Shown here: one piece after another, positions 1 to 64,000 of the stretch | Numbering within the stretch: the stretch's first letter is position 1 | Layout of the letters: each line of letters opens with the position of its first letter | Origin: a virus | DNA length: 64,000 nt | Direction: 5' to 3' (one strand) | Virus record (IMG/VR): IMGVR_UViG_3300005663_001084 | Location: 88,929-152,928 of that record | Made by a program: the position numbers and the translations under genes | The notes under the pieces: model-generated | Database searches by the model: none | Told to the model about the DNA's origin: nothing | What the model saw: only the letters and a program-made list of their open reading frames with translations

Positions 1-687
1 CACGTAGTCCCAGTCCAGGCCCTCTACAAGAGCGCCCAGTGACCCGTAGCTGTCGAGGGTCACTTCAAGGTAATCGGCCGGATCATCATACGGCTCAAAG
101 TCTTCCTCGCCTGCCATCTGCTCGTTCTCTTCTTCCATCAGCGTTTCGGCGAGAATCATCAGTGACGGCAGCATGCCTGCGCGGGCGGCTTGGGCGATCT
201 CGGAGGTGTCGGGGCCTTTAGGAGCACCCTGGTTGTAAGGAGAAGGGCCACCACCATGCAGAACGTAGCGGTCGTACTCACTCCACGCAGCCTCGATGGC
301 TTCCTTGGTCAGCGAATCCAAACTAACCATGAGGTCGATTTCTTCCGCTTCACGTACGCGAGTGGCTGCCCACTCCTTGGGGTCGCCGATGGCGTGGCCG
401 CTCAGCCACTCTTCGTAGACCACCAGGATCTGCCGGGCGAGGGACTCGGCCAGGGGGTAAGCGATGGCTTCGAGACGTTCCAGCATGCGCTCACGACGCT
501 GGGGCACGCCCTCGAAGGGCTTCGTACGAAGCATACTGTACTTGTACTCAAGCTCGTAGAGGGCTTCGAGGTTCTCGCCGATCTCCTCGTCGTCGGCCTG
601 GAACCCGATCAGATCTTCCCAGCCCATCTCCAGCAGCAGGCGGGGGTCGAGGACTTCGAGCACGGTTTCTTGTAGGGCCGTGGTCAT
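1..687 (-). CDS. hypothetical protein, partial; ATG at 687 (overlaps the upstream stop as ATGA) and the ORF runs off the window start
   Basis: Minus-strand translation from 687 reads MTTALQETVLEVLDPRLLLEMGWEDL... uninterrupted to position 1. Not in the ORF track because no stop lies in the window. The plus ORF 190..675 is antisense to it. Confidence 0.5.
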   Translation of the reverse strand, partial: MTTALQETVLEVLDPRLLLEMGWEDLIGFQADDEEIGENLEALYELEYKYSMLRTKPFEGVPQRRERMLERLEAIAYPLAESLARQILVVYEEWLSGHAIGDPKEWAATRVREAEEIDLMVSLDSLTKEAIEAAWSEYDRYVLHGGGPSPYNQGAPKGPDTSEIAQAARAGMLPSLMILAETLMEEENEQMAGEEDFEPYDDPADYLEVTLDSYGSLGALVEGLDWDYV

Positions 688-1424
688 AGCTGCGGCTCTC
701 CACCACCGACCACCATACCTGGGGACAGGCCCGCAGGCTGACGATCCTTCTGCTTGATCTGGTTGGCATTGATGTGTGGGTTCAGCATGTCGTGGATGTC
801 GGCTTCGTAGGTGCTCTGCTTCGGGATGAACTCCTCGATCCATATAAAGTCTTCGTCAGGCACGCTCTCTTCCGGATCGTATTCGGCTTCCTCCTGAAGG
901 AAGCCGTCGATGCGGTGCTTGGCATCGTCATCGAAACGCCCCATCTGGAAGTTAGTGCCCTGCACGCGAATCCAGTTCTCCTCCATCATCATGTACTCGC
1001 GTGCGTCGCCGCTGTTATCCTCGAACCATTTGACCGCCGTAGGGTTTGCCCCGGCACTCATCAGGATCACGGCCTCGACGTCAGTCAGCCTACCCGGCTG
1101 GATTTCTTGAGCCACCTCGCGGAAATACCGCTCAGCATCCAGAGGGCGGATCTCGTTCGCCTCACCCTGCATGCCCAGGTCGTAAGCAAGCTCCGCTAGC
1201 TTCTTGGGGTCTTGCTTGATGGCGTCCAGAATTTCTTCCGGGTCGAGTTCGCCGTACAGGTACTCAAAATTAACACCCAAAGCAGACTCGAATGCAATGG
1301 ACTCGTGGTTCTGGTCTCCGACGTCCCCGTCTGCGAACGTGGCGTTGCCACCCTCCTCGATCCACCACTCCCCGTAGATGTGACCCTCGAACAATATGCG
1401 GGTGACTGTGCTGGTGACCGACAT
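684..1424 (-). CDS. acidic hypothetical protein
   Basis: 246 aa ORF with protein-like composition; ATGA overlap with the downstream gene. Confidence 0.5.
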   Translation of the reverse strand: MSVTSTVTRILFEGHIYGEWWIEEGGNATFADGDVGDQNHESIAFESALGVNFEYLYGELDPEEILDAIKQDPKKLAELAYDLGMQGEANEIRPLDAERYFREVAQEIQPGRLTDVEAVILMSAGANPTAVKWFEDNSGDAREYMMMEENWIRVQGTNFQMGRFDDDAKHRIDGFLQEEAEYDPEESVPDEDFIWIEEFIPKQSTYEADIHDMLNPHINANQIKQKDRQPAGLSPGMVVGGGEPQL

Positions 1425-2332
1425 CAGTCCGGTGCCCCCACGAGCACGCCCAGTCTGCGGCGCAGCAGTTCGATCTCTTCGGGTGTGTCGATGCTGTCCT
1501 CAGCACCGAAGCGTCCACGGATGTCACGCAGCGCACTGTACAGCGCCATGTAGTTGTACCGTTCGAGCAGCTTCTGGATGACGTTGGCGGGCAGGTTGTT
1601 CCGGCTGCCGTACTGCGCGACCTCGTCCGGCGTCAGGTTGGCACCGAACGCATCCTGGCGAGCCTGCTTGATGCTCCGACCCAGGTCAATCAGGTGGCCG
1701 ACCTCGTTGTCGATCTCACCCAGCTTGGCGACGATGCTGTCAGCCAGGGCGCTGACCTCTGAGTCGCTGAGCGACTGGTAGATCAGGAAGTCGGCAACGT
1801 CCCGCGACAGTTCACCCATGCTCAGGTCGAACTCCCGCGCGGCGATCAGGAAGCCGGGCATGTAGTGCTCGATGTCGACGGCGATGTCGTACGGACCCTT
1901 GACCCAGGCCTCGTTGGTCACGTCGTAGATCCCGTCGGCCCGGTCCTCGTTGTACTCGCCACGGTGTGGGAAGATCTCGATGGGGTGGTCTGTGCCCTTG
2001 AGATCCTCGCCTTCGTACGTCTCGCGGATCAGGTCGAAGATGTCGTACCAGCTATCGTCATCGATATCCTCGTCGATGATCAGCAGCAGGTCCGCGTCCG
2101 ACCAGGGAAGCCACTGCTTCGACAGGATGCTGCCCTTGATGTACACGCCGTAGACCGGAGTGATGTTCTCGTTGACTTCAGCGGCGATGTTCTCAAGCTG
2201 GCGCTGGTGCTCCGGCCGCAGGACGAACTCGCCCTCCTCGGCCTCGATGAACACGTCCGGGTCCAGGCCCTCGCGGGTCGGGTCGATGGACGCCTCGGTC
2301 AGGACTCGGTGCATGGTATGGCGGGGGTCCAC
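1424..2332 (-). CDS. minimal nucleotidyltransferase (Pol-beta superfamily) domain protein
   Basis: IKGSILSKQWLPWSDADLLLIIDEDID matches the GS-x(9-13)-DxD nucleotidyltransferase signature. About 300 aa. Confidence 0.55.
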   Translation of the reverse strand: MDPRHTMHRVLTEASIDPTREGLDPDVFIEAEEGEFVLRPEHQRQLENIAAEVNENITPVYGVYIKGSILSKQWLPWSDADLLLIIDEDIDDDSWYDIFDLIRETYEGEDLKGTDHPIEIFPHRGEYNEDRADGIYDVTNEAWVKGPYDIAVDIEHYMPGFLIAAREFDLSMGELSRDVADFLIYQSLSDSEVSALADSIVAKLGEIDNEVGHLIDLGRSIKQARQDAFGANLTPDEVAQYGSRNNLPANVIQKLLERYNYMALYSALRDIRGRFGAEDSIDTPEEIELLRRRLGVLVGAPD

Positions 2333-2449
2333 TATATACCTTCCTAGCAGAGACCCGCTCTCCCGGGACCACAGCAGCCGGGGGTAGAATGGGTCGGATG
2401 CCTCTGTGTTCGTCGCTCACAGAGCATTACAGGCGCACTGCGGGGCATC

Positions 2450-4057
2450 TCAGACCCCAGGGCCTCCTGGCTCAGCCTGCTCGACCAGCAGGCCGTAGAC
2501 GCTATACTGGGCCGGAGTCAGGTTCTCCATGCCCGGGAAGAACTGCTGACCCGCCGCTTTCTCGCGGGCCTTCTGCCCCTGGGCCTCGCGCTCGCGGCGC
2601 TCCTCCGGACTCTCGATGCTTAGCGTTACTCTCAGCTTTGCCCAGTCGATGCCCTCGATGATCTTGTCCAGGTTGATTCCGTAGCTGTCGCCGTCAAACT
2701 CCCAGAACACCGATGTGGTTTCCATGGTGTTCTGGAGAAGTTCCCACAGGTCGCCGCCGTCCATATCGTCGATAGCCTCCTCCCAGTCCTCGCCGGGAGC
2801 ACCCTCCAGTTCTTCATAAGCCTCGACGTATTTCTTTAGTTGGCTCTTGAAATCGTCTTCGTAGTAGCCTTCCCAGGCTGAATCGATAAGCTCTACCTCC
2901 GCGTTGGCATAGTCAGCGTCGTCGTAGATTTCATAGCTGCCCAAATCCAGGATGGCTTGCCACATGTCGTCGTCGTCAACGTCGAGGTCGATCCGAACGT
3001 ATTCGTACTCTCCTCGGTCTGATACGTTCACACCAAAGCTGCTTCCGTAGTCTTTCATAAAGCCACGGATGTTTCCCAGAACCCTTGGGTCGTTGATGTT
3101 GCCGCCGAGCCCAGGCGGATCGACCGTGCCACCTACGTTGATACTGTCGGTGCTATAGCCCTGGCTATCGCGAAGATCCGCGCCCTCCATCTCAGCGACC
3201 TGACGAGCGAGCGCGCTCACGCCGCCACCCGTGACCGCCGTATCCACGTACTCTTCGTAGGCTTCCTGCTGATCCTCGTTCCCAGGCTCGGGGGCCATCA
3301 TCCCGAGGACCTCGTCACGTATCTCTCCGCCAAGTTCGCCCCACGCGATGTCGTGATCGTTGACGTCGAGGACCTCGCCGTAGTCGTGCGTGTACTGCGC
3401 GAAGGGCTTCCACTTTTCTACCTGTCCGCCGGGCTCGTAGACCAGACTGCTGACGTAGATCACGTACAGCGGGCCACGGGATGTGTAGCTGCCTGCGTGG
3501 TGAGATCCGCGCGTGCACCACTCCGTGCCCTTGCCGTGGAACATACAGGCTTCGGGCGTCTCGACCCGGACGATCTTCCATTCGCCGTCTTTGCTGACGC
3601 GGATGACCTTGGAGCCTGGGACGTTGAGCGGGTCGGCCTTCCGGCGCTTCATTGAGCGGCGAGAGACCAGCGCCTCAGCGGGGATGTTTTGCATCTCGCT
3701 GTGGAGATCCAGCACAGTCGCGTACTTGTTGATGTCGCCTTCGTCGCCCCGCAGGTAACCGGTCTTCTTGGCCCTGTCGAAAATCGACAGGGCGTTCTGT
3801 ATCTTAGCGCGGTAGTTTACGTCGGCTGGGGTTGGTACCAGCCTCGGGATAGGTGCCTCTCTTCTGACTGCCTCGCTCTTCCACTGCTTCAGAATCCAGG
3901 TGCCATACTTGAAGTTTGGAGTCGGGTCAGAGTCCCGCGCCCAAGCCTCGATTTGCTCCGGCGTCTGGCCAAGGCGCTGGGCCACCGAATCGATCTGAGC
4001 CTGCTGAACCTCGTCCAGTTGCAGTGCGGTCAGGACTGTCTCGAAGATGTTAATCAC
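2450..4057 (-). CDS. hypothetical protein, paralog A of a tandem pair (conserved N-terminal domain of about 230 aa, acidic C-terminal half)
   Basis: Shares DPTPN[FM]KYGTW[IL]LKQW, KADP[LM][NL]VPGS and TP[ED]A[CA]MFHG[KR]GT.WCTR blocks with the downstream gene. Confidence 0.6.
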   Translation of the reverse strand: MINIFETVLTALQLDEVQQAQIDSVAQRLGQTPEQIEAWARDSDPTPNFKYGTWILKQWKSEAVRREAPIPRLVPTPADVNYRAKIQNALSIFDRAKKTGYLRGDEGDINKYATVLDLHSEMQNIPAEALVSRRSMKRRKADPLNVPGSKVIRVSKDGEWKIVRVETPEACMFHGKGTEWCTRGSHHAGSYTSRGPLYVIYVSSLVYEPGGQVEKWKPFAQYTHDYGEVLDVNDHDIAWGELGGEIRDEVLGMMAPEPGNEDQQEAYEEYVDTAVTGGGVSALARQVAEMEGADLRDSQGYSTDSINVGGTVDPPGLGGNINDPRVLGNIRGFMKDYGSSFGVNVSDRGEYEYVRIDLDVDDDDMWQAILDLGSYEIYDDADYANAEVELIDSAWEGYYEDDFKSQLKKYVEAYEELEGAPGEDWEEAIDDMDGGDLWELLQNTMETTSVFWEFDGDSYGINLDKIIEGIDWAKLRVTLSIESPEERREREAQGQKAREKAAGQQFFPGMENLTPAQYSVYGLLVEQAEPGGPGV

Positions 4058-5172
4058 GCTACGAGTATCCTGTAGACATCGGCCTTCAAAGACTCACGCG
4101 GGAGCGTACCACTGAACGGGAGTGTTTGCTGCTGGTGCTGGGCAGCCCACTCGCGGCGGCGCGGGTCAAACGCAAAACGTACAGCCTCCCGGTCTGTCGC
4201 CGCCACCGCGTCCTCGATGTCCACGTCAACGTCCCAGTTATCCCCGTACCAAGTTGTAGTGATTTCGCTGCCCGCCGCGTCGTCGAACAGACCCCAGAGT
4301 CGTCCGTTGCTGACCAACTCCTCGATCTCATCTTCGAGGTCCGGGAACTTCTCGATCAGGCCGTCCCTATACTCGTCCTTAATCCACTCGTCCCAGGCTT
4401 CTTCGATGGCACCTTCGGACGCCTTGGCCCACTCCACGTACGTGCTGCTGTTGCCCGTGGTCTCAGCCGCCTTCTCGAAGAGAACCTGGACTTCGTGCGG
4501 AAGCTGGTCGTAGGCCATTTCGTTGTGGTTCGAGTCCTGTACCTCTCGGTAGTCCGATGTCGCTTGGTAGACAGCTTCGGTACGTTCTGGCGACCACACG
4601 TAGTGCACGACGATCAACGGGTTGTCCTCGCTGGCGTAGTGGCAGGCCTGATTGCGGGCGCGTGTACACCACGGTGTACCTCGACCATGGAACATTGCCG
4701 CGTCCGGCGTGGTGACTATGTAAGCTCGGTACTTCCCTTCCTGAGCCACGAACTCAGAGCCGGGCACCAACATCGGGTCTGCCTTGCCCTTCCTTAACTG
4801 GCGGCGGCTGAGGATCGCGCCCTCGGGAACTTCCTGGAGGGCACCCCAGGCCTCTCTCCAGCTTTTGTAATCGAAGAGGTTCGGTTTGACCTCCCAATCT
4901 CCAGCCGTCTTGAGCGTGACGAGCCGAGCGTGGACGCCAAGCAGTTCGCTGATGTCGCTACGGATGTTTTCGTCCTGGAGCCTCATCGGGTCCTGATGCG
5001 AGAGCCACTGCTTCAGCAGCCACGTGCCATACTTCATGTTGGGCGTGGGGTCGGCGTCGCGGACGATGGCCTCGACCTCGTCGGGCGAGATCTCGAAGCG
5101 CCGCGCGGCCCGGTTCAACTGAGCCTGCTGCACTTCCTGGAGAAGGTCGAGGGTATCCTGGAAGACATCCAT
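4054..5172 (-). CDS. hypothetical protein, paralog B of the tandem pair
   Basis: N-terminal 230 aa can be aligned to 2450..4057; its stop overlaps that gene's start. Confidence 0.6.
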   Translation of the reverse strand: MDVFQDTLDLLQEVQQAQLNRAARRFEISPDEVEAIVRDADPTPNMKYGTWLLKQWLSHQDPMRLQDENIRSDISELLGVHARLVTLKTAGDWEVKPNLFDYKSWREAWGALQEVPEGAILSRRQLRKGKADPMLVPGSEFVAQEGKYRAYIVTTPDAAMFHGRGTPWCTRARNQACHYASEDNPLIVVHYVWSPERTEAVYQATSDYREVQDSNHNEMAYDQLPHEVQVLFEKAAETTGNSSTYVEWAKASEGAIEEAWDEWIKDEYRDGLIEKFPDLEDEIEELVSNGRLWGLFDDAAGSEITTTWYGDNWDVDVDIEDAVAATDREAVRFAFDPRRREWAAQHQQQTLPFSGTLPRESLKADVYRILVA

Positions 5173-5344
5173 GCTGCCCCTGTTATACCGCAGGCTGCCT
5201 GTACGTGTCCATATGGTGCTCCCGAGCGGAGCAAGGTGGGAATCTGGGGTAGGTTAGGTGGTGCGGATCGCCCGGTTGCTTAGGCCGGAGGTGGGTGGTT
5301 GGTGAGGCGGGTCTGTACAGTCTACCTATCGGCTGCACCTTGCG

Positions 5345-5668
5345 TCAACTTGAGTCTTTTTCTTCCTGGTGCCGCAAAATCATGCCCGTGCCCCGGCAGT
5401 GCGAGCATGGGTGGTCCTTGAGCAGCTTCAGGACGTCGCCGACTCTGCCGGTGGCTTTCAAAACTTGGCCCTCGATATCGAGACCGGTACCGTCGCACTG
5501 CTCGCACTCGTTGGGGTCCGGCTCGCGGCCGTAGCCCGCCTCGGCCAGGATGTCGGCAATCTCGTCGCAGGTATCGGAGTCCCAGTTGCTGTCGTCACCC
5601 TCGCGGCCAGACGGCCAGAGGATTTTGCAGACCTTCTTGATCACATCGTCGGAGGATAGTTCAGACAT
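5345..5668 (-). CDS. small DnaJ-type (CxxCxGxG) zinc-finger protein
   Basis: CEQCDGTG and CSHCRGTG repeats. Start moved to the internal Met, which overlaps the upstream stop as TGATG. Confidence 0.5.
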   Translation of the reverse strand: MSELSSDDVIKKVCKILWPSGREGDDSNWDSDTCDEIADILAEAGYGREPDPNECEQCDGTGLDIEGQVLKATGRVGDVLKLLKDHPCSHCRGTGMILRHQEEKDSS

Positions 5669-6741
5669 CACGAGAGCCTTTGGAATGGATTGAACCCGTA
5701 CTTGTCCCATAGAGTTATATCATATTCCCGCTCGACCGTCTCGGGTTCGATGGCCAGTCCAAAGATCTCGTTGGCGTTCGAGAAGGTTGTCCTCAAAATC
5801 AGGTCCTCGGAAGCGCCTCGCTCTCGCAGGATCTCAATGCCGCGTGGCCAGAAGGGCAGTGCTGGAATGCCGGACGGTGGGGTGCTGGAGTCCTTGGCCT
5901 CGACCGGATGCGGCGCGTGGTCGGTGCCGATGACGTCGATCTTACCGTCCAAGTACTGGTTGAGCAGTTCCTCCTGGGACGCTGGACTGCGCAGTGGTGG
6001 GTTCATCTTGACCCGGTTTCCGTGGATGGCATAGTCGTCCCAGTTCAGCAGCAGATGGTGGAACGTCCCCTCGATGACAACCTTGTACGGCGGCTTCTCG
6101 TGATGCCTGTACCAGTCAGCGAAGTTGACCGTCTTCGGTGAGCTTGCGTGCGCGATGTAAAACGTGCCTGCGAACCCAGCCTCATGCGCCCACTTCAACT
6201 GCTTCACGATCTGGATAATCTCGGCGTTCTCATGCTGATGCGTTGAATGAGACAGGGGCTCGTCCGGATCGAACTTACCCTGGAAGGCGCTCTCCATCTC
6301 AAAGTGCCCGATGACCGGACCGGTAAAGCCAATCATGGCAATGGTCCGCCAGAGCCACTGCTGATAGGCCCCGTTCAAGATACCCATGTCGCCTGTGCTG
6401 TGGACGAAGAAGATCTTGATGGCGGTGTCCGCAGCCTTCGCGTACAGGATCGCGGCGACGGCCTGCTCGTAGTCCGTGGTCAGCCCGATGTGGCACTTGT
6501 GGCTCACATCTCCCGAGATCGTGCCCTCGTCGTATAGGTGGCGCGAGAGCTTGTAGAATTTCACGCGACGCTCTGCGATGATGTGCCCCTTCACCAACCA
6601 TGGCTTGGGGTTCGGCTGCTCCAGCAGGTACGCGACACCGGCCGCGTCAGCATCCTCGATGGCCCACTGCATGAACGAATGGTCCGGATACTCCAGGCCG
6701 CGCAGGTGCACATGTGGATCGATGGGGGTAACGTATTCCAT
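5668..6741 (-). CDS. pyrC: dihydroorotase-like cyclic amidohydrolase
   Basis: IDPHVHLR (HxH metal site) and GTDHAPHPVEAK (dihydroorotase signature 2). Start set at MEYVTP because the track's MGRRNL is really the SD GGTAGGAGG. Confidence 0.65.
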   Translation of the reverse strand: MEYVTPIDPHVHLRGLEYPDHSFMQWAIEDADAAGVAYLLEQPNPKPWLVKGHIIAERRVKFYKLSRHLYDEGTISGDVSHKCHIGLTTDYEQAVAAILYAKAADTAIKIFFVHSTGDMGILNGAYQQWLWRTIAMIGFTGPVIGHFEMESAFQGKFDPDEPLSHSTHQHENAEIIQIVKQLKWAHEAGFAGTFYIAHASSPKTVNFADWYRHHEKPPYKVVIEGTFHHLLLNWDDYAIHGNRVKMNPPLRSPASQEELLNQYLDGKIDVIGTDHAPHPVEAKDSSTPPSGIPALPFWPRGIEILRERGASEDLILRTTFSNANEIFGLAIEPETVEREYDITLWDKYGFNPFQRLS

Positions 6742-6760
6742 GAGATTCCTCCTACCCATG

Positions 6761-6789
6761 TTATCGGATTGGAGGGGCTATTTCGGCAG
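6761..6789 (-). promoter_or_regulatory. conserved promoter-like element
   Basis: TTATCGGATTGGAGGGGCTATTTCGGCAG, about 20 nt upstream of the pyrC-like start. Confidence 0.55.
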
Positions 6790-6869
6790 AAGAATTTTAG
6801 TCGGTCATGCCCGTCAAGTTCTTAGACGGGTCCTCCACAACGTACCACGTCGGGGGCCGCGCGACCGTG

Positions 6870-7751
6870 CTATTCGTCGCCCAATCCGTTATCCGCTGGG
6901 TCCGGATCTGTAGCATCGGGTTCGAGGGCGGGACCTGGGTCGTCCCCGGGATCGCTCTCGGGATCGGGGATGACTGGGATCGCTTCTTTCGTCGCGGATG
7001 GTTCCGTTTCTTTGTCTTCCCCTCCTGGTACATCATCTTTTTGAAGTCCATCGTCGCTGTCTCCCAGGTCTAACGGCGGTGCGCTGCCCAAGTCCAGAGG
7101 CTGTACCTCGTGGGTCTCCGGCGGCTCGTCGCCGGGGTGCATGATCTGTGTGCCCTCCGGACCCTTGCGATCCGGAATGCCGTACTCGTTGGCCTCGGTC
7201 TCGTCCATCGGGTGGACCATATCGGTGAACCATTCCTGGATACGGCGCATCATCTCAGGTGGCTCGACGGCCTCGAACTCCATTTCGAGGTCCATCATCT
7301 TCCGGTTCTTGCGGCCGTCTTTGCCTTCAGCCTGCGGCCCGAACTTCACGCGGATGGAAGCGCGCTCGACAGTCTTCATACCCTTGTCGTACTGATGCTT
7401 CTTGACGCTGGCGGCCTCCAGGCTGACAGACATGCGGACCTTGAGCCGCTTCAGTTGCAGTGTGGATGGCGGGACCAGAGCGATGAGCGGGATGTCGATG
7501 ACGCGGCCCGACGGCATCCGGAGCCGCTTCTCGATGGGCTCACCGGACTCTTCATCGAAGTAGTGGTTGAGGACGTTTACGAAGTGCTGGCCGAGGATGT
7601 CCTGAGTGGACTGCGCAACGTGCTGCATGCCACGGGCGAGGTCCGCCAACCCGTGTACACCGGGTGGGTTTTCCTCGCCCGCGTCGGCAGCGGCCTTGGA
7701 ATCGCCGCCGCCATTGTCATCGTCTTTCTTACTCCAGGGCCACCAGGACAT
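6870..7751 (-). CDS. hypothetical protein (family-2 paralog) with D/P/E-rich low-complexity C-terminus
   Basis: The core RVIDIPLIALVPPSTLQLKRLKVRMSVSLE can be aligned to the next gene. Confidence 0.5.
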   Translation of the reverse strand: MSWWPWSKKDDDNGGGDSKAAADAGEENPPGVHGLADLARGMQHVAQSTQDILGQHFVNVLNHYFDEESGEPIEKRLRMPSGRVIDIPLIALVPPSTLQLKRLKVRMSVSLEAASVKKHQYDKGMKTVERASIRVKFGPQAEGKDGRKNRKMMDLEMEFEAVEPPEMMRRIQEWFTDMVHPMDETEANEYGIPDRKGPEGTQIMHPGDEPPETHEVQPLDLGSAPPLDLGDSDDGLQKDDVPGGEDKETEPSATKEAIPVIPDPESDPGDDPGPALEPDATDPDPADNGLGDE

Positions 7752-7754
7752 AAG

Positions 7755-8360
7755 CTACTCGGTCACGCCGCCTCCGTCACCAACGGTCAGCTTCGGCGCT
7801 TTGTCTTTGTCGATGGGCTGGGTCACATCGCGGATGATCGCCTCGGTCACGCGGGCCAGCGCTTCGGGCATCGGCTGCCGGTTGGCCTCGACATGGAAGC
7901 TGTACTTGGCGCGGGTGTCTGTCTTTCGAGTCTGCTCCCGGTGATGGCTGATGCTGCCGGTCGCCTTCACGCCCCACGGTCCGAAGCCGTACTTGACGCC
8001 GACCTCCAGCTTGGAATCGGTTGCCGACTTGGTCTCTTCGACGTTGTTGATATCGATCTCGAAGTCCACCTCCACCTTGTCGACGCCGAATGCAGGCATG
8101 GGCAGCACGGCGAACAGCGGCATGTCGATTACACGGTTGAGCGTCTTGCCCGTGGCCTCACCGTCGTCTGAACGCTCAGCCTGCTGGTAACCGAAGCGAA
8201 CGATCCTCGCGTTGCCGTCCTCGTCCAGGCAGACCTTGTCGAAGAACGTGGCGAAGGCCGCGCATGCGACCTCGTGCGCCTCGATGGCGGCGACGATGGG
8301 CGTGGCCACCATCTTGTGGATAGGTAGCGCGTTGATCTGACCCGAGACGGGGTTGGCCAT
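7755..8360 (-). CDS. hypothetical protein (family-2 paralog)
   Basis: RVIDMPLFAVLPMPAFGVDKVEVDFEIDI block is shared with 6870..7751. Confidence 0.5.
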   Translation of the reverse strand: MANPVSGQINALPIHKMVATPIVAAIEAHEVACAAFATFFDKVCLDEDGNARIVRFGYQQAERSDDGEATGKTLNRVIDMPLFAVLPMPAFGVDKVEVDFEIDINNVEETKSATDSKLEVGVKYGFGPWGVKATGSISHHREQTRKTDTRAKYSFHVEANRQPMPEALARVTEAIIRDVTQPIDKDKAPKLTVGDGGGVTE

Positions 8361-8393
8361 GTCATTCTCCTGGATGTGAGTTCAGACCTGTCT

Positions 8394-8948
8394 CTACGTA
8401 GCCGACATGGGATAGGCACCGGCCTGTTCCAAGTCGTCCACGTTCTTGAACTGCATGAACTCGTGGTAACTTATGGTGGCTTCGTGGCGCTGCCCCAGGG
8501 CGTCGCCGCTGGAGTACGTGCGCAGTACGAAAGGATCGTCGGGTGTGCTCTCTGGAGGGTAGGTGTGTTCATAGAACCGTTGGAGCGGCTTGAGCAGACT
8601 GAAGATGGCGGAGGTGCGGCCCTCCACTCCGTTCAGATCCAGCATCCGGACCCAACCATACAGGATAGCGTAGCGGACCCAGCCTTCGGTGGTCTTGAAA
8701 TCGGCCGCGTTGAGCCCCAGCTTCTGCCACTGGGCCATGCTGACGTGCGGGCCGAGCAGGTCCGGGTCCACGTCCATGCGCATCGCGTAGCGGCTCCGGA
8801 TCGTATCGCCATGGCTGGCAGGTGACTCGATGAAGTTGCCCTCGTCGCTCATCCAGCCGTGCAGCGTTCCGCGCTGCTCCAGCAGATCCAGTACCGTGAC
8901 CTGAACATCCATGGCGCTAAGAGTACCGCAGGGTTGAGTTTGGATCAA
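8394..8948 (-). CDS. hypothetical protein
   Basis: 184 aa ORF with 4-nt overlap coupling. Confidence 0.45.
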   Translation of the reverse strand: MIQTQPCGTLSAMDVQVTVLDLLEQRGTLHGWMSDEGNFIESPASHGDTIRSRYAMRMDVDPDLLGPHVSMAQWQKLGLNAADFKTTEGWVRYAILYGWVRMLDLNGVEGRTSAIFSLLKPLQRFYEHTYPPESTPDDPFVLRTYSSGDALGQRHEATISYHEFMQFKNVDDLEQAGAYPMSAT

Positions 8949-9283
8949 TCACTTTCGCCGCCGGGGAGTAGTCCGGCGTACGGTGGCTCGCTGCCCGGCT
9001 GATCCAGCCAAGCCTTCTCGACCTGCATCAGTGCAGCAATGTCAGCACTGTTCATCGTCCGCAGGTAGAAGGTGCCCACCCGGAAGACGTTGCCGTCCGG
9101 CGTGGCGAAGCGAACCTGCTTACCGTGGTAGCCCGCCTTGACTTCAGAGTCGCCGATGATCTCTACGATGCGGCCGGGCTGCTGGTCAAAGGGCTGTTGA
9201 GTCCCGTCAGGCATGGCCACGACGGAGGCAGGCAGGAAGACAGGTTGCTTACAGTACGGCTCATCGATCATCTTCCGGAGCAT
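8945..9283 (-). CDS. hypothetical protein
   Basis: 112 aa; the 5'UTR carries a GGACAGGACA element just before the ATG. Confidence 0.45.
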   Translation of the reverse strand: MLRKMIDEPYCKQPVFLPASVVAMPDGTQQPFDQQPGRIVEIIGDSEVKAGYHGKQVRFATPDGNVFRVGTFYLRTMNSADIAALMQVEKAWLDQPGSEPPYAGLLPGGESD

Positions 9284-9454
9284 TGGGTGTCCTGTCCTTC
9301 ACTGTCCATCCGTTCTCGCGGAGGATCTCAAGTAATTGGGTTCGGACTGGGATCTCGGGAAGGCGGGTAGTCTTGGTGGCCTCCTACCACAGAGTCTCAG
9401 CGCCGTGGCCTATCGTGATGGTCAGTTGCAGAATGACTGGGTAGGCCTGGAAAG

Positions 9455-9796
9455 TCACAGCGTGCCGTCCCGAGCTTTCTGCGCCCACTTCAGAGCCTTC
9501 CGGAGCATGTCCTTCTGGTCATTGTCCCAGTGCGCGTAGTCGATCTCTTTGCACAGGGCCTGGATCAGCTTGTCAATCGGCGAGAACTGCTCGTCGTCCA
9601 TGATCAGGGCCACGACCGAGACGCCCAAGGCCTCGGCAATCTTCGACAAGGTGGCGCTGCGGAAACCCTGCTTGCCGTTCTCCAGGCGGGAGATCTGGGC
9701 CTGACTGATGTCCACCTTTCTGGCAAGGTCAGTCGTGGACAGATGTTGTCGCATCCGGAGGCTGGAAACGCGTCTACCGATGACTTCGTTGTTCAT
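9455..9796 (-). CDS. XRE-family helix-turn-helix transcriptional regulator
   Basis: LSTTDLARKVDISQAQISRLENGK is an HTH. Start moved to MNNEVIGRR (TGATG overlap with the upstream ORF). Confidence 0.65.
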   Translation of the reverse strand: MNNEVIGRRVSSLRMRQHLSTTDLARKVDISQAQISRLENGKQGFRSATLSKIAEALGVSVVALIMDDEQFSPIDKLIQALCKEIDYAHWDNDQKDMLRKALKWAQKARDGTL

Positions 9797-10038
9797 CAGA
9801 GATTGATCCCGGCGTGCATCGGCGTGAGATCCACGCCACACCAGGGGCAGAAGTTGAACATGGTGCCCTGATCGCTCGCTTTCTGCTTGTAGTACGGGCC
9901 TCGAAGCTGCTGCTGGCCGGTCTTCACGTCGGTGAGCATGAGCACGGCAAGACCTTTCGTGCGCGGAGTGGCCTCGCCCAGGTTCCGTTCCATTGACGGG
10001 CACCAGCCGCCGCCTTTGGGATCGCACTTGTCTGCCAT
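9796..10038 (-). CDS. small Cys-rich (zinc-ribbon-like) protein
   Basis: CDPKGGGWCPS...FCPWCG. A promoter motif copy and an SD GGAG lie just upstream. Confidence 0.45.
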   Translation of the reverse strand: MADKCDPKGGGWCPSMERNLGEATPRTKGLAVLMLTDVKTGQQQLRGPYYKQKASDQGTMFNFCPWCGVDLTPMHAGINL

Positions 10039-10064
10039 AGGGGGGTCTCCGGAGGTCCCATTAG

Positions 10065-10090
10065 TTATATCGGATTGGGGAGGCTATTCC
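10065..10090 (-). promoter_or_regulatory. conserved promoter-like element
   Basis: TTATATCGGATTGGGGAGGCTATTCC, about 30 nt upstream of the 9796..10038 start. Confidence 0.55.
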
Positions 10091-10216
10091 CCCAAGTAAA
10101 TTCTTGAGAGGGCAGGCAATCGCCCACGGTGATATGTTGGGGGGACCGTGTAGCCAGTGTGAGGGGAGACCGAACTGACGTATACGTTCCCTAACTTCGG
10201 CAGGATGATGGCTATC

Positions 10217-10771
10217 TCATGGCTCCATCTGCACGTTATGGTTGGCCTGAACCTGACGGACCGTGTCGGGTATGCCTGCGTTCAGCACCATGGCGTTGAG
10301 TGGGGTCAGGATCAGGCTGCTGTCGGAGTCCAGCCGGACCTCAAACGTGTCGGGCTTGCCCACGGCCTCGGGGGTCTTGGTGATCCGCCCCGTCGTACGC
10401 TGCGCTGGGTCGTGTACGCGCACGTGTACAGGATCGTCGAAGAAGTACCTGATGCCCTCCGGATTTACGTTACGCAGCCGGAAGTCGTTGATCGTGCGGA
10501 TGCTCTCAGTCCCGTCCTGGAGGAACAGCTTGACACTGCTCGCGCTCGGGACTTCGAGAACAAGGGCGTGGATGAAGCTACGCTGTCCGAGCAGTGGATC
10601 GTTCAAGTGGACGATGACCTGATCGCCCGTGTTGAACGGCGCTATCTGCCAGGGCGGACCCAGGCCGTCGGCAGGCTGTATGATCCGCGTCTCCAGCAGC
10701 GAGCGGATGCGCGGCGCTGGTGCGGAATCAGTAGGGAAGCGTGGGTTGGTCTCGGCCATCAGACGTTCCAC
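10217..10771 (-). CDS. family-3 paralog, probable tail/baseplate-associated protein
   Basis: Shares its overall layout and the C-terminal ...IP..V.QVQ...NV motif with 10759..11289 and 17215..17742. Confidence 0.45.
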   Translation of the reverse strand: MERLMAETNPRFPTDSAPAPRIRSLLETRIIQPADGLGPPWQIAPFNTGDQVIVHLNDPLLGQRSFIHALVLEVPSASSVKLFLQDGTESIRTINDFRLRNVNPEGIRYFFDDPVHVRVHDPAQRTTGRITKTPEAVGKPDTFEVRLDSDSSLILTPLNAMVLNAGIPDTVRQVQANHNVQMEP

Positions 10772-11289
10772 CGGGATTGGACCTGCGGCACTGCGGCCGG
10801 GATACTGTCGAGGATCAGTATATCCTGCGTCGAGAAAGCCTGGGAAGTGCCGCTGTCCAGCAGCACCTGGAAGGTTCCGTCTGCGTTCTCGGCCGTGATC
10901 GTTCCAGGCTCCCGGCCTCCGGCACTGCGCGCATGCGCGGTCACCCGGTCGTCCTTGGCGTACGGGAAGCTGATCGGGCGCAGCTTCGAGTTGCCTGCGC
11001 CGATGGAGATCTCGCTGAGGTCCTGCCGTAGGAGCCTGACGTACTGAAAGTTCCCCTCCTTGAACACGCCAAGCACCAGGGCGTAGATCGACCCGTTGCG
11101 GATCGGGTCGATGTTATGCGTTGCCTGTCGAGGCGGCACGTCGAACGGAGGACTCGGGTAGAGGATTACCTGCTGCCCCGAGAACGGTTTGACCAGTCCC
11201 TGGTGACTGCCTGGGAATGGCACGAACAGGTGCTGGCTGGCTCTCTGGCCAGGACGAAAGCTCGCCGTGAATCGCGGTGTGTCGGCCAT
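10759..11289 (-). CDS. family-3 paralog, probable tail/baseplate-associated protein
   Basis: C-terminal SIPAAVPQVQSRWNV; sits next to the tail fiber genes. Confidence 0.45.
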   Translation of the reverse strand: MADTPRFTASFRPGQRASQHLFVPFPGSHQGLVKPFSGQQVILYPSPPFDVPPRQATHNIDPIRNGSIYALVLGVFKEGNFQYVRLLRQDLSEISIGAGNSKLRPISFPYAKDDRVTAHARSAGGREPGTITAENADGTFQVLLDSGTSQAFSTQDILILDSIPAAVPQVQSRWNV

Positions 11290-11301
11290 CGCAGCACGTT
11301 C

Positions 11302-11736
11302 TTACTTGAGAGCTAAAAACTGGGCAACGGTCAAGGCTCCAATGTCCAGGGATGTAGCGGAAGAGGAGGCAGCGGTAACAACCTGGGTAAACGCCGTCGG
11401 CTCTATCGCGCTGATGGGAGCCCCCACGTCATCTACTGCTACCAAGTTGCCTCCGGATACGAGGCACTGAATGAACGTAGGCCCACCGCGTGCCGCGAAG
11501 GCGAGTTTTGCGTTCAGTAGGGTAGCCGTGATACCGACAGCGATACTCCCACCCAACGATTCTTTACCCGCTGACCTGATCAGGCGGTCATACTGCATCC
11601 CGTTGTGGGGATCGTCCTCGATATTTGTCAGTGTATCGTGTAAGTCTTGGACAGAGATCTCTACGAGTGGGACGGGTACTGTAATGATCCGGGGAGACAG
11701 GGTGAAATCGACTGTGATTCCGTTGACCTGGGCCAC
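11302..11736 (-). CDS. hypothetical structural protein
   Basis: 144 aa, beta-rich composition, inside the tail module. Confidence 0.4.
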   Translation of the reverse strand: MAQVNGITVDFTLSPRIITVPVPLVEISVQDLHDTLTNIEDDPHNGMQYDRLIRSAGKESLGGSIAVGITATLLNAKLAFAARGGPTFIQCLVSGGNLVAVDDVGAPISAIEPTAFTQVVTAASSSATSLDIGALTVAQFLALK

Positions 11737-11739
11737 GTT

Positions 11740-11973
11740 CTACTCCCCCGCGCGCTCACTGCGGAGAGTGTTCAACACCTTCTCCATGGCGCGCGCTTTC
11801 TTTCTTTCCGTCTGGGCGCTTTCTTCCAAGACACTCGCGTTCTTGTAGTGCTGGACGATCTGCTTTTCCAGCGCTTCGAGTGAGTATTCCGGTTCCATGC
11901 GGGACTTTTTGGTTTCTGTCACCTCGAACCTGATCCCCATCCCTGGCTCCCGTCTTCCCCTTCTCCTCATCAA
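11740..11973 (-). CDS. small hypothetical protein (start uncertain)
   Basis: 77 aa ORF coupled to the tail fiber gene. Confidence 0.3.
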   Translation of the reverse strand: MMRRRGRREPGMGIRFEVTETKKSRMEPEYSLEALEKQIVQHYKNASVLEESAQTERKKARAMEKVLNTLRSERAGE

Positions 11974-14477
11974 CTTGCGATGTTGTCATCCACTCGGATG
12001 GCTGTGATGGTCAGATCGGAGTTGGTAAGCTGTCGGCCAAGAAGCTCGAACGGCTGGATGCGCTGGCCTCCGACATCCGGATCGGAGAAGCGTGCCCGGG
12101 CAACGATCTCCGTTGTCGTGTCGAACTTGATCGACTTGGTAAGAGAGGTTCCCGTCTCCACCGTATCATCGATGAAGGGGAAGTACGCGGTGTCGGCCGC
12201 GTCGATGAGGAACTGGACCGTGTTGATCTCATAGGCGTCGGAAGTCGCCCAATCGTTCGACGTTCCACCTGTAAGCGGAGTGGTCTCAATGTTGTCGTCG
12301 TCAATACGCCTCAGGATGATTGCTTCTGAACTGTCTGTTACGTTGCGGACCGTATGACCAACTTTGGCCTGCCCATCTTGACCAAAGTTCAAGCCCACGT
12401 TTATGTCGCTGAGGATCGTCGCCGAACCGCCAGCATCGCAAACGTCGTCGCCGGGCGATACAACGCGCAGGTTGACATTGACGCCCGCACCTGAGATGGA
12501 AGAGTACTCATACCGCTCCTCCTTACCCGGCGTACCTGTGTCGACCGCACGAATCCAGCCAGTCGCCGGAACGTCCTGAGCCGCTGCGGCGTCAAGCACG
12601 ATCAGCGAGGACCCCACTGCCCCAGAGGCCAACCCAACGACCCCCTTCACGACATCCGTATCACCTGCCGTAGCAACCTCAAAGATGGTTGCGCGGTCGT
12701 TCACCACCAAGCCGTCGAACGTAACTGTGATGGTTGTCGGCGGCTGCTTGGCCGTGCCTGTGACGTCGATAGTCTGCCAGTTGTTGTTGTCCGCTGCCGG
12801 GACGTTGTCAAGAACGACGCCGCGAGCCACGAAGAAACGGCCACCGGCAAAGGTCCCGAACGAAGCAGCGTTCACATCGACCAGGGATTCCTGAGCGGCA
12901 GACGCCGTGACTGATCCGGCACCCTCGTCCGTAATGACGTCGTTGTTGACGAACGAACCCTTGACGTTGGTGACGATCACGTAACCCGTGCCACTGAAGA
13001 AGTAAGCAACCAACTCACCCGTCGCTCCGGATATCGATCCGGTAACGGTTTCTCCTTCTGTGAGGGCCGTCCCCTCCGCGTCGAGCGGGATGTAAGCATC
13101 GCCTACGCCTCGATAGAACTCACCATCCTCGAATCCTGCGCCGGGCTCCGGAAGGATACTCGTTGCCGAACCTCGACGTGCCAAGAACATTAGATGCTCA
13201 TACACAACTGAGAGAGCAAGGCTGTTGCAGTCGACCACGACAGCGTAGTTCTCGGGATTTCCGTCCTCGTCGATATCGAACGTGTTGTCGTCCCCTACGG
13301 TTACTGTGATACCTCCAGCAACCGCACCATTGATCGCAGTCGGTGGATTTCCATCCTTGGTCGCCGTCTGCCCGGAGGACTCGCCCGTGATAAGCTCAGC
13401 CGAACTAGCGAACTCGGTCAGGTTCTTACCGACCAGGATGTAATTGAGCGAGGTGTCGGTCACAAAGGCAGTCAGGATTGCCTTCGCACCACTCGGTGCC
13501 GTCAGGACTTCGCCAATCGTGAACGCACCTGAGAAGGAACCCGGGATCAGGACCTGACCGAAGCCATTCTGGTTGAGGTCGAAGCCCGTTGACGCGAACG
13601 GCACAACGAAGTTTCCGACAGCGCCGTTCGTCTCGAAGTGGGTGTAAATCGTACGGCCCTGACGAGCGAAGATCGCCAGCCTGCCCTGACTGGTCAGGTT
13701 CAGGTCATCGATCCACACCCCTGCGTCCCGCGTCTTGACCAGGATGTCGAAGTGTCCGGCAGAGACACCGTTGGGCGAGGCCGTGAAGTCGGAGTCACTG
13801 TCCCACCAGCTTGCCAACTTGGTAAGTATCGGGGTGGTGCCGCCACCTTGCCACTCGTTCTCCTGCCCGACGTAGATTTCGGTATCGTCCTGGATCGTGC
13901 CAACGGAGAACAAGTTGGGCCAGACACTGTCGCCAGACCGGACGCCCTGCTGCGCGCCAGAGTCAGCTTCGATGACGAAGTCTACAGTAGCACCGCCGTC
14001 TTCGACGACATTGTCACCGGCCACGAATTGGGTGGCATCGGTATTCCGCACCCACACAACCCGGCGCACAGTGTCCACAGCCAGGATTGTGCCCTTCTTC
14101 GTGGTTGCGCCAACGATGAGGTCCTTACCAATGTCGCCTGCGACCGGGGGATCAGCAGATCCGCTGGTCCACCAAAGCTGCGTGATGCCCTCAGACGCAG
14201 CGAAGGCCCAGGCTGACGTCTGAAGGGACCCACCGTAGAGGGCCTTCATCGTCTCGTCATCCATGAACCACTTGTTGATAATGGTGTACTGGGTTGGCGT
14301 CTGGGCGGACATCGGGACCGGGTCATCCATCTGGCCCGGCTCGTCGAAGGTGTCCTGGAGGAATGAGTACAGGGCGTTGACCGTGTAGATCGAATCAGCG
14401 ATACCGTCGGTGAATCCTCCCGTGTACGTGATCTTGCGATCCACGTAGTCGATGGTGACGTCGTCAGCAATTGCCAT
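11970..14477 (-). CDS. tail fiber / receptor-binding protein
   Basis: 835 aa, Gly/Thr/Ser/Asp-rich beta protein of tail-fiber character, followed by the tailspike. Confidence 0.55.
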   Translation of the reverse strand: MAIADDVTIDYVDRKITYTGGFTDGIADSIYTVNALYSFLQDTFDEPGQMDDPVPMSAQTPTQYTIINKWFMDDETMKALYGGSLQTSAWAFAASEGITQLWWTSGSADPPVAGDIGKDLIVGATTKKGTILAVDTVRRVVWVRNTDATQFVAGDNVVEDGGATVDFVIEADSGAQQGVRSGDSVWPNLFSVGTIQDDTEIYVGQENEWQGGGTTPILTKLASWWDSDSDFTASPNGVSAGHFDILVKTRDAGVWIDDLNLTSQGRLAIFARQGRTIYTHFETNGAVGNFVVPFASTGFDLNQNGFGQVLIPGSFSGAFTIGEVLTAPSGAKAILTAFVTDTSLNYILVGKNLTEFASSAELITGESSGQTATKDGNPPTAINGAVAGGITVTVGDDNTFDIDEDGNPENYAVVVDCNSLALSVVYEHLMFLARRGSATSILPEPGAGFEDGEFYRGVGDAYIPLDAEGTALTEGETVTGSISGATGELVAYFFSGTGYVIVTNVKGSFVNNDVITDEGAGSVTASAAQESLVDVNAASFGTFAGGRFFVARGVVLDNVPAADNNNWQTIDVTGTAKQPPTTITVTFDGLVVNDRATIFEVATAGDTDVVKGVVGLASGAVGSSLIVLDAAAAQDVPATGWIRAVDTGTPGKEERYEYSSISGAGVNVNLRVVSPGDDVCDAGGSATILSDINVGLNFGQDGQAKVGHTVRNVTDSSEAIILRRIDDDNIETTPLTGGTSNDWATSDAYEINTVQFLIDAADTAYFPFIDDTVETGTSLTKSIKFDTTTEIVARARFSDPDVGGQRIQPFELLGRQLTNSDLTITAIRVDDNIAS

Positions 14478-14489
14478 GGGTCCGGCTCC

Positions 14490-16229
14490 CTACGAGGCGT
14501 TTTCAGTATCTTCGGTCATCGTGACCACAATGTCCAATCCGGTGTCCTGGATTAGCTGGGGAGTATTAACCGGCTCATACTTGGTAGACCCTGTGCTCCC
14601 CTTCCTGACTCGTACAGACACATTCACGTCCGATCCAGGGTACTCGAAGGCCTGCTCGGCGACTCCCCCAGCGATAGTGTCCTCGTTCATCAGTTCGACG
14701 TCGGAGTCGTCGTAGATTGCAGTCTGAGCGCCCACAATGCCAACTCCAGCCACATCCTTGACAGTAACCTTCAGTGTCACTGTGTTTACGACTGTGACTG
14801 TGCCACTAGCCGTGTTGTTGAACTCAGCTTGTACAGGATTTGACCCCGAACCAGCAACTGAGTTGATTGTGACATCTGCGTTGGTTCCGGTGTTTTCCCC
14901 GTGGCGTATAGTACTGGATGCGTAACTACCAAAAAAGATGATACCGTCAAAGGATGTCGAGTAGTCCGCCGACTGCGTGAGATGGATCATATTCTGCGTG
15001 GTTGGCGTCCCTGACGTGATAAAGCTGAGGTTCTTCAGATTGTGCGTCGTGTTCGGCCATTGAAGTGCGTAGTTGCTCCCCGTACTGGATGGGTCGATGA
15101 ACGCGCAGTTCAGAATCTCCGCCCCGCTGTTCGTGCTTCCCGGCGTAACCTCGCCACAGTTGATGAAAGTGCAGGAGATCACTGACGTCTTATTGCCGTC
15201 GTCGAGGGATATACCTCCGGCCGCACCAACAATCGCCAAGCCGTATAAGTCTACCGAGGACAGGTCAGCGATATCGGTAGCGAGGTCTAAGTCCCATGTC
15301 GGTCCCGCTGTCTGAATCGTTCCGCCCTGAACGCCCTGCCGATCATCTCCAGTACCGACCACGTTCCCGAAGGTGACCGAGGTATTCTGGGTCGCCGCTC
15401 CTTCTGCCGAGATAGCATAAAGAGTCGCCGCGTCGATCCGGGAAACATTACCTGACCCAGCATCGTATGTCGGGTCCTCAAACTCGACGACAGCGCCCGT
15501 GTCGTCGTCGAACGTCACGGTCCCTGATTGCGCTGCGTCACCAATCGTAATGCCTCCGCGCAGGTAGAAGATCGAACCCCGCTTATCGATGATCCCGTAC
15601 TTGTTCGCCAAAAGGTCATCTTCGTCGAAGTAGTCCTGCCAACCTATGTTGACGTCGCCAACTGCGTCATTACTGGCTTGCAGTGCAGCCTGTCCATAGT
15701 CACACCGGTCCACGAACAAGTTATCCAATCGGGCCGTGCCATTCGATTTGATCCCAAACCCAATCCACCGGACAGAAGTCATCGTAGCTGCGGTCGCTGC
15801 GTCCTCGGAACTCGCCTTGGACATGTCCTGAACGATACGTTCCCACTTGCCCTGCAACGTATCGCTTCCCTCCACATACCATTTGGACCAGTCATCTCCC
15901 GCAGCGTCTGAGGCAGCGATTACGTAGAGACCCCCATTGGCCTTTGTGCTCAGGAGCGCAATGACTGTCGCATTCACCCAGCCCCAGAAGTGTTTGTTTG
16001 CAGTGGTTGTGAAGTCGACTTCACTCCCTGACCCGAAGTCAAACCACATTCCTTCATCGCGGTTGGCACCTGATACCTTGATCGCCAGACAACCTGTGTT
16101 TTGGATCTTAATGTCAGTATCTACGGCAGGAGATGGATTACCACCACCGTTGTGTCGGAAGCCAGACCATCCCGTTGTTGCATCGGCAGCAGAGATGAGC
16201 GTTAAGCCCGTGGTAAATGCAAGTGCCAT
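14490..16229 (-). CDS. tailspike with right-handed beta-helix (pectate-lyase-like) domain, possible depolymerase
   Basis: 579 aa with repeated NxxG..ISC/NCAF-type coils (SCTFINCG, ILNCAFID) and T/S/G/N richness. Confidence 0.5.
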   Translation of the reverse strand: MALAFTTGLTLISAADATTGWSGFRHNGGGNPSPAVDTDIKIQNTGCLAIKVSGANRDEGMWFDFGSGSEVDFTTTANKHFWGWVNATVIALLSTKANGGLYVIAASDAAGDDWSKWYVEGSDTLQGKWERIVQDMSKASSEDAATAATMTSVRWIGFGIKSNGTARLDNLFVDRCDYGQAALQASNDAVGDVNIGWQDYFDEDDLLANKYGIIDKRGSIFYLRGGITIGDAAQSGTVTFDDDTGAVVEFEDPTYDAGSGNVSRIDAATLYAISAEGAATQNTSVTFGNVVGTGDDRQGVQGGTIQTAGPTWDLDLATDIADLSSVDLYGLAIVGAAGGISLDDGNKTSVISCTFINCGEVTPGSTNSGAEILNCAFIDPSSTGSNYALQWPNTTHNLKNLSFITSGTPTTQNMIHLTQSADYSTSFDGIIFFGSYASSTIRHGENTGTNADVTINSVAGSGSNPVQAEFNNTASGTVTVVNTVTLKVTVKDVAGVGIVGAQTAIYDDSDVELMNEDTIAGGVAEQAFEYPGSDVNVSVRVRKGSTGSTKYEPVNTPQLIQDTGLDIVVTMTEDTENAS

Positions 16230-16242
16230 AGTCTACCCCAAC

Positions 16243-16476
16243 CTACGAGTAGGTCAGCCCCACTCGGTCATCCCAGACTTTGTCAAACTCATCGGTCCCA
16301 CCGGCCCACTCTATAGAGGTTATAGTTCCAGAGACAGTAATGCGTTGGATTTGCCACACACCTGCCGCTTCACCAGACCCCGGTTCAGCTTTACCGATGT
16401 ACGACGTATTGGAATCAACTTGGTCAATGCGAACGGCATACGGCGTACTGGATAGGTCAAGAGGAAAAACTGGCAT
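16243..16476 (-). CDS. hypothetical small structural protein
   Basis: 77 aa ORF in the tail module. Confidence 0.35.
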   Translation of the reverse strand: MPVFPLDLSSTPYAVRIDQVDSNTSYIGKAEPGSGEAAGVWQIQRITVSGTITSIEWAGGTDEFDKVWDDRVGLTYS

Positions 16477-16814
16477 TATGGAGTAACCTCCGCGCCATGA
16501 AATGTGAAACTGGCCCCCTGTGCCGTATCAACCTGGACTCCAAGGTTCCCACTAAGATTGTTCATCGGCCACCAGACTTCACGTTCAAACGTCTGGCCCT
16601 TGCTAAGCTCTGCCTCGAAGTACAACGCTGTATTCTCATCGAATACGGCCCCATCGTCATCCAAAAAGATGCTAAAAGCTATCTTAGCCCCGTTGACATT
16701 GCAGACACTAACTGACTTGATGATGCCAGTCACACCGGCTGCCGGACTATAGGCAGACACAGCCGTGATTCCTGCTGGCCGAACTTGGGCTATCTGTTTC
16801 TCTTGGAACGTCAT
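16476..16814 (-). CDS. hypothetical structural protein
   Basis: 112 aa ORF, stop-start overlap. Confidence 0.4.
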   Translation of the reverse strand: MTFQEKQIAQVRPAGITAVSAYSPAAGVTGIIKSVSVCNVNGAKIAFSIFLDDDGAVFDENTALYFEAELSKGQTFEREVWWPMNNLSGNLGVQVDTAQGASFTFHGAEVTP

Positions 16815-17215
16815 TACTTCCCACTCAACATAAAGGCGTATCGACGTTCTTCTTCGAGCCGAACGTCGATCTCAGCCGCTGTCAGTAGTTCGGCCGTCGT
16901 TGTTCCCGTGTCGTCTACTCTAACTCCGGCCCCCGCGAGTTCTCCAGACGCTGTTTGTGTGACGAGATCCCCGACCACGACCGCCGAAAGGCGCTGGACG
17001 ACGTCGAGGTTTGCCCTGGACGTCGGAACATCAGCTACGTCTGACAGGTTATTAGCAATAATTAGGGCACCGAGAGCGCCAGCGATGGCGTCCAGGAGGT
17101 CCTGATTCTGAGATGCGAACCCGTCACGGATAGCCTGCGCCCGGACGCCGTTCTTGACTCCGACCGGAATGCCGTTCAAGATGTCGTTGATCGTGAGGTC
17201 GTCGCGGTCAGCCAT
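16814..17215 (-). CDS. hypothetical structural protein
   Basis: 133 aa ORF, stop-start overlap. Confidence 0.4.
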   Translation of the reverse strand: MADRDDLTINDILNGIPVGVKNGVRAQAIRDGFASQNQDLLDAIAGALGALIIANNLSDVADVPTSRANLDVVQRLSAVVVGDLVTQTASGELAGAGVRVDDTGTTTAELLTAAEIDVRLEEERRYAFMLSGK

Positions 17216-17742
17216 CAGTTGAAGTCCTCGTCAAACTCAAAGGAAAACTCAGAGAATGTCGGGTCAGGAACAATGTCCTTGACATTCCAGTTAGAGTCTA
17301 CCTGCGGGATGATCGGAGGCTCTCCCGCAAAGAAGACCAAGTTGTTCAACGGTACCTCGCGCGTGCTCCCGTCAGCATCCAAAGTTACCACAAAGCGGTC
17401 GGGTACACCAAGACTGGCCACGATGATGCCACTCTGCCGGGCTGCCCGTACGTGGACGTCAACGAGAACCGGGACGCCGGGCTGGTAAAGGACACCATTG
17501 TTACCGGCCTCCTGGAAATGCAGGTCGTCGGCCTCAACGATCTCCTCCCCGCCATCCTGGCGCAGGACGCGAACCGTGTTGATCCCTTTACTCAGTACGA
17601 CGGCCTGGGTGAAGTCGCGCAGATCCGGGAAGAGCGTGAGAACCTGATCGCCGATGATGTACTCCGGCGTACCCACAGACTGAGGCCTGCGAGCCAACGG
17701 ACCAGACCGAAAGGTGAACTTGCGTTCCCTACGATCCGCCAT
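17215..17742 (-). CDS. family-3 paralog, probable tail/baseplate-associated protein
   Basis: C-terminal PIIPQVDSNWNV is shared with the 10217 and 10759 genes. Confidence 0.45.
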   Translation of the reverse strand: MADRRERKFTFRSGPLARRPQSVGTPEYIIGDQVLTLFPDLRDFTQAVVLSKGINTVRVLRQDGGEEIVEADDLHFQEAGNNGVLYQPGVPVLVDVHVRAARQSGIIVASLGVPDRFVVTLDADGSTREVPLNNLVFFAGEPPIIPQVDSNWNVKDIVPDPTFSEFSFEFDEDFN

Positions 17743-17745
17743 GGC

Positions 17746-18327
17746 TTACTCCATCAGCGATTCGAGGACGGTCTCGCTTACGGTGGGCTCTTGCTGTGCG
17801 GGGCGGATGGCGAAGGTGATGTGGAAGTCCTGCGCCTTGCCTTCCTCGGACTGAGGCAGCTTCTTGAGGCCGAGGCTGCGGCGAAGCTGTTCAAGCTGTG
17901 GGCTGTCAACCTGGACGAACCAGACGCGGCTCATCTCGTCCCAGCCTGCCGGATCGAGATCGATCACGTCGCCCAGGGTGTACTCGTAGAAGCCCGCACC
18001 GACCTTGTCCTTCCACTCATCGCCGTGCTTGTCGCGAAGCTGCTTGGCCTCGTCGTTCTTCACGACGGTGATATGCGGATTGTCGAAGCTGGGGATGACA
18101 TCGTCGACCAGTTTGCCCTGCGCCTTCAAGGTGGCGAAGACCATGGCCGGGATCACGTCGTCGACTTCGAGGCAAACCCAGGGCTTGTCCGGATCAGTGT
18201 CTTCCGGCTTGAGCTTGCCCATGAAGGTGAGGGGGCGGCGGTTGTGCGCGCCGTCGATCTCGTCCAGGAACTGGAGGTCGAGCCAGTCAGCCTGCATACA
18301 GGTCGCCGTAGCCTCGAAGAGCCCCAC
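17746..18327 (-). CDS. hypothetical protein
   Basis: 193 aa ORF. Confidence 0.4.
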   Translation of the reverse strand: MGLFEATATCMQADWLDLQFLDEIDGAHNRRPLTFMGKLKPEDTDPDKPWVCLEVDDVIPAMVFATLKAQGKLVDDVIPSFDNPHITVVKNDEAKQLRDKHGDEWKDKVGAGFYEYTLGDVIDLDPAGWDEMSRVWFVQVDSPQLEQLRRSLGLKKLPQSEEGKAQDFHITFAIRPAQQEPTVSETVLESLME

Positions 18328-18685
18328 CTATACGTTCTCGCGCATCCCGCTCAGACGAGGCCTCGATAAATACATCGATCCAGAAGTCCCCGTGGCCGAG
18401 TCCGCCTCCTGACGCGGTGCCAGGGTGGGGACCATCGACCTCGAACTCGCGGCCCGTGCCTGAGTACCGTGGCCTGCCCAAGCGCTCCAAGTGCTGAGCA
18501 ACGTCCTTGGCCAGTTCCTCCGGAGTCTCCCAGTCGCCCTCCAACTCTCCCGCGTAGCCAGCGCTGATGACGACGCGAAGCGCCCACGTGGTCGGCCCCA
18601 CGTCGCGGATGTAAATGTCGCCTGGAGGCGCTTCCACCCTGGCCTCAGAAAGCACTGTCCGGATGGCTTGGCGTGCGGTGTCCAT
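18287..18685 (-). CDS. hypothetical protein
   Basis: Start set at MDTARQ; a degenerate promoter copy (CCCCATCCGCTATAC) lies 8 nt upstream. Confidence 0.4.
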   Translation of the reverse strand: MDTARQAIRTVLSEARVEAPPGDIYIRDVGPTTWALRVVISAGYAGELEGDWETPEELAKDVAQHLERLGRPRYSGTGREFEVDGPHPGTASGGGLGHGDFWIDVFIEASSERDARERIGGALRGYGDLYAG

Positions 18686-18712
18686 GTCCAAAAGTATAGC
18701 GGATGGGGCAAG
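18686..18712 (-). promoter_or_regulatory. degenerate promoter-like element
   Basis: Minus-strand CCCCATCCGCTATAC, 8 nt before the ATG. Confidence 0.3.
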
Positions 18713-18738
18713 GCAACGCAACTATCTAGTAAGATAGT

Positions 18739-19032
18739 CTAGTACTTGGACTTAACAGGCTGAGCGTCTGCCTCAGCCACCTCGGCCTTATGTGCATTCC
18801 AGCCCAGGCGGAACGCCTTGACCGCCGCCCGGATCTCGTCACTCGGCTTCTTTTCGGCGTGGACCGAAAGCTCGAAGCGTCCGAAGCGGGCTGCGGGCTT
18901 GTCCAAGTGGGCGACGCCCATCCGGTTGTAGTACTCGGGGAACTGCCTGCTCAGCGTTTCGAGAAGGTTGATGAGCATCCGCTCGTCGCGAAGCGAAGCG
19001 CTCAACACGTAGATCTTCGTTTTCCTGGCCAT
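18739..19032 (-). CDS. hypothetical protein
   Basis: 97 aa; SD GGACAGGAGAAACACC then ATG. Confidence 0.45.
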   Translation of the reverse strand: MARKTKIYVLSASLRDERMLINLLETLSRQFPEYYNRMGVAHLDKPAARFGRFELSVHAEKKPSDEIRAAVKAFRLGWNAHKAEVAEADAQPVKSKY

Positions 19033-19065
19033 GGTGTTTCTCCTGTCCAGTGGAGGCCTGTCCGG

Positions 19066-19563
19066 TTACTCCTGGGCGAGCGCCGTGGAGACCTCGTCGA
19101 AGCTGGAAGTGCTGGGCTTGTTTTCCTTGAACCACGTCTCCAGGCGGCCATAGATGTACTGCGCCGCCGCGCCCGCGTTGCCGTAGTCGAACGTCTTCCG
19201 GATCGTGTCGTCGTACTTGGTGAAGCTCTCCGGGTAGTCCTTCCACGTGGGCGGGTCGCCGAAGCACGGCTCGTCCACATGCCATACGTCCACGCAGATC
19301 TGATCGATGTTGCGGTGCTCGACCACGACGAGGACGATGGCGGGTCCCGTGAACCCGGGGCGGAACCAGATCACGATCCCGTCCTCGCGGCCATTGTACC
19401 ACGCTGCTGTGTGGATATCCTCGGCGTACAGGTACCCGCCGTTCTCGTGCGGCAGGAAGTCCGGGGCCATATCTTTGAGCATGGCCAAGACGGCCAGCGG
19501 CTGCGCGTTGATGTGAAGGCTGAGGTCAATCCTGGTTGGTCTCCTGTCCTGTCCCACAACCAA
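19066..19563 (-). CDS. hypothetical protein (start uncertain: the track start is TTG, and GGACAGGACAGGAGAC sits in the leader)
   Basis: 165 aa ORF downstream of a promoter copy and an AT-rich spacer. Confidence 0.35.
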   Translation of the reverse strand: MVVGQDRRPTRIDLSLHINAQPLAVLAMLKDMAPDFLPHENGGYLYAEDIHTAAWYNGREDGIVIWFRPGFTGPAIVLVVVEHRNIDQICVDVWHVDEPCFGDPPTWKDYPESFTKYDDTIRKTFDYGNAGAAAQYIYGRLETWFKENKPSTSSFDEVSTALAQE

Positions 19564-19640
19564 GTATATCGGGACGCCCAGGGGAAGTCAACATAATTTT
19601 ATAGGAGTTTCTAAAAAAATTTATATGAGTTATCCGGGGC
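19561..19640 (-). promoter_or_regulatory. degenerate promoter-like element plus AT-rich region
   Basis: CAAGTATATCGGGACGCCCAGGGG, then ATAATTTTATAGGAGTTTCTAAAAAAATTTATATGAG. Confidence 0.35.
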
Positions 19641-19887
19641 CTGCTACCCTCCCGAACCGTTCGTCGGCGTCAGTTCTCTCATTGGGCCATGGCACGAACT
19701 CGGCGATGATCCTGCCCGGAGCCCGGACGTAGAAGCCCTCCGCGCCTACCTGGGTGACTGTGCCACCCGGGCACCGCTGACCGGCGGCGTACTCAGCCCG
19801 CGCCCACTGGCGCTTCTGTTCGGCCCGGTGCCGCCGCTCCTGGGGGTCTTCCTGGCCCTGCTTGGGTTGTGTGTTACGTGACATCAT
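19630..19887 (-). CDS. small hypothetical protein
   Basis: Start set at MMSRNT to avoid a 38-nt overlap. Confidence 0.3.
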   Translation of the reverse strand: MMSRNTQPKQGQEDPQERRHRAEQKRQWARAEYAAGQRCPGGTVTQVGAEGFYVRAPGRIIAEFVPWPNERTDADERFGRVAGPG

Positions 19888-21022
19888 AACCTCTGCTTTC
19901 TGCGGCTCCATGCCCCGCTGCGGTCTTCCTGACCAGGATAGGCCAGATCCATACCAGTTTGCGTTCCCTGCGCCCCTCGCCTATGGCCACTCTCCGGAAG
20001 TGGCCCTTGCGCCAGTGGGGCCTGGGAGACTTCCGGGAGCCCTCCCCGCCCTCGGTGGGCTCTGCTTCGACCTGATCGATCAGGGGCTTGATCTTGACCG
20101 AGGAGCCCACCACGACCTCCTGAGGAATCATGCCCTCCTCGATCTGACGCCTGACCGATTTGCGTCGTTTGGAACTGGTCTTTCGTTTCTTGAAGTCTTG
20201 GAGCCGGACGTAAAGCTCGTGCGGGTTCTCCAGGATGTCGGCGTCCGGGCAGGACATGTAGAGGAACAAATTGGCCACCACACGGACCAGGATCGAGTCC
20301 ACGTCTGTCCGCTGCCAACGCATCTGTCCACCGGCCAGGAGGTGCGCGATTGGATCGAAGACCTGGGCCTGATCCAGCTTGTCCTGCTGCTCTATGCCGA
20401 GCATTACGAGGTTATCGACCGAACGGGTCTCACCCTCGTCCCAGCCGATGTTCTGAAACCGTACCGTCCAGTCGTGGTGTGTCTTGTCCTGCTCCCCGCG
20501 AGCCACGTAAAGCACGCGGCACTGGTAGTCGATGTCTGCCAGTGTCTTTCCGCCGGACGAGGTGAAGACCTGGGCCATAGGTCCCGGTTCCCCGACCGGT
20601 CCCCAAGACACGTAGCAGCCCTCGGCCTCGACGTACCCCCCACGAACTCCAGGAAAGCGTACGCGGTTGGGCGGCAGCGCAATATAGACGGCGGGAAACG
20701 GCGGGTGAATCTCGCTTATTGCCAAGCGGGCCTCAGTCTCAACCAGTAAATCAAACAGATCGGCCGAAGGCCTGATCACGTGACGACCGCAGGCGTCCCA
20801 GACTGCTGTTTGATAGATCTCGTTGACCGCTGGAGAGTGCCCAGCCGTGCCTCGGATCATCGTCTTGACAGCCTCGGACTCTACGAAGTAGGCAAAACCC
20901 GTGCGCTCCGAACTCACATGGCTCCTGGCCTCATCCCAGTCCACGCCCAACATCCGCATCAGCGGGTGTTTCATCATCCGGTCGCGGAAGGATTTCCAGT
21001 GCGTGAGTTTCTCTTTGGCCAC
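19874..21022 (-). CDS. hypothetical protein with basic KRKTSSKRRK segment
   Basis: 382 aa ORF. Confidence 0.45.
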   Translation of the reverse strand: MAKEKLTHWKSFRDRMMKHPLMRMLGVDWDEARSHVSSERTGFAYFVESEAVKTMIRGTAGHSPAVNEIYQTAVWDACGRHVIRPSADLFDLLVETEARLAISEIHPPFPAVYIALPPNRVRFPGVRGGYVEAEGCYVSWGPVGEPGPMAQVFTSSGGKTLADIDYQCRVLYVARGEQDKTHHDWTVRFQNIGWDEGETRSVDNLVMLGIEQQDKLDQAQVFDPIAHLLAGGQMRWQRTDVDSILVRVVANLFLYMSCPDADILENPHELYVRLQDFKKRKTSSKRRKSVRRQIEEGMIPQEVVVGSSVKIKPLIDQVEAEPTEGGEGSRKSPRPHWRKGHFRRVAIGEGRRERKLVWIWPILVRKTAAGHGAAESRGYDVT

Positions 21023-21031
21023 GGTGTGTCC

Positions 21032-21373
21032 TCATCTCCTCTTCGGAAACATCCTGTCGATTTCCTCGTCGCTCTTGCCCAACCGTTTGAACTCTGAGCG
21101 GAGGAACTCTTCGTGCCGGTACTCCTGTAACCTGCGGTCGCGCTGCGTGTTCATAGCGCTGAACGCCGCCAGCAGACCGTTACCTGCCTCAAGTCTGCGC
21201 ATGGCCTGGGCACTGCGCCGCAGAGACTCGGACCGATCTTCCGGAGTCTCCTTTGGATCTGATTCCGGTGGCTTGCCCAGGCAGCACTTCTTGAACTTCT
21301 TGCCGCTGCCGCAGTGGCACGGTGAGTTGCGTCCGAACTTAGGCATGTCAGCCGCCCTCTCGGGTGTAGACAT
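21032..21373 (-). CDS. SEC-C motif (SecA C-terminal zinc-binding motif) protein
   Basis: SPCHCGSGKKFKKCC matches CxCGSGxK[YF]KxCC. Confidence 0.65.
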   Translation of the reverse strand: MSTPERAADMPKFGRNSPCHCGSGKKFKKCCLGKPPESDPKETPEDRSESLRRSAQAMRRLEAGNGLLAAFSAMNTQRDRRLQEYRHEEFLRSEFKRLGKSDEEIDRMFPKRR

Positions 21374-21836
21374 GCTTTTCGATGAGCTTTCCGTACGTGT
21401 ACCCTTTCAAGACTATAAACTCCTGGGCTTCAGCCAACGTATCGAACTTCTGCTGATCCCCGAGTATCTTGACGTGGAAGTGGTCGCCGGGAACAAACTT
21501 GGAAACTGTAGCGAATTTCCGCCGGTCTCCGCCGCGCCAGTTCCACCAATAATTTACATGCTTCCTAAAGGCCAAACAGTCTTCACGCATGATGCAGGCA
21601 AGAAGCATCTGTCTCCGGCAGTAGCCAGAGTCGCTATATTGGTATCGTGATTCTGCGTCACATCCCTCCATCAACTCTTCTATTGCTTCATCCCTAAAGT
21701 GTATTGCAACACTGGGCTCTATCCCATACAGCGACCATGCCGAAAATGCAGACTTCAGTAATTCCTCGCCGTTTCTAGGAAGCGGATGTGACGGATCAAA
21801 GCCGGGCGGGAAGTCTTGTGGATAATTCCGTGCCAT
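21348..21836 (-). CDS. hypothetical protein
   Basis: 162 aa ORF. Confidence 0.4.
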   Translation of the reverse strand: MARNYPQDFPPGFDPSHPLPRNGEELLKSAFSAWSLYGIEPSVAIHFRDEAIEELMEGCDAESRYQYSDSGYCRRQMLLACIMREDCLAFRKHVNYWWNWRGGDRRKFATVSKFVPGDHFHVKILGDQQKFDTLAEAQEFIVLKGYTYGKLIEKHVYTREGG

Positions 21837-21904
21837 CTGGTTTTCTCTTCAGCAATCCACTGCCAAGCCCGCTTTCGCAGGCCCGGCGGTGGGCCGCCCA
21901 CGCC

Positions 21905-22141
21905 CTAGTAATTCAGTGTGACAAATTTTCCGCGATACTTCTCAATCGTGTCGTAGTTGAGGCTGATTGTGAACACTTCGCCACCGTGACGGTCGGCATT
22001 TCGCTGCGCGCCTGCCCGGGTCTTCCACTGCTTGGCGGAGTGATTCGAGCCCAGACCGACAAAGCGGGCGCTGAGCCACTCGCCCGTCGTGGTCCAGAGT
22101 GCGGTGCCCTTACCCAGTGTCTTCTTGATTCCGTACTGCAT
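21905..22141 (-). CDS. small hypothetical protein
   Basis: 78 aa; promoter copy plus GGACAGGGACAGGAGAC leader upstream. Confidence 0.4.
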   Translation of the reverse strand: MQYGIKKTLGKGTALWTTTGEWLSARFVGLGSNHSAKQWKTRAGAQRNADRHGGEVFTISLNYDTIEKYRGKFVTLNY

Positions 22142-22170
22142 GGCTAGTCTCCTGTCCCTGTCCGCTACTT

Positions 22171-22225
22171 ACTATATCGGGAGCCCTCCGTATTTGCAAG
22201 AGTATTTTATATGATTTTCCAATAA
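22171..22225 (-). promoter_or_regulatory. promoter-like element with AT-rich extension (class B)
   Basis: CTATATCGGGAGCCCTCCGTATTTGCAAGAGTATTTTATATGATTTTCCAATAATTATT. Confidence 0.5.
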
Positions 22226-23200
22226 TTATTCCAGGAGTTCCAGCACCCTATGGACGAACCGGGGACCCGCATTGGGACCCCGTACGAAGCCGTTGTAGAC
22301 CTGGACCAGTGGAGCCCCGGCCTTCAGGTATTGGAGCACCTCAACGGCGCTGAAGATCCCGCCGCAGCCGATTACGACCTTCTTGATATGCGCCGTCACG
22401 TAATGCACCAGCGCCACACTCAGGCCCCGGACAGCGTCTCCGCTCCGACCGCCCTTGCCGTACTTCTCATGGACCGAGGGAAGCGTGTTCGAGCAGATGA
22501 AGCCTGACAAGTTGAAGTCGTCGGCGAGGATCAGGATCTGTTCGAGGTCATCGCCTTGGATATTGGGCGACAATTTGACCAGGAGTGGTCGGCCCCTGCG
22601 ATACAGGCAGCAAGCGTTCAGGAGTTCTCTCAGTGCGCTGGGGTCCTCGAACGTCTTGCCCTCGGCCGTGTTCGGACAGCTTATGTTGAGAACCGTGTAC
22701 GCCCCAAGGCCGCCCAGGAGCCGGTAGCTCTCGCTTATGTCCTCGATGGCCGCGTCGCCCATGATGTTGGGATCGTGCGTCTTGGCGATGTTGACGCCGT
22801 AGGCCTGCGAGCGGCACATCAGCAGGCGTTCCCGGACCATCCAGGCAGGCTCGCCGTTGAGACCCATCCGGTTCATCACGTCGCGGTCGCCGACACGGAA
22901 CATCCTGGGCCGCTCATTACCTGGGCCACCCTGACAGGTCACGCTGCCCACCTCGACCCAGCCGAAGCCGTAGTCCTCGGCCACGTCCACAAGAATGCCA
23001 TTCTTATCGAAACCGGCCGCGAGGCCGATGGGGTTGTTGATCTCGGTACCGAAGAGATGGGTCTTGAAGATGTCGGGATTGTTACCTTCCGGCTCGTACA
23101 GGCCGGGGGCTAAGCGCCGCTTCAGCATGCCCCGCACAGCGATATCGTGGGCGCGCTCAGGATCGAGAAGGGTAAGAAGGAGGTGGGCCAGTCTTTCCAT
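22226..23200 (-). CDS. pyrD: dihydroorotate dehydrogenase (quinone), class 2
   Basis: LDPERAHD N-terminus; NPIGLAAGFDKNG; GFGWVEVGSVTCQGGPGNERPR (signature 1); VVIGCGGIFSAVEVLQYLKAGA (signature 2); SCPNT. Confidence 0.85.
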   Translation of the reverse strand: MERLAHLLLTLLDPERAHDIAVRGMLKRRLAPGLYEPEGNNPDIFKTHLFGTEINNPIGLAAGFDKNGILVDVAEDYGFGWVEVGSVTCQGGPGNERPRMFRVGDRDVMNRMGLNGEPAWMVRERLLMCRSQAYGVNIAKTHDPNIMGDAAIEDISESYRLLGGLGAYTVLNISCPNTAEGKTFEDPSALRELLNACCLYRRGRPLLVKLSPNIQGDDLEQILILADDFNLSGFICSNTLPSVHEKYGKGGRSGDAVRGLSVALVHYVTAHIKKVVIGCGGIFSAVEVLQYLKAGAPLVQVYNGFVRGPNAGPRFVHRVLELLE

Positions 23201-23380
23201 GGCGAGTCCTCAAATAAGTCGGCCCCCCGAACAACCGGCGGTGGGGGGGTTTCGCCGTCATCCGGGGGACCAGTGCGGTGACAGCCCAGTCGTTTTGAAC
23301 TGCACCACGACCTCATCCTACCGTAAGCGCCCCACTTCGTGCAAGCTGTCTGAGTCAGCGGTTTATCCAGGTCCAGTATA

Positions 23381-23797
23381 TCATCGAACTGCGTCCGCCA
23401 TGTTCCGGATGACACCCTGGACGAGGTCGCTCTTGAAGTACTGCTGGAGCACCATGCGAAGTTCGTCCGCGTTCTCCAGTAGGGACTTCTCACCGACGAT
23501 GTCGTTGGAGACCGGGTACGCGGCCTCGGAGACGTGCGAGAGCTTCAACAGGGTACGGCTGATGTCGGGCACATCGATACTGATGGCAAAGCTATGGTGC
23601 AGCCGGAAGTTCGGAGTGACCCTTTCCTCCTCCATGTCGGCAGAATCGGTACGCTCTTCCGTCTTCACCCAGGCTTCCAGATCGTGGCGGCCCTGGGATG
23701 TCTTGTGCTGCTGGTTGAACTGCTTCGCGGCTTCCCGAAGGATGGTGATGGGAGCATCCGGGTGGGCGTCGACTTTGATGTTGGGCCAGAAGTCCAT
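23381..23797 (-). CDS. hypothetical protein
   Basis: 138 aa; promoter copy immediately upstream. Confidence 0.4.
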   Translation of the reverse strand: MDFWPNIKVDAHPDAPITILREAAKQFNQQHKTSQGRHDLEAWVKTEERTDSADMEEERVTPNFRLHHSFAISIDVPDISRTLLKLSHVSEAAYPVSNDIVGEKSLLENADELRMVLQQYFKSDLVQGVIRNMADAVR

Positions 23798-23802
23798 ACT
23801 CT

Positions 23803-23830
23803 CTATATCGGATTGGGCAGGCTATTTGGT
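23803..23830 (-). promoter_or_regulatory. conserved promoter-like element
   Basis: CTATATCGGATTGGGCAGGCTATTTGG; the A13 tract follows on the plus strand. Confidence 0.55.
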
Positions 23831-23835
23831 CAGAT

Positions 23836-23848
23836 AAAAAAAAAAAAA
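23836..23848 (-). repeat. A13/T13 homopolymer in the intergenic region
   Basis: 13 consecutive A on the plus strand in an otherwise 60% GC genome. Confidence 0.8.
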
Positions 23849-23862
23849 CCGGGGTAGGGATA

Positions 23863-24468
23863 TTATCGGCCCAAACCGAAGAACCCGCGCTTCCGTTTGG
23901 GCTTGCGCTTGCGTGGAGGTGAGGGCTCAGGCGGAGCGGTCGGTTCGAGGACGTTGTACGCGCGTCGCAGGTTCTCCAGGGCCGCATCGACCGCGCCTGC
24001 GATCTCTCGGCTGCCCTGGGGATCACTACGCAGCGCCAAGCGCAGGCCAGACACGTGGGCGATGGCGTTCGCCATCCGCGACTTGACGCTGCCGTGCTTG
24101 GGCGCACGCGGCGGCCGGGCGGCAGGCTGCTGCGGTTCCTCGGGAGCTTCCTCACGCTGCCAACCTGGAATCGACGGAGCTTTCTCGTAATCCAGACGGT
24201 ACTGCTGCTGACCGGTGTTGAGCGTAGCTGTCAGCGGACCCGTCTGCGTGAGTTCAGCGTTGACAGTTCCCAGCCGGTTGAGGATCTCCACAAACTGACG
24301 ACCGCCAATCCGGTTACCGCTAGGTCCAGTGATGGTGCCTGTCTCCGGAACCAGATCGACGTTGATGTCACCGCCCAGCGTGAGCGGTATGCGGACGGAC
24401 TGGGAGAACTGCCCTTCCTGCTCGGCGAGGCGCATGCGTTCGTTCAATGTGGCGCGGAGAACCTTCAT
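23863..24468 (-). CDS. hypothetical protein with basic KRKPKRKRGFFGLGR C-terminus
   Basis: 201 aa ORF. Confidence 0.4.
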   Translation of the reverse strand: MKVLRATLNERMRLAEQEGQFSQSVRIPLTLGGDINVDLVPETGTITGPSGNRIGGRQFVEILNRLGTVNAELTQTGPLTATLNTGQQQYRLDYEKAPSIPGWQREEAPEEPQQPAARPPRAPKHGSVKSRMANAIAHVSGLRLALRSDPQGSREIAGAVDAALENLRRAYNVLEPTAPPEPSPPRKRKPKRKRGFFGLGR

Positions 24469-24514
24469 GCTCGCGGCTGCTCTGGACGTGTGAGTTGTCT
24501 CTCGGTGATGCGCA

Positions 24515-25087
24515 TCAGTACCCGCCGCTGGCTGGCTTGACGCTCCTCGGGTCGCTGTCCACGTTGCCGTGACCGGCAGCAGTGCTGCCCTCAGCGTCCG
24601 GGATGTCGGCCGGATCTTCTCCGTGTTCGGGATCGGTGTTCGCGCCGTCGTCCGTGTAGGCCGGGGCGTGGCCAGGGGCGGTGCTGCCTGCGGGCTCGGG
24701 GATGCCCGCGATGCCCATGTCCTCCTGAACCTTGATCAGGCCGTTCTGGGCAAGCTGCATCGCCGTGGTGGTGTACTGCCCGCCCAGGTGACCGAGCAGA
24801 CCGGAGTCCACCAGTTCCTGGAAGAGGCTGACGACCTCGGCCTGCGGCATGTCGCCGGACTCGAAGGCCTTCAGCTTCTCTGGCAGACCCTTCTGGAGTT
24901 CGCCGTATCCGGTGACGGGCTGGCCGTCGACCTCGGCAGCCGACGGCCCGATGGCAGCAAGGCATGCGCCTGCGTCGCCGCCGCACCCGCACCCGCACTC
25001 GTCGAGCATCTCGTCGATGCGGACGCTCTCCTGCATAGGCTGGCTGTTCGGAACCATTCCACGGATCACGGATCTGGGATCGCTCAT
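24515..25087 (-). CDS. hypothetical protein (CGCGCGG cluster)
   Basis: 190 aa ORF. Confidence 0.4.
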   Translation of the reverse strand: MSDPRSVIRGMVPNSQPMQESVRIDEMLDECGCGCGGDAGACLAAIGPSAAEVDGQPVTGYGELQKGLPEKLKAFESGDMPQAEVVSLFQELVDSGLLGHLGGQYTTTAMQLAQNGLIKVQEDMGIAGIPEPAGSTAPGHAPAYTDDGANTDPEHGEDPADIPDAEGSTAAGHGNVDSDPRSVKPASGGY

Positions 25088-25150
25088 GGTCTGTGTCTCC
25101 CTGTTGCTGTCAGGATTCTACAGCAAGGAGGCCCCGCAAGGCAAATTGAA

Positions 25151-25576
25151 TCAGGATTTGGGTTTGGGAGGCGACTTGTCGAGGGTGAAGTGGCTGAACT
25201 CGGCGTCCTCAACGACCTGGGTACCGTCAGGGAGCGTCGTAACCGAGCCGTAGCTGACCGGATTGACCTCGGCGATGCCTTCCTCGATCAGCTTTACGAG
25301 GGGAACATCGTTTGGCCCGAAGTCCTGAATCTCCACTGTGATCTGGCCGTCGTCAAACTCGCTGCCGCTGACCAGCCCTACGGCATCAAGCAGATTCGGC
25401 GGCTCTCCCGGGGGAGGGTCCCTGTAGACCAGGAGCGTCCCGTTGCGGGCCTTCTCCCGGATCTGCTCAGCGAGCTTCTCCATCGCTCCCTGCGTGTACA
25501 CCCGACCGTTCCGGTTCGGCGTGTCCGTCTGCATCGGCAGGGTGACCTCCACCGTCTCCTGATTCCGCTTGCTCAT
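25151..25576 (-). CDS. hypothetical protein
   Basis: GGAG SD 7 nt before the ATG; overlaps the low-complexity tail of the AAA gene by 110 nt. Confidence 0.4.
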   Translation of the reverse strand: MSKRNQETVEVTLPMQTDTPNRNGRVYTQGAMEKLAEQIREKARNGTLLVYRDPPPGEPPNLLDAVGLVSGSEFDDGQITVEIQDFGPNDVPLVKLIEEGIAEVNPVSYGSVTTLPDGTQVVEDAEFSHFTLDKSPPKPKS

Positions 25577-26915
25577 CTTTGCGCTCCCAGTAAAGTTTCA
25601 GCGCCTCAGTCCCACAGCGGTCCTGAAACTGGTCGATAGTGTCCTCGTTATCCAGGCCCTTCCGGATCATGTCGTCAACAATCTCGGGGCAGTCCACCAG
25701 TATACGCTCCGCGAGCCTGCGCAGTCCAGACTCTTCGGGGTTTGGGATTTCCAGTATCCGATTGATCCGGCCGGGGCGGGAAGCGATTTCTCCGCTCTGC
25801 CTCCCGGACAAGGCCGGGTCGAGCACGTCGAGCCGGTTCGTGGTGACGATCAGGAACAGGCCGTCCACGCGCTCGACCCCGTCGATTCGGTTGAGCAGGC
25901 AGTCAAACGTGAGCGGTTGCTTCATCTGGGACTTGATGACGTTCTCGCGGCCCTCGAAGACTGTGTCGATATCTTCGAGCAGCGCCATACAAGGCGTGTC
26001 GTCGAGCATGTCGTTCCACTCTTTGCTGAACTCGGAGTTGCTCATGCTCGCCAGATCGTAGACGTAGACAGGTAGGTTGAGATCCTCCGCCACTGCACGG
26101 GCCAAAGTCGTCTTGCCGTTGCCGGGCCTGCCGTGAAGAAGCCAACCGCGTCTCCAGGGCAGGCTCCGCTCGAAATACCAGTCCCGACTCTTGTGCCAGC
26201 GCTTCGCCTCTTCCACGACGTCGACTAGAGCGCTGTGGATAATCAGACTATCAAGCGCATCCTCGTCTTCGCTAACCTTCTGAGGGCCGAAGTCATCGTG
26301 GGTCCATACCAGGGGTCGGTGTTGACGCATAGAGAGCAGGTAGCCAGCGCTGTCGTCGTCCTCTCGGCCAGCGAGAACAGGACCTTGACTCGTATCTTTA
26401 TCGACGGTGTACTGAGAACTTCCTGAGATGTAGATCACTTCGTAGCGGTTGAAGCTCTTGTCCGTGCGAAAGGAGTTGTACATCTCCGCAGCTTTGACAG
26501 CCAACTCATCCGGATCGAACGTGCCACGCAGGTAGCGCACCACGAAGCCCTTACGATTACCTTCCTCGCTATCGGAATTGCCGGATTCGCTAACCCAGAG
26601 AAAGCGCCAGCCCTTTCGGAAGATTTTGACATTGGTGGACAGTTTCTCGAAGGCGACCAGAACGCGACGCCGCTCCGGTCGGACAAATAGCTCGTCACCA
26701 AAGAATGTTCGGGACGTGTAGCGGGAGGCTGTGAACTCCCGGAACAGGTACATCTTGAATCCCTGAGTCAGCTCCCCCCGTTGAAAGGTGGTGGTCCGTA
26801 CAACGTGCTCAACGATCTGTCCGAGGAACGTCTTGATGTGCCTCCAGAAGCCGACGATCAGACCGCCGATGCCTACGCCGCCAAGGATTGCGAGTGGGTT
26901 GCTGAGGAGGTCCAT
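25467..26915 (-). CDS. BCS1-like AAA+ ATPase with N-terminal transmembrane anchor
   Basis: MDLLSNPLAILGGVGIGGLIVGFW transmembrane segment; Walker A GWLLHGRPGNGKTTLARAV; LFLIVTTN; BCS1-type layout. Confidence 0.6.
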   Translation of the reverse strand: MDLLSNPLAILGGVGIGGLIVGFWRHIKTFLGQIVEHVVRTTTFQRGELTQGFKMYLFREFTASRYTSRTFFGDELFVRPERRRVLVAFEKLSTNVKIFRKGWRFLWVSESGNSDSEEGNRKGFVVRYLRGTFDPDELAVKAAEMYNSFRTDKSFNRYEVIYISGSSQYTVDKDTSQGPVLAGREDDDSAGYLLSMRQHRPLVWTHDDFGPQKVSEDEDALDSLIIHSALVDVVEEAKRWHKSRDWYFERSLPWRRGWLLHGRPGNGKTTLARAVAEDLNLPVYVYDLASMSNSEFSKEWNDMLDDTPCMALLEDIDTVFEGRENVIKSQMKQPLTFDCLLNRIDGVERVDGLFLIVTTNRLDVLDPALSGRQSGEIASRPGRINRILEIPNPEESGLRRLAERILVDCPEIVDDMIRKGLDNEDTIDQFQDRCGTEALKLYWERKDEQAESGDGGGHPADADGHAEPERSGVHAGSDGEAR

Positions 26916-27736
26916 CAGATCTCGAAAGTCTGCCCGACCTCAACGAAGCCTGCGAACCCATTGTTCTGCGCCTTACCGTGACCCTCGAAAACTTCCGGTA
27001 CCGAGTTGTAATGATAGAGCCACATGCGCTCTTTGATCTCCGGGTCCAATGTCGCCAGATCATCGTAGTGCGCGTGCACGTTCGAGCGGAATGGTGTCGT
27101 CTCACAGTCGTGCAGGATCGTGGCTGCCTGCTTGTAGAAGTCACGAAGCTGATTCGGACAAAACTGTGTATCGCCTGTCAGAAATGTCTTCGGCAGCGCG
27201 GGGATCGTCATGGTCCCCTTCTTGTATTTCTGAATCATCAGGCCGTAGCAGTGCATGATCCGGTAGCCGGACACGACGTGTACCGTCTGGACTGGCGTGA
27301 GCAGCACGTCTTCCCATACGAACGAGTCGTTGATCTTGAGCGGCTGACAGTCGAAGAACGTGGTCAGCGTGGCCTCGCCGCCCTGGATCGTGGACAGGCC
27401 GCCCTTGAGGCTGCTGTCCCAAAGCTCGTGCATCAGACCCTCGATGCAAAACAGCTTGGGCTTTCCCAAGGTCGGGTTGAAGTACGTACACAGCGCCAGC
27501 CATTCCAGGCCACCGATATGATCCGCGTGCAGATGTGTGATGTAGACGCCGTCGATGTACGACAGGCCGGAGGGATCGTCGCTGTCACCATACTGCTCGT
27601 GCAGCATGTCCTGGGAGCGCTGGCCGCAGTCGATCAAGAGCCGCTTCCCGCTTTCGGCTTCGATGACCATGTTGGACTGGCCGAGGCCCGCCCCGGCGAA
27701 CGCAGATCCCACGCCTACGAACCGGAGTTTTGGCAT
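26915..27736 (-). CDS. metallo-beta-lactamase-fold hydrolase (RNase Z / ElaC-like)
   Basis: YITHLHADHIGG HxHxDH motif; start coupled to the AAA stop. Confidence 0.6.
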   Translation of the reverse strand: MPKLRFVGVGSAFAGAGLGQSNMVIEAESGKRLLIDCGQRSQDMLHEQYGDSDDPSGLSYIDGVYITHLHADHIGGLEWLALCTYFNPTLGKPKLFCIEGLMHELWDSSLKGGLSTIQGGEATLTTFFDCQPLKINDSFVWEDVLLTPVQTVHVVSGYRIMHCYGLMIQKYKKGTMTIPALPKTFLTGDTQFCPNQLRDFYKQAATILHDCETTPFRSNVHAHYDDLATLDPEIKERMWLYHYNSVPEVFEGHGKAQNNGFAGFVEVGQTFEI

Positions 27737-28164
27737 GTACTCTCCTTGGCGACCTCGGCCACCAGTTCATCCATCTCGATGCTCTGGAACACGCAGTCCA
27801 GACGGTCCGCCACCAAGTGGCTCACCATGGCCCGGACAAGTTCGTAGAAATTCCGGTACGGGCCGATCTCCACCACGTCCCAGTCCGGCGGAATTTCTCG
27901 GGTACCCGGCAGGTAGACGTTCCGTTCCAGCAGGTAGCTGAAGTCCACGCTACTGGAGCCCAACTCACAGTCTTCCACCTCAATCATGTGCTCGCCGCAG
28001 GAGATGACGTAGGTGTTGTCGACCTGGATGGCATCCTGGGGAACTTCCGGATCTTCGAGCGGGTCCGGGTGGTCGATGATCTCGATAGACAGAGCGGTCC
28101 CGAAGACGGACTGCATCGCAGCCGTCAAGACGTCCGTCTGATCTTCGAGACTCAAGAACTTCAT
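27715..28164 (-). CDS. acidic hypothetical protein
   Basis: 149 aa; promoter copy ends 6 nt before the ATG. Confidence 0.4.
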   Translation of the reverse strand: MKFLSLEDQTDVLTAAMQSVFGTALSIEIIDHPDPLEDPEVPQDAIQVDNTYVISCGEHMIEVEDCELGSSSVDFSYLLERNVYLPGTREIPPDWDVVEIGPYRNFYELVRAMVSHLVADRLDCVFQSIEMDELVAEVAKESTCQNSGS

Positions 28165-28170
28165 ACTTTA

Positions 28171-28196
28171 CTTATCGGGACGGGGGTGCTATTTGC
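28171..28196 (-). promoter_or_regulatory. conserved promoter-like element
   Basis: CTTATCGGGACGGGGGTGCTATTTGC; ends 6 nt from the ATG of 27715..28164. Confidence 0.5.
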
Positions 28197-28212
28197 CCAG
28201 GAAAAATCTCAT

Positions 28213-28509
28213 CTATTCTTCTGGCTGGGGTTCTTCGATGGGGCAGACGAACCGCTTGCTGTGCGCGTCTTTCAGGACCTTACGGCACTCCTGGCAGCAG
28301 GCGATCCAGTAGCCGTTCTTTGGGTCGGCCTTCCAGGTCACGTTCTTGGTGGTAAACTCGCCATATTTGTTGCGGATCAACCCGGATCTGTGGGCCTTGC
28401 ACAGATAGACTCCATTCAGAAACTTGCCGTTGTACGTGACCCCGCTAGATTTGACCGACAGGGCTGGTCCGCAAAACGCTTGCGCTTTATGGACCTCACA
28501 CTCATCCAT
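28213..28509 (-). CDS. Cys-rich hypothetical protein
   Basis: 98 aa ORF with 8 Cys. Confidence 0.4.
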   Translation of the reverse strand: MDECEVHKAQAFCGPALSVKSSGVTYNGKFLNGVYLCKAHRSGLIRNKYGEFTTKNVTWKADPKNGYWIACCQECRKVLKDAHSKRFVCPIEEPQPEE

Positions 28510-28515
28510 GGCAAC

Positions 28516-28872
28516 TTATCCCTCCGGGTAGAACACCGAGTATGGGTAGGCTCCCGGCCCGCCTGCACCGTACGTGTAGACGCCCACAAAGTCGAACTTA
28601 AACTTGAACGTGGCCTGCTCTGGATGCTGGTCCGGCAGGAGCGCGATGACCGCGCCCGCGTCGACCCGGAACGGCTGCACAAGTGGGACCGTCAGGGTCG
28701 GATGTTTGCGTGGAAATGGCGTCGTTGTGGGGTTGTGGAGATGGTCCACAGTGAACGCATATCGGCCCTCTCCGAGCGGGGTTAGCGTCCCATCCGCCAC
28801 GAGTGCGTTCAAATCCGCTATTTCGTGGATCAGGAGGTCGTCGGACTGGAACTGGGCAGTGTCGTCAGCCAT
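28516..28872 (-). CDS. hypothetical protein
   Basis: 118 aa ORF. Confidence 0.4.
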   Translation of the reverse strand: MADDTAQFQSDDLLIHEIADLNALVADGTLTPLGEGRYAFTVDHLHNPTTTPFPRKHPTLTVPLVQPFRVDAGAVIALLPDQHPEQATFKFKFDFVGVYTYGAGGPGAYPYSVFYPEG

Positions 28873-29027
28873 GCGCTAAGTCCTTACAGAGCAAGGTGGT
28901 ACCTGTGGATCAGTGCCAAACAGGATACACCGATAGCCCTCGGGATGCAAGTAGGTGGATGCACCACGCTTTTTGCCTAGTAAAAACATAGTATGCAACA
29001 CTGGTATTCGCTTAGTATTGAAGTGCT

Positions 29028-29324
29028 TTAATCCGACCTGCCGTCCTCTTCATCGTACAGGCGGCCAACCGACAAATCCAACCGCTGGTACTCTGGAGGC
29101 TCTTCCTGAACCTGGAGCCAGATGCCCTCTTCCTCGGCCATAGCCTGCTCATACACACGCTCAGTCATAGGCCAGTACCTGGAGAACTTGCTGACACTGA
29201 CGACCACACCGACACGCGCCAGGAGCGCTCGGGCACGTTGCTGGCTGTTGGCGGCCACCAGGGTCCGGACTGGGTTCCCGTCGGTGGTCAGGTGGCTCTG
29301 GCCAGCAAACATTTTCAGTGGCAT
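29028..29324 (-). CDS. hypothetical protein
   Basis: Start set at MPLKMFAGQ, coupled via TGATG to the small ORF upstream. Confidence 0.35.
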   Translation of the reverse strand: MPLKMFAGQSHLTTDGNPVRTLVAANSQQRARALLARVGVVVSVSKFSRYWPMTERVYEQAMAEEEGIWLQVQEEPPEYQRLDLSVGRLYDEEDGRSD

Positions 29325-29467
29325 CAGCGCTTCTCTTTGGGTGGATTCCAGATCATCGCGCGGTTGCATTTCTGGCAAACTGCGCTGTTTTTCTCGCTAT
29401 CCATGATGTGTTTCGTGGTCCGGTGGCAGCCACGGCAGTAGTGATTCTCCAGCAGTGGCTTTCTCAT
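29324..29467 (-). CDS. 47-aa zinc-ribbon protein
   Basis: MRKPLLENHYCRGCHRTTKHIMDSEKNSAVCQKCNRAMIWNPPKEKR; not in the track because it is under 60 aa. Confidence 0.35.
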   Translation of the reverse strand: MRKPLLENHYCRGCHRTTKHIMDSEKNSAVCQKCNRAMIWNPPKEKR

Positions 29468-29506
29468 AACCTCAGGATAGCACATGGTGATCCAATTTCA
29501 AAATGA

Positions 29507-29563
29507 GCCCGCACACAGGCTGGATAGGACACGGCGCAGGAGTGCCGCTACCTGTGTGCGGGC
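29507..29563 (-). other. 13-bp perfect inverted repeat (GCCCGCACACAGG / CCTGTGTGCGGGC) with 31-nt spacer in a 5' leader
   Basis: Lies between a promoter copy (29595) and the zinc-ribbon mini-ORF; a second small hairpin CCCCGTTTTGGCGGGG sits at 29569..29586. Confidence 0.4.
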
Positions 29564-29594
29564 AGTTTCCCCCCGTTTTGGCGGGGTTCAGTTA

Positions 29595-29626
29595 CCTATA
29601 TTATCGGATTCTGAGGGCTATTTGGT
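29595..29626 (-). promoter_or_regulatory. conserved promoter-like element
   Basis: CCTATATTATCGGATTCTGAGGGCTATTTGG. Confidence 0.55.
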
Positions 29627-29651
29627 CGGAACTTTTGGGACTTTTGTGGCT

Positions 29652-29936
29652 TTAGTCTCGCGATACCACGCTCCGTACAGTATACCAGCCCCGGCGCTCC
29701 TCCATACGACCAGTCTCAGGGTTCTTCCAAATCTCGTACCAGATAAAGTTCCCAGACCCCTCGACCATCCAGCGTTCCTTCCCGGCGATGATCCCGAGCG
29801 ACTGACCTGAGAACTTGGGAGCGTTCGGCAGCCCATTGTCTGGAGGGCTGGGCAGGCCCATCTTGTGCCACTTCAAGCAGCATTTCTTATACTTCTGCCC
29901 ACTCCCGCAGGAGCAAGAGTCATTCCGCGTCGACAT
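29652..29936 (-). CDS. SEC-C motif protein
   Basis: CSCGSGQKYKKCC. Confidence 0.65.
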   Translation of the reverse strand: MSTRNDSCSCGSGQKYKKCCLKWHKMGLPSPPDNGLPNAPKFSGQSLGIIAGKERWMVEGSGNFIWYEIWKNPETGRMEERRGWYTVRSVVSRD

Positions 29937-29951
29937 CGCAGATCACCCGGT

Positions 29952-30224
29952 TCATTCCGAGTCCTCAATGAACTGGCGGATCTGGTCACTGTTTACCATG
30001 TGGTACTCGTACTGCCCATCGATCAGGCACAGAATGATCCCATCTGTCAGGGCCATCAACTTGGTGCCGCCCTCGAAGACGTAGCCGGGGGCCTCGTCGG
30101 TCTCCCCGAGATCCCACAAGTGGGCGAGGACCGACTGGTGATCGTGCCAGGACTCGCGCTCATGGACATCGATCAGGAACTTGTCAACGTCAGTGTGGGT
30201 ATGCTCGCCTGGGACGTAAGCCAT
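29952..30224 (-). CDS. hypothetical protein
   Basis: 90 aa ORF. Confidence 0.4.
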   Translation of the reverse strand: MAYVPGEHTHTDVDKFLIDVHERESWHDHQSVLAHLWDLGETDEAPGYVFEGGTKLMALTDGIILCLIDGQYEYHMVNSDQIRQFIEDSE

Positions 30225-30469
30225 CAGTCAGATCCTTCGCACCGGCACGAACCGCGCTGCTTGAGGAACGCGTGGACGCGATCCAGGTAGGTGCTGAATG
30301 CTTCGAGATTCTCCAGGGTCTGCTCCACCGCCAGATGCTTCGCGATGTACTCGCCGTGCATGTTCGTGGAGCACGCCAGCGTCAGCAAGGCCTTGGCCTC
30401 CTCTTCGTCGGCGACCGAGTATACCGGCAGGAAACCGTCTTCGCACTTCGGACCGAAGCGCACGACCAC
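30224..30469 (-). CDS. hypothetical protein
   Basis: 81 aa ORF; stop-start overlap. Confidence 0.4.
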   Translation of the reverse strand: MVVRFGPKCEDGFLPVYSVADEEEAKALLTLACSTNMHGEYIAKHLAVEQTLENLEAFSTYLDRVHAFLKQRGSCRCEGSD

Positions 30470-30472
30470 CGC

Positions 30473-30577
30473 TCAGTAGATCTTGATGGGGCCGTCGCCC
30501 GTGCGCTCGAACATGGACGACCCCTTGAAATCGGCCTCGTCGATGTCGGGAAAGGCCACGGCTTCCTGTTTAAGCAT
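30473..30577 (-). CDS. possible 34-aa coupled mini-ORF
   Basis: ATG overlaps the upstream TAA (GATGCTTAA) with GGAGGAG 6 nt before. Confidence 0.2.
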   Translation of the reverse strand: MLKQEAVAFPDIDEADFKGSSMFERTGDGPIKIY

Positions 30578-30887
30578 CGGGGTTCTCCTCCAGTGACTTG
30601 ACGTACTCTTGCAACTTCCGAGCGTCGCGGCTGACCGTGTCATCCTTGTTGACGCCGTCGCCCTCCACATTTGAATCTCGGTGCGTACACTTATGATTGG
30701 CGTCGTGCATACTGTCCATGAGCCTCTCGAAGTGCATCGCCAGTACCTCGTCCTTGATGTGCGGACGGATGCGGTCGTACCAGACTGCGGCCTGTGTGTC
30801 GTAGGCGAAGCTCACTTCTTCCTCCGGGGCGGCTGGACAGAGGTCTTCTCGTCCAGGTTGCCGCTGTACACCGAGTGAGGCTCCCAA
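30570..30887 (-). CDS. hypothetical protein (start uncertain)
   Basis: 105 aa track ORF; its N-terminus overlaps 30812..31036. Confidence 0.35.
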   Translation of the reverse strand: MGASLGVQRQPGREDLCPAAPEEEVSFAYDTQAAVWYDRIRPHIKDEVLAMHFERLMDSMHDANHKCTHRDSNVEGDGVNKDDTVSRDARKLQEYVKSLEENPDA

Positions 30888-31036
30888 CCGTCACAGTAGT
30901 CCGTCTCGTAGGCCACGCAGTCACCGGGGGCGACGTCCGGATGCTGGCACTTCTGGGTGCCGTGCCCGGACCAGTGGGAGCACGTCCCGCATCGTTTCTC
31001 GTCGCCCATGTCCGCCATCCGATCTCTCTTGGCCAT
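30812..31036 (-). CDS. Cys-rich zinc-finger-like small protein
   Basis: CGTCSHW...CQHP...CVAYETDYCDGW; an operator-like palindrome overlaps its SD. Confidence 0.45.
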   Translation of the reverse strand: MAKRDRMADMGDEKRCGTCSHWSGHGTQKCQHPDVAPGDCVAYETDYCDGWEPHSVYSGNLDEKTSVQPPRRKK

Positions 31037-31047
31037 GACTGTCTCCT

Positions 31048-31071
31048 AATTCACCCTGTCCAGGGTGAATT
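31048..31071 (-). promoter_or_regulatory. operator-like inverted repeat (11-bp arms AATTCACCCTG / CAGGGTGAATT, 2-nt spacer) abutting the SD of 30812..31036
   Basis: Perfect arms read directly; 12 nt from the ATG. Confidence 0.4.
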
Positions 31072-31495
31072 AATCCAAATGCTTGTTGATGAATCCTTCA
31101 CCTTGCCGGTCGTAGAGTAGGCCCTCGAATGTCGGGCTGAGGGCCGAGAGGATGTGCCGGATCTCGCCCCAGTCGCCCACGTCCTGGGACTCCAGGAACT
31201 TAGCGAACCCGGTCGGGCCTTCGCCCATGTAGCCAATGGAGAAGCCGGTAGCAAGGAAGGCCACCGAACAGTCCCACTCCACCAGGACTCCCTGATTGGG
31301 GCCGATATGGACCCGGTCGCAGGGACCCACGTGCTCGACCAGGACCTGGAGGTTCTCTGCGGACACGCAGGTAACGCCGCCCTCCTCCTGGAACTTCAGT
31401 CGCACCGCCCAGGGCTGGTACCACTCCACGCCTTTGGACCACGCCTTGCGCATCCACTCGCCGTGCATCTCGACTACGGGGGCTGTCTCAGGCAT
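31070..31495 (-). CDS. hypothetical protein
   Basis: 141 aa ORF. Confidence 0.45.
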   Translation of the reverse strand: MPETAPVVEMHGEWMRKAWSKGVEWYQPWAVRLKFQEEGGVTCVSAENLQVLVEHVGPCDRVHIGPNQGVLVEWDCSVAFLATGFSIGYMGEGPTGFAKFLESQDVGDWGEIRHILSALSPTFEGLLYDRQGEGFINKHLD

Positions 31496-33032
31496 CGTCT
31501 TCCTCCACGTGCTCGATGGTTTCGAGTACCGTGCAACGGTTGATGACCGTCTGCTTGATGTCCTTGTAGGCGTTGTGCTTCGTCACGGTGCCCTTCAGCT
31601 TGTAGGTGTTGCCTCGGAGCAGGCCGTAGTAGATGTCGTTCGGGTGCATGGTGTCGCGCGGCACCTGCTTGCCGGTCTTCCGGTCGACCTGCGGCTCGTT
31701 GCTGCAAAACCACGTGAACTCGTTGCCGTCCTTGTCCACCAAGCCGTAGATGGTCGTTTCGCCCCAGTCGGACTGCACGCAGTGGACGCGCACGACCTTG
31801 AGTTCCAGTTCGTAGCGCTTCTTGATCTCGCCGAAGTACCCGCTGGTCTGTGACCGCTCGGCCTGGGACTTCTCACGCTCGCGACGCTGGATCTCGTGCT
31901 CCAGGTGCTTCTGGTGGGCGACGAGGATCGAGGCGGCATAGCCAATCTGCTTGTACCGGCACCAGCGCACCATCCCGATAACGCGGACGTTGTGCATGTA
32001 GTCGTTCTTGACCTCGTCGTCGGTCAGTTCAGCGGCCCACTTCGCAGCGGCCTCGGCCTGCTCCTGGTCCTGCTCGGTGGACTTCAGCGGAGGCTTGCCG
32101 TGACCGTTCCAGAACAGACCCTCGACCGCCAAGTCCGCCGTGGCCGACGTGTAGTCTCCGCGATCCTTCGCGGCCGTACGCGACAGCCAGCCGTCCTTGC
32201 GCATCGAAGCTGAGGTGTACGTCAGCAGAGCCACGAGGCTGATGAGAGATTCGTAGCCCGACAGATCCCGCAGGTCCATGTCCGGGTCCAGGTTGCCCCA
32301 GACCGCGTTGAACGTGGAGTAGAAGGAGCACAGGTCGCCGACGGCGTGCGGGTCGCGCCCGCCCAGGAAGTCCGCGACGCACTGGCGGCCGACCTGTTTG
32401 GTCTCGCCGGTCTCGTCATTGCGCACGACGAAGGTTTCTTTGCGGCGGCGCTTCGTCCGGCAGTGGTCACAGTAGTTGTCGGCCTTGCGGTACTTCTCAG
32501 GGAGATCCTGGCCCGGCACCACCTTCACGATGGTGTGCTCGCCCAAGTACTCCAGGGTCGCGAGGAAGGTCCAGCCGGAGTAGGTCGGGGCTTCGCCTTC
32601 GATGACGACCCTGTGGAACGAGTGCTTGATCTCGACCAGTTCGCCGTAAGCGTTCTTGTGGCTGTCGACCACGCGGTTCTCGACCTCGCCCGTGTCGGTC
32701 ATCTGAACGCTGGCGGTGCCGAGCTTCTTCGACTTGTTGGCCAGACGCTTGAGTTTCGTCGCCAGCTTGGCCAGCTTCGACGCGGGCACCCAGTGCTCGC
32801 TCCGGTAGCACTTGTACGAGACGATCTCGATGCTCTCGGGGAGCTTGTCGTTGGGGCTCAGGATGGAGATCAGGTTACAGTGCGCGGTGTTGTAGTAGTA
32901 CTCGGGGACCTCGATGCGGACTGGCGCGTTGTCGTTCTCGTACCGGTACAGGCGGGCCGCCCTGGCAGCCTCGAAGGCCTGCTCGACGGAGATTACCTGG
33001 AAGACTTTTGGTTCGGTGTCGATAGTAGGCAT
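31488..33032 (-). CDS. large hypothetical protein
   Basis: 514 aa; SD AAGGAA; promoter copy plus AT-rich UP-like region upstream. Confidence 0.5.
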   Translation of the reverse strand: MPTIDTEPKVFQVISVEQAFEAARAARLYRYENDNAPVRIEVPEYYYNTAHCNLISILSPNDKLPESIEIVSYKCYRSEHWVPASKLAKLATKLKRLANKSKKLGTASVQMTDTGEVENRVVDSHKNAYGELVEIKHSFHRVVIEGEAPTYSGWTFLATLEYLGEHTIVKVVPGQDLPEKYRKADNYCDHCRTKRRRKETFVVRNDETGETKQVGRQCVADFLGGRDPHAVGDLCSFYSTFNAVWGNLDPDMDLRDLSGYESLISLVALLTYTSASMRKDGWLSRTAAKDRGDYTSATADLAVEGLFWNGHGKPPLKSTEQDQEQAEAAAKWAAELTDDEVKNDYMHNVRVIGMVRWCRYKQIGYAASILVAHQKHLEHEIQRREREKSQAERSQTSGYFGEIKKRYELELKVVRVHCVQSDWGETTIYGLVDKDGNEFTWFCSNEPQVDRKTGKQVPRDTMHPNDIYYGLLRGNTYKLKGTVTKHNAYKDIKQTVINRCTVLETIEHVEEDDA

Positions 33033-33053
33033 CGTCGTTCCTTCTGTCCCGCA

Positions 33054-33130
33054 CTTATACTATCGGGAAGCGGGAGGAATTGCAAGAGATCTTTATGTGA
33101 TTTTCATATATTTTTTATTGGTTTTGTCTT
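33054..33130 (-). promoter_or_regulatory. promoter-like element with AT-rich extension (class B)
   Basis: TACTATCGGGAAGCGGGAGGAATTGCAAGAGATCTTTATGTGATTTTCATATATTTTTTATTGG; related to the 22171 copy. Confidence 0.5.
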
Positions 33131-33603
33131 TGTTGGTTTAGCCCCTCCCGGACGGTCTCCTCGATCATATCCCGCGAAGCGTCTGGGAACCGCTCTGCCA
33201 CGACGTTGACCAGCCGCTCGACTCGACTCTCTGATTCCTGCTGCTGGCGGGTCTGCCTGTCCTCAAGCATCTCGAAGACGTCGGTCTCCCCGGTGTAGTT
33301 TCGGCTCAGGAAGAGCACCGCGAACCCGAAGGCACACCAGGGGTAATCAGACACGGCCACCCAGCAGATCAAAATCATCCCGACGATCTGCTTAGAGACG
33401 AACAGGAAGTAGCCGAGGGTGCGCGGGTGGCCATGCCAGAAGTAATGCCAGCGGATGACCCACCAAAGACCCCAGGGCCGTCGTTTTTGGACCTTACCGA
33501 ACGCGTACCGGCTATCAAGAAGCTTCAAGACCTCCCCGACACCCATCCGGAACCGATGGCAAAGGACGCGTGTGTCCTTCACAGAGAGCCACAGACCGTC
33601 CAC
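33115..33603 (-). CDS. hypothetical membrane protein (2 predicted transmembrane segments); start uncertain
   Basis: WGLWWVIRWHYFW...LFVSKQIVGMILICWVAVS hydrophobic segments. Confidence 0.35.
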   Translation of the reverse strand: MDGLWLSVKDTRVLCHRFRMGVGEVLKLLDSRYAFGKVQKRRPWGLWWVIRWHYFWHGHPRTLGYFLFVSKQIVGMILICWVAVSDYPWCAFGFAVLFLSRNYTGETDVFEMLEDRQTRQQQESESRVERLVNVVAERFPDASRDMIEETVREGLNQQRQNQ

Positions 33604-33778
33604 CCTCTCCCCAGATGCCCATGTCGGGCTTCAAACGCCACTGTGAGCTTCCCAGGCGGTCGTAAAGGACGTTCAGGCGCTTGGCCGACTCCAGTTCATC
33701 ACTGATCGCGGACCGGGTGGCCTGCACCTGGATGTCGTAGGCCCTCCGGGCCGCTGTGATCTCGTCGTCAAGGCCCAT
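33515..33778 (-). CDS. hypothetical protein (only the N-terminal half looks protein-like)
   Basis: Overlaps 33115..33603 out of frame. Confidence 0.3.
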   Translation of the reverse strand: MGLDDEITAARRAYDIQVQATRSAISDELESAKRLNVLYDRLGSSQWRLKPDMGIWGEGGRSVALCEGHTRPLPSVPDGCRGGLEAS

Positions 33779-34056
33779 CAGCCCCCCAGACGCTGCTCTG
33801 AGATGTTCGGACCGCTCAGCGATCTCGATTCCTGCTGCCGTTCGCTCAAAACCATGAGCATGTAGGCCAACTCAGCCGCTTTCTCGCTGAATCCGGGCTC
33901 CCCACGGGTCATTTTAGTGATTAGCTGGTCCATGCCCTCGACCAACTGGTCGCCGAGGCGCAAAAACGGCACCCGGTGGAGGTATCCGTCCTTCGGGGCG
34001 GATACCTGACCCATCGACTCGCCAAAAGCCCGGATTCGGTCTGCAATGTCAGCCAT
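33778..34056 (-). CDS. hypothetical protein
   Basis: Start set at MADIADRIRAF; the N-terminal extension in the track is Arg/Ser-rich wrong-frame-like sequence. Confidence 0.4.
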   Translation of the reverse strand: MADIADRIRAFGESMGQVSAPKDGYLHRVPFLRLGDQLVEGMDQLITKMTRGEPGFSEKAAELAYMLMVLSERQQESRSLSGPNISEQRLGG

Positions 34057-34453
34057 TCTTCTGTCTCCAATCGCCTCCGGTCGGATAATCACGGTCCAGG
34101 TAAGCCATGGCGTTCGCCGCGCTCTTCCAGTTCCGTTTCCGGCCGAGACTGTCCTTGATCTCACCCATATCTGGGAAATCGGCATACCAGACCCCGCCAG
34201 CAAGACAGAAGACCCGCATCCCGTCGACCCTGGTGTGCGGAGGCACATCGAACCCGTACATCTGGGTGTCTTCCGTCCATTCAAACTTGGCGTGGACAAG
34301 ATCCGGCCTGATGTACGTCTCCGGACGCCGCTTCAACTCCGCGATGGCCTGACCGAGGCTTCCCAACTGAGCGATGACCGCTTCCTTGGTGCCGTTGCCG
34401 GTGACCAAGTCCTTGAGACGCTCGTAGATCTCTTCCAGTCGGTCAACTTGCAT
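34049..34453 (-). CDS. hypothetical protein
   Basis: Start set at MQVDRLEEIYERL. Confidence 0.4.
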   Translation of the reverse strand: MQVDRLEEIYERLKDLVTGNGTKEAVIAQLGSLGQAIAELKRRPETYIRPDLVHAKFEWTEDTQMYGFDVPPHTRVDGMRVFCLAGGVWYADFPDMGEIKDSLGRKRNWKSAANAMAYLDRDYPTGGDWRQKNG

Positions 34454-35111
34454 CAGGTACCGGCAGCAACTTCTGCACCGCCTTCCGCAGTGTCTCCTGG
34501 ATCTTCTCCGGCGACATAAAATCACTGATGTACTTGCGCAACGCATCGATCTGCTCACAGATCGCGTCCAACGCGACGGTGTTCTCTTCAGTTACAGGTA
34601 CGAGGGCGGTCATCTCATCCTCGTCCATGCCCGTCTTGGGCTGACCTTCCTCGACAGTGAAGCCGCGATTGTGCTGATAACGCCACATCCACTTTCCGTC
34701 TTCCTGGGCCATCTCGATAGTCTCGTACTCGATGCTCATGCCCGTGCCCGTCTCATCGAAGTAGAACGGGCTGGTCAGCTTGACTCTGTAGTACGGCTGC
34801 CAGTCCAGTTCGTAGATGTTGCCCAGCATGCTGAACACAGTCTTGCGAACGATCTCAACGTCGGTACCGACCACTTCTATCTTCCTGGGCTCACTCAGAA
34901 ACACGCCGATCTGGACCTTGTCTGTGACCCGGTGCCGCCTCCTGCCCATACGCCCGCCAACCTTCTTGTTGCCGTCCAGGAACGGACCGTCAGCGGTATC
35001 CATACTCATCCGCACGGGGATCTCGACGACCTTGCCGGACTTGCTGACCCACTTCCAGGTGGCGATCAGCTTGCCGTTGCGTGGGTCTTGTCTGCGTGTG
35101 GCCTTGGACAC
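34443..35111 (-). CDS. hypothetical protein
   Basis: 222 aa; promoter copy upstream. Confidence 0.45.
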   Translation of the reverse strand: MSKATRRQDPRNGKLIATWKWVSKSGKVVEIPVRMSMDTADGPFLDGNKKVGGRMGRRRHRVTDKVQIGVFLSEPRKIEVVGTDVEIVRKTVFSMLGNIYELDWQPYYRVKLTSPFYFDETGTGMSIEYETIEMAQEDGKWMWRYQHNRGFTVEEGQPKTGMDEDEMTALVPVTEENTVALDAICEQIDALRKYISDFMSPEKIQETLRKAVQKLLPVPDAS

Positions 35112-35122
35112 GGAGCACCTCC

Positions 35123-35158
35123 TATATATCTTATCGGATCGGGAGGGCTATTTCGGCA
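35123..35158 (-). promoter_or_regulatory. conserved promoter-like element
   Basis: CTATATATCTTATCGGATCGGGAGGGCTATTTCGGCAGG, upstream of 34443..35111. Confidence 0.55.
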
Positions 35159-35163
35159 GGAAA

Positions 35164-36123
35164 TTATGTGCGGCCGGTGGGGTGCATCCTGGGTTCCGGG
35201 GGATCGATACGGAATTTCTTAGCCATAAATACAGCGTCTCTGACCACTTGCTGGGCCATTTCGTGAGCCGCCTCGTTATCGTTCAGGCGGGCCTTGTCGA
35301 ACGAGAGTTCCTCATTCGGGTGGCTGAGATTCATCGCAACCCACTGCTGCGGCATGTAGTATCCAAAGTCCCAGAAGCCACGGTAGAGGCTGTCGGCCAC
35401 CAACTGGACGTACGAGTTCCGCTCCATGATCTCGTTGTAGCCGCTGTCCTCCGTCGGCTCGTGATCGTGCTCATCCTTCGAGGAAATAAAGAAGGCCGCA
35501 ACACGCCCGTGCTGGCGCTGGTCGTAGTGGACCTCGTCGGTCTGACTGAGGGCGATACAGCGGTCCCGCCACTCCTCGTTCTTCGAGGCGAACTGCTCCG
35601 CCGTCACGAAGTAGCCGCCGTCCATGGAAATCAGCCGGTCGCAGAACGCCTTGAGCCGAGACGACATCGCACTCTGGTTGACGCCTGTGCTGAGAAGCAG
35701 AACGTCGCAGGCCAGGACCTCGGGGTACAGGTCCTGCATCGGGTCGAACGGGAAGCAGTTGCAGGGGAAACCGCACAGCGCCGAGCAGGTGCTGTAGCAG
35801 TTGTTGCAGTACTCGATCTGGTACTCGCGGAGGTTGACCTCACGGATCTCCACGTCCTCATCGTCCAGGACTGCCTCCAGGCCCTCGCGCAGCAGAAGCT
35901 GCGAGTTCGATAGCTCGTGGGCGCAGGACAACTCGACGTTCGAGCGGCTGCTACCATGGACGGCCAGGACCCGGATCGGACCCTTGCCGTGTATGTTAAG
36001 CGCCTTCTGGCAGCGGCGGATGTTCTCCGCGTGGCGCTCGCGCCCCTCTTCGAGGTCGACCACCTGCCACCACTCGTCGACATAGCGACCCTTGATGAAC
36101 TCGTCGCCGGAAATCTTAGCCAC
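35164..36123 (-). CDS. flavodoxin-like / NAD(P)H-dependent FMN reductase-like protein with compact Cys cluster (iron-sulfur flavoprotein-like)
   Basis: RVLAVHGSSRSN resembles the FMN-reductase N-terminal motif; CNNCYSTCSALCGFPCNC cluster; GTG start with GGAG SD. Confidence 0.35.
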   Translation of the reverse strand: MAKISGDEFIKGRYVDEWWQVVDLEEGRERHAENIRRCQKALNIHGKGPIRVLAVHGSSRSNVELSCAHELSNSQLLLREGLEAVLDDEDVEIREVNLREYQIEYCNNCYSTCSALCGFPCNCFPFDPMQDLYPEVLACDVLLLSTGVNQSAMSSRLKAFCDRLISMDGGYFVTAEQFASKNEEWRDRCIALSQTDEVHYDQRQHGRVAAFFISSKDEHDHEPTEDSGYNEIMERNSYVQLVADSLYRGFWDFGYYMPQQWVAMNLSHPNEELSFDKARLNDNEAAHEMAQQVVRDAVFMAKKFRIDPPEPRMHPTGRT

Positions 36124-36331
36124 GACCGCGCTCCTGCCGGTAGACCGGACTGAAGCCCAGACGGACGTATAGGTAGTCGGTCGACTCCACGTCTTCAGAG
36201 CCAACGCTGGCCCGCTCGAACGGAAGCTCCGTGCCCTGGAGGACCTGCTTGCCCTTCTCGAAGTAGGTGTCGCTGTAGTCGTATTCCCGGAAGGGGATGA
36301 CCTCGGCAGTTTCCAGTTCGGTGTTAGCCAT
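36116..36331 (-). CDS. small hypothetical protein
   Basis: Start set at MANTELETAEV; the ATG overlaps the upstream TAA. Confidence 0.3.
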   Translation of the reverse strand: MANTELETAEVIPFREYDYSDTYFEKGKQVLQGTELPFERASVGSEDVESTDYLYVRLGFSPVYRQERGRG

Positions 36332-37382
36332 TGAGGATGTCCAGGACCGTAGCGCCCACAGATTCAGGCTGGAAGAATTGAGGCCCTTGCAGGAAGCCGG
36401 GCTCCCTACGCCGAGGCGCGTACAAGTCACGCATCGAGTCGGCGTACAGGAACGTGAGGTATGGGACCTTCTGGCTGTCGTCCACCTTGGCCCCATAGTC
36501 GATGTAGAACTCCTGCGGAGCCCCTGGGGATCGTGGCGGCAGGTAGCGGGAGTACCGTTCCTGGAGCGCCTTCAACTGGTGGTCGGGAATATCGCGCTGC
36601 GGCACCTGCAAGCCGTGGCCTGTGCTGCGAACCCAGCCGCGCGCGAATGCCCACTCGTCGCGCCAGTAGATCTTGAAGCCGCCCTGCGAACGCTCCCGGA
36701 TCAGGCTGTAGTCGCCGGGCGGCAGCCCTGCTTCGATCCACTCCTCGGGCTCCGGCATGACCTTCCATCGATGCCGCGCTTCCCGGATGCGGTGGAAGAT
36801 CCGCTTGGCCTGGGGCGTGGTGACGTACTTCTCCAGATACCACCACAGGACCGCGTTGTCGTGGCCCAGGTAATCGGCCTGAATCCACTCATTCTCGGGC
36901 GTCAGCCACCCATAGACAGGCTGGATGTCGTCCCGGTCTGCTTCGCTCAGATCCTTGTTCCACGACGCGGAGACGCGGTAGGTCTTGCCCTGCCGGTTGT
37001 TCGCCCGGATGCCGTAGCCCGCCTTCATCAGGATCTCGGCGGCCTTCTTGGCCTCTTCCTCGGTGCCGAACTCGAAGTCCGGGCCGTCTGCCGAGGACTT
37101 GACCTGGGGCTCCAGGCCCGCGCCGGTCAACTGGGTGTGCATGGTGTCGAGTTCGGGAGTGCGCTCTTCGGCCTCGTGCAGGCCGAGACGTGAGCGCGTA
37201 CGAGAGATCGCGTCGAGGACGTCCCGCTGCTTAAACGGCTGAGCGAACTTGCGTCCGGCCAGCCGTTTGATTTCCTGATCCGTGATGTCGCCGCCGCTGG
37301 CGGTGAGCCACTTCGAGATCTGGTCTTCCAGGCCTTTCAGTGATCCCGCGCCTACGCGGCCGACGATGGCCGCTTCAAGCAT
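36324..37382 (-). CDS. hypothetical protein
   Basis: 352 aa ORF. Confidence 0.45.
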   Translation of the reverse strand: MLEAAIVGRVGAGSLKGLEDQISKWLTASGGDITDQEIKRLAGRKFAQPFKQRDVLDAISRTRSRLGLHEAEERTPELDTMHTQLTGAGLEPQVKSSADGPDFEFGTEEEAKKAAEILMKAGYGIRANNRQGKTYRVSASWNKDLSEADRDDIQPVYGWLTPENEWIQADYLGHDNAVLWWYLEKYVTTPQAKRIFHRIREARHRWKVMPEPEEWIEAGLPPGDYSLIRERSQGGFKIYWRDEWAFARGWVRSTGHGLQVPQRDIPDHQLKALQERYSRYLPPRSPGAPQEFYIDYGAKVDDSQKVPYLTFLYADSMRDLYAPRRREPGFLQGPQFFQPESVGATVLDILNG

Positions 37383-37383
37383 G

Positions 37384-38022
37384 TCAGCTTCCGGAGTTGA
37401 CCGGGCTCTTGGGGTCAGCCGACAAGACGAGATGGCGGCTGTTGAGCCGGTTCATAATCGCCTCTTCGACAAGTTCGATACCGAGGACCGCCGTGCGGCT
37501 CTTGATGGTTTCGAGTGCGTCCTTGGCCTTCTTCGCACTGGCGGTCTTGTTATCTGGGTCCTTGGCGAGCCGTCCGAGGGCGGTAGCCTCGGAGAGCACA
37601 ATCGCGTCGTCTATGATATCCCTGATCGCGGTCTCCTTCGCAGCGTCAAGCTCGATACCCGCCTTCTTTGCCTTCGCACGCAAATACGGCATCCCGTGAC
37701 GTACCCCAGCAGCACCCGCGAGAGCGAGCAGAATCCCAATAAGCAGCGTGAGTCCCGGGTACAGATAATCCTGCTTCCAGTCGCCGGTCTTCGGAGCTTT
37801 GAGGATCTCTTTGATACCTTCGGCCGCCTTGCTGCCTGCATCCTTCAACTCGTCTTTCGTGACGACAGGTGCCTTCTCTTCGGCGGACTTCTCAACCGGT
37901 GCCGAAGCCTCGGCCGGGGCGGTCACAGCAGGCTGGTCGGGGGCAGGTGCTTCTTGAGCGTACAACGGCACCGGGCAGGCGAATGCCGCCACCAGGGCCA
38001 AGGTCATCAAGATCTTACGCAT
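37384..38022 (-). CDS. secreted/membrane protein with signal peptide and one transmembrane helix
   Basis: Start set at MRKILMTLALVAAFACPVPLYAQE (GGAG SD); later GLTLLIGILLALAGAAGV. Confidence 0.5.
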   Translation of the reverse strand: MRKILMTLALVAAFACPVPLYAQEAPAPDQPAVTAPAEASAPVEKSAEEKAPVVTKDELKDAGSKAAEGIKEILKAPKTGDWKQDYLYPGLTLLIGILLALAGAAGVRHGMPYLRAKAKKAGIELDAAKETAIRDIIDDAIVLSEATALGRLAKDPDNKTASAKKAKDALETIKSRTAVLGIELVEEAIMNRLNSRHLVLSADPKSPVNSGS

Positions 38023-38032
38023 GGTACTTCTC

Positions 38033-38392
38033 CTATTCGTGTAGCAGTTGCTTGACGGTTTCTGCCGGGGTCTCCGTGGACTCCCGAACGTATACGCAGA
38101 TCTTCTCGGCACCCCCGAGGTCGACGTTGAAACCTGGGTGGCCGTACAGAATGTTCCGCACCTCGGTGAGCGAGGTCTCATCGCCCAGCTTGGAGAGCAG
38201 GTACTTCTGCGGCTCAGCATTCCCGGAATCGAGTTCGACCAGGACCTTGCGGTTCCCCGCCTGGAGGATCACGCTGGTCTCGTCCTGGTTGACGATGTTA
38301 TAGCCGTAGGCCAGCAAGGCGTTGGCAAGCGGCGCGAACGACTGACTGGTGTCCTTGAGGCGTGCCTCGGCGAGTGCGCGGCTGACTTTCAT
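38033..38392 (-). CDS. hypothetical protein
   Basis: 119 aa ORF. Confidence 0.4.
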   Translation of the reverse strand: MKVSRALAEARLKDTSQSFAPLANALLAYGYNIVNQDETSVILQAGNRKVLVELDSGNAEPQKYLLSKLGDETSLTEVRNILYGHPGFNVDLGGAEKICVYVRESTETPAETVKQLLHE

Positions 38393-38393
38393 A

Positions 38394-38957
38394 TTAGACC
38401 TCCGCCGTGACCGTTGGCCGTGGCTTTGCGCCGTAACCCGCGCGCTTCAGTTCCGATGCGATGTTGTTGATCCAGAACGGCAGCGCCCGCAGGGACGCGT
38501 CCAGGTGTTTGCAGATCGTGCCGCGCAAGCGGGGATTCCGGATGCCTGGGAAACGCTTCTCGTTCCCGCCGCTGGTGTCTAGCTGAGTGAGCACGTAGTT
38601 GTAACCCCAGTACTGGAACGCCGGGCAGTCGCAGTGGACCTTCAGATCGCCTGAGACTGCTAGGTTGACCTTCTGCGGCAGTGTGAGTCCTTCCGACTCC
38701 AGGGCTTCCGGCAGGTCCTGGAGGACAATCGTCTGGTTCCAGCGGTACCGGCCCTGCCCCGTTTCTGACGGAGTCGTGAACATAATCCGGTCGAACTCGG
38801 TGCCCTCGTACTTCGTCCCGCCCAGCTTGCGGATTGCCGCCGCGTGCTGAGCGTGGTGGATGAAGTCCGGATCGACGCCCCGGAGGATGGACTGGTAAGT
38901 CTCCTCGTTAAGCGCCGCTCTCAGGGCACGTTCGACTGATCCACGTAGAGCATTCAT
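38394..38957 (-). CDS. SWIM-type zinc-finger protein
   Basis: HCDCPAFQYWGYNY...GTICKH fits the CxC-x(n)-CxH motif. Confidence 0.4.
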   Translation of the reverse strand: MNALRGSVERALRAALNEETYQSILRGVDPDFIHHAQHAAAIRKLGGTKYEGTEFDRIMFTTPSETGQGRYRWNQTIVLQDLPEALESEGLTLPQKVNLAVSGDLKVHCDCPAFQYWGYNYVLTQLDTSGGNEKRFPGIRNPRLRGTICKHLDASLRALPFWINNIASELKRAGYGAKPRPTVTAEV

Positions 38958-39520
38958 ACACGTTGGCCGCTGGCGCTCCTCTCGGGTGCCTGGGAGGGAC
39001 GCGCAGCGGGCTGCTGCTGCTGCTGCTGCTGCTGCGGTGGCTGAGCCTGTGGCTGAGCGACGCGCTTGCGATACTCCAACTTCCCGGTCGACCTGCCCGA
39101 GCGCGGGTTCTTGCCCTTCTTCAGGTGACCCTTCTTGAACATGGCGCGGATCTGGCCCGGGTGGCCGGTCACCGTTCCCGGCTTGCGTCCCGGCCCCTCG
39201 TCGAGATTCTCGTCGAAGCGGATCTCGTTGCCCGCAATGGCGGCCTCGATAGCCCGGTTGTTGACGTGGTAGTGCTTGCTGTTGTCCTTCGCACAGGAAA
39301 ACACCATCCAGCCGGACGCCACGTCGCTGACCACGTAGTCGCCCGCCGGGAGCGTCTCCTCGGTATCGTAGTCCCTGAGGACGCCGTCCCGCGTGACGAT
39401 CAGCGAGTCACCCTTGTTGAGGCCCTCAACCATGGGCTGGCCGCCTAGCATCAGCAAGACCGCGTCCGGGGCGTCCACGCCTTCGTTGTACAGGAGGGCG
39501 CGTTGTTTGGCTGTCAGCAT
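38954..39520 (-). CDS. hypothetical protein with polyglutamine tract
   Basis: QPQAQPPQQQQQQQQPAARP encoded by a (CAG)8-9 tract. Confidence 0.45.
   Translation of the reverse strand: MLTAKQRALLYNEGVDAPDAVLLMLGGQPMVEGLNKGDSLIVTRDGVLRDYDTEETLPAGDYVVSDVASGWMVFSCAKDNSKHYHVNNRAIEAAIAGNEIRFDENLDEGPGRKPGTVTGHPGQIRAMFKKGHLKKGKNPRSGRSTGKLEYRKRVAQPQAQPPQQQQQQQQPAARPSQAPERSASGQRV
39010..39036 (-). repeat. (CAG)8-9 trinucleotide repeat encoding polyQ
   Basis: GCTGCTG... x9 on the plus strand inside 38954..39520. Confidence 0.8.
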
Positions 39521-39583
39521 GTGGTGTCTCCCGAAGAGATTACGGGCATTATGCCGTACCGGGCAGCAAAGTGCAAGAAGGAC

Positions 39584-39838
39584 CTAAGTCTTGCCAGACG
39601 CAGGCTGTGGGACCCTTTCCGCCTGGGGCGGCGTGACGCGCATCTTCTCGAACGCGTCCGCGTAGATCTTCAGGTTGCCCCGGCAGGCCTCGTTTTCCTG
39701 CTCAAGCTCCTTGATCCGGGGCCTGAGCATGGCCCTGAAGTAGATCGCCACCAGGATGGCGATAGCCAGACAGGTCAGGAATCCCGCCACGTACGCGAAG
39801 CCCAGGACGCCCCAGGTGATCTCGATTTCTGCCAACAT
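39584..39838 (-). CDS. small single-pass membrane protein
   Basis: Start set at MLAEIEITWGVLGFAYVAGFLTCLAIAILVAIYF with GGAG SD. Confidence 0.45.
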   Translation of the reverse strand: MLAEIEITWGVLGFAYVAGFLTCLAIAILVAIYFRAMLRPRIKELEQENEACRGNLKIYADAFEKMRVTPPQAERVPQPASGKT

Positions 39839-39849
39839 GGTAGTGTCTC

Positions 39850-40986
39850 CTACTTTGTGGCTTCCACTACGGCAGACAGATTCCGCCGCGTGTGGTACCG
39901 ACTGTTGTCCGGAAGCTGGCCCGTCTCTGAGAAACCGGCCTCCCGGCAAAGATGACTGATCGATTCGTAGTCGTACCCGTACTGGTGGCCATACTCACCC
40001 ATGCCCACGAGGTTGTCCATGAACTTGTCCGCCAGTGTCGGACCCTTCCAGATCGGGTTCTCCGATGGCTCGTAACGCTGGTCCCACCACTCCTCATCGC
40101 CCGCCAAATACTTCTCGGCCGCGAGTCGCAGATCCGGGATCGAGGCCACCAGCTTTGCGCCCGGCTTGAGGACCCGGCAGATCGACTTGACCACCTTGAG
40201 CCCGTCCACCCGAGGGATGTGCTCCAGCATGTGCTGGCAGACCGCGAAGTCCACGGAGTTGTCTCCGAACGGGAGACCGTCCTTCACGACATCGCGCAGG
40301 ATGTACCTACTGCGATTCCGCGTCACACCTGAAGCGGGCCAGATATCCAGTCCAGTGAATCCCTCATAGCGGCTGCCCCGGCCACCGCATCCTACGTCGA
40401 TCATCAGATCCATGCTCATGTCCTGGATGCGAGCAAACCCCATGGACTGCACGATTCCTGCCTCCACGGTTCGCTTGTGCGGAATGACGAAGTTATGCCA
40501 CGCAGACCACACGTCCTCAAAGACTGAGCGGCAGTCGTGAGCCGCGATCATCCCCCCAGACGCGACTTTGGGAAGCCACGCTTGGAAGTCCTTCAGCGGG
40601 TTGCCTCTCTCGTGGTTACCGTCGATGAAGATCAACGCGGCGGACTTCACCTTGGCAACTGCGTCTACGGACGGAAGTCGGTGAACAGTAAAGTCTTTGC
40701 CGCGCTCCAGGCCGCAGGCGTCCATGTTGTCCAGAAAATCGTTGAAGACCTCATAGCCACTTTGCTCACCAAAGGGCTTGGACCCGTCGATCCAAGGATC
40801 GACGCAGATCAGATGACGGCCCAATTCCTGACACACGACACCGAACTGAGACGCCGAACGTCCCTTGTAGCAACCAACCTCGACGACAGGGCCGTCAACA
40901 CGAAGGCGGCGGACCCAGGCTTCCAACTGGGTCATCTGGGGCTCGGCCATGTGCCCAGGAACATCTTCGGGTTTCAGCGTGGCCAT
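39850..40986 (-). CDS. bifunctional class I SAM methyltransferase (TylF-like O-MT domain plus Methyltransf_11-like domain)
   Basis: PVVEVGCYKGRSA (motif I, macrocin-O-MT-like) and MIDVGCGGRGSRYEGFTGLD...VDFAVCQHMLEHI. Confidence 0.6.
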   Translation of the reverse strand: MATLKPEDVPGHMAEPQMTQLEAWVRRLRVDGPVVEVGCYKGRSASQFGVVCQELGRHLICVDPWIDGSKPFGEQSGYEVFNDFLDNMDACGLERGKDFTVHRLPSVDAVAKVKSAALIFIDGNHERGNPLKDFQAWLPKVASGGMIAAHDCRSVFEDVWSAWHNFVIPHKRTVEAGIVQSMGFARIQDMSMDLMIDVGCGGRGSRYEGFTGLDIWPASGVTRNRSRYILRDVVKDGLPFGDNSVDFAVCQHMLEHIPRVDGLKVVKSICRVLKPGAKLVASIPDLRLAAEKYLAGDEEWWDQRYEPSENPIWKGPTLADKFMDNLVGMGEYGHQYGYDYESISHLCREAGFSETGQLPDNSRYHTRRNLSAVVEATK

Positions 40987-41657
40987 AGATTTAGTGCCTC
41001 ATACAGTCGAGTCAGTCGAGGTAAACTGGCGATTAGATCCTTGATGTAGCGAATTGTATCTGGGTGCCAGTGGTCGGGTCCAGGCAGTTGTCGCCGGTCA
41101 CGAGTTGCGTTCCGATCAATGTCCCAGTTGATACGGCCCACATCGATTTCCACACCGAGGTGCTTTGCGAGCTTCTGTAGTCCTTCAGGAGTCGTGTATT
41201 CTGTGAAACTCCAGTGCGTGAACTGTAATCCCAACTGGTGCGCCAAAGAGACCGACGCCTCCAAGTCACCAAAAAGCGCAGCAGCGCAGCGACGTAATTG
41301 GGAGTTCAACAGGAACTCACGTGTACTCCGCAGCGACTCTTTCGGACACCCGGAACGCAGGCAGTCCAGCGGGTTACGCCATACAAAGTTCCATTGAGGA
41401 TGAACGGCCTCATCAATCTCCCGCATAAACCCACGTGCAGAGTTGTTAGACATGCCCACGACAGGTGCGTCAAGCTGTACCCAACCCTGAAACCCTTGTG
41501 GCCAGAAGCACTCTATCGGTGTGTTGTCACCTCGACCAGGACTCCAGGTGAATGGCTCGTGGACGACAATGGCGTTCTCACCCTGATTGAGCATATTTGC
41601 CAGGAACATCGTTCCTGATCGACCCGCCCCAGTTAGTACAAAATATCGCTTGTTCAT
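40974..41657 (-). CDS. sulfotransferase family protein
   Basis: Start set at MNKRYFVLTGAGRSGTMFLANML (P-loop-like PAPS-binding motif). Confidence 0.5.
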   Translation of the reverse strand: MNKRYFVLTGAGRSGTMFLANMLNQGENAIVVHEPFTWSPGRGDNTPIECFWPQGFQGWVQLDAPVVGMSNNSARGFMREIDEAVHPQWNFVWRNPLDCLRSGCPKESLRSTREFLLNSQLRRCAAALFGDLEASVSLAHQLGLQFTHWSFTEYTTPEGLQKLAKHLGVEIDVGRINWDIDRNATRDRRQLPGPDHWHPDTIRYIKDLIASLPRLTRLYEALNLWPR

Positions 41658-42358
41658 GCTTCGGGATTTTCCATGACAAAAAGACACGAGGTGAACGGGG
41701 GCTTGTGCGGTTTGTGGCAGAAGTCGGCCCCGTCCAAACTGAAATCGTAGGGCTCCACGAGTTTGCACCCGCTCGGAACAATAAGACGCTCGAACAGCGC
41801 CGTCTCGTCGTAGATCCTGCTTCCCGGCCTGCCTCCGAGGCGATGACCGATCTCCGTTCCGATGATGACCTTCCCGCCGGGCTTGCAAATTCGGCCCATT
41901 TCACGGGCTGCTTCGATATCCCCGTTTCCGATGATGTGCTCGATGGCCGAGAGCGAGATTACCACATCGAAACGTCCGTTCGGATAGCTGAGGTTCTGCA
42001 TATCCTGAATTTCGCAGGTAAGCCGCTCCGGGAACTCGGCCATCTTCTCCCACGTGGCGCGCCACGTGTCCAGGCCTCCAAGATCCCAGCCCATAAAGTT
42101 GTCACTGACGACAGCCATGCTCGCGACCGAGGTCAGATAGGACATCAGAAAAGAACCGCGCGCTCCGAGTTCGCAGACAGACAGGCCAGTGAAGTCGACC
42201 TGAGCCAGAAGCAGCGCACAGTCGTACCATCGTCCGGCCGTGGGGTGTCCGCAGTCTTCGGTCGCCCACTTCCTGTACTCTTTGCAGAGTCGATCCACCT
42301 GGGGATGTTCGGCCCGCGTCTGCGCCATGCGAAAAGACTGGTTGAGCGTTGTCGTCAT
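41654..42358 (-). CDS. class I SAM-dependent methyltransferase
   Basis: VCELGARGS motif I; FDVVISLSAIEHI. Confidence 0.55.
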   Translation of the reverse strand: MTTTLNQSFRMAQTRAEHPQVDRLCKEYRKWATEDCGHPTAGRWYDCALLLAQVDFTGLSVCELGARGSFLMSYLTSVASMAVVSDNFMGWDLGGLDTWRATWEKMAEFPERLTCEIQDMQNLSYPNGRFDVVISLSAIEHIIGNGDIEAAREMGRICKPGGKVIIGTEIGHRLGGRPGSRIYDETALFERLIVPSGCKLVEPYDFSLDGADFCHKPHKPPFTSCLFVMENPEA

Positions 42359-43026
42359 GCTCCGTCGTTCCGGACCTCTCTACCCTTCCGGGCGCAATAC
42401 ACCTGATGGTACATGTTTGGCTCGACAAACCTCGGGTCCCACTGCGGAACTTCACGATACCACTCAAGCCGGAATTCAGCCCGGCGCAACAGGTAGATCA
42501 CCGTAGACGGGTCTGCACAGAACAGGTGTGTCTTGAAGAAACCGAATCGTCTCATACCCCTTCCCGCGATGCCGTCGCGTTCGGGCATGACGATGACGAC
42601 CCATCCGTCGGGCTTCAGGACCCGGAAGAACGTACGCAAGGCGATATACGGAGCCGGGCTGTGCTCCAGGATGTGGCTGGCGAAGACCCCGTCCAGACTG
42701 CTATCCTCGAAAGTCTCCAGCTTGTGCATCTCGTCCAACACGGCGTGGACACCATGCTCAGCAGCGTGATCAACGTCTTCCTGGCAGATCGACACGCCCG
42801 TGACATTCTTGTAGATCTTACCCAACTCTCGCGTCGAGTACCCTCCCGCAATGCCGATATCGACGACCGATTCGCCGTCGCGAGGGAGGAAGCTGTGAAT
42901 CAGGTCCTTGGCCGCCAACACCGTGTCCGTACGGCCGCGCGCCTTGATGCCATCGAATTTCTCGATGTTGTCGTGGTTGGTCTGGACAGTGTGGTCCAGG
43001 TAGGGATCGAGATCCAGACTCGGCAT
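42355..43026 (-). CDS. class I SAM-dependent methyltransferase
   Basis: VVDIGIAGGYSTREL; LDGVFASHILEH. Confidence 0.55.
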   Translation of the reverse strand: MPSLDLDPYLDHTVQTNHDNIEKFDGIKARGRTDTVLAAKDLIHSFLPRDGESVVDIGIAGGYSTRELGKIYKNVTGVSICQEDVDHAAEHGVHAVLDEMHKLETFEDSSLDGVFASHILEHSPAPYIALRTFFRVLKPDGWVVIVMPERDGIAGRGMRRFGFFKTHLFCADPSTVIYLLRRAEFRLEWYREVPQWDPRFVEPNMYHQVYCARKGREVRNDGA

Positions 43027-44025
43027 TTACCTTATCCTCTTCACCAGGGTGTGGAGCGTGCGCGCGAACTCGATGTTGGAGAACTTCGCGGTCACATACA
43101 AGGCGGCCTGGAGCGCAATCGCCTTGCGCTTCTCCGGATTCTCTAGGTAAAATCGAACTTTCTCAACCAGTTCGTCGAGAGAGGACCATACGTCGAGGTG
43201 CTCTCCCGGCGTGAAGTCTAGCTCGATGCCGTTCACTTTGTCGCAGAGCATGAAGCCACCCGACCCGAGGCAATGGATCAAACGCTCGTTGTAGTAGCGC
43301 AACCCGTCCGGCCGAACGTGACTGTTCAGGTTGATGGCACAAGTTCTGTAGAACAGGGTATTCGAGTCTGGGTGCACGAAGCCCCCGTAATGCGCCTTGT
43401 CAAATGCGATGCCTTTGCGCCCCCACCCCCCGGATTTCTGATCCCAGTGGCCGAACGCCATGAAGTCGAAACCTTCGCGAATGAGCCGATCCGCGATGGT
43501 TGGCCGGTCCGCGTACATCTTCGGAAACTCGCTCATTCGGTACGCATTTCCGGCCATAAAACTGACATCACACGCCCATGCGGGATCGTACGTCATCAGA
43601 TCATAGGCTCCAGCTTTTACGTTGACCGGAGGGTAGGCCAGAGCCGCCGGTTGCCCTTCTTTCTCGTACCGGTCTACCGAGTCCTGGCAGCAGGTCAGCG
43701 TAGCGCTACACGCCCTGCGTACAGGAGACCCAGCCTCCTCGTAGTTCGGATCGTCCACGGTCCAGTAAACCGTCGGAACCTGGGTTGTCACCCACTGAAC
43801 GATATTGAGCGGCATCTCTCTCTTGGGGTTCCAAAAAAGAACAGCGTCGTAACACGAAGGCTTTGAGTCGCGGACAAGATCGAATACCTGATCATGGTCA
43901 TGTGTGTTCTGGAAGACCCGTCGAGGGAGGCACGACTCGACCTCGTCGCCGAACAGTTCCAGACCGTGAACAGCAGACTTGAGACTCTGCGCCACACGAT
44001 TTCCGCCTATTGTGAGAATCTTCAT
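43027..44025 (-). CDS. glycosyltransferase, CgeB-like (GT1-like C-terminal domain)
   Basis: Start set at MKILTIGG with GGAGG SD; C-terminal RFYLENPEKRKAIALQAALYVTAKFS. Confidence 0.5.
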   Translation of the reverse strand: MKILTIGGNRVAQSLKSAVHGLELFGDEVESCLPRRVFQNTHDHDQVFDLVRDSKPSCYDAVLFWNPKREMPLNIVQWVTTQVPTVYWTVDDPNYEEAGSPVRRACSATLTCCQDSVDRYEKEGQPAALAYPPVNVKAGAYDLMTYDPAWACDVSFMAGNAYRMSEFPKMYADRPTIADRLIREGFDFMAFGHWDQKSGGWGRKGIAFDKAHYGGFVHPDSNTLFYRTCAINLNSHVRPDGLRYYNERLIHCLGSGGFMLCDKVNGIELDFTPGEHLDVWSSLDELVEKVRFYLENPEKRKAIALQAALYVTAKFSNIEFARTLHTLVKRIR

Positions 44026-44041
44026 CCACCCTCCAAACAGA

Positions 44042-44623
44042 TCAGACCAGTTCGATTTTGATGTAGGTGCCGCGCTCGGCACCCTTCTCCATATCTTTGG
44101 CCAGGACCTGCTTCTGGTCGTAGTCTCGTTCAAGCCACTGCTTCGTGTCGTCTTTGATCCAGCCCAGCCGGACCAGGATGTCGACGAGTCCCTTGGCGCT
44201 CCCCGCTGCGAGATTCTCCTCGTCGACCAGAAGCTGCCGGTGCGACACCAGCGTGAGCTTGACCCGCTGCTCAACGCGCCGCACGGACCCGAAAGATTCC
44301 TTCTCCAGTGCCCGGTAGGCTGCCCCCTTGTCACGAACCCGCAGATGAGGCGACTGGTGGTAGCGGTTGACCGACCGGCAGTGGAAGTCCAGGAAGGTCT
44401 CCAGCGGATACTCCCCTGGCTTCAGGTCCTTGTTCTCCGGGTACCGAAACTCCTTGCTCCGTACGTTGGACGTCTTCTTTTTCTTCGCTGGCTTCGGTTC
44501 GGCGAGCTTCTTTTTGCCCTTGTCGCACCGGGGACAATCACTGTCCTTGATCTTCTCCAGGTTGATCTTGACCGCCCCGCCGCAGCGCGAGCAGGTTCCA
44601 TCCACATACTTACCCAGAGGCAT
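44042..44623 (-). CDS. rusA: RusA-like Holliday junction resolvase with N-terminal zinc ribbon
   Basis: CSRCGG...CPRC; SVNRYHQSPHLRVRDKGAAYRA and LVDEENLAAGSAKGLVDILVRLGWIKDD can be aligned to RusA motifs (NRYY...AYR; DLDNL...DAL..G.W.DD). Confidence 0.6.
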   Translation of the reverse strand: MPLGKYVDGTCSRCGGAVKINLEKIKDSDCPRCDKGKKKLAEPKPAKKKKTSNVRSKEFRYPENKDLKPGEYPLETFLDFHCRSVNRYHQSPHLRVRDKGAAYRALEKESFGSVRRVEQRVKLTLVSHRQLLVDEENLAAGSAKGLVDILVRLGWIKDDTKQWLERDYDQKQVLAKDMEKGAERGTYIKIELV

Positions 44624-47031
44624 CAGGGCCTGTACCTCGCCCGGCCTCGGCGAGCCGCCGGGTGGTCCGGATCGGGTTTGTCAGGGCGTACGCCCTGATT
44701 CGGCTTTGCAGCGCGAGACCAGCCGCCAAACAGGCCTGACTCGCCTTCCGTAGAAGCACCTGTGGCGCGACCAAGTGTCTGAGTCGCAGGCTCGTCCGCT
44801 GCGAGAGCGAGGAAGTGGTCCAGGGTTTCTTTCGCCCCGGCCACATGCTTATCGTTCAGGTCCACCGCGTGCTCGCGGCAGAGAGTCTTGAGCTTCTCCA
44901 GGTCGAACGTGGGCGCGGAGATCTCTTGCAGTTTCTCCGCCACCTGTTCGGCCGAGTTCGGATCGACCCACAGGTGCCGTTGGAGAAACTCGTCTTTGTA
45001 GGCGTGGGCAGGCGTCGTAGACGGACCGATCACCGGCACACCCAAGAGCAGCGCCTCAATCGAGGCGTACGAAAAGGTCTCTGAGTGGCTCAGATGGACC
45101 ATGGCGCTGCACGTCTGAAGCATCCGGCGCACGGCCTTGGAGTCGTGGAGGTTGAACGACGCGAACGCGCACATCAGATGCGTCAGAAAAGCGTCGATCT
45201 CTTTGTCCCGAAGAAGCCACTGCGAGATATTCGCGTGCAAGCCTGCGCGAGCAATTCCGGCAAGGGCCACCAAGAGATTCTTGCGAGGGTGCGTCGGTCC
45301 AAGAACCGCCACCATGAACTTCGGCGGCAGATACGGTTCCACACGGGGAGCGACCTGTTCCAGCGGCGGGCGAAGCGCTTCACCTCCGACCGTGCACGGC
45401 AGCCACCGAAACCGGTCGGCCGGATACTGCGTCAGCAAGTGCTGGTAGGTCGCGGCGTCGTCCTCATAGGAGGTAACCATACCACCTATCCGGTCGGCGC
45501 GGACCAGAGCCGTCAGGTCGATCCATTCTTGAATCTCTTTCGGCTCGAACGCCATCTGCGAGAGGTGCGAGCACCAGGAAACCACCGTACGCTTCGGGAA
45601 GCTCTTCGCGATCCTTTGGGCCATCGGCTGCTTGAGCGAGCCGCTGAACAAAAACAAGTCGTAGTCCGCCGTGTCTACGCGTTGAATCGAATGGATCGTG
45701 GTGTAACCGCAGCCGGTGACCTTGGCGAGGCTCCGGCACATGCTCTGTACACCCGGACCTCCGGCCGAGACCACGAGCACCCGGCGACGCGGCAGGACCT
45801 CCAGGATCTTTGGAACCACGTCTTCCATGCGATGTTGGTGCGCGTAGGGCGTCTCGGCATGGAACCCGTCCGTGAACGCATCCCAGTCATCCTGGACGTT
45901 TCCGCACAGGATATTGTCCAGGGCGTCTTCCCAGATCTTGATAGGCGCAGTCTGCGGGACGACCACGCCACCTGGACCCAGCATGCTGTTTTCCGGCGGG
46001 TCGTACAGCCCTTCCCGCCGACGCTCCTCGTGGTACTCCCGATCCGGAACCATCGCCCGGTCGAGCACGATGTTCGGCAGGTTGCCGTTGTCCGTGCAGA
46101 GCACCGGGCAACCGGACAGGCGAGCCTCGACAGCCACGCGGCTGAACGTCTCGGCCGTCAGCGTCCCGATGAACACGCACTTGGCCTTGGCGTAGACCCC
46201 GGCCATGTCGTCTGTCCACCTGAGAACCTCGACGTTCGGCCTGCGGACGCAGGCAGCGATCTCGTTCTTGTGGTGAGTCCGCTCGTACTCGGTACTCAGG
46301 ACAGCGAACTTCTCGTCCTGGAAGTGGTCAGCCAGAGCCAGGAACCGGCGCAGACCCTTGAGCGCCTGCACCGAGGTCATCAAGACGTACTCCCGCTCCA
46401 GGTAATGAGGCGCATCCTTGGCGATAGATCGCGGAGAGTGGCCCGGGAACGCGATCATGGGTTTGCGCCCCAGAGTCCGTTCCATGACGTTGGCCGTGAA
46501 GTAGCTGTTGGCGATCAGGATCTGGTGATTCGCCACGGCCTGGACGCCTTCCTCATTGGAGTCGGCTTCCGCAGGCACGCCGTAGCGTACGAGATCATTG
46601 AACTGACACCTGGATAGCTCGCCTCCGTGAAGCTGCTGGTCCTCCTTGTGGACGTGCAGGAAGTCCAGCCAGAACTGAACGTAGTGAACCGACGGAATGT
46701 GGAGGGCCTCGGCGACGTGGGCCGACTGAACGGCCGTGCCGGAGCCTCGCGACATCAGGATGTCCGGCCGGATCTTGACGGCGGCCTCGCGCAGGCCGCC
46801 CTCGGCAATCTTCATCGGCGTCACGCCGTCCGGCAGTTTGACCTTGCCGTCGTAGTGGCCACGATGGTAGACGCAGAAAACCTCGCAGCCGTGCTTGACG
46901 AAAGCCTGGGCGAAGTCCTCGCCACTAAGCTCGCCGCCTCCCAGACCGTGTCCGAACGACTTGGAAAACAGCATAACGACGGGCTTCTCCCGTCTTGGGG
47001 GCATAACGGGACTAACGAGGATACTGTCCAT
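44623..47031 (-). CDS. large tandem GT-B (GT4-like) glycosyltransferase
   Basis: PVVMLFSKSFGHGLGGGE; ETFSRVAVEARLSGCPVL; SETFSYASIEALLLGVPVIG (EX7E motifs). Confidence 0.6.
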   Translation of the reverse strand: MDSILVSPVMPPRREKPVVMLFSKSFGHGLGGGELSGEDFAQAFVKHGCEVFCVYHRGHYDGKVKLPDGVTPMKIAEGGLREAAVKIRPDILMSRGSGTAVQSAHVAEALHIPSVHYVQFWLDFLHVHKEDQQLHGGELSRCQFNDLVRYGVPAEADSNEEGVQAVANHQILIANSYFTANVMERTLGRKPMIAFPGHSPRSIAKDAPHYLEREYVLMTSVQALKGLRRFLALADHFQDEKFAVLSTEYERTHHKNEIAACVRRPNVEVLRWTDDMAGVYAKAKCVFIGTLTAETFSRVAVEARLSGCPVLCTDNGNLPNIVLDRAMVPDREYHEERRREGLYDPPENSMLGPGGVVVPQTAPIKIWEDALDNILCGNVQDDWDAFTDGFHAETPYAHQHRMEDVVPKILEVLPRRRVLVVSAGGPGVQSMCRSLAKVTGCGYTTIHSIQRVDTADYDLFLFSGSLKQPMAQRIAKSFPKRTVVSWCSHLSQMAFEPKEIQEWIDLTALVRADRIGGMVTSYEDDAATYQHLLTQYPADRFRWLPCTVGGEALRPPLEQVAPRVEPYLPPKFMVAVLGPTHPRKNLLVALAGIARAGLHANISQWLLRDKEIDAFLTHLMCAFASFNLHDSKAVRRMLQTCSAMVHLSHSETFSYASIEALLLGVPVIGPSTTPAHAYKDEFLQRHLWVDPNSAEQVAEKLQEISAPTFDLEKLKTLCREHAVDLNDKHVAGAKETLDHFLALAADEPATQTLGRATGASTEGESGLFGGWSRAAKPNQGVRPDKPDPDHPAARRGRARYRP

Positions 47032-47111
47032 TTTTCCTCTTTCGTAGGCTGTTTTGGCTAGTTAGTTTTCAACAACAGGTGTCGTTTGGGTGCGCCCCGG
47101 CTCTTGAGCGT

Positions 47112-47816
47112 TCACCCACCCAGCAACTTATTCAGGTCTTCCGACTCTCCGTCCTTCTCCAGATCCGCCATGATCTTGTCCACGGGCACGCCCATGGATC
47201 GCGCAGTCGCGATGAGTCCCGGCAGATCTTTGGCATCGAGACCGAGGGCTCTAATCTTATTTTCGAGTAGAGGAGCGTATTCCGATAGGCCTTTTTGGGA
47301 AGAATGTGAAATTTTTTCTTCGGCCTTCACCATATCCGGCTGATCGCGACGCGACGCAAGCCGGTTTTCAACACCTTTGATGATGTTTTGAACAAGGTCA
47401 TTCACCATGCCGAGGGGCAGACGGCCGCTATGCGGCTGGATCAGCCGAGCCACGTCATCGCGGACATCTCGGCAGATCTGGCGGATCTGGACTGGGTCCA
47501 GGCGGAGGCTCGACATCGCCCCCATGGACCGGAGCAGCTTCTCCACCTCGCGGATGATGTACATGAGGTAATTATCGCGACTCAGGCGGCCCTGGACCAC
47601 GTGCTGCGTAACCCGGGTAATGTCGCCCTGGAACCGGCGCACCCGCGTACGGATGATGTGTCCCTGGGGATCGGTGAGTACACCGGGAGCCTGCTTCTGC
47701 TCAGCCTTGTCCTCTTCGTTGCGAGGCTTCCTGAGCAGCTTCTTGGCTTGGTAGTTGTGGAACCACTGCTTGGCCTTGGAAGCCTCCTGGCCCCAGACCG
47801 TCTTGCCTTGCGACAT
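47112..47816 (-). CDS. hypothetical protein (possible scaffold/assembly protein; purely positional)
   Basis: 234 aa ORF immediately after the portal candidate. Confidence 0.3.
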   Translation of the reverse strand: MSQGKTVWGQEASKAKQWFHNYQAKKLLRKPRNEEDKAEQKQAPGVLTDPQGHIIRTRVRRFQGDITRVTQHVVQGRLSRDNYLMYIIREVEKLLRSMGAMSSLRLDPVQIRQICRDVRDDVARLIQPHSGRLPLGMVNDLVQNIIKGVENRLASRRDQPDMVKAEEKISHSSQKGLSEYAPLLENKIRALGLDAKDLPGLIATARSMGVPVDKIMADLEKDGESEDLNKLLGG

Positions 47817-47819
47817 AAA

Positions 47820-49520
47820 TCACCCAGCTTTCTTGCGCTCTTCCTGGCCTTCTTCGTTTTGACCGCCAGACTTCTCGTTCATTTTCTCAACCTCTTCCTG
47901 CTTCTGTTCCTTGGTCCGCTTGTCGTTCTTGATCTGCTCCCGGATGTCCAGGGGCAGATGGATGACTTTCGACCCGACCTGCCAGGGCTTCTGACGCTCA
48001 CGGGCCTGATCCTCGTCCAGGGCCTTCTTGACCGCGTCGCTCTGCATCGCCTTCTCAGCGACCTCTTCCGATGGAACGCCCTGCTTCTCCAGTTCCTGCA
48101 TCGCGCGCAGCACCACATCGGTGAAGCTGCGACTGAACACGCCGAGTTCGGTCAGGATGACCTGCATCCAGGTGGCCGGGTCGATGTTGATCGTGGTGCC
48201 GATACGGGCCATGTTGTCGAGCGCCCGGATGCGCGCGTCCATGACTTCGAGGCGGTAAAGCTCTTCCAGGCTGCTGGGCGGCACCATGTTGAGCGTAAAC
48301 TGGTTCTCTTCCGTGTACGGGTCCACGCCTTTGTAGATCATGTGGATCATGCACAACTGGGCGGCCTCGCTCAGGAACACGCGCTGCGAGGTGGCGGCCT
48401 GCCGAGCGAACCGCAAGTCCTGCTGGCTCGGGCTGCGCTCGTAGTTGGCGTTGCCGCCGTCGAAACCGAAGTAGGCCGGGGGCGCACGGAGCGCGCCGAA
48501 CATGCGATTGAGGAACATCTCGAAGTCGCGCAGGTCGTCCAGGCCCTGAACGCCGCTGAGGACCTCGATATTTGTGTTGTCCTTTTCCCGGACCCCGATG
48601 AACAGGTCCTCGTGCTCGCTCAGGAGCGTGTAGACCGAGGCGAAGTCGCGCGTGGACGTGTCAAACCGGAAGTCCCGCTTGATGCTCTGGCGATGCTTCT
48701 CGATCTTGCGGTCCGCGTCGATGGCCGGGAGGCCGGACGTATCGACCTTGTGCAAGTAGCGATTGGGCAGGCGGAGCAACCGCATCAGCGCCAGCTTGTC
48801 CTCCATCATCTGGACCTGTCGCCAGATCCGCCGCGCGCCGTAGAGCACCGAGGTGCCGTACATGCGGCTGTGGTTGCGGCCGAGGCGGCGGAAGTGCAGG
48901 AAGTCCCACGGCTTCGTCAGAAGCTGCTCGTCCTTGACCTTGTAGGCCTGACCACCCCAATACATCGAGTCCTCGGTCTGGTAGGGTGTGAAGCCCTTCA
49001 GGCGTCCGTACTCGTCGTGGACGCGGGTGACCGTGGCCGGGTGGTACGGGATCAGGCGTGTGACGCCTTCCTTCTGCTCGCCAACGATGAACTCCCACCA
49101 TTCGCCGTACTTGTCGGTCTGGCGGATGATCGGCTGAGGGAGGTTGTTGGCGAGGCCCGTCTCCCGGAGCATGTCGTTACACATGCGCTCGACTTCGGGG
49201 TTCTGAGCTTCGCACCAGACGACAACGCCGTGCCGCGTGTCCCGCTGCGTGGCGTCTTCGGAAAGCTGTTCGAGGTAGCTGTAGATGGTCGGGTCAAGCT
49301 CCATCTCGTCGTACAGCGTGTAGAGCAGGCCGCGCTCCTCCTCGAACTGGAGAAGCTGGTTGTACATCTGGGCGATGGGGTTGGGCAGGCGGCCCATCGG
49401 GACTTCGACGCCCATAGCTCCCGGGAACGGAAGCGTGAGCGGATCGCGGGACAGGAACTTGTCGAAACCAAACATCCGCAGGATGTAGGTCTGCGGGTCC
49501 CAGATCATTTTCCTAGCCAC
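47820..49520 (-). CDS. portal protein candidate
   Basis: 566 aa, directly downstream of and overlapping TerL; charged EK-rich C-terminus. Positional/size argument only. Confidence 0.45.
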   Translation of the reverse strand: MARKMIWDPQTYILRMFGFDKFLSRDPLTLPFPGAMGVEVPMGRLPNPIAQMYNQLLQFEEERGLLYTLYDEMELDPTIYSYLEQLSEDATQRDTRHGVVVWCEAQNPEVERMCNDMLRETGLANNLPQPIIRQTDKYGEWWEFIVGEQKEGVTRLIPYHPATVTRVHDEYGRLKGFTPYQTEDSMYWGGQAYKVKDEQLLTKPWDFLHFRRLGRNHSRMYGTSVLYGARRIWRQVQMMEDKLALMRLLRLPNRYLHKVDTSGLPAIDADRKIEKHRQSIKRDFRFDTSTRDFASVYTLLSEHEDLFIGVREKDNTNIEVLSGVQGLDDLRDFEMFLNRMFGALRAPPAYFGFDGGNANYERSPSQQDLRFARQAATSQRVFLSEAAQLCMIHMIYKGVDPYTEENQFTLNMVPPSSLEELYRLEVMDARIRALDNMARIGTTINIDPATWMQVILTELGVFSRSFTDVVLRAMQELEKQGVPSEEVAEKAMQSDAVKKALDEDQARERQKPWQVGSKVIHLPLDIREQIKNDKRTKEQKQEEVEKMNEKSGGQNEEGQEERKKAG

Positions 49521-51507
49521 GGGCTGCGTTCCTTTCTGTCATCATGTTTCGGACGTGCTGTAGAATCACGTCCTCGTGGGCCATCTCTTGGATCTCAGTC
49601 GAGACCATGAGCGTGCCCAGGTTCTCGTCTTTCACGCATAGGTATACCGCACCGCATAGGGAGTCTGCAACATCTTTGCTGCCGCCCTCCGGGTGATCGA
49701 CCTTGCCCGCATCGATATCGTCTTCCAGGGACAGCAGTTCGTCGACCAGGACCTCGTTCGGGGCGTGCGAGAGGCGCATCTCGTTGTAGACCGTCTTGAG
49801 GACTTCGTAGGGCTCCTTCTTTTTATCGACGCTCAGGTACTGGGTTCCCGTGAAGCCCGCCTTCTGAAGCTGCTGGATCGTGTCCGGACTGGCTGGGGAG
49901 TCCACGCCGATCTTCTCAAGCTGGAACCCGTGCCCCGCCAGCCAGTAGACGAACTCGCGGACCTTTCCCCAGTCAATCTCGGTCAGTTCCTGCTTGATCT
50001 GGATCGAGAAGTCAGACGCGATAATCAGTTCGGTCCGGCGAATGATGTCGCCGTTCTTGTCGCGGTCCGGCCTCGACACGGCCCGGGTCGGGTGGACCAT
50101 GGAGATCCCGAGCGCGTCTTCCGTACGCCCCAGGTCGATGTGCAGGTATCGCGGAGCGTGCGGGAAGTTCCGGGGCACCGTCCGGCTGTTCCGGGTCGTA
50201 AACATCCTATCCAGGTCGATGAAGTCCTGGATCTGGTCGGCAGTCTCCAGGTCGATGCGAATGGGCTTACCTACGACCGCGCCCATCCCCTCGATGAACG
50301 GATGACTGAACTCCGGCAATTTGTTGAGCGCCTTATCAACCACGGCCGAGCGGGGGAAGAACGGCATGATCTTGTCAGTCGCGATGCCCGCAATGTCCCG
50401 GGACGCACCCAGGGGATCTTCCTCGAACGCGCGGTGGTGCTCAACCGGGATTTCGATGGTCCTGCCGCCAAGGGGGGACTTCTCGTCGTCAGTGAGAATC
50501 TTCGGGTCCTTGAACTTGTTGCCCACGAAGAAGCGGAACTTAGCGCCTGTGTAGCGATCATCCGGCTGGAACTCCCAGCGCGCACCGTCGACGATGTGGA
50601 CGCCGGGCTTGCCCGCGATCTCTTTCTTGCGAAGTTCCAGGTAGCTGGTGGACGACTTGGCCGACGACAGGTGGAGCAGGATACCCGGGTTCTCCCCCCG
50701 GTGTGCGAAGCGCGACTCCAACCGACGTGCGGTTGCGTTCACCATCTCGTGGACCTGCCCCTTGTCGCTCATCTTCTTCGCGCGGGCCTGCTTCTTGGTG
50801 ATCCGCATGAAGTTCATTTCGTCGATGGCGATGCCGAACAGGTGGTGGCCCATGACGTGGAAAGCCTGCGAGCCCACCATGACGTGGATGTTCTTCGGGA
50901 ACTTGAATCCGTCTTTGCCCTCCGCCTCGAAGGGGAAGACCTCCTTGAAGTACGGACTCTTCTCCAGCAGGCCGCGCATGGACTCCACGCCAACGTCGGT
51001 CAGTTTCAGCGTGGCGTTGTACAGACCGAACGTAATGCGGCTCTCGTCGAACTGGCCATGGAACTCGGCCGGGCGGCGCAGGCAGCTAAGCCGGTAGATC
51101 TTGTATAGCATGATGATCATCGCGGCCGTGGTCTTGCCGACGCCGATGGCACCGCTGAACACGACCTCGTAGATCTTGTTGGCCGGAGTGCAGATGTAGG
51201 CGATCTCTTTCCGCCACCGAGGCCAAATGCTCCCGTAGAAGTTCCCCAGATACAGGTCGTTCTGCATGAACTCCTGAATCTCTACAGGGTCGCGCTCGTA
51301 ATCGACCTGGGTGAGGTAATCCAGGGCGACCGACTTTCCGCCGTTGATGATCTCGGTGAACGCGCGAAGAAGGTAGGCCTTCTGAACCTCGTCCATGCGA
51401 TCAAACATGGCAGCGAGCTTCGGATTCTCCAGTTCGAGGAGGTTGCGGATCTCGTCGTCCGTAAACTCGACTGGAGGTGCTTCGGGCTGTAGGACTGTCT
51501 CGCCCAT
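49513..51507 (-). CDS. terminase large subunit
   Basis: Walker A VFSGAIGVGKTTAAMI; C-terminal nuclease-like IDLGRTEDALG; start set at MGETV (SD GGAGAGG, TAATG coupling). Confidence 0.7.
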   Translation of the reverse strand: MGETVLQPEAPPVEFTDDEIRNLLELENPKLAAMFDRMDEVQKAYLLRAFTEIINGGKSVALDYLTQVDYERDPVEIQEFMQNDLYLGNFYGSIWPRWRKEIAYICTPANKIYEVVFSGAIGVGKTTAAMIIMLYKIYRLSCLRRPAEFHGQFDESRITFGLYNATLKLTDVGVESMRGLLEKSPYFKEVFPFEAEGKDGFKFPKNIHVMVGSQAFHVMGHHLFGIAIDEMNFMRITKKQARAKKMSDKGQVHEMVNATARRLESRFAHRGENPGILLHLSSAKSSTSYLELRKKEIAGKPGVHIVDGARWEFQPDDRYTGAKFRFFVGNKFKDPKILTDDEKSPLGGRTIEIPVEHHRAFEEDPLGASRDIAGIATDKIMPFFPRSAVVDKALNKLPEFSHPFIEGMGAVVGKPIRIDLETADQIQDFIDLDRMFTTRNSRTVPRNFPHAPRYLHIDLGRTEDALGISMVHPTRAVSRPDRDKNGDIIRRTELIIASDFSIQIKQELTEIDWGKVREFVYWLAGHGFQLEKIGVDSPASPDTIQQLQKAGFTGTQYLSVDKKKEPYEVLKTVYNEMRLSHAPNEVLVDELLSLEDDIDAGKVDHPEGGSKDVADSLCGAVYLCVKDENLGTLMVSTEIQEMAHEDVILQHVRNMMTERNAARG

Positions 51508-52280
51508 TACCTCTCCCTCTTGAGTTGCCTCCGCCGGATGACCGTCTTCAGGTGCCGGGGCACCTTCCACTCCAGCAGGCCATCGGAGATACTGTCGATC
51601 TCGGACATGGAGACCTCAGGGAAGCGGGCCTTGAGCCACCGCCGCGTAGCGCCCAGGGCGGCGAACGCCCAGACGAGGTCTGACTTCTTGCGGCCGGTGG
51701 GGCTGCCGATGATATCGAGCAGGGTAGCGGGCGTGTGGCCCTTGCAGTCGAACTCGTTACGCACGCTGTCGTGAATGATGTTTGCAATGAGTCCGTTTCG
51801 GGTACGCCACTTCTGGACACGCTGGTGGTGGCAGCCCATGACGCAAGCGATAGCGCAGTCGCTCCAACCTTCCTCCCACATCTTACGGAAGAGTTTCTCA
51901 TCAGTCCCAAAACGGCGCTGCTTGCCCGTGGGGATGTTCAGCTTCTTGAGCCAGCGCTGGATCGTACACAGAGACACGCCGATGCGCACGGCAAGCTGCT
52001 CATCCGTGAGATCGGCACCTTCTTGGATGACGAGATCGCGGATCTGCTGCGCGATGGAAATGAACAGGACCTGACTGGCCTGAGCGTGGTTGCGCGAGAC
52101 GTTGAGCCGCGCCCTCATGTACCAGACGGTCGAATGAGGGACGTCGAGCCTTCTGGAAAGTTCCCGCTTGCTCGCGTGCGGGTGCCTCTCAAGTACATCC
52201 AGAAGACGCTGCTCAAGCTCTTTTCTCTCCTCCGGCGTCCGGTGGCGATTCTGCAATCTGCTGGTGGCTGTTGCCTCCAT
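51507..52280 (-). CDS. HTH DNA-binding protein, putative terminase small subunit
   Basis: Several HTH-like segments (LSRRLDVPHSTVWYM; VRIGVSLCTIQRWLKKL); directly upstream of TerL. Confidence 0.4.
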   Translation of the reverse strand: MEATATSRLQNRHRTPEERKELEQRLLDVLERHPHASKRELSRRLDVPHSTVWYMRARLNVSRNHAQASQVLFISIAQQIRDLVIQEGADLTDEQLAVRIGVSLCTIQRWLKKLNIPTGKQRRFGTDEKLFRKMWEEGWSDCAIACVMGCHHQRVQKWRTRNGLIANIIHDSVRNEFDCKGHTPATLLDIIGSPTGRKKSDLVWAFAALGATRRWLKARFPEVSMSEIDSISDGLLEWKVPRHLKTVIRRRQLKRER

Positions 52281-52992
52281 TGTTCTGCTCCTGCCCGACG
52301 ACAGCGAAGTCTGCGTCGATAATACCCCCATCCGCAAGTCTGCGTTCGTTCGCCAGATTCATAAGTGCACGTAGAATTTCGCCGACCTGCTCCCGCCCAC
52401 GAGATGTCTCGGGAAGTTTCGGCGCGTTTGGATCTCCGGAAAACACGTTGATGACATTCTTTTCAAACAGCGCGTTGACGCCCTGCCGTTTGTCGATGGA
52501 CAAACTCTTCACGAGGCTGATCGTCGAATCGATTCGCTCATCGACGTACTTGGCTATGCGAAGAAGGTCCGCGTCCGAGGAACCTGCCAAGCGGCGGGGA
52601 TCGAGCATGACCTTCCGGATCGAGAGCAGCTTGCTGTTCAGCGTACCGAGTTGGCCGACCTGGGCCGTCGCCATCAGGTTGAGCACGAGACGCAACTTCG
52701 CATCCTGGTTCTGGACCAGTTCGCCCGCACTGATCTTGCCGTCTTCCGATAGCTCGTCATCCCGGGCAAGGTACCCTGTTATTTCGCCCACCATCCTTTC
52801 GACATAGTCTGTCGAATTGGACCGCAGAGTTTTCAACGAGTAGTCCCCATACTCCGCCTCGAACTCTTCCTTGGTCATGCCGTTATGCTTGTTGCGCAAA
52901 TGGCTGGAGTTCATCTGCTTCAGGCGCTCTTTGCAGATGGGGCAGACGACTGGATATTCGTCAGGGTCTTTGGACTCTTGCGGATTGATCAC
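52213..52992 (-). CDS. MucR/Ros-type C2H2 zinc-finger protein
   Basis: VVCPICKERLKQMNSSHLRNKHNGMTKEEFEAEYGD can be aligned to the Ros/MucR finger (C..C...HL..H..T.EE[YF]). Confidence 0.5.
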   Translation of the reverse strand: MINPQESKDPDEYPVVCPICKERLKQMNSSHLRNKHNGMTKEEFEAEYGDYSLKTLRSNSTDYVERMVGEITGYLARDDELSEDGKISAGELVQNQDAKLRLVLNLMATAQVGQLGTLNSKLLSIRKVMLDPRRLAGSSDADLLRIAKYVDERIDSTISLVKSLSIDKRQGVNALFEKNVINVFSGDPNAPKLPETSRGREQVGEILRALMNLANERRLADGGIIDADFAVVGQEQNNGGNSHQQIAESPPDAGGEKRA

Positions 52993-53131
52993 GGAACACC
53001 TTACCTGTAGTGTATTTGGGACGTGGTCTAACTAAATATAGGGGCAGCCTGGAGTCGACCGCAAGGGAATTTTATCCCGGCGTACAGGCGCAGATGGGGA
53101 ATATCGGGGTTAAGTGCTGGCCAGTAAAGGA

Positions 53132-64000: not shown

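What the first reader, a model, noticed from the sequence alone, without database searches (positions are those of the whole stretch)
5668..6741. Pyrimidine de novo synthesis genes in the phage: PyrC-like amidohydrolase (and PyrD at 22226..23200)
A dihydroorotase-signature protein (DPHVHLR; GTDHAPHPVEAK) and a textbook class-2 dihydroorotate dehydrogenase (both PROSITE-like signatures, LDPERAH N-terminus) catalyse consecutive steps from carbamoyl-aspartate to orotate. They are encoded 16 kb apart, each behind its own phage promoter copy.

Phage carriage of one pyr gene is occasional; carrying two consecutive steps suggests deliberate boosting of pyrimidine supply during replication. The PyrC-like protein is followed by a translationally coupled DnaJ-type zinc-finger mini-protein.
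Basis: partly seen in the sequence, partly recalled or inferred. Interest (0 to 1): 0.6.

Follow-up and report, generated by a model that had tools for sequence, protein, structure and literature searches.

The report
Jumbo phage carries pyrC–pyrD pair
A large phage from deep-sea sediment encodes the two enzymes that turn carbamoyl-aspartate into orotate, probably to keep its host making DNA and RNA building blocks during infection; large phages are already known to carry such genes, though both enzymes here are unusual variants.

Summary
The window is part of a 224-kb tailed phage from Loki's Castle sediment, with a T4-type portal, a terminase, SbcCD and 11 tRNAs.

ORF 5668-6741(-) is a compact, 357-aa, barrel-only dihydroorotase. 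All metal ligands and substrate-binding residues are invariant in its family. Its best solved relative is the M. jannaschii dihydroorotase. Distant relatives occupy the pyrC slot of a complete pyr operon. It is invisible to Pfam and scores far below the curated cut-offs.

ORF 22226-23200(-) has class-2 dihydroorotate dehydrogenase architecture but is not textbook. The catalytic Ser is a Cys, here and in all 120 nearest homologues. This variant is known from anaerobic fungi.

The two families travel together. They are adjacent in DPANN archaea and in other large viral contigs. A related phage conserves both genes at 76-77% identity, with dN/dS about 0.3.

Two details of the finding are wrong:
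- Only pyrC has the repeated phage promoter motif directly upstream.
- pyrD has a different upstream region, with a conserved hairpin.

The coupled zinc-finger mini-protein is real but restricted to this phage lineage.

Huge-phage genome records already list pyrC, pyrD and pyrE, so this is a new member of a known kind. No other pyr gene lies in the window. Function is inferred, not measured.

The parts
5668..6741 (-). pyrC-like gene: compact (357 aa, barrel-only) dihydroorotase
   Evidence: ORF. It equals LCGC14_0164730. The best NCBIfam hits are all dihydroorotase. H10, H12, R14, N44, K109, H146, H198, D274 and H278 are invariant in 53 homologues. The family profile's best PDB hit is 7UOF, the M. 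jannaschii dihydroorotase, at 152 bits. AF2 model pLDDT 97.5. The top Foldseek hit is 7uof.
6748..6753 (-). Shine-Dalgarno AGGAGG, 6 nt before the pyrC ATG
   Evidence: Read directly from the sequence. The same arrangement is present in the related phage locus L060.
6762..6782 (-). Copy of the repeated promoter-like motif AATAGCCNNNCCAATCCGATA, directly upstream of pyrC
   Evidence: Five copies in the window, all on the - strand, against 0.01 expected by chance. It is conserved at the same place upstream of pyrC in L060.
5345..5668 (-). 107-aa mini-protein with two CxxCxGxG motifs (one DnaJ-type zinc centre); its start overlaps the pyrC stop (TGATG)
   Evidence: Sequence. PF00684 at 23.3 bits and NCBIfam anti-TRAP at 24.8 bits, both below cut-off. 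It is 74% identical and also overlapping in L060, with dN/dS 0.28. It was found nowhere else.
22226..23200 (-). pyrD gene: dihydroorotate dehydrogenase with class-2 architecture and a Cys catalytic base (Cys175)
   Evidence: PF01180 at 180.7 bits. Class-2 NCBIfam models score 240 and 197 bits. The best PDB hits are all class 2, and the alignment puts Cys175 opposite the catalytic Ser. All 120 nearest homologues have Cys. AF2 model pLDDT 95.1 with N-terminal helices 2-10 and 14-26. All top 50 Foldseek hits are class 2.
23220..23272 (-). Hairpin with a stem of about 20 bp in the pyrD leader, followed by CUUAUUUG and the GAGGA ribosome-binding site; a terminator or attenuator candidate
   Evidence: Folding of the window and of L061 gives the same hairpin although several stem bases differ. 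The consensus scan reports a weak terminator-like site at 23237-23220.
23315..23344 (-). Weak sigma-70-like pair TTGCAC-N18-TAGGAT upstream of the pyrD leader
   Evidence: Read from the sequence. L061 conserves it as TTGCAC...TACGAT. It falls below the threshold of the consensus scan.
23806..23826 (-). Copy of the repeated motif nearest pyrD; it precedes ORF 23381-23797, not pyrD itself
   Evidence: ORF map.

Best explanation
The window belongs to a jumbo tailed phage, probably with a bacterial host, that carries two auxiliary metabolic genes for the middle of de novo pyrimidine synthesis.

The proposed pathway in an infected cell, all of it inferred, is:
1. The host aspartate carbamoyltransferase makes carbamoyl-aspartate.
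2. The phage dihydroorotase, a binuclear-metal TIM-barrel amidohydrolase stripped to its catalytic barrel, cyclises it to dihydroorotate.
3. The phage FMN-dependent dihydroorotate dehydrogenase oxidises that to orotate. It has class-2 architecture, an N-terminal two-helix acceptor domain and a Cys catalytic base.
4. Host PyrE and PyrF convert orotate to UMP.

The dihydroorotase reaction is freely reversible (textbook knowledge), so it only gives net flux if dihydroorotate is drawn off. That explains why the two genes travel as a pair.

Shown here: gene identities, conservation of the catalytic residues, phage context, linkage of the two families, and purifying selection. Inferred: enzymatic activity, direction of flux, the electron acceptor, and the benefit to the phage.
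For: Phage context:
- T4-type portal, PF07230 at 141.8 bits, plus terminase and SbcCD PHROG hits.
- 11 tRNA genes.
- Anti-Pycsar Apyc1 and AcrVA2-like genes near pyrD.
- Independent NCBI, ENA and Logan assemblies carry pyrC, and ENA contigs carry it and pyrD next to the same neighbours.

pyrC-like gene:
- The six best NCBIfam hits are dihydroorotase models, and the first four span residues 12/13 to 300-340. Allantoinase and hydantoinase models match only residues 167-300.
- All four His ligands, the bridging Lys, the catalytic Asp and the substrate-binding Arg14, Asn44 and His278 are invariant in 53 homologues.
- The family profile scores 152 bits on the M. jannaschii dihydroorotase, against 78 for allantoinase and 62 for hydantoinase.
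- The structure model is confident (pLDDT 97.5) and is closest to 7UOF.

Context of relatives:
- A Sphaerochaetaceae relative closes a pyrBI-pyrE-pyrF-pyrD operon.
- A Pacearchaeota relative is adjacent to a Cys-type pyrD, between the genes for elongation factors aEF-2 and aEF-1α.
- A pyrD homologue lies within 10 kb of the compact dihydroorotase in 26 of the 47 loci from other organisms or contigs.
Locus L010 confirms one such case.

pyrD:
- all place it in class 2.
- His18 is nearly invariant and GN..PR.FR invariant.

Selection:
- A related phage keeps pyrC (76% identity), the mini-protein (74%) and pyrD (77%), with dN/dS of 0.28, 0.28 and 0.33.
Against: - Neither protein reaches a curated equivalog cut-off. 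pyrC has no Pfam hit at E <= 0.01 and scores 110.8 bits against a cut-off of 452. pyrD scores 240 against 267, and 197.1 against 200.
- The catalytic base of PyrD is Cys, so its acceptor and kinetics cannot be read across from Ser-type class-2 enzymes.
- No pyrB, pyrE or pyrF was found in the window among the ORFs scanned. About 160 kb of the contig was not seen.
- dN/dS of about 0.3 is no lower than for the neighbouring ORF of unknown function (0.26).
- There are no expression or enzyme data.
Confidence: 0.75

Rival explanations
1. Counter-defence rather than simple supply. The pair refills the pyrimidine pool when host immunity depletes or diverts pyrimidine nucleotides, for example through dCTP-depleting enzymes or cCMP/cUMP signalling.
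For: pyrD lies between an anti-Pycsar Apyc1-like gene (26915-27736) and an AcrVA2-like gene (19874-21022). The related phage keeps the same neighbourhood.
Against: The only evidence is loose proximity, 1-4 kb with many ORFs of unknown function in between. In other viral contigs the pair sits among unrelated genes. De novo synthesis from carbamoyl-aspartate is a slow way to counter acute depletion.
Confidence: 0.08
2. The PyrC-like protein is a different cyclic amidohydrolase (allantoinase, hydantoinase or dihydropyrimidinase), or the pair acts on another (dihydro)pyrimidine, for instance to make a modified base.
For: The fold alone does not discriminate: allantoinases and dihydropyrimidinases also appear in the Foldseek list with TM-scores of 0.68-0.75. 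The protein is far below the dihydroorotase equivalog cut-offs. A Cys acid/base is also used by dihydropyrimidine dehydrogenase (established knowledge).
Against: Dihydroorotase models and structures rank first and are the only ones aligned end to end. The residues that hold the substrate carboxylate (Arg after HxH, Asn of the PN motif, His of DHAPH) are invariant. Relatives occupy the pyrC position of a full pyr operon. The partner scores 240 bits on class-2 dihydroorotate dehydrogenase models against 30 bits on PreA.
Confidence: 0.06
3. The PyrC-like protein is a catalytically dead, structural dihydroorotase-like subunit, like PyrC' of Pseudomonas aspartate carbamoyltransferase.
For: It is highly divergent from canonical dihydroorotases and lacks the adjacent domain.
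Against: All metal ligands and the catalytic Asp are invariant across the family. No carbamoyltransferase gene is nearby in the window or in the viral relatives.
Confidence: 0.03
4. The genes are cellular and the apparent phage context is an assembly or binning artefact.
For: The nearest named relatives are in MAGs of DPANN archaea and of a Tepidisphaeraceae bacterium.
Against: The independent ENA and Logan assemblies, the latter from two sequencing runs, carry pyrC with the same gene order as the window. Both genes are flanked on both sides by phage-type ORFs and share the phage's G+C and codon-position pattern. pyrC carries the phage-specific repeated motif. A related phage conserves the synteny.
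Confidence: 0.02

Closest known systems
Type I dihydroorotase of Methanocaldococcus jannaschii (PDB 7UOF) and bacterial type I enzymes (B. anthracis 3MPG, S. aureus 3GRI, A. aeolicus 3D6N)
   Same: TIM-barrel amidohydrolase with the same catalytic motifs: HxH, the bridging Lys, two further His ligands, the catalytic Asp and the DHAPH motif. 7UOF is the best sequence-profile hit (152 bits) and the best fold hit (TMq 0.77).
   Different: About 21% identity. The phage protein starts 6 residues before the HxH motif and ends soon after the barrel, so the roughly 50 N-terminal and 60 C-terminal residues that build the adjacent beta-domain are missing. The match covers model positions 50-354 of 436 and chain residues 52-365 of 423.
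Dihydroorotase domain of human CAD, and E. coli type II PyrC
   Same: Similarly compact, about 350-360 residues and barrel-dominated. CAD structures superpose with TMq and TMt of about 0.71. A Ser/Thr pair follows the bridging Lys at the position of the CAD flexible-loop Thr; this position mapping comes from memory of the CAD structure, not from a test.
   Different: Sequence similarity to CAD is confined to the C-terminal half. Type II enzymes score only 35-38 bits with the family profile.
Class 2 (quinone-dependent) dihydroorotate dehydrogenases: human, rat, M. tuberculosis, E. coli
   Same: 27-35% identity over the whole length, including the N-terminal LLDPExAH helices. The FMN and substrate motifs are present. 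The His and Arg of the acceptor tunnel are conserved, though mapping them to human His56 and Arg136 is from memory. All top 50 fold hits are class 2.
   Different: The catalytic Ser is replaced by Cys175 (NISCPNT). The protein is slightly below the NCBIfam equivalog cut-offs.
Cys-type class-II dihydroorotate dehydrogenases of anaerobic or facultative fungi (SjUra9, DbUra9, ArUra9; Bouwknegt et al. 2021, PMC8520639)
   Same: Class-2 scaffold with Cys at the catalytic-base position, found in organisms from anoxic habitats.
   Different: Those enzymes are eukaryotic. ArUra9 lacks the N-terminal domain, whereas the phage enzyme keeps it. In that paper Cys was neither always necessary nor sufficient for anaerobic function, so acceptor independence cannot be assumed here.
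pyr genes annotated in huge-phage genomes (Al-Shayeb et al. 2020, PMC7162821, supplementary GenBank files)
   Same: Phages above 200 kb that carry de novo pyrimidine genes. The records list pyrC-like, dihydroorotate dehydrogenase and pyrE genes in several genomes.
   Different: The annotated examples are other enzyme types: a 436-aa type I pyrC, a 'homodimeric type' pyrC and a class 1A-like dehydrogenase, usually together with pyrE. None matched the window proteins closely in the phage collection.

Membership tests
Dihydroorotase (EC 3.5.2.3), amidohydrolase superfamily | Binuclear metal-site ligands: HxH, bridging (carboxylated) Lys, two further His, and the catalytic Asp | tested here: met
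   H10, H12, K109, H146, H198 and D274 are invariant in 53 homologues and align with the same motifs in 7UOF and 3MPG. Carboxylation and metal content were not testable.
Dihydroorotase (EC 3.5.2.3), amidohydrolase superfamily | Residues that bind the substrate carboxylate: Arg after HxH, Asn of the 'PN' motif, His of 'DHAPH' (E. coli Arg20, Asn44, His254, from established knowledge) | tested here: met
   R14, N44 and H278 are invariant.
Dihydroorotase (EC 3.5.2.3), amidohydrolase superfamily | Score above the curated family thresholds (Pfam PF01979; NCBIfam TIGR00857 and PRK models) | tested here: not met
   No Pfam family at E <= 0.01. NF002668 scores 110.8 bits against a cut-off of 452, and TIGR00857 scores 100.7 against 279. 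None of the 120 listed relatives has a precomputed Pfam domain.
Dihydroorotase (EC 3.5.2.3), amidohydrolase superfamily | Closer to dihydroorotases than to other cyclic amidohydrolases | tested here: met
   The family profile scores 152, 107 and 104 bits on dihydroorotases, against 78 for allantoinase and 62 for hydantoinase. 19 of the 25 best NCBIfam models are dihydroorotase models.
Dihydroorotase (EC 3.5.2.3), amidohydrolase superfamily | Genomic association with other pyrimidine-synthesis genes | tested here: met
   L040 reads pyrBI-pyrE-pyrF-pyrD-compact dihydroorotase, and in L025 the gene is adjacent to pyrD. pyrD lies nearby in 26 of the 47 loci from other organisms or contigs.
Bacterial/archaeal type I dihydroorotase (about 420-450 aa) | Adjacent (composite beta) domain built from N- and C-terminal extensions | tested here: not met
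   The protein begins 6 residues before HxH. The model has only barrel elements. The match covers positions 50-354 of the 436-position model.
Dihydroorotase (EC 3.5.2.3) | Catalytic activity on carbamoyl-aspartate and dihydroorotate | not testable with these tools
   Needs an enzyme assay or complementation.
Class 2 dihydroorotate dehydrogenase (EC 1.3.5.2) | DHO_dh TIM-barrel domain with the FMN and orotate motifs | tested here: met
   PF01180 at 180.7 bits. The motifs GFDK, NRMGLN, K140, SCPN, K209, NT, GG.SG and GGI are invariant or nearly so.
Class 2 dihydroorotate dehydrogenase (EC 1.3.5.2) | N-terminal two-helix extension that forms the acceptor (quinone) tunnel | tested here: met
   The alignment to the rat and human enzymes starts at residues 3-8. 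The AF2 model has helices 2-10 and 14-26. All top 50 fold hits are class 2. E15, A17 and H18 are nearly invariant and P98, R99 invariant.
Class 2 dihydroorotate dehydrogenase (EC 1.3.5.2) | Serine as catalytic base (E. coli Ser175, human Ser215) | tested here: not met
   Cys175 aligns with the Ser of the rat enzyme. All 120 homologues have Cys.
Class 2 dihydroorotate dehydrogenase (EC 1.3.5.2) | NCBIfam equivalog cut-off | tested here: not met
   NF003652 scores 240.1 against 267, and TIGR01036 scores 197.1 against 200. Both are narrow misses.
Class 2 dihydroorotate dehydrogenase (EC 1.3.5.2) | Use of a respiratory quinone as electron acceptor | not testable with these tools
   Needs enzyme assays with quinones, fumarate, NAD+ and free flavins.
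Class 1 dihydroorotate dehydrogenase (1A/1B) | Cys base together with no N-terminal extension, and best match to class-1 models | tested here: not met
   Cys is present, but class-1 models score only 72-82 bits against cut-offs of about 270. The class-1 structure 1EP1 scores 55 bits against 155 for class 2. The N-terminal extension is present.
Phage auxiliary metabolic gene | Metabolic gene of cellular type embedded in a bona fide phage genome, flanked by phage genes, and conserved in related phages | tested here: met
   Portal, terminase, SbcCD and tRNA genes. Independent assemblies. Related phage loci L060 and L061, with dN/dS of about 0.3.

The most novel reading that the evidence does not exclude
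The compact dihydroorotase and the Cys-type, class-2-shaped dihydroorotate dehydrogenase form a mobile two-gene 'orotate module'. It is exchanged among DPANN archaea, anaerobic bacteria and very large phages.

The Cys-type enzyme would work without a respiratory quinone pool, as reported for the Cys-type class-II enzymes of anaerobic fungi. The phage would then keep pyrimidine synthesis running in an anoxic, energy-starved sediment host whose own enzyme is limited by its electron acceptor.
Probability: 0.3. Interest if true: 0.6.

Novelty: new member of a known kind. Interest (0 to 1): 0.4.

Why it matters
- It adds a concrete, testable case to the general statement that huge phages carry de novo nucleotide-synthesis genes. 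Here a phage supplies exactly the reversible cyclisation step and the redox step that pulls it forward.
- The compact dihydroorotase family has about 70 clusters at 50% identity with E <= 1e-30 and 2149 hits with E <= 1e-5. It has no Pfam hit, so Pfam-based surveys of viral metabolic genes will miss it.
- A Cys-type, class-2-shaped dihydroorotate dehydrogenase turns out to be widespread. It occurs in uncultivated archaea, in a Planctomycete and in phages. This gives enzymologists prokaryotic counterparts of the fungal 'anaerobic' enzymes.
- None of this changes the picture of phage biology. It refines it.

Tried and rejected
Searches that led nowhere:
- Megablast of window 5000-9000 against 50,697 phage records gave no match.
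- tblastn of both proteins against the phage records gave only distant hits (24-40% identity), several of them in short records that look like bacterial fragments filed as phage.
- Single-protein scans of IMG/VR found nothing. The alignment-based scan found one true family member, L010.
- Two contig look-ups failed, probably because my ORF starts differ from the recorded gene calls.
- Literature searches for phage pyrC or pyrD as metabolic genes found no dedicated paper. Only the general statement and the supplementary annotations of Al-Shayeb et al. turned up.
- The homologue search for the mini-protein returned only the protein itself.
- Rfam found nothing in either leader, only tRNAs.

Readings considered and rejected:
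- Allantoinase or hydantoinase identity.
- A dead PyrC'-like subunit.
- A class-1 dehydrogenase.
- An archaeal virus. The A/T-rich-flanked TTGCAA-N17-TATAGT promoters, the AGGAGG ribosome-binding sites and an 84-nt long-arm tRNA-Tyr point to a bacterial host. This evidence is suggestive, not proof.
- Mis-assembly.

Host clue, not taken further: a Tepidisphaeraceae (Planctomycetota) chromosome carries a 50%-identical Cys-type pyrD and has the same G+C as the phage, 60%.
Full report
**Observation.**
- The pyrC-like gene runs 5668-6741. The ATG at 6741 follows AGGAGG by 6 nt. The 357-aa product is identical to LCGC14_0164730, a 'hypothetical protein' of the Loki's Castle marine-sediment metagenome, carried on a contig of 224,854 bp.
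- pyrD runs 22226-23200 and encodes 324 aa, identical to LCGC14_0164990.
- The quoted motifs are present: DPHVHLR, GTDHAPHPVEAK and LLDPERAH.
- The next ORF, 5345-5668, starts in a TGATG overlap with the pyrC stop and has two CxxCxGxG motifs.

**Is it a phage?** Yes.
- The window encodes a T4-type portal (PF07230, 141.8 bits), a large-terminase-like protein, SbcC- and SbcD-like nucleases, an HNH endonuclease and a block of 11 tRNA genes.
- Near pyrD it encodes an anti-Pycsar Apyc1-like protein and an AcrVA2-like protein.
- Almost all genes are on one strand and most have no known family.
- Independent ENA and Logan assemblies, the latter from two sequencing runs, join pyrC to the same neighbours as in the window (pyrD context). 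A chimeric assembly is therefore unlikely.
- A bacterial rather than archaeal host is favoured by promoter-like sites of the form A/T-rich tract, TTGCAA, 17 nt, TATAGT; by AGGAGG ribosome-binding sites; and by an 84-nt tRNA-Tyr of the long-arm type. This is suggestive only.
- No close relative exists among 50,697 deposited phage genomes.

**The pyrC-like protein.** Pfam reports nothing at E <= 0.01, and none of the 120 listed relatives has a precomputed Pfam domain. Other evidence identifies it as a dihydroorotase.
- NCBIfam: the six best hits are dihydroorotase models (best 110.8 bits, E 6e-32), and the first four span residues 12/13 to 300-340. Allantoinase, hydantoinase and ErtD models match only residues 167-300. 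Every score is far below its equivalog cut-off.
- Conservation: in an alignment of 53 family members, H10, H12, K109, H146, H198 and D274 are invariant. So are R14, N44 and H278. By established knowledge these last three positions hold the substrate carboxylate in dihydroorotases.
- Profile search of the PDB: the M. jannaschii dihydroorotase 7UOF comes first (152 bits), then other dihydroorotases (104-107 bits), then allantoinase (78) and hydantoinase (62).
- Structure: the AlphaFold model is very confident (pLDDT 97.5) and 7UOF is its best fold match (TMq 0.77). Fold alone does not separate dihydroorotases from allantoinases.
- Shape: the protein is barrel-only. The N- and C-terminal segments that form the adjacent domain of 420-450-aa type I enzymes are absent.
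- Family size: an exhaustive search finds 71 clusters at 50% identity with E <= 1e-30, almost all 345-370 aa long.

**Genomic context of relatives.** This is the strongest functional evidence.
- In a Sphaerochaetaceae MAG, a 31%-identical member closes an operon that reads pyrB-pyrI fusion, phosphoribosyltransferase (pyrE), OMP decarboxylase (pyrF), pyrD, compact dihydroorotase.
- In a Pacearchaeota MAG the gene is adjacent to a Cys-type pyrD, between the genes for elongation factors aEF-2 and aEF-1α. That is a cellular chromosome.
- A pyrD homologue lies within 10 kb of the gene in 26 of the 47 fetched loci from other organisms or contigs, often within 0.1-2 kb.
- Large viral-type contigs carry the pair too, adjacent or nearby: L004 (384 kb), L010 (an IMG/VR contig of 129 kb) and L008 (204 kb). 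It sits among ORFs of unknown function and without other pyr genes.
- At least 24 of the top-120 relatives of PyrC share their exact contig length with a top-120 relative of PyrD.
- A neighbour-joining tree without support values puts the window's protein and its three closest relatives in a clade of DPANN archaea and large viral contigs. Spirochaetes and CPR bacteria fall outside it.

**PyrD.** It is a dihydroorotate dehydrogenase with class-2 architecture.
- PF01180 scores 180.7 bits.
- The best NCBIfam models are all quinone-dependent class 2, at 240 bits against a cut-off of 267 and 197.1 against 200. Class-1 models score 72-82 bits.
- It is 27-35% identical over the full length to the human, rat, M. 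tuberculosis and E. coli enzymes, starting at the N-terminal helices.
- The model (pLDDT 95.1) has helices at 2-10 and 14-26, and all top 50 fold matches are class 2.
- It is not textbook. The catalytic Ser of class 2 is Cys175 (NISCPNT against NVSSPNT in the rat enzyme). All 120 nearest homologues have Cys, and so do the partners next to compact dihydroorotases wherever the motif could be read.
- His18 is nearly invariant and GN..PR.FR invariant, so the acceptor tunnel is probably retained.
- Cys-type class-II enzymes are documented in anaerobic or facultative fungi. There they support respiration-independent pyrimidine synthesis, although Cys is neither always necessary nor sufficient (PMC8520639).
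- A Tepidisphaeraceae (Planctomycetota) chromosome with 60% G+C, the same as the phage, carries a 50%-identical Cys-type pyrD in a clearly cellular context. This is a weak hint about the host or the gene donor.

**Expression signals.**
- The motif AATAGCCNNNCCAATCCGATA occurs five times, always on the coding strand, against 0.01 expected.
- One copy ends 20 nt before the pyrC start and is conserved there in the related phage.
- The copy nearest pyrD precedes the upstream ORF 23381-23797.
- The 180-nt gap in front of pyrD instead holds a weak TTGCAC-N18-TAGGAT pair and a hairpin with a stem of about 20 bp, followed by CUUAUUUG and the ribosome-binding site.
- The related phage has both elements, and the hairpin is kept although several stem bases differ. 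With two sequences and z-scores of -1.4 and -2.1, this is only a lead.

**Conservation in a related phage.**
- Two contigs of another metagenome (GCA_044343095.1) carry the same neighbourhoods. pyrC is 76% identical, the overlapping mini-protein 74% and pyrD 77%.
- Nei-Gojobori dN/dS values are 0.28, 0.28 and 0.33, against 0.26 for a neighbouring ORF of unknown function.
- The genes are therefore under purifying selection as part of the phage genome, but no more strongly than their neighbours.
- The mini-protein was found nowhere else. It is not a general partner of this dihydroorotase family.

**Mechanism and rivals.**
- The best-supported reading is a two-enzyme auxiliary module. It converts host carbamoyl-aspartate to orotate and leaves the first and last steps to the host.
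- Coupling of the reversible cyclisation to an irreversible oxidation explains why the pair is conserved. This is an inference from textbook enzymology.
- The rivals, given lower weight for the reasons stated in the rival list, are a counter-defence role, a non-pyrimidine substrate, a dead structural subunit and an assembly artefact.

**Comparison with what is known.**
- Al-Shayeb et al. 2020 state that many huge phages carry de novo purine and pyrimidine genes. Their deposited genomes list pyrC-like, dihydroorotate dehydrogenase and pyrE genes.
- The kind is therefore known, and this is a new member.
- The additions here are three: the enzyme subtypes (a barrel-only dihydroorotase missed by Pfam and a Cys-type class-2-shaped dehydrogenase), their tight linkage across DPANN archaea and large viruses, and the splitting of the pair in this phage lineage.

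Noticed in passing
window 57561-60338 (-): A 925-aa protein matches the eukaryotic Major Vault Protein domains (MVP_shoulder 97.7 bits, Vault_3, Band_7). Its only relatives in the phage collection are in three metagenomic huge-phage genome records of 462-735 kb (LR756500, LR756501, LR756503), at 40-41% identity over 93% of its length.
   Followed up: partly
window 6762-6782, 10068-10088, 23806-23826, 29602-29622, 35132-35152 (all -): The repeated motif AATAGCCNNNCCAATCCGATA lies just upstream of genes. There are 5 copies against 0.01 expected. Its two conserved blocks are only about 10 nt apart, unlike a sigma-70 promoter. It is probably a phage-specific (middle or late?) promoter.
   Followed up: partly
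window 22171-22199, 33033-33114, 19564-19629, 52993-53131, 39521-39849 (-): A second class of upstream element looks like a strong bacterial promoter: an A/T-rich tract, then TTGCAA or TTGACT, about 17 nt, then (GA)TATAGT or TATAC. These may be early promoters read by the host polymerase.
   Followed up: no
window 60441-63998 (-): Array of 11 tRNA genes: three Ser, three Leu, and one each of Tyr, Ile(tat), Arg, Lys and Gln. Rfam confirms 7 of them. The tRNA-Tyr is 84 nt, the bacterial long-arm type.
   Followed up: no
window 26915-27736 (-), 19874-21022 (-), 17746-18297 (-): Candidate counter-defence genes flank pyrD: an anti-Pycsar Apyc1-like metallo-beta-lactamase-fold protein, an AcrVA2-like protein and a 2H-SAK-domain protein. 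These come from precomputed Pfam hits. The first is conserved in the related phage.
   Followed up: no
window 35164-36204 (-): A 346-aa protein has an NADPH-dependent FMN reductase domain (PF03358, 36.5 bits). It could be relevant to the flavin or electron-acceptor question for the FMN-dependent PyrD, but no link was tested.
   Followed up: no
window 23220-23272 (-) and L061 9928-9980: A long GC-rich hairpin followed by a short U-tract sits in the pyrD leader. The related phage keeps the structure although several stem bases differ. It may be a terminator for the upstream gene or an attenuator.
   Followed up: partly
window 39850-47031 (-): Cluster of SAM-methyltransferase-domain proteins (39850-40986, 41654-42358, 42355-43026) and large GT4-type glycosyltransferases (43027-44334, 44623-47031), just downstream of the portal and terminase genes on the coding strand.
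   Followed up: no
window 6870-7751 and 7755-8360 (-): Two consecutive DUF2589 (PF11655) proteins lie immediately upstream of pyrC. Their function is unknown.
   Followed up: no
L040 4363-6021 and 8220-9998: In a Sphaerochaetaceae MAG the pyr operon contains a PyrB-PyrI fusion protein (552 aa) and an elongated 592-aa PyrD.
   Followed up: no
L004 11125-12261; L006 6374-8682: Next to the pyrD and pyrC-like pair, a Lyase_1-family gene (adenylosuccinate lyase or fumarase type) recurs. It appears in a 384-kb contig with a virus-like gene content and, together with an archaeal IMP cyclohydrolase, in a 406-kb archaeal-type contig. A possible link through fumarate or purine synthesis was not examined.
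   Followed up: no

Follow-up and report, generated by a model that had tools for sequence, protein, structure and literature searches.

The DNA considered here is a window of 64,000 nucleotides (the whole stretch that was analysed), and it is a piece of a large uncultured phage genome, since the product of one of its genes, here called SEC-C protein 1, is identical to the NCBI protein LCGC14_0164960 from a marine-sediment metagenome, and the biggest contig on record that carries this gene measures 224,854 bp. All plausible genes of the window lie on the minus strand, the G+C content is approximately 60%, and the recognizable features include a T4-like portal (47820-49520), a large terminase (49513-51570), SbcCD-like genes and an array of 11 tRNA genes. 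A megablast search of GenBank phages with 12 kb of the window returned no match, and there is no near relative in that collection.

Four small genes of this window are the subject of this article: two that encode SEC-C proteins, that is, proteins bearing the zinc motif found at the C-terminus of SecA, one that encodes a protein with two zinc-binding repeats, and one whose product ends in a J-like unit with an HPD motif. An earlier note on this DNA had read all four together as a set of phage proteins tailored to dock onto host chaperone and secretion hubs, and had proposed that motif matches falling short of their profile thresholds would speak against it. All four ORFs are present on the minus strand at the positions given there, and when the thresholds were applied, both SEC-C calls stood and both DnaJ-type calls failed. 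The motif observation was correct and the interpretation over-extended; below I discuss a reading in which the SEC-C motif is a portable tag, together with the alternatives that have to be weighed against it.

SecA-type metal-binding domains on two small phage proteins

The six-frame translation of the window contains the strict SEC-C pattern C.CGSG.K[FY]K.CC at two places only, as CHCGSGKKFKKCC in protein 1 (21281-21319, minus strand) and as CSCGSGQKYKKCC in protein 2 (29877-29915, minus strand), both located by regular expression, and a chance origin was rejected when 200 shuffled windows gave not a single occurrence. The Pfam profile PF02810, which has a gathering score of 20.4 bits, is passed by protein 1 with 33.0 bits (E = 5.5e-8) and by protein 2 with 32.1 bits (E = 1.1e-7). 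Both motifs also conform to the published consensus for the SecA-type metal-binding domain (MBD), the ligand pattern CxCx8C[CH] with a conserved serine and an aromatic residue (bioRxiv 10.1101/2020.07.21.215244), and the full consensus RN..C.CGSG.K[FY]KKCC, which comprises the four ligands and the basic surface residues, is kept in each. Judged by these residues, proteins 1 and 2 carry canonical SecA-type MBDs. Both ORFs are real genes for small proteins.

Protein 1 (21032-21346, minus strand) is 104 amino acids in length and is identified by PF02810, by an NCBI call and by its homologues. The interval of 21032-21373 reported earlier is the longest ORF, and the protein most likely starts at M10 (position 21346), since NCBI calls a product of 104 amino acids and the closest homologues open with MAKFGRN; this start lies one base past the upstream stop codon, a GAGAGGG stretch stands in front of it, and the GC3 of the gene (0.74) matches that of its neighbours. 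Six full-length homologues with 55-67% identity were found in other metagenome assemblies and a seventh in a related locus (L091), giving a family of eight sequences that share a zinc knuckle, a disordered linker and a long helix, with conservation concentrated in the SEC-C knuckle and in a C-terminal block, RHExFLRSEFKxLGxxDEEID. The family is rare, and patterns taken from the C-terminal block of protein 1 brought up no further members in JGI metagenomes, IMG/VR or GTDB genomes.

The family alignment served to build an AlphaFold2 model (mean pLDDT 72), which predicts the knuckle at residues 8-23 and the disordered linker at 24-34, followed by the long helix (35-88) and a short one (93-99). 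When this model was compared with the PDB using Foldseek, the sole match was chain I of 1OZB, the SecA C-terminus bound to SecB, onto which the knuckle (pLDDT 57-66) superimposes over 17 columns with an rmsd of 0.7 Å and 76% identity, at an E-value of 0.9 that is not significant because the match is so short.

Protein 2 (29652-29936, minus strand; 94 amino acids, identified by PF02810 at the score given above) opens with a SecA-type zinc knuckle, behind which lie approximately 70 orphan residues. Its sole database match is the JGI call of the same protein (P0024), which is identical and N-terminally truncated, opening at a TTG 20 codons in and thereby losing the motif; the ATG at 29936 is preferred over that TTG since the 32-bit SEC-C profile match is in frame with it. 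No relatives of protein 2 were found in IMG/VR, GenBank phages returned only a 25-residue match to the motif, and outside the knuckle the protein is an orphan.

The two proteins had been described as unrelated, and on this point the comparisons diverge: the profile comparison of the parts that follow the motif gives no support for kinship (hhalign probability 0.2%), whereas the pairwise score of these parts is 42 against 22 ± 3.9 for shuffled sequences, with 1 shuffle in 2000 reaching 42. Paralogy beyond the motif was set aside on the hhalign result despite the pairwise score, and the proteins are treated here as unrelated apart from the tag.

Like the C-terminal MBD of SecA itself (PF02810; 1OZB), both phage proteins keep the consensus GRN..C.CGSG.K[FY]K.CC and the spacing of the ligands; in SecA, however, the domain is C-terminal and follows a flexible linker, while in these proteins of 94-104 amino acids it stands at the extreme N-terminus and there is no ATPase. 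Escherichia coli has small proteins other than SecA with this MBD, namely YecA/AscA and YchJ. YchJ carries its copy at the N-terminus, and protein 2 is matched at its N-terminus by PRK01752, the NCBIfam model for YchJ, but the phage proteins have neither UPF0149 nor UPF0225 and their remainders are unrelated to those of YecA and YchJ. The NCBIfam matches of the two SEC-C proteins cover the motif only and lie far below the cut-offs, and the similarity to Vibrio phage Virtus ORF49, to PHROG 24700 and to lactococcal Rugutis is also confined to the motif.

A proposed portable tag for the ribosome exit site

The C-terminal tail of SecA co-sediments with ribosomes and crosslinks to uL23, and the MBD is retained in 52 species that lack SecB (PMC6620043); the MBD of YecA/AscA likewise binds both SecB and 70S ribosomes (bioRxiv 10.1101/2020.07.21.215244). 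The statement in the earlier note that the SecA motif binds SecB and ribosomes agrees with this literature, and its emphasis on secretion can now be set against what else the motif is joined to. A scan of IMG/VR confirmed at least 283 SEC-C-encoding stretches, and in a sample of 80 viral loci the motif lies mostly at the extreme C-terminus, with few N-terminal examples. Peptide deformylases account for 18 of the 46 non-redundant viral SEC-C ORFs, a fraction that is not an unbiased frequency, since the sample was drawn with patterns derived from the motif and limited to 80 loci; DUF1186 was found in nine of the 46, DUF5522 in four and a translational GTPase domain in one. In the viral deformylase fusions the deformylase comes first and is followed by a linker of approximately 20-30 residues and then by SEC-C, and 20 such ORFs retain the catalytic EGCLS and HExDH motifs, 19 of them also GxGxAAxQ. 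In the NCBIfam methionyl aminopeptidase model PRK12318, SEC-C is found at the N-terminus, as in the proteins of the window; these enzymes and the two phage proteins bear the same tag (C-terminal in the deformylases), with the difference that the window proteins have no enzyme domain. Both peptide deformylase and methionine aminopeptidase process newly made chains as these emerge from the ribosome.

SEC-C is also present in proteins with no known link to the ribosome, among them YchJ, the antiphage protein Rugutis, which carries the motif at its N-terminus (PMC11381338), and the defence candidates E2, E1-E2 and PDC-S12, whose PADLOC models contain it.

Because the motif is recurrently fused to enzymes that act on nascent chains, and since SecA and YecA are documented at the ribosome, the best-supported reading of these comparisons is that SEC-C would serve as a docking tag for the ribosome exit, which fits the data better than a link that is specific to secretion. 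On this reading the MBD of proteins 1 and 2 would be a small portable tag that places them on the host 70S ribosome, on the exit-tunnel side where the SecA tail crosslinks to uL23, and also on SecB, if the host has SecB; the remainder of each protein would then either keep host MBD proteins from the site or supply a further activity there.

Of the alternatives, the one that survives best holds that the SEC-C knuckle is a generic zinc or iron fold, used for stability, for redox or metal sensing or for nucleic-acid binding, and that it has no link to the ribosome or to SecB at all. It draws on the report that YchJ, with its SecA-like MBDs, is a ROS-sensing transcription factor (PMC13377102), on the finding that SecA-like MBDs bind iron in vivo (bioRxiv 10.1101/613315), and on the many unrelated architectures in which the motif appears (DUF1186, DUF5522, TPR, E2). 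Both phage proteins, however, keep the whole consensus and not the four ligands alone, and a knuckle with a purely structural role would leave its repeated joining to deformylase and methionine aminopeptidase without a ready explanation; I regard a generic knuckle as unlikely, though as an explanation to be taken seriously.

An AcrVA2-family neighbour and a region with genes of counter-defence type

Nine nucleotides downstream of the gene for SEC-C protein 1 begins a gene for a protein of 382 amino acids (19874-21022, minus strand), whose sequence assigns it to the AcrVA2 family. The family domain PF26125 is precomputed for this gene and for all four other homologues found, phrog_6160 matches the protein, and homologues at E <= 1e-3 number 1994. 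PDB searches with the single sequence and with a profile of five sequences found nothing, and only a profile of 72 sequences reached AcrVA2 itself (7ci1_A, E = 1.8e-9), across the conserved motif RPHxRRGHW/PHWRRGHW. The C-terminus carries the corresponding motif PHWRKGHF (HxRxxH), in which H336, R338 and H341 are at least 90% conserved among the 72 sequences; the equivalent residues of AcrVA2, H286, R288 and H291, are required for activity (bioRxiv 10.1101/2022.11.29.518452). The protein thus resembles AcrVA2/FinQ (PF26125; 7CI1) in conserving the C-terminal HxRxxH on which activity depends, and it departs from them in that only its C-terminal 60 or so residues align to 7CI1. An AlphaFold2 model of the whole protein (pLDDT 49) was too poor for comparison with the three-domain fold of AcrVA2.

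The nascent N-terminus of Cas12a is the binding site of AcrVA2, which brings about a translation-dependent loss of the Cas12a mRNA by an unexplained route, and most AcrVA2/FinQ homologues occur where Cas12a is absent (bioRxiv 10.1101/2022.11.29.518452). Seen beside the tag of protein 1, this raises the idea that protein 1 is an accessory partner that tethers the pair at the ribosome exit, with the knuckle beside the exit tunnel and the long helix holding the AcrVA2-like effector there, so that the effector would recognize a host protein during its synthesis and set off the breakdown of the mRNA that encodes it. The arrangement of the genes is suggestive, since the SEC-C gene stands upstream of the AcrVA2-like gene in four related loci (the window, L091, L087 and L084), the two being 9 nt apart in the window, overlapping in L091 and separated by one or two small ORFs in L087 and L084 (homologues of these small ORFs are absent from the window), and the translation-dependent action of AcrVA2 on the nascent N-terminus of Cas12a counts in favour of the idea as well.

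Against this, no SEC-C gene occupies the corresponding position beside the gene for the closest relative of the AcrVA2-like protein (L089, 80% identity), and the position is taken by an RRM-domain protein in L090 and by a different gene in L141; conversely, no AcrVA2-like gene starts within the 130-290 bp of contig that follow the SEC-C gene in L085 and L142, and the approximately 660 bp that follow it in L086 contain other ORFs. The wider surveys point the same way, with the SEC-C motif present in none of the 153 best AcrVA2 homologues, no SEC-C in the 498 kb examined around 46 diverse viral AcrVA2-like genes (up to 6 kb from each) and, by a narrow profile, no AcrVA2-like gene near the 80 viral SEC-C loci. 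A general functional coupling of SEC-C and AcrVA2 was put to four tests and did not generalize beyond the clade; the adjacency is confined to the clade of the window, and common descent can explain the synteny. I consider the tether improbable, and the adjacency to an AcrVA2-family gene a concrete, if weak, candidate for co-translational action. If the tether were true, it would supply a missing piece of the unexplained AcrVA2 mechanism and, more broadly, would mean that the SecA MBD is for phages a portable tag with which proteins are addressed to the ribosome exit, comparable to its use in the deformylase-SEC-C fusions.

The region from 17.7 to 30 kb holds both SEC-C genes together with three genes of counter-defence type, the AcrVA2-like gene just described, a 2H-SAK phosphoesterase (17746-18327) and an Apyc1-type anti-Pycsar gene (26915-27736). 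Given this company, a candidate role of the SEC-C proteins in host takeover or counter-defence is plausible. A more particular proposal drawn from the same context is that proteins 1 and 2 are decoys at the MBD-binding site, displacing host SEC-C factors and defence proteins among them; the sharing of one region with 2H-SAK, AcrVA2-like and Apyc1 genes speaks for it, as does the occurrence of SEC-C at the N-terminus of Rugutis and in the PADLOC E2, E1-E2 and PDC-S12 models, and on this evidence I would call it very improbable.

A J-like unit, a zinc ribbon and the proposed set

The J-like protein (61909-62409, minus strand; 166 amino acids from a TTG start) has an HPD motif at 61987-61995, as claimed, and was reported earlier as a J-domain protein that recruits DnaK. 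That assignment falls short of the Pfam threshold: PF00226 gives 22.8 bits where 27.8 are needed and aligns over profile positions 15-49 of 63 only. What can be recognized is confined to the C-terminal 45-50 residues or so, where the HPD stands between a basic helix II and helix III in the sequence AFRKLAKERHPDRGGDPEAFKKLVEA, which aligns with the helix II-HPD-helix III portion of CbpA, DnaJ, T antigen and TIM14. Neither helix I nor helix IV is present, in that an acidic, proline-rich stretch precedes helix II in place of helix I, and the protein stops 23 residues past the HPD, before helix IV could begin. The last 51 amino acids matched 45 PDB chains, nearly all of them J domains (including CbpA, DnaJ, T antigens, TIM14 and Sis1), with individually weak E-values of 1e-3 to 1, and phrog_9210 matches the protein at 1.5e-8; GenBank phages gave no match, and IMG/VR gave matches at the level of the motif only, two of them on contigs named GVMAG. 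Its residues make this a plausible minimal DnaK-contacting unit and not a demonstrable J domain, and the protein probably touches DnaK through its helix II-HPD-helix III segment. There is a precedent for a phage J-domain protein that engages DnaK in Rki of phage RB43 (PMC3486835). Rki (gene 057w) is similar in being phage-encoded and in bearing a J unit with an HPD, and it differs in that its J domain is complete, N-terminal and approximately 70 residues long, whereas the unit described here is C-terminal, comprises approximately 45 residues, has no helix I or IV, and does not reach the Pfam threshold.

The zinc-finger protein (5345-5668, minus strand; 107 amino acids) is encoded by an ORF whose ATG overlaps the stop codon of an upstream dihydroorotase-like gene. 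It contains two CxxCxGxG repeats, CEQCDGTG at 5483-5506 and CSHCRGTG at 5384-5407, where the DnaJ cysteine-rich domain has four repeats and two zinc centres; the two repeats should suffice for one zinc centre. The description of this protein as a DnaJ-type zinc finger does not hold, given the number of repeats and a PF00684 (DnaJ_CXXCXGXG) score of 23.3 bits against a cut-off of 32.7. The best NCBIfam match is to the anti-TRAP protein RtpA, with a score of 25.2 bits that stays below the cut-off of 65, and there was no sequence match in the PDB and none in GenBank phages, the sole collection searched for relatives. The zinc-finger domain of DnaJ is itself not known to dock onto DnaK. This ORF encodes a generic DnaJ/anti-TRAP-like zinc ribbon with no specific chaperone link.

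The presence of SEC-C motifs and an HPD-bearing J-like unit in one genome is what invites the idea of a coordinated set docking onto host chaperone and secretion hubs, and I find that idea scarcely credible, since the genes lie at approximately 5.3, 21, 29.6 and 62 kb, scattered over 57 kb in different neighbourhoods with no shared operon and nothing that links them or would identify them as a set, the DnaJ and zinc-finger assignments do not reach their thresholds (the latter with two repeats only), and full-length relatives were found for protein 1 alone, which gave no basis for a claim of co-conservation. The genes are best regarded as independent of one another and not as a coordinated module. 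The picture as a whole, in which the MBD is a docking tag, the J-like protein contacts DnaK, the zinc protein is a generic ribbon and the four genes act independently, is one to which I would give about even credence.

Discussion

SEC-C ORFs (Virtus ORF49, PHROG 24700) and J-domain proteins have already been annotated in phages, and what is reported here is for the most part the annotation of known motifs in a new phage. If the reading of SEC-C as a docking tag is true, phages carry the SecA MBD as an address tag of 20 residues for the ribosome exit site, a tag that is attached to phage deformylases and is also used on tiny stand-alone proteins such as the two described above. Proteins 1 and 2 would then offer a simple means of probing, or of inhibiting, a docking site that is crowded and little mapped and that would be common to SecA, YecA, deformylase and methionine aminopeptidase.

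SEC-C-tagged viral peptide deformylases

Among the 80 viral SEC-C loci drawn from IMG/VR (L001-L080), we found 20 viral ORFs that encode a peptide deformylase with a C-terminal SEC-C motif (for example, L002:2193-2831, L008:4852-5445, L064:9479-10081 and L070:264-866), all of which retain the EGCLS and HExDH catalytic motifs, with GxGxAAxQ also retained in 19. Their C-termini share a layout in which a linker of ~20-30 residues leads into the SEC-C motif. Bacterial deformylase possesses a ribosome-binding helix at its C-terminus, and the SEC-C tag of the viral enzymes may be a replacement for this helix. A paper-library search for 'peptide deformylase' and 'SEC-C' together returned two papers, neither of them related.

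Neighbors of the SEC-C and AcrVA2-like genes

The position held in the window by the SEC-C gene, directly upstream of the AcrVA2-like gene, is occupied in the closest AcrVA2-like relative by a 93-aa cysteine-rich ORF (L089:680-961; CVRSGYCCKRAPCPFGEG...). A similar case is Vibrio phage Virtus, where an ORF with a 'zinc- or iron-chelating domain' lies two genes beyond the SEC-C ORF. In a second relative, whose AcrVA2-like gene shows 43% identity, the SEC-C protein is replaced at this site by a 103-aa RRM_1 RNA-binding protein (L090:7472-7783), an odd partner for AcrVA2, a family that triggers mRNA loss.

The SEC-C domain of protein 2 (29652-29936, minus strand) is unannotated in the public JGI gene call P0024 (74 aa) because this call starts at an internal TTG and thereby leaves out the motif. 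Approximately 170 nt downstream lies a 53-aa ORF (29324-29485, minus strand) with two CxxC pairs (CRGCHRTTKH...CQKCNR), a pattern that makes it a possible zinc ribbon, and its sole domain match is a weak one to DUF1289.

Other genes of the window

A 925-aa protein (57561-60338, minus strand) combines Major Vault Protein (MVP) shoulder, Vault_3 and SPFH/Band_7 domains, and its residues 549-889 match major vault proteins in the PDB (E ~ 2e-18). Viral MVPs have been described in gut phages (bioRxiv 10.1101/2023.11.10.566534); the protein described here belongs to a marine-sediment phage. Also on the minus strand are an 802-aa protein with two GT4 glycosyltransferase modules (44623-47031), an SbcC/Rad50-like and SbcD-like pair (53132-55384 and 55724-56860), and pyrimidine biosynthesis genes carried by the phage, namely a dihydroorotate dehydrogenase (22226-23200; PF01180, E = 4.8e-53) and a dihydroorotase-like amidohydrolase (5668-6759) that scores below the equivalog cut-offs. 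Eleven tRNA genes (three Ser, three Leu, Tyr, Ile, Arg, Lys and Gln) span 60441-63998, and between them sit two HNH-endonuclease ORFs (60796-61362 and 62413-62895) as well as the J-like ORF (61909-62409, minus strand), whose product ends in a truncated helix II-HPD-helix III unit.

The AcrVA2-like gene is followed, after approximately 1.5 kb, by a gene for a 2H phosphoesterase of the 'Swiss Army Knife' type (17746-18327, minus strand; PF22547, 38.2 bits, cut-off 27), and the window also encodes an anti-Pycsar Apyc1-type metallo-beta-lactamase protein (26915-27736, minus strand; PF23023, 85.2 bits, cut-off 50). The occurrence of this phosphoesterase, near the AcrVA2-like gene, together with Apyc1 suggests that the phage carries a counter-defence region here.

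Follow-up and report, generated by a model that had tools for sequence, protein, structure and literature searches.

An Apyc1-family gene beside a BCS1-type AAA+ ATPase gene in an accessory operon of an uncultivated jumbo phage

We identified a four-gene accessory operon in an uncultivated jumbo phage, in which a gene of the Apyc1 anti-defense family stands directly beside a gene for a host-like BCS1-type AAA+ ATPase. With a probability of roughly 0.6, we regard the two as neighbors in a cassette and not as the parts of an obligate two-component system. The source is a high-GC phage genome of 224,854 bp from marine sediment, of which a window of 64,000 nucleotides was analyzed; all coordinates refer to this window. 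A megablast search with the region at 24-29 kb gave zero matches among 50,697 phage records, indicating that the phage has no close cultured relative. Its host is probably a planctomycete.

Both genes lie on the minus strand, with the metallo-β-lactamase (MBL) hydrolase gene upstream (27736..26915) and the ATPase gene downstream (26915..25467), so that the order given by an earlier sequence-only reading, which had placed the ATPase first, is reversed. In the direction of transcription, the operon consists of an acidic 149-aa ORF, the Apyc1-like gene, the AAA gene and a 141-aa ORF resembling a degenerate T4 gp21, and all four ORFs abut or overlap. The stop/start overlap that had been noticed between the two central genes is the sequence TGATG (26913..26917, minus strand), with one shared base. 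The same junction is found in the related contig L001, and a 6-nt gap separates the two genes in a second relative, L004. Exact or near-exact copies of both proteins are public, and each belongs among hundreds of homologs at E<1e-70, showing that the ORFs are real genes. They are co-transcribed and, in the source phage, translationally coupled.

The upstream gene (26915..27736, minus strand) encodes a 273-aa MBL-fold protein that, judged by its sequence, is a member of the Apyc1 family, and thus a predicted cyclic-mononucleotide phosphodiesterase with an anti-Pycsar role. It scored 85.2 bits against Pfam PF23023 (cutoff 50; residues 4-253 aligned to profile positions 5-231 of 250), and its top three PDB sequence matches were the Apyc1 structures 7T28, 7U2S and 7U2R, all aligned over the full length (E 3e-24 to 1e-19). 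For this gene, the earlier suggestion of an anti-defense unit was right. PADLOC and NCBIfam defense models applied to the pair returned only generic AAA and MBL similarity, far under their cutoffs. In a tblastn search against phages, the MBL protein matched only SPO1-like Bacillus phages, including the SBSphiJ family, which are the phages in which Apyc1 was discovered (PMC9117128).

Like the Apyc1 proteins of Bacillus phages SBSphiJ and Bsp38 and of Paenibacillus, with which it has ~32-35% identity over the full length, the protein has the MBL fold of class II phosphodiesterases, a length in the range of ~250-270 aa, an HxHxDH motif, the metal ligands that come later in the chain and the glutamate equivalent to E74, and it is phage-encoded and set among small genes of unknown function. 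The metal-binding motif lies within HLHADHIGG, as the sequence-only reading had recognized (H68, H70, D72 and H73; 27518..27535, minus strand), and corresponds to H64/H66/H69 of SBSphiJ. E78, in the motif GGLEW (27500-27514, minus strand), is equivalent to SBSphiJ E74, the catalytic glutamate contributed by the opposing protomer. The four metal-motif residues and E78 were invariant in an alignment of 15 sequences that included SBSphiJ1 Apyc1. Unlike SBSphiJ Apyc1, the protein lacks an equivalent of Y112, the catalytic tyrosine from the opposing protomer (GGLS--TIQ here versus GGLRYPD in SBSphiJ1). The Paenibacillus Apyc1 7U2S also has no tyrosine there (GGLENK), indicating that this position is not universal in the family. 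Between LW..SLKGGL and L..FF, the protein does have the region of the Apyc1-specific loop, but after GGL this region has 2 residues fewer than its SBSphiJ counterpart and a different sequence; Apyc1 homologs in which the nucleotide-binding loops are altered can lack activity (PMC11370490). Further differences are a variable insertion at about residues 170-185, the far-removed host lineage, the protein coming from a high-GC jumbo phage probably of Planctomycetota, and the translational coupling to an AAA ATPase gene.

The Apyc1-family protein most likely hydrolyzes host cyclic mononucleotides (cNMPs), namely cCMP and cUMP and probably also cAMP and cGMP, to 5'-NMPs; with these signals removed, Pycsar-type abortive-infection effectors would never be activated. 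It could instead be a general cAMP/cGMP phosphodiesterase that rewires second-messenger signaling or nucleotide pools of the host and is not dedicated to countering Pycsar, a reading to which we give a small but appreciable weight. Consistent with such a role, more than 80% of Apyc1 homologs are encoded on chromosomes, with a presumed role in regulating housekeeping cNMPs (PMC11370490), two close homologs have neighbors in nucleotide metabolism (L070, with OMP decarboxylase and NUDIX genes, and L071, with a His_Phos_1 phosphatase gene), the window has pyrD 4 kb downstream, and Y112 is not conserved. However, the Apyc1-family enzymes with intact loops that have been tested cleave all four cNMPs (PMC9117128, PMC11370490), and the locus itself shows a turnover typical of arms-race genes. 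The Apyc1 gene of the window is only 51% identical to that of L001 despite 61-77% identity in the flanking genes, which indicates allele replacement at a fixed position; the Apyc1 genes of L001 and L004 are 77% identical to each other. A general and an anti-Pycsar role can also coexist.

The downstream gene (25467..26915, minus strand) encodes a 482-aa AAA+ ATPase whose AAA module is BCS1-type and whose overall layout is like that of BCS1, with a predicted N-terminal hydrophobic helix (residues 7-38), an alpha/beta middle domain (39-151), a disordered linker and the AAA module (about 218-452). The Walker A motif GRPGNGKTT named in the sequence-only reading occupies residues 262-270 (26106..26132, minus strand), and its G262, P264, G265, G267, K268 and T269 are invariant in the ATPase family. 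Equally invariant are E314, D315 and D317 of the Walker B motif LLEDID (25965..25982, minus strand), a BCS1-type form that lined up with LLEDID/LLEDVD in the Bcs1 proteins of yeast and mouse. The family profile scored 123 bits against the single BCS1 domain versus about 70 bits per Cdc48 domain, and three signatures (WY-x-R-x-P-W/Y-RRG-W/Y-LL, LLEDID and LTFxxLLNxxDG) are common to the ATPase and Bcs1. When the family was aligned by hhalign to bona fide phage BCS1 proteins, a probability of 99.95 was obtained over columns 8-419. The AAA module is that of the BCS1 clade, also in its pre-AAA helix and its LLEDID Walker B.

The N-terminus is less clear-cut. A BCS1-type transmembrane segment and domain had been proposed there, of which the conserved hydrophobic helix and the BCS1-like layout stood, and the domain match did not. 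The Gly/Ala-rich hydrophobic segment at residues 8-24 (26844..26894, minus strand) is a candidate membrane anchor: its Kyte-Doolittle maximum over 19 residues is 1.83, but its Hessa dG values sum to +3.8 kcal/mol. The segment keeps its place throughout the 39-member ATPase family (Kyte-Doolittle 1.1-1.8), and we consider its prediction as a transmembrane helix marginal. In the Pfam search that had been suggested as a check, neither BCS1_N (PF08740) nor AAA_lid_BCS1 matched the ATPase even at E<=10, and BCS1_N also gave no match in three other family members (L002, P0011 and P0034). The top BFVD matches of the N-domain were BCS1-type viral ATPases (E 1e-5), and its hhalign alignment to BCS1 was collinear over 144 columns at P 0.003, compared with 0.5-0.6 for reversed controls. 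The N-domain appears to resemble BCS1 only weakly.

Compared with mitochondrial Bcs1/BCS1L (6SH3, 6UKP and 6U1Y) and with BCS1 orthologs of jumbo phages (such as CcrColossus gp235, Salmonella phage Munch gp468 and Tenacibaculum phage pT24), the ATPase has a similar predicted arrangement, in which one hydrophobic helix at the N-terminus is followed by a middle domain of ~110 residues with alpha/beta structure and by a single AAA domain, as well as the AAA signatures PWRRGWLL-G-PG-GKT, LLEDID and LTFDCLLN-IDG. Bcs1 was its best PDB match by both structure and sequence. It differs in matching neither BCS1_N nor AAA_lid_BCS1, the former of which gave scores of 33-83 bits with four BCS1 proteins of jumbo phages, and in having a disordered insertion of ~45 residues between the middle and AAA domains; its closest relatives are chromosomal genes of Planctomycetota. 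BCS1-type ATPases have already been catalogued in jumbo phages (PMC7824862), and the earlier view that they are unusual in phages does not apply to this group. IetA/IteA and TRIP13-type defense ATPases (PADLOC, NCBIfam NF042959) also have a classical AAA core and gave weak matches (E 4e-10 and 1.5e-8). Membership in that group was rejected as generic AAA similarity, given a score of 34 bits against a cutoff of 510, a different N-domain and no IetS-type protease partner. The phage ATPase probably works as a ring in association with a membrane, where it would move a protein substrate or remodel it.

To compare the distribution of the two genes, we examined their relatives in bacteria and phages. 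ATPase relatives are encoded in 501 species genomes, of which the best 80 are nearly all from Planctomycetota, and the family is a widespread stand-alone chromosomal gene in this phylum; the phage lineage probably captured it from a planctomycete-type host. None of the 80 bacterial loci carried an MBL gene within 5 kb of the ATPase gene, and tblastn searches of these loci for the MBL protein, the 149-aa ORF, the 141-aa ORF and the DUF7417 protein encoded downstream of the operon found none of them. A search for a conserved ATPase neighbor in 73 bacterial loci yielded a largest cluster of 7 loci and no functional clue. Among phages, the four other contexts with AAA homologs (L002/L003, L011, L012 and L013) all lacked an MBL gene, and the six contexts with Apyc1 homologs at 55-71% identity (L006-L009, L070 and L071) all lacked the AAA gene. 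Adjacency was kept only in L001 and L004, whose AAA proteins are 77% and 54% identical to that of the window, so that conservation of the pair in relatives, a check proposed earlier, extends to these two alone; together with the missing BCS1_N match, this goes most of the way to what the sequence-only reading had named as refuting it. The separation of Apyc1 and AAA in all the more distant homologs examined points to a cassette of accessory genes of an ordinary kind and speaks against a novel machine made of two parts, and the two genes probably function independently.

Functional coupling of the two proteins is unlikely. In such a unit, a membrane-anchored BCS1-like translocase or remodeler would act with the MBL protein as an effector or a composite anti-defense machine; the ATPase might bring the hydrolase to the membrane or place it there, or it might take apart cNMP-activated effectors bound to the membrane during the degradation of their signal. 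The one-base overlap, the single common promoter-like motif and the adjacency in L001 and L004 speak for such a unit. However, the window, L001 and L004 are syntenic over the whole region, so that the three contigs amount to one evolutionary observation, and L004 has the 6-nt gap. The distribution described above also argues against a unit, as does the characterized Apyc1, a soluble homodimer that acts alone (PMC9117128). Separately, we note that the overlap and the presence of an Apyc1-type gene upstream of AAA in all three contigs could reflect selection for co-expression. The slot directly upstream of AAA retains an Apyc1-type gene even after the apparent allele replacement, which likewise speaks in favor of coupling.

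Another reading of low probability places the ATPase in membrane-proximal virion assembly, maybe together with the gp21-like protein encoded downstream, and takes the proximity of Apyc1 as incidental. Such a role has been proposed for jumbo-phage BCS1 orthologs (PMC7824862), and the phage has a T4-type portal. The 141-aa ORF that ends the operon (25151..25576, minus strand) overlaps the AAA 3' end by 110 nt and shows a weak, collinear resemblance to gp21, the prohead protease of T4 (PF03420, E 0.12, residues 14-124 versus profile positions 50-165; phrog_207, E 0.008; top PDB match 5JBL, E 0.22). This similarity does not reach significance, however, and conservation is missing at the catalytic His and Ser. 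The ATPase has its nearest relatives among cellular planctomycete genes without phage context, and a long distance separates the operon from the portal region. The 141-aa ORF had only 3 relatives in a homolog search, was not similar to the ORF downstream of the portal (47112..47816), and is kept in its long form, with the motif PNRNGRVY, in L001 and L004.

It is quite improbable that the whole four-gene operon is a composite counter-defense module, in which a membrane-anchored BCS1-type ATPase would cooperate with the phosphodiesterase, for example by extracting or disabling cNMP-activated effectors embedded in the membrane during signal degradation, or by holding the enzyme at the membrane close to their site of action. 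If true, an anti-Pycsar enzyme would for the first time have a partner driven by ATP, and no BCS1-type ATPase of bacteria or phages would have been given a function before. The proposal that the MBL protein is an RNase Z/BN-type nuclease for 3' processing of the phage's own tRNAs was rejected as very unlikely: it fits the MBL fold with an N-terminal HxHxDH region, the 11 tRNA genes at 60.4-64 kb of the window and the labels of many homologs ('ribonuclease BN' by JGI, ribonuclease Z in some Bacillus phage records), but RNase Z models align with residues 3-79 only, at 34.1 bits for NF000801 (cutoff 252) and 33.4 bits for TIGR02651 (cutoff 293, about nine times the score), ELAC2, the next PDB match after Apyc1, covers only residues 2-93 at E 1e-8 versus full-length Apyc1 matches down to E 1e-24, the Apyc1-specific Pfam model is above its gathering threshold, and the Bacillus phage 'RNase Z' homologs themselves belong to the Apyc1 family (PMC9117128).

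On the reading of two independent cassette genes, Apyc1 is a known anti-defense gene of which the window carries a recognizable copy, and the counter-defense family gains a member from an uncultivated jumbo phage whose hosts are probably Planctomycetota. Its presence there would imply that Planctomycetota have cNMP-based immunity, or cNMP signaling worth subverting. The apparent allele replacement offers a small example of anti-defense cassette turnover at a fixed locus. The analysis also delineates a large uncharacterized family of BCS1-like ATPases, with relatives in about 500 species genomes, mostly of Planctomycetota; its N-domain has drifted below Pfam detection and may interest those who study how BCS1-type translocases of folded proteins arose and how widely they occur. 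None of these findings overturns current understanding.

The first gene of the operon is the strongly acidic 149-aa ORF (27715..28164, minus strand), with 30 D/E versus 7 K/R residues and a pI of 4.05, whose 3' end shares 22 nt with the start of the MBL gene. The sequence-only reading had correctly described a small acidic ORF with a promoter copy, and had it following the pair, which it precedes. The ORF had no match in Pfam, PHROG, NCBIfam or PADLOC and only 5 relatives among 1.84 billion representative proteins; orthologs occupy the same position in L001 and L004. A sigma-70 consensus scan upstream of it found no site, and exact or 3-mismatch repeats of two intergenic stretches were sought, both of which proved single-copy. 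A listing of AT-rich islands revealed a phage-specific promoter-like motif, CAAATAGC-N9-CCGATA (28173..28195, minus strand), 9 nt upstream of the 149-aa ORF, the only operon gene that it precedes. The general form CAAATA-N10-11-CCGATA is found 4 times across the window (0 expected from 100 shuffles), each time on the minus strand, and a variant is kept upstream of the orthologous 149-aa gene in L001 and L004. After the operon, the consensus scan alone placed a sigma-70-like site, TTGCCT-18-TAGAAT (25115..25144, minus strand), ahead of the DUF7417 gene (24515..25087).

Both genes proposed from the sequence were found as open reading frames with the stated motifs and start/stop overlap, in the reverse of the proposed order. 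On the minus strand, which is also the strand of the surrounding genes, the MBL-fold hydrolase (273 aa; 27736..26915; HLHADHIGG, H68-H73) comes first and the AAA+ ATPase (482 aa; 26915..25467; Walker A GRPGNGKTT, residues 262-270) second, the A of the hydrolase stop codon TGA doubling as the A of the ATPase ATG. We conclude that the hydrolase is a further member of a known anti-defence family, the anti-Pycsar cyclic-mononucleotide phosphodiesterases (Apyc1), and that its neighbour is a BCS1-like ATPase whose general kind is already known. That the two form a two-component unit is unlikely (roughly one in ten).

Pfam matched nearly the full length of the hydrolase to Anti-Pycsar_Apyc1 (PF23023) with 85.2 bits (gathering score, 50), above the generic Lactamase_B models. 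The best three matches among PDB sequences were the Apyc1 crystal structures 7T28, 7U2S, and 7U2R (E 3e-24 to 1e-19; residues 3-253). A tblastn search of phage genomes returned Bacillus SPO1-like phages only (identity ~32% across ~90% of the length), including SBSphiJ and its relatives, the Bacillus phages where Apyc1 was discovered (PMC9117128). The sequence-only reading had suggested an RNase Z-like nuclease; alignment to ELAC2/RNase Z PDB sequences was limited to residues 2-93 (E 1e-8), and NCBIfam RNase Z models scored 33-34 bits, far under their cutoffs of 252-293.

When the protein was aligned with SBSphiJ1 Apyc1 and 13 homologues, the His and Asp residues of HxHxDH were invariant, as was the Glu matching SBSphiJ E74, whereas the position of SBSphiJ Y112 was not kept and the adjoining loop of the window protein is 2 residues shorter. 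Family membership is firm. We only infer phosphodiesterase activity, because Apyc1 proteins with altered loops can show little or no activity (PMC11370490). By analogy, the enzyme would most likely act alone as a soluble dimer and degrade cyclic mononucleotide alarm signals, the mechanism shown for SBSphiJ Apyc1 (PMC9117128).

For the ATPase, Pfam reported the AAA domain only (residues 259-377), and the proposed BCS1-type N-terminal domain was unmatched by BCS1_N even at E<=10. Several comparisons nevertheless provide evidence for an AAA module of the BCS1 type. A family profile built on 39 sequences gave 123 bits to the single domain of yeast Bcs1 versus ~70 bits per Cdc48 domain. Residues 195-345 alone retrieved Bcs1 for all top five PDB matches (61 bits, E 1e-15), followed by Cdc48 at 47 bits. 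The Bcs1 alignment begins ~35 residues ahead of the P-loop, and WY-x-R-x-P-(W/Y)-RRG-(W/Y)-LL, LLEDID, and LTFxxLLNxxDG are common to the window protein and Bcs1. In the N-terminal half, a long helix (7-38) is predicted, followed by a beta-alpha-beta-rich domain (39-151), a disordered stretch, and then pre-AAA helices; the top viral-model matches of this half were BCS1-type ATPases encoded by jumbo phages and giant viruses (E 1e-5). The canonical BCS1 proteins of jumbo phages (CcrColossus, Domovoi, Munch, and pT24) passed BCS1_N at 33-83 bits, whereas members of the window family fail it. Profile-profile comparison with these four gave a probability of 99.95 over columns 8-419, and the N-terminal part alone produced a 144-column collinear alignment (P 0.003; reversed controls, P 0.5-0.6). 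As for the proposed N-terminal transmembrane segment, a hydrophobic segment (8-24) does occupy a conserved position, but its Gly/Ala-rich composition makes it marginal as a membrane span. We therefore read the protein, from its profile similarities, as having a divergent BCS1-like architecture. To our knowledge, no function has been demonstrated for jumbo-phage BCS1-type ATPases. They were noted earlier in all major jumbo-phage groups, with a membrane-proximal assembly role proposed (PMC7824862).

Full-length relatives of the ATPase (38-44% identity) are numerous. A scan with one genome per species found a relative in 501 genomes, the best 80 of which were nearly all Planctomycetota (Pirellulaceae, Planctomycetaceae, and Gemmataceae); a few family matches fell in Flavobacterium, Alcaligenaceae, and "archaeal" MAG contigs. 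Neither the hydrolase nor any other operon gene lay within 5 kb of the ATPase gene in any of 80 bacterial loci, any one neighbour recurred in 7 of 73 loci at most, and one locus was surrounded by housekeeping genes. The gene is thus widespread in Planctomycetota, where it stands alone, and appears to define an uncharacterised bacterial BCS1-like family; the phage gene therefore seems to derive from a host, probably a planctomycete. The window ATPase is a divergent member of the jumbo-phage BCS1 kind, probably taken from a planctomycete-type family.

The two genes adjoin elsewhere in two contigs, L001 and L004, the latter with 6 nt between them and without overlap. Both contigs are syntenic with the window throughout this region, which runs from small ORFs on the upstream side as far as pyrD, so the three represent one lineage rather than independent observations. 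Everywhere else examined, the pair was split: ATPase homologues in another 105-kb phage contig adjoin a sliding clamp and methyltransferases, no MBL gene was present near ATPase homologues in three IMG/VR contigs, and Apyc1 homologues 55-72% identical to the window enzyme, nearer to it than the L001 and L004 copies, had no ATPase gene beside them in six unrelated contexts. The sole basis for functional coupling is adjacency within one lineage.

Pairwise identities (window-L001, window-L004, and L001-L004, respectively) were 61%, 42%, and 38% for the 149-aa acidic ORF heading the operon; 77%, 54%, and 54% for the ATPase; 51%, 39%, and 38% for the fourth gene, a 141-aa ORF; 73%, 66%, and 63% for a DUF7417 gene; and 77%, 65%, and 63% for pyrD. 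In each of these five genes, identity is highest between the window and L001; in Apyc1 (51%, 53%, and 77%), it is highest between L001 and L004, with the window allele as the outlier (window, 26915..27736; L001, 5037-5870; L004, 1837-2724). The simplest reading of this incongruence suggests that the window allele was exchanged at a fixed locus. Allele exchange is common in arms-race genes.

A promoter copy and a small acidic ORF, proposed to follow the pair, both exist, but they head the operon. The 149-aa ORF (27715..28164, minus strand) overlaps the Apyc1 start, and contains 30 D/E versus 7 K/R (pI 4.05); a search of 1.84 billion representative proteins found just 5 relatives. Such a charge would suit a candidate DNA-mimic type anti-restriction protein. 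The motif CAAATA-N10-11-CCGATA, in fuller form CAAATA-N10-11-CCGATA(w)(n)(w), occurs four times in the window (22175-22196, 23806-23828, 28173-28195, and 29602-29624), always on the minus strand in intergenic AT-rich islands, against 0 expected by chance. The acidic ORF has a copy 9 nt upstream, L001 and L004 have a variant in the corresponding position, and no copy lies between the four operon genes. The motif probably represents a promoter class of phage-specific or planctomycete type, missed by the sigma-70 scan.

The 141-aa ORF (25576..25151, minus strand) shares 110 nt with the 3' end of the ATPase gene, and both L001 and L004 keep its long form and PNRNGRVY motif, even where the tail of the ATPase has diverged. 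Three independent searches gave weak, collinear, sub-threshold similarity to T4 gp21 prohead protease (PF03420, E 0.12; PDB 5JBL, the best match, E 0.22; phrog_207, E 0.008). The catalytic His and Ser positions of gp21 are not conserved, and the similarity may indicate a degenerate protease-fold protein. The DUF7417 protein (24515..25087, minus strand; 190 aa, pI 4.12; 63-73% identical across the three contigs) is acidic with a Cys-rich CGCGCGG stretch, and a sigma-70-like TTGCCT-18-TAGAAT site precedes its gene.

In several unrelated phage contigs, Apyc1-like genes have pyrimidine and nucleotide metabolism genes nearby: pyrD in the window (22226..23200, minus strand), L001, and L004; OMP decarboxylase and NUDIX genes in L070 (1189-1851 and 3388-4128); and a His_Phos_1 phosphatase in L071 (3204-3917). 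This proximity may reflect chance or a connection with how pyrimidine nucleotides are handled.

The window is part of a jumbo-phage genome, with ~60% G+C throughout, a T4-type portal, Rad50/Mre11-like genes, large glycosyltransferases, and 11 tRNA genes (60441-63998, minus strand; three Ser, three Leu, Tyr, Ile(tat), Arg(tct), Lys, and Gln). No close relative was present among 50,697 deposited phage records; identical hydrolase and ATPase proteins are recorded as LCGC14_0165050 and LCGC14_0165040 on a 224,854 bp contig from a marine sediment metagenome. A 925-aa ORF (57561..60338, minus strand) is a homologue of the eukaryotic major vault protein (Pfam MVP_shoulder, 98 bits, and Vault_3), matching major vault proteins only in PDB (E 2e-18; residues 549-889 versus MVP 467-814). 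It is unusual for a jumbo phage to encode a vault-shell homologue, here adjoining the tRNA block.

Follow-up and report, generated by a model that had tools for sequence, protein, structure and literature searches.

Beside the portal and terminase genes of an uncultured tailed phage of ~225 kb, known from the Loki's Castle marine-sediment metagenome, we find six enzymes of glycan assembly and tailoring that are compositionally foreign, horizontally acquired cargo, occupying slots on either side of a resident gene for a RusA-like Holliday-junction resolvase. Homologous modules recur within the head/packaging gene blocks of three different phage architectures. We give an even chance to the reading that these enzymes glycosylate virion proteins in the cytoplasm, the glycan then receiving methyl and sulfate caps. 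The window, i.e. the whole stretch of DNA analyzed here (64,000 nucleotides), contains the following features around the locus, in transcription order:

49513..51570, minus strand: large terminase subunit (TerL; phrog_2, 2.5e-10; AT skew 0.131, backbone-like)
47820..49520, minus strand: T4-type portal protein (Pfam Portal_T4, 3.4e-41; phrog_213, 6.5e-35; backbone)
47112..47816, minus strand: conserved 234-aa protein with no assigned function (homologs after the portal gene in L004 and L001)
44623..47031, minus strand: tandem GT4-type (GT-B) glycosyltransferase (GT), 802 aa (cargo, upstream slot; Pfam)
44042..44623, minus strand: Zn-ribbon, basic linker and RusA-like Holliday-junction resolvase domain (resident backbone gene)
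43027..44025, minus strand: CgeB-like GT (cargo, downstream slot; Pfam Glyco_trans_1_2)
42355..43026, minus strand: class I SAM methyltransferase (MT) 'MTb' (Pfam Methyltransf_11, Methyltransf_23)
41654..42358, minus strand: class I SAM methyltransferase 'MTa' (Pfam Methyltransf_11, Methyltransf_25)
40974..41657, minus strand: divergent PAPS-type sulfotransferase (ST), 227 aa (family profile and fold)
39850..40986, minus strand: fused double methyltransferase (MT-fusion; Methyltransf_24 N-domain, Methyltransf_11/23 C-domain)
39584..39838, minus strand: 84-aa single-pass membrane protein with coiled-coil tail (sequence reading; 49% identity to an L004 gene)
38394..39520, minus strand: two conserved backbone genes (188 aa and 187 aa; homologs in L001, L002 and L004)

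The seven open reading frames of the cluster, from the tandem GT to the MT-fusion, are all present on the minus strand where the initial annotation had placed them, and its location beside the packaging genes is borne out by the Portal_T4 and phrog_2 matches directly upstream, with just the 234-aa gene in between. All six junctions are overlaps or short gaps: a 1-nt overlap between the tandem GT and RusA-like genes (TGATG), a 16-nt gap containing GGAGG before the CgeB-like gene, a 0-nt gap before MTb (TAAATG), an ATGA overlap at each of MTb/MTa and MTa/ST, and a 13-nt overlap between ST and MT-fusion. Therefore, the earlier statement that the cluster is translationally coupled throughout holds. 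The short starts of the CgeB-like (44025) and ST (41657) genes agree with the N-termini of their homologs, and none of the seven proteins has a transmembrane segment.

The variable locus has clear edges. Upstream, it is bounded by the 234-aa protein, which is matched in none of the family searches (Pfam, PHROG and others) and is 54% identical in L004 and 28% in L001, the loci to which the portal is 79% and 61% identical, respectively. The 329-nt 'gap' after the last cluster gene contains the gene for the 84-aa membrane protein, which has no match in the family search; its L004 counterpart is a 69-aa gene at the same position, and within this sublineage the cargo ends, on its downstream side, with this membrane-protein gene. 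The genes for the 188-aa and 187-aa proteins (AT skew 0.255 and 0.163) constitute the downstream edge; in L001 and L002, their homologs (37–77% identity) come straight after the RusA-like gene, and in L004 after the cargo. Because the genes past the cargo lack an assigned function, only the terminase and the portal justify the label 'head module' here. The window contains no major capsid gene; a 514-aa capsid candidate proved to be a KVP40-type hypothetical protein and was rejected.

Both GTs and all four MT domains proposed from the sequence score far over the Pfam gathering cut-offs. The tandem GT (Glycos_transf_1, 1.7e-16; Glyco_trans_1_4, 3.1e-15) is matched over two stretches (aa 233–324 and 631–704) and comprises two catalytic modules with EX7E motifs at aa 294–302 and 651–659, the first of which is kept in 8/8 aligned homologs. 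Its weak matches to characterized families are nearly all enzymes with lipid, sugar or small-molecule acceptors (CapJ, EpsE, TuaC, MshA, BshA), SdgA (E 0.012) being the sole protein O-glycosyltransferase among them. The CgeB-like GT matches Glyco_trans_1_2 (4.9e-20; 72 bits against a cut-off of 25), and its homologs carry the UniRef name 'Spore protein YkvP/CgeB'. MTb matches Methyltransf_11 (3.5e-16) and Methyltransf_23 (6.9e-15), and MTa Methyltransf_11 (1.9e-8; 35 bits, cut-off 21) and Methyltransf_25 (3.6e-7). The MT-fusion indeed has two MT domains in one reading frame (Methyltransf_24, 7.8e-18, aa 35–152; Methyltransf_11, 6.3e-11, aa 197–280); as its C-terminal half (aa 192–378) shares 57% identity with an MT of 191 aa that stands alone in L004, the N-domain is a fusion.

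The ST and the Zn-ribbon RusA-like protein had been named from motifs alone, and both assignments are upheld at the level of family profile and fold only; as single sequences, neither has a direct match in Pfam, NCBIfam, PHROG or PDB sequences. A failure of the ST motifs in profile searches, which the initial annotation had regarded as fatal to its proposal, thus formally applies to the single sequence, but is overturned by family profile and fold. The ST family is small (~44 representatives among 1.84 billion). Its members resemble PAPS-dependent sulfotransferases (Sulfotransfer_3/TPST/heparan-sulfate 3-OST, NST; PDB 3rnl, 5wri, 3bd9, 1nst) at 10–20% identity, and the window protein, unlike those known families, scores under the Pfam thresholds.

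The RusA-like gene had been considered an odd passenger of the cluster, which is the wrong way round. It is found in 9/9 related contexts and has a backbone-like composition (coding AT skew 0.226); it is the conserved resident and fixed point of the locus, while the glycan genes are variable cargo around it. Compared to RusA of E. coli and lambdoid phages (PDB 1q8r; PF05866), the window protein has an additional N-terminal Zn ribbon and a lysine-rich linker, and no member of its family matches PF05866. The equivalent of RusA D72 is Glu in the window protein and Gln or Val in its relatives; it is Ala in two annotated Xanthomonas-phage RusA proteins, too. Whereas RusA belongs to a replication/recombination module, the RusA-like gene adjoins portal and terminase, and its product probably clears branched DNA for packaging.

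By contrast, coding AT skew in the six glycan enzymes ranges from −0.024 to +0.017 (tandem GT, −0.001), whereas the backbone averages 0.136 (Mann-Whitney p = 1e-5). This difference shrinks at codon position 3 (p = 0.03) and may be partly due to amino-acid composition. The ST gene is the most foreign (GC3 0.548).

A synteny comparison with related phages, as initially recommended, shows that the corresponding locus there holds different sets of glycan-tailoring genes, in which sulfotransferases abound. In these relatives, where the RusA-like gene anchors the locus, the cargo includes transferases of the Maf-like, GT2 and GT29-like kinds, sulfotransferases of three families, pyruvyltransferases and methyltransferases:

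L001: GT2, MT21, epimerase, Sulfotransfer_2
L005: MptE-like/Maf-like, three sulfotransferases, two MTs, GT2
L009/L010: two MT21, radical SAM, MptE-like, pyruvyl transferase
L013: TylF, MptE-like, Sulfotransfer_4
L016: GT29-like, two MTs

Not one gene is shared by the type A and type B cassettes despite 61% portal identity. The cassette is swappable, its gene content being shuffled among related phages.

In unrelated phages, homologs of the tandem GT (27–30% identity), the CgeB-like GT (36–40%) and MTb (36%) are grouped together, and those of both GTs and two methyltransferases travel together. Five HK97-type loci (L018, L019, L020, L022, L063) have the module flanked by the major capsid gene on one side and the head-tail connector on the other, although homology identifies only the portal-protease-capsid side in L020 and L022; in L021, it lies between terminase and portal. 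The tandem GT is homologous to GTs adjoining the capsid genes of L018 (881 aa; 30% identity over aa 1–737) and L019 (920 aa; 27% over aa 14–675), the CgeB-like homologs (36–46% identity) likewise reside in head modules, and MTb shares 36% and 33% identity with the MTs that neighbor the CgeB-like gene in L019 and L021, respectively. The co-traveling homologs and the sulfotransferase-rich sets strengthen the original proposal of a pathway for a methylated and sulfated glycan. Among its three candidate substrates, gene context favors virion proteins.

In virion glycosylation, the cluster would be transcribed with the head and packaging genes as a single translationally coupled unit and, we infer, share their timing. 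Its soluble enzymes would work in the host cytoplasm, where both tandem GT4 modules and the CgeB-like transferase could add about three sugars from host NDP-sugars to virion proteins, probably head proteins. The glycan would then be capped by the SAM-dependent methyltransferase domains, four at most, and the single PAPS-dependent sulfotransferase, and the particle would gain a lineage-specific glycan coat. Among the cluster genes, family searches found none for a flippase, a polymerase, an initiating phosphoglycosyl-transferase or export. Late-operon insertion sites often hold morons of unrelated function, which we count against this scenario, as we do the lipid, sugar or small-molecule acceptors of nearly all the weak GT matches.

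Alternatively, the enzymes might work on a polymer of the host surface (LPS, capsule, EPS or S-layer glycan) while it is still on the cytoplasmic side of the membrane; host machinery would then export it, so that superinfection is blocked or progeny is kept from adsorbing to debris. Polysaccharides with sulfate, methyl and pyruvyl groups are characteristic of marine bacteria, and the GT4 modules are closest to capsule, EPS and teichuronic-acid enzymes (CapJ, 3.4e-5; EpsE, TuaC). The many glycosyltransferase genes of large marine cyanophages have been read as host-surface modification (PMC12801897). The closest cellular CgeB-like relatives occur in Latescibacterota, Gemmatimonadota and Planctomycetota genomes, but are more distant (24–31% identity) than those of phages (36–46%). 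As membrane-anchored enzymes, lipid-carrier transferases, flippases and polymerases are absent from this and all related cassettes, and the module recurs specifically within head/packaging blocks, we consider envelope remodeling unlikely. The ST fold fits glycan sulfation and protein-tyrosine sulfation alike and cannot tell them apart. It seems decidedly improbable that there is no common glycan, with the ST sulfating tyrosines and the MTs methylating virion or host protein residues independently of both GTs.

We regard it as very improbable that the GTs glycosylate modified bases of the phage DNA against restriction, with RusA and packaging genes nearby because DNA is the substrate. Glycosylated DNA is a familiar feature of phages (T4; Pyle 2024, cited in PMC12619734). 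The tandem GT has a weak Pfam GT4-conflict match (26.5 bits, cut-off 26), but this spans just 42 residues around the generic EX7E motif; the N-domain of the MT-fusion matches a PHROG labeled DNA methyltransferase (1.1e-14), but PADLOC gives no defense or counter-defense match beyond generic methyltransferase similarity. Genes for nucleoside 2-deoxyribosyltransferase-like proteins (L001, L005) and NT5C (L002, L003) lie a few genes downstream in relatives, whereas no base-hydroxymethylase or other DNA-hypermodification gene was found adjacent. Furthermore, sister cassettes hold Maf-like, GT29-like, pyruvyl-transferase and NDP-sugar epimerase genes, which are typical of glycoconjugate tailoring, and sulfated, O-methylated or pyruvylated glycans on DNA are, to our knowledge, without precedent. 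Lastly, the foreign composition, above all of the ST gene, would suit a recently captured host fragment with no phage role, but this is hardly credible, given that every reading frame is intact and overlap-coupled, the catalytic motifs are intact, and the module is kept in relatives (46–86% protein identity) and recurs in other phages.

Virion glycosylation has parallels in other systems. Giant viruses, with the chlorovirus A064R-type GT-GT-methyltransferase enzyme and the mimivirus fibril glycosylation clusters, glycosylate capsid-associated proteins in the cytoplasm independently of the host, using methylated sugars, GT/MT fusions and clade-specific variable clusters. They are, however, eukaryotic viruses with different enzyme families; they do encode sulfotransferase-fold proteins (BFVD matches), a likeness shown for that fold rather than for the whole cluster. 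Bacillus subtilis CgeB/YkvP belongs to the same Pfam family as the CgeB-like GT, and CgeB has been linked to the glycosylation of the spore crust, an assembly of proteins, from within the mother cell; yet its sequence is very distant, the sporulation context is missing, and the DUF3880 N-domain match is not significant (E 0.099). Large marine cyanophages (S-SCSM1, P-SSM2, S-SCSM2R; PMC12801897) have 'cell wall synthesis and modification' islands and are also rich in GT and epimerase genes, with annotated sulfotransferases in S-SCSM1 and P-SSM7, but the islands are read as host-surface or DNA modification, have no tie to head genes and contain no close homologs of the window genes.

In mycobacteriophages of cluster O (Corndog-type), capsid and tail-tube proteins are modified by the products of an O-methyltransferase gene and of the three tandem GT genes that lie downstream of it (according to PMC11600133, citing Freeman 2023). 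As here, soluble phage-encoded GTs are grouped with an O-methyltransferase, there yielding a cytoplasm-made glycan. The window cluster differs in its additional sulfotransferase and four methyltransferase domains, in host and phage type (T4-type portal, ~225 kb, marine sediment), in that its acceptor is a predicted one, and in that its tandem GT, CgeB-like GT and ST have no tblastn match among 50,697 GenBank phages. Since the virion-glycosylation genes of F1 mycobacteriophages (Che8-type) sit outside the structural module (PMC11256854), position is an imperfect predictor of this function. If virion glycosylation is the true reading, the cluster is a new version of a process known from mycobacteriophages and giant viruses.

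All seven open reading frames of the initial annotation are present at exactly the coordinates it gave, and the tight packing it described is confirmed by the junctions between them. In transcription order, and together with the genes that border the variable locus, they are:

47112-47816, minus strand, 234-aa gene, upstream boundary of the variable locus
44623-47031, minus strand, predicted tandem GT4-type glycosyltransferase (802 aa)
44042-44623, minus strand, RusA-like protein (193 aa)
43027-44025, minus strand, CgeB-like glycosyltransferase (332 aa)
42355-43026, minus strand, predicted methyltransferase MTb (223 aa)
41654-42358, minus strand, predicted methyltransferase MTa (234 aa)
40974-41657, minus strand, predicted sulfotransferase (227 aa)
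39850-40986, minus strand, predicted methyltransferase fusion (378 aa)
39584-39838, minus strand, 84-aa membrane protein
38954-39520, minus strand, 188-aa backbone gene
38394-38957, minus strand, 187-aa backbone gene

The tandem glycosyltransferase and RusA-like genes overlap by 1 nt, the CgeB-like gene is preceded by a 16-nt gap containing GGAGG and followed by MTb with a gap of 0 nt, ATGA overlaps join MTb to MTa and MTa to the sulfotransferase gene, and the latter overlaps the methyltransferase fusion by 13 nt. A scan of 38.8-48 kb for Sigma-70 promoters and intrinsic terminators yielded counts equal to the shuffled expectation and therefore does not inform the operon boundaries. PADLOC returned generic methyltransferase similarity to mad2 only and no defence-system membership, and no genes for PAPS or NDP-sugar synthesis were found among the scanned window proteins. 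The 329-nt 'gap' after the last cluster gene holds the previously unnoticed small gene, which encodes a single-pass membrane protein with a coiled-coil tail, the sole membrane protein associated with the cassette. It is 49% identical to the product of 9668-9877 in L004, a related locus on another contig, and marks the downstream end of the cargo in both phages. As for the two backbone proteins beyond it, the 187-aa protein displays a C-x-C...C-x-H pattern (HCDCPAF...TICKHL) that resembles a SWIM zinc finger by eye only, with no Pfam match, and the 188-aa protein has a C-terminal tail that is rich in Q, P and S and includes eight consecutive Gln.

The tandem glycosyltransferase matches the Pfam families Glycos_transf_1 (60.7 bits, cut-off 26.4) and Glyco_trans_1_4 (57.1 bits, cut-off 27), each over two stretches. 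Its first module carries the EX7E motif ETFSRVAVE (aa 294-302), conserved in all eight homologues, and its second ETFSYASIE (aa 651-659), whose second Glu is conserved in five of the eight. It is thus predicted to be a GT4-type (GT-B) glycosyltransferase with two modules that transfers sugars from NDP-sugar donors. A further Pfam match, GT4-conflict, might have pointed to a DNA- or conflict-related function but was rejected as uninformative, for it covers 42 residues around EX7E and scores at the cut-off. The CgeB-like protein scores 72.4 bits with Glyco_trans_1_2 (PF13524; cut-off 25, E 4.9e-20), and this domain is present in all 22 of its homologues.

MTb and MTa exceed the gathering scores of Pfam Methyltransf families with 60.1 and 35.3 bits, and the fusion protein matches both Methyltransf_24 (65.7 bits) and Methyltransf_11 (43.2 bits), whereas NCBIfam matches for the methyltransferases all stay far below their cut-offs. 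Glycine-rich motif I is recognizable in the translations (DIGIAGG, ELGARGS, EVGCYKG, DVGCGG), and all three proteins are predicted class I SAM methyltransferases. The fusion of a Methyltransf_24 with a Methyltransf_11/23 domain is genuine, since L004 has a separate methyltransferase with 57% identity to its C-terminal half; the best solved relative of its N-terminal domain is PDB entry 6g7d. That these enzymes may O-methylate sugars is suggested only by the association of their genes with glycosyltransferases.

For the sulfotransferase proposed in the initial annotation, direct profile matching failed: the single sequence found no match in Pfam, NCBIfam, PHROG or the PDB sequences, and a word-indexed homologue search returned just one relative. 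What sustains the assignment is the family. Searched exhaustively with HMMER, a set of 1.84 billion representatives yielded 44 relatives; of 35 aligned relatives, 19 match Sulfotransfer_3 in Pfam (best 8.6e-9) and nine Sulfotransfer_1. Compared with the PDB, the family profile finds sulfotransferases in all its top 11 matches (TPST1/2, SgdX2, SULT7A1; best E 0.0047), and a sulfotransferase fold was confirmed as well. The conserved 5'-phosphosulfate-binding (PSB) loop G12-R13-S14-G15-T16 aligns with 'PRSGTT' of TPST1, and the conserved 3'-phosphate-binding (PB) motif with R94 (invariant), P96 and S102 aligns with 'RDPVQWHRS' of SgdX2. We accept the protein as a predicted, divergent PAPS-type sulfotransferase. 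H33/E34, which align with the Glu-Glu pair of TPST1 that contains the catalytic base, are candidates for this role. In P0001, the closest homologue (88% identical), the PSB loop reads GAGQSGT instead of GAGRSGT; R13, a supposedly key residue, may vary naturally, or the Gln may mark an inactive copy. A different, very divergent family member (L004 6036-6716, hmmsearch E 2.4e-6, GCGRSGT) directly follows the RusA-like gene of L004, the closest relative phage, and in the related locus L001, the gene at 6938-7573 encodes PSB- and PB-like motifs with no Pfam match.

The initial annotation had also identified a zinc-ribbon RusA protein. Although none of 14 family members matches the Pfam RusA family PF05866, even at E up to 10, this identity is borne out by profile-profile comparison: hhalign aligned the family with a reference alignment of E. 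coli RusA and nine annotated phage RusA proteins over 73 columns (probability 79.7%, E 1.5e-5), and a RusA fold was confirmed as well. The invariant residues N15, D70, K76, D80 and D91 of RusA align with N86, D134, K144, D148 and D159, likewise invariant in the family of the window protein. Of the catalytic residues D70, D72, K76 and D91 of E. coli RusA, D72 is the exception: its equivalent is E136 in the window protein and Q or V in its relatives, and D72 also varies among the sampled annotated RusA proteins. The N-terminus is a C4 zinc ribbon with a profile E of 4e-4 to RNA polymerase subunit P. The most plausible role of the protein is to resolve branched DNA for packaging, with which the constant position of its gene next to portal and terminase would agree.

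The surroundings of the cluster are phage-like. The roughly 70 genes of the window all lie on the minus strand, and among them are a T4-type portal, a large terminase, SbcCD-like nucleases and an array of 11 tRNAs. No nucleotide match to GenBank phages was found (blastn with the entire cluster against 50,697 of them), and the portal shares no more than 26-29% identity with portals of cultured phages. Against the same phages, tblastn gave zero matches for the sulfotransferase, the tandem glycosyltransferase and the CgeB-like protein, and a single insignificant one for the RusA-like protein. Two cluster proteins are 100% identical to 'hypothetical proteins' LCGC14_0165340 and LCGC14_0165330 from a marine-sediment (Loki's Castle) metagenome, both encoded on one 224,854-bp contig.

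Related loci were obtained via exact-protein look-ups; searches for such loci that started from the tandem glycosyltransferase, among viral contigs, or from the RusA-like alignment, among viral as well as metagenome contigs, gave pattern matches and zero confirmed relatives. RusA-like homologues with 47-79% identity were found in ten contexts from other samples, nine of which show upstream genes; in L017, the RusA-like gene is the first on its contig. Wherever the length of the contig allows, the order is constant: terminase, portal, 234-aa homologue, variable glycan genes, RusA-like gene, and homologues of the 188-aa and 187-aa genes. The content between these fixed genes differs from locus to locus. 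One set, type A, comprises the window, L004 and L015, and has no cargo in common with the other cassettes, type B, although the portals of the two are 61% identical. Among themselves, the type B cassettes are mosaics.

Cargo of type B cassettes at related loci
L001: GT2, Methyltransf_21, epimerase/dehydratase, Sulfotransfer_2
L005: MptE-like (Maf flagellin-glycosyltransferase domain), Sulfotransfer_1, _2 and _4, two methyltransferases, GT2
L009/L010: two Methyltransf_21, radical SAM, MptE-like, polysaccharide pyruvyl transferase
L013: Methyltransf_21, TylF, MptE-like, methyltransferase, Sulfotransfer_4
L016: GT29-like (weak match), two methyltransferases

Within type A, the tandem glycosyltransferase of the window is 85% identical to that of L004 and 60% to that of L015, whereas the CgeB-like protein is 86% identical to its counterpart in L015 and 46% to that in L004; judged by these identities, the genes on either side of the RusA-like gene have different histories. 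Composition separates the same two classes of genes. The coding-strand AT skew of the six glycan enzymes is about 0 (-0.024 to +0.017), while that of 28 backbone genes averages 0.136 (sd 0.067), every one of them above the cargo values (Mann-Whitney p = 1e-5), and the RusA-like gene is backbone-like with 0.226. GC3 is 0.548 in the sulfotransferase gene and averages 0.799 (sd 0.052) in the backbone. Taken together, the conserved order, the variable cargo and the composition argue that the RusA-like gene, previously labeled an odd passenger, is in fact the resident, and that two slots, one to each side of it, take up the glycan genes as exchangeable cargo. In one related phage lineage (L009, L010 and L011), the gene two places downstream of the RusA-like gene, about 590 nt away (for example 3597-5495 in L009), encodes an intein-containing protein of 632 aa (Pfam Intein_splicing) at the position that the 187-aa gene occupies in the window.

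Parts of the cassette recur in phages of quite different build, in which we found CgeB-like homologues with 36-46% identity. Five loci of HK97 type (L018, L019, L020, L022 and L063; GC 0.51-0.67 in the four measured) show the order portal, protease/scaffold, major capsid protein, a tandem glycosyltransferase of 881-967 aa, sometimes a methyltransferase, and a CgeB-like glycosyltransferase. In L018, L019 and L063, a small open reading frame lies between the major capsid protein and the tandem glycosyltransferase, and a head-tail connector gene follows the CgeB-like one. The tandem enzyme of the window is homologous to that of L018 over aa 1-737 (30% identity) and to that of L019 over aa 14-675 (27%), and MTb shares 36% identity with the methyltransferase of L019. 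In L021, the enzyme set is located between a GpA-type terminase and the portal and consists of methyltransferases related to MTb and to the C-terminal half of the fusion, a B12-radical-SAM enzyme, a CgeB-like glycosyltransferase and a GT9. The same enzyme kit has thus been inserted into head and packaging blocks of three distinct phage architectures. Relatives of the CgeB-like protein in bacterial genomes are more distant (24-31% identity). The bacterial contexts examined are from Methylosinus, Pseudoxanthobacter and Latescibacterota; the loci of Methylosinus sp. Sm6 and Pseudoxanthobacter (L023, L024) may be prophages.

What might such a kit make? None of the seven cluster proteins has a membrane segment, and a lipid-carrier transferase, flippase, polymerase or exporter is absent from every cassette examined. 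In the simplest model that fits, virion proteins, probably those of the head, would be glycosylated in the cytoplasm and the glycan capped with methyl and sulfate groups; for this model we see an even balance of belief and doubt. The two GT4 modules and the CgeB-like enzyme would perform about three sugar transfers, up to four methyltransferase domains would cap the glycan by O-methylation, and the sulfotransferase would sulfate it; in this scheme, we infer the acceptor, the donors, the timing of expression and the order of the steps. That glycans may be covalently attached to capsid or tail proteins is suggested only by gene position: at nine loci the genes adjoin those for head and packaging. 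Remodeling of the host envelope by the same enzymes is the most serious of the alternatives, but we consider it unlikely. Direct sulfation or methylation of proteins we regard as rather improbable; the fold of the sulfotransferase does not discriminate between a sugar and a tyrosine acceptor. Glycosylation of DNA seems highly improbable to us, and that the genes are inert cargo is hardest of all to credit. The major capsid gene is not in the window. A 514-aa protein (31488-33032) with the highest codon score was considered as major capsid protein and possible acceptor and rejected, as it matches hypothetical proteins of KVP40-like phages only and nothing in the PDB.

Phage particles are usually regarded as bare protein, and to our knowledge virion glycosylation has been shown only in a few actinophages, where it alters antibody recognition; the glycan machineries of giant viruses are a second precedent. 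Annotated sulfotransferases are present in viral proteomes. The clustering of phage glycosyltransferase genes with an O-methyltransferase gene is shared with virion glycosylation in mycobacteriophages: in cluster O, as summarized in PMC11600133, citing Freeman et al. (2023), one O-methyltransferase and three glycosyltransferase genes are linked to capsid and tail-tube modification. Sequence homology to the characterised Corndog and Che8 enzymes was not found, as tblastn of the tandem glycosyltransferase, the CgeB-like protein and the sulfotransferase matched no GenBank phage record. Large marine phages are known to carry groups of glycosyltransferase genes, which have so far gone unexplained (PMC12801897, PMC12619734).

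Several other genes of the window deserve mention. SbcC-like (53132-55384, minus; phrog_77, 4.5e-85) and SbcD-like (55724-56860, minus; phrog_100, 5.5e-28) genes lie upstream of the terminase so that, with the RusA-like gene, two DNA-structure nucleases flank the packaging genes. The tRNA array (60441-63998, minus) comprises Ser x3, Leu x3, Tyr, Ile-tat, Arg-tct, Lys and Gln, with small open reading frames between them. A 925-aa protein (57561-60338, minus) with matches to MVP_shoulder (5.8e-28), the Vault_3 repeat (1e-8) and Band_7/SPFH (5e-5) in Pfam and none in PHROG has the predicted architecture of a phage-encoded major-vault-like protein. A 273-aa protein of metallo-beta-lactamase fold (26915-27736, minus; Pfam Anti-Pycsar Apyc1, 6.4e-24, cut-off 50 bits), adjoined by an AAA ATPase gene (25467-26915), is likely a cyclic-nucleotide-degrading counter-defence factor. 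Genes for a dihydroorotate-dehydrogenase-family protein (22226-23200, minus; DHO_dh 4.8e-53) and an FMN_red-domain protein (35164-36204, minus; 4.4e-9) resemble the glycan cargo in their low AT skew and may be acquired metabolic genes. Finally, the compositionally odd region 11970-18000 (GC 0.56, AT skew about 0 in two of three 2-kb bins), whose 835-aa and 579-aa proteins have no Pfam match, may be another cargo island.

Four elements are new: a hypervariable, sulfotransferase-rich glycan island anchored beside the portal in a clade of jumbo phages, a mobile module of tandem glycosyltransferase, CgeB-like enzyme and methyltransferase that recurs beside capsid genes, a divergent sulfotransferase family, and a zinc-ribbon RusA variant linked to packaging genes; our literature search found no paper on any of them. 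A bolder reading, which we offer tentatively and with more doubt than confidence, is that the island is a virion 'serotype locus' of an uncultured sediment and aquatic jumbo-phage clade. Recombining in the two slots that flank the RusA-like gene beside the portal, it would give rise to sulfated, methylated, pyruvylated and possibly nonulosonic-acid-containing virion glycans, and the tandem GT4, CgeB-like and methyltransferase module would be a mobile capsid-glycosylation kit shared horizontally among the head modules of unrelated phages. The compact module beside the capsid genes of small HK97-type phages, the sulfotransferase family and the RusA variant are testable reagents.

If the cassette decorates virions, coats of glycan would be common among environmental phages, chemically rich in sulfate, methyl and pyruvyl groups, and exchanged in modules like the O-antigen and capsule loci of bacteria. 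This would bear on how phages adsorb and stick to marine particles and mucus, on evasion of recognition by hosts and grazers, on particle stability, and on how 'auxiliary metabolic' glycosyltransferase genes in viromes are read. Should the serotype-locus reading be true, glycan coats, among them the first sulfated ones, would be widespread on the particles of environmental phages and open to evolution.
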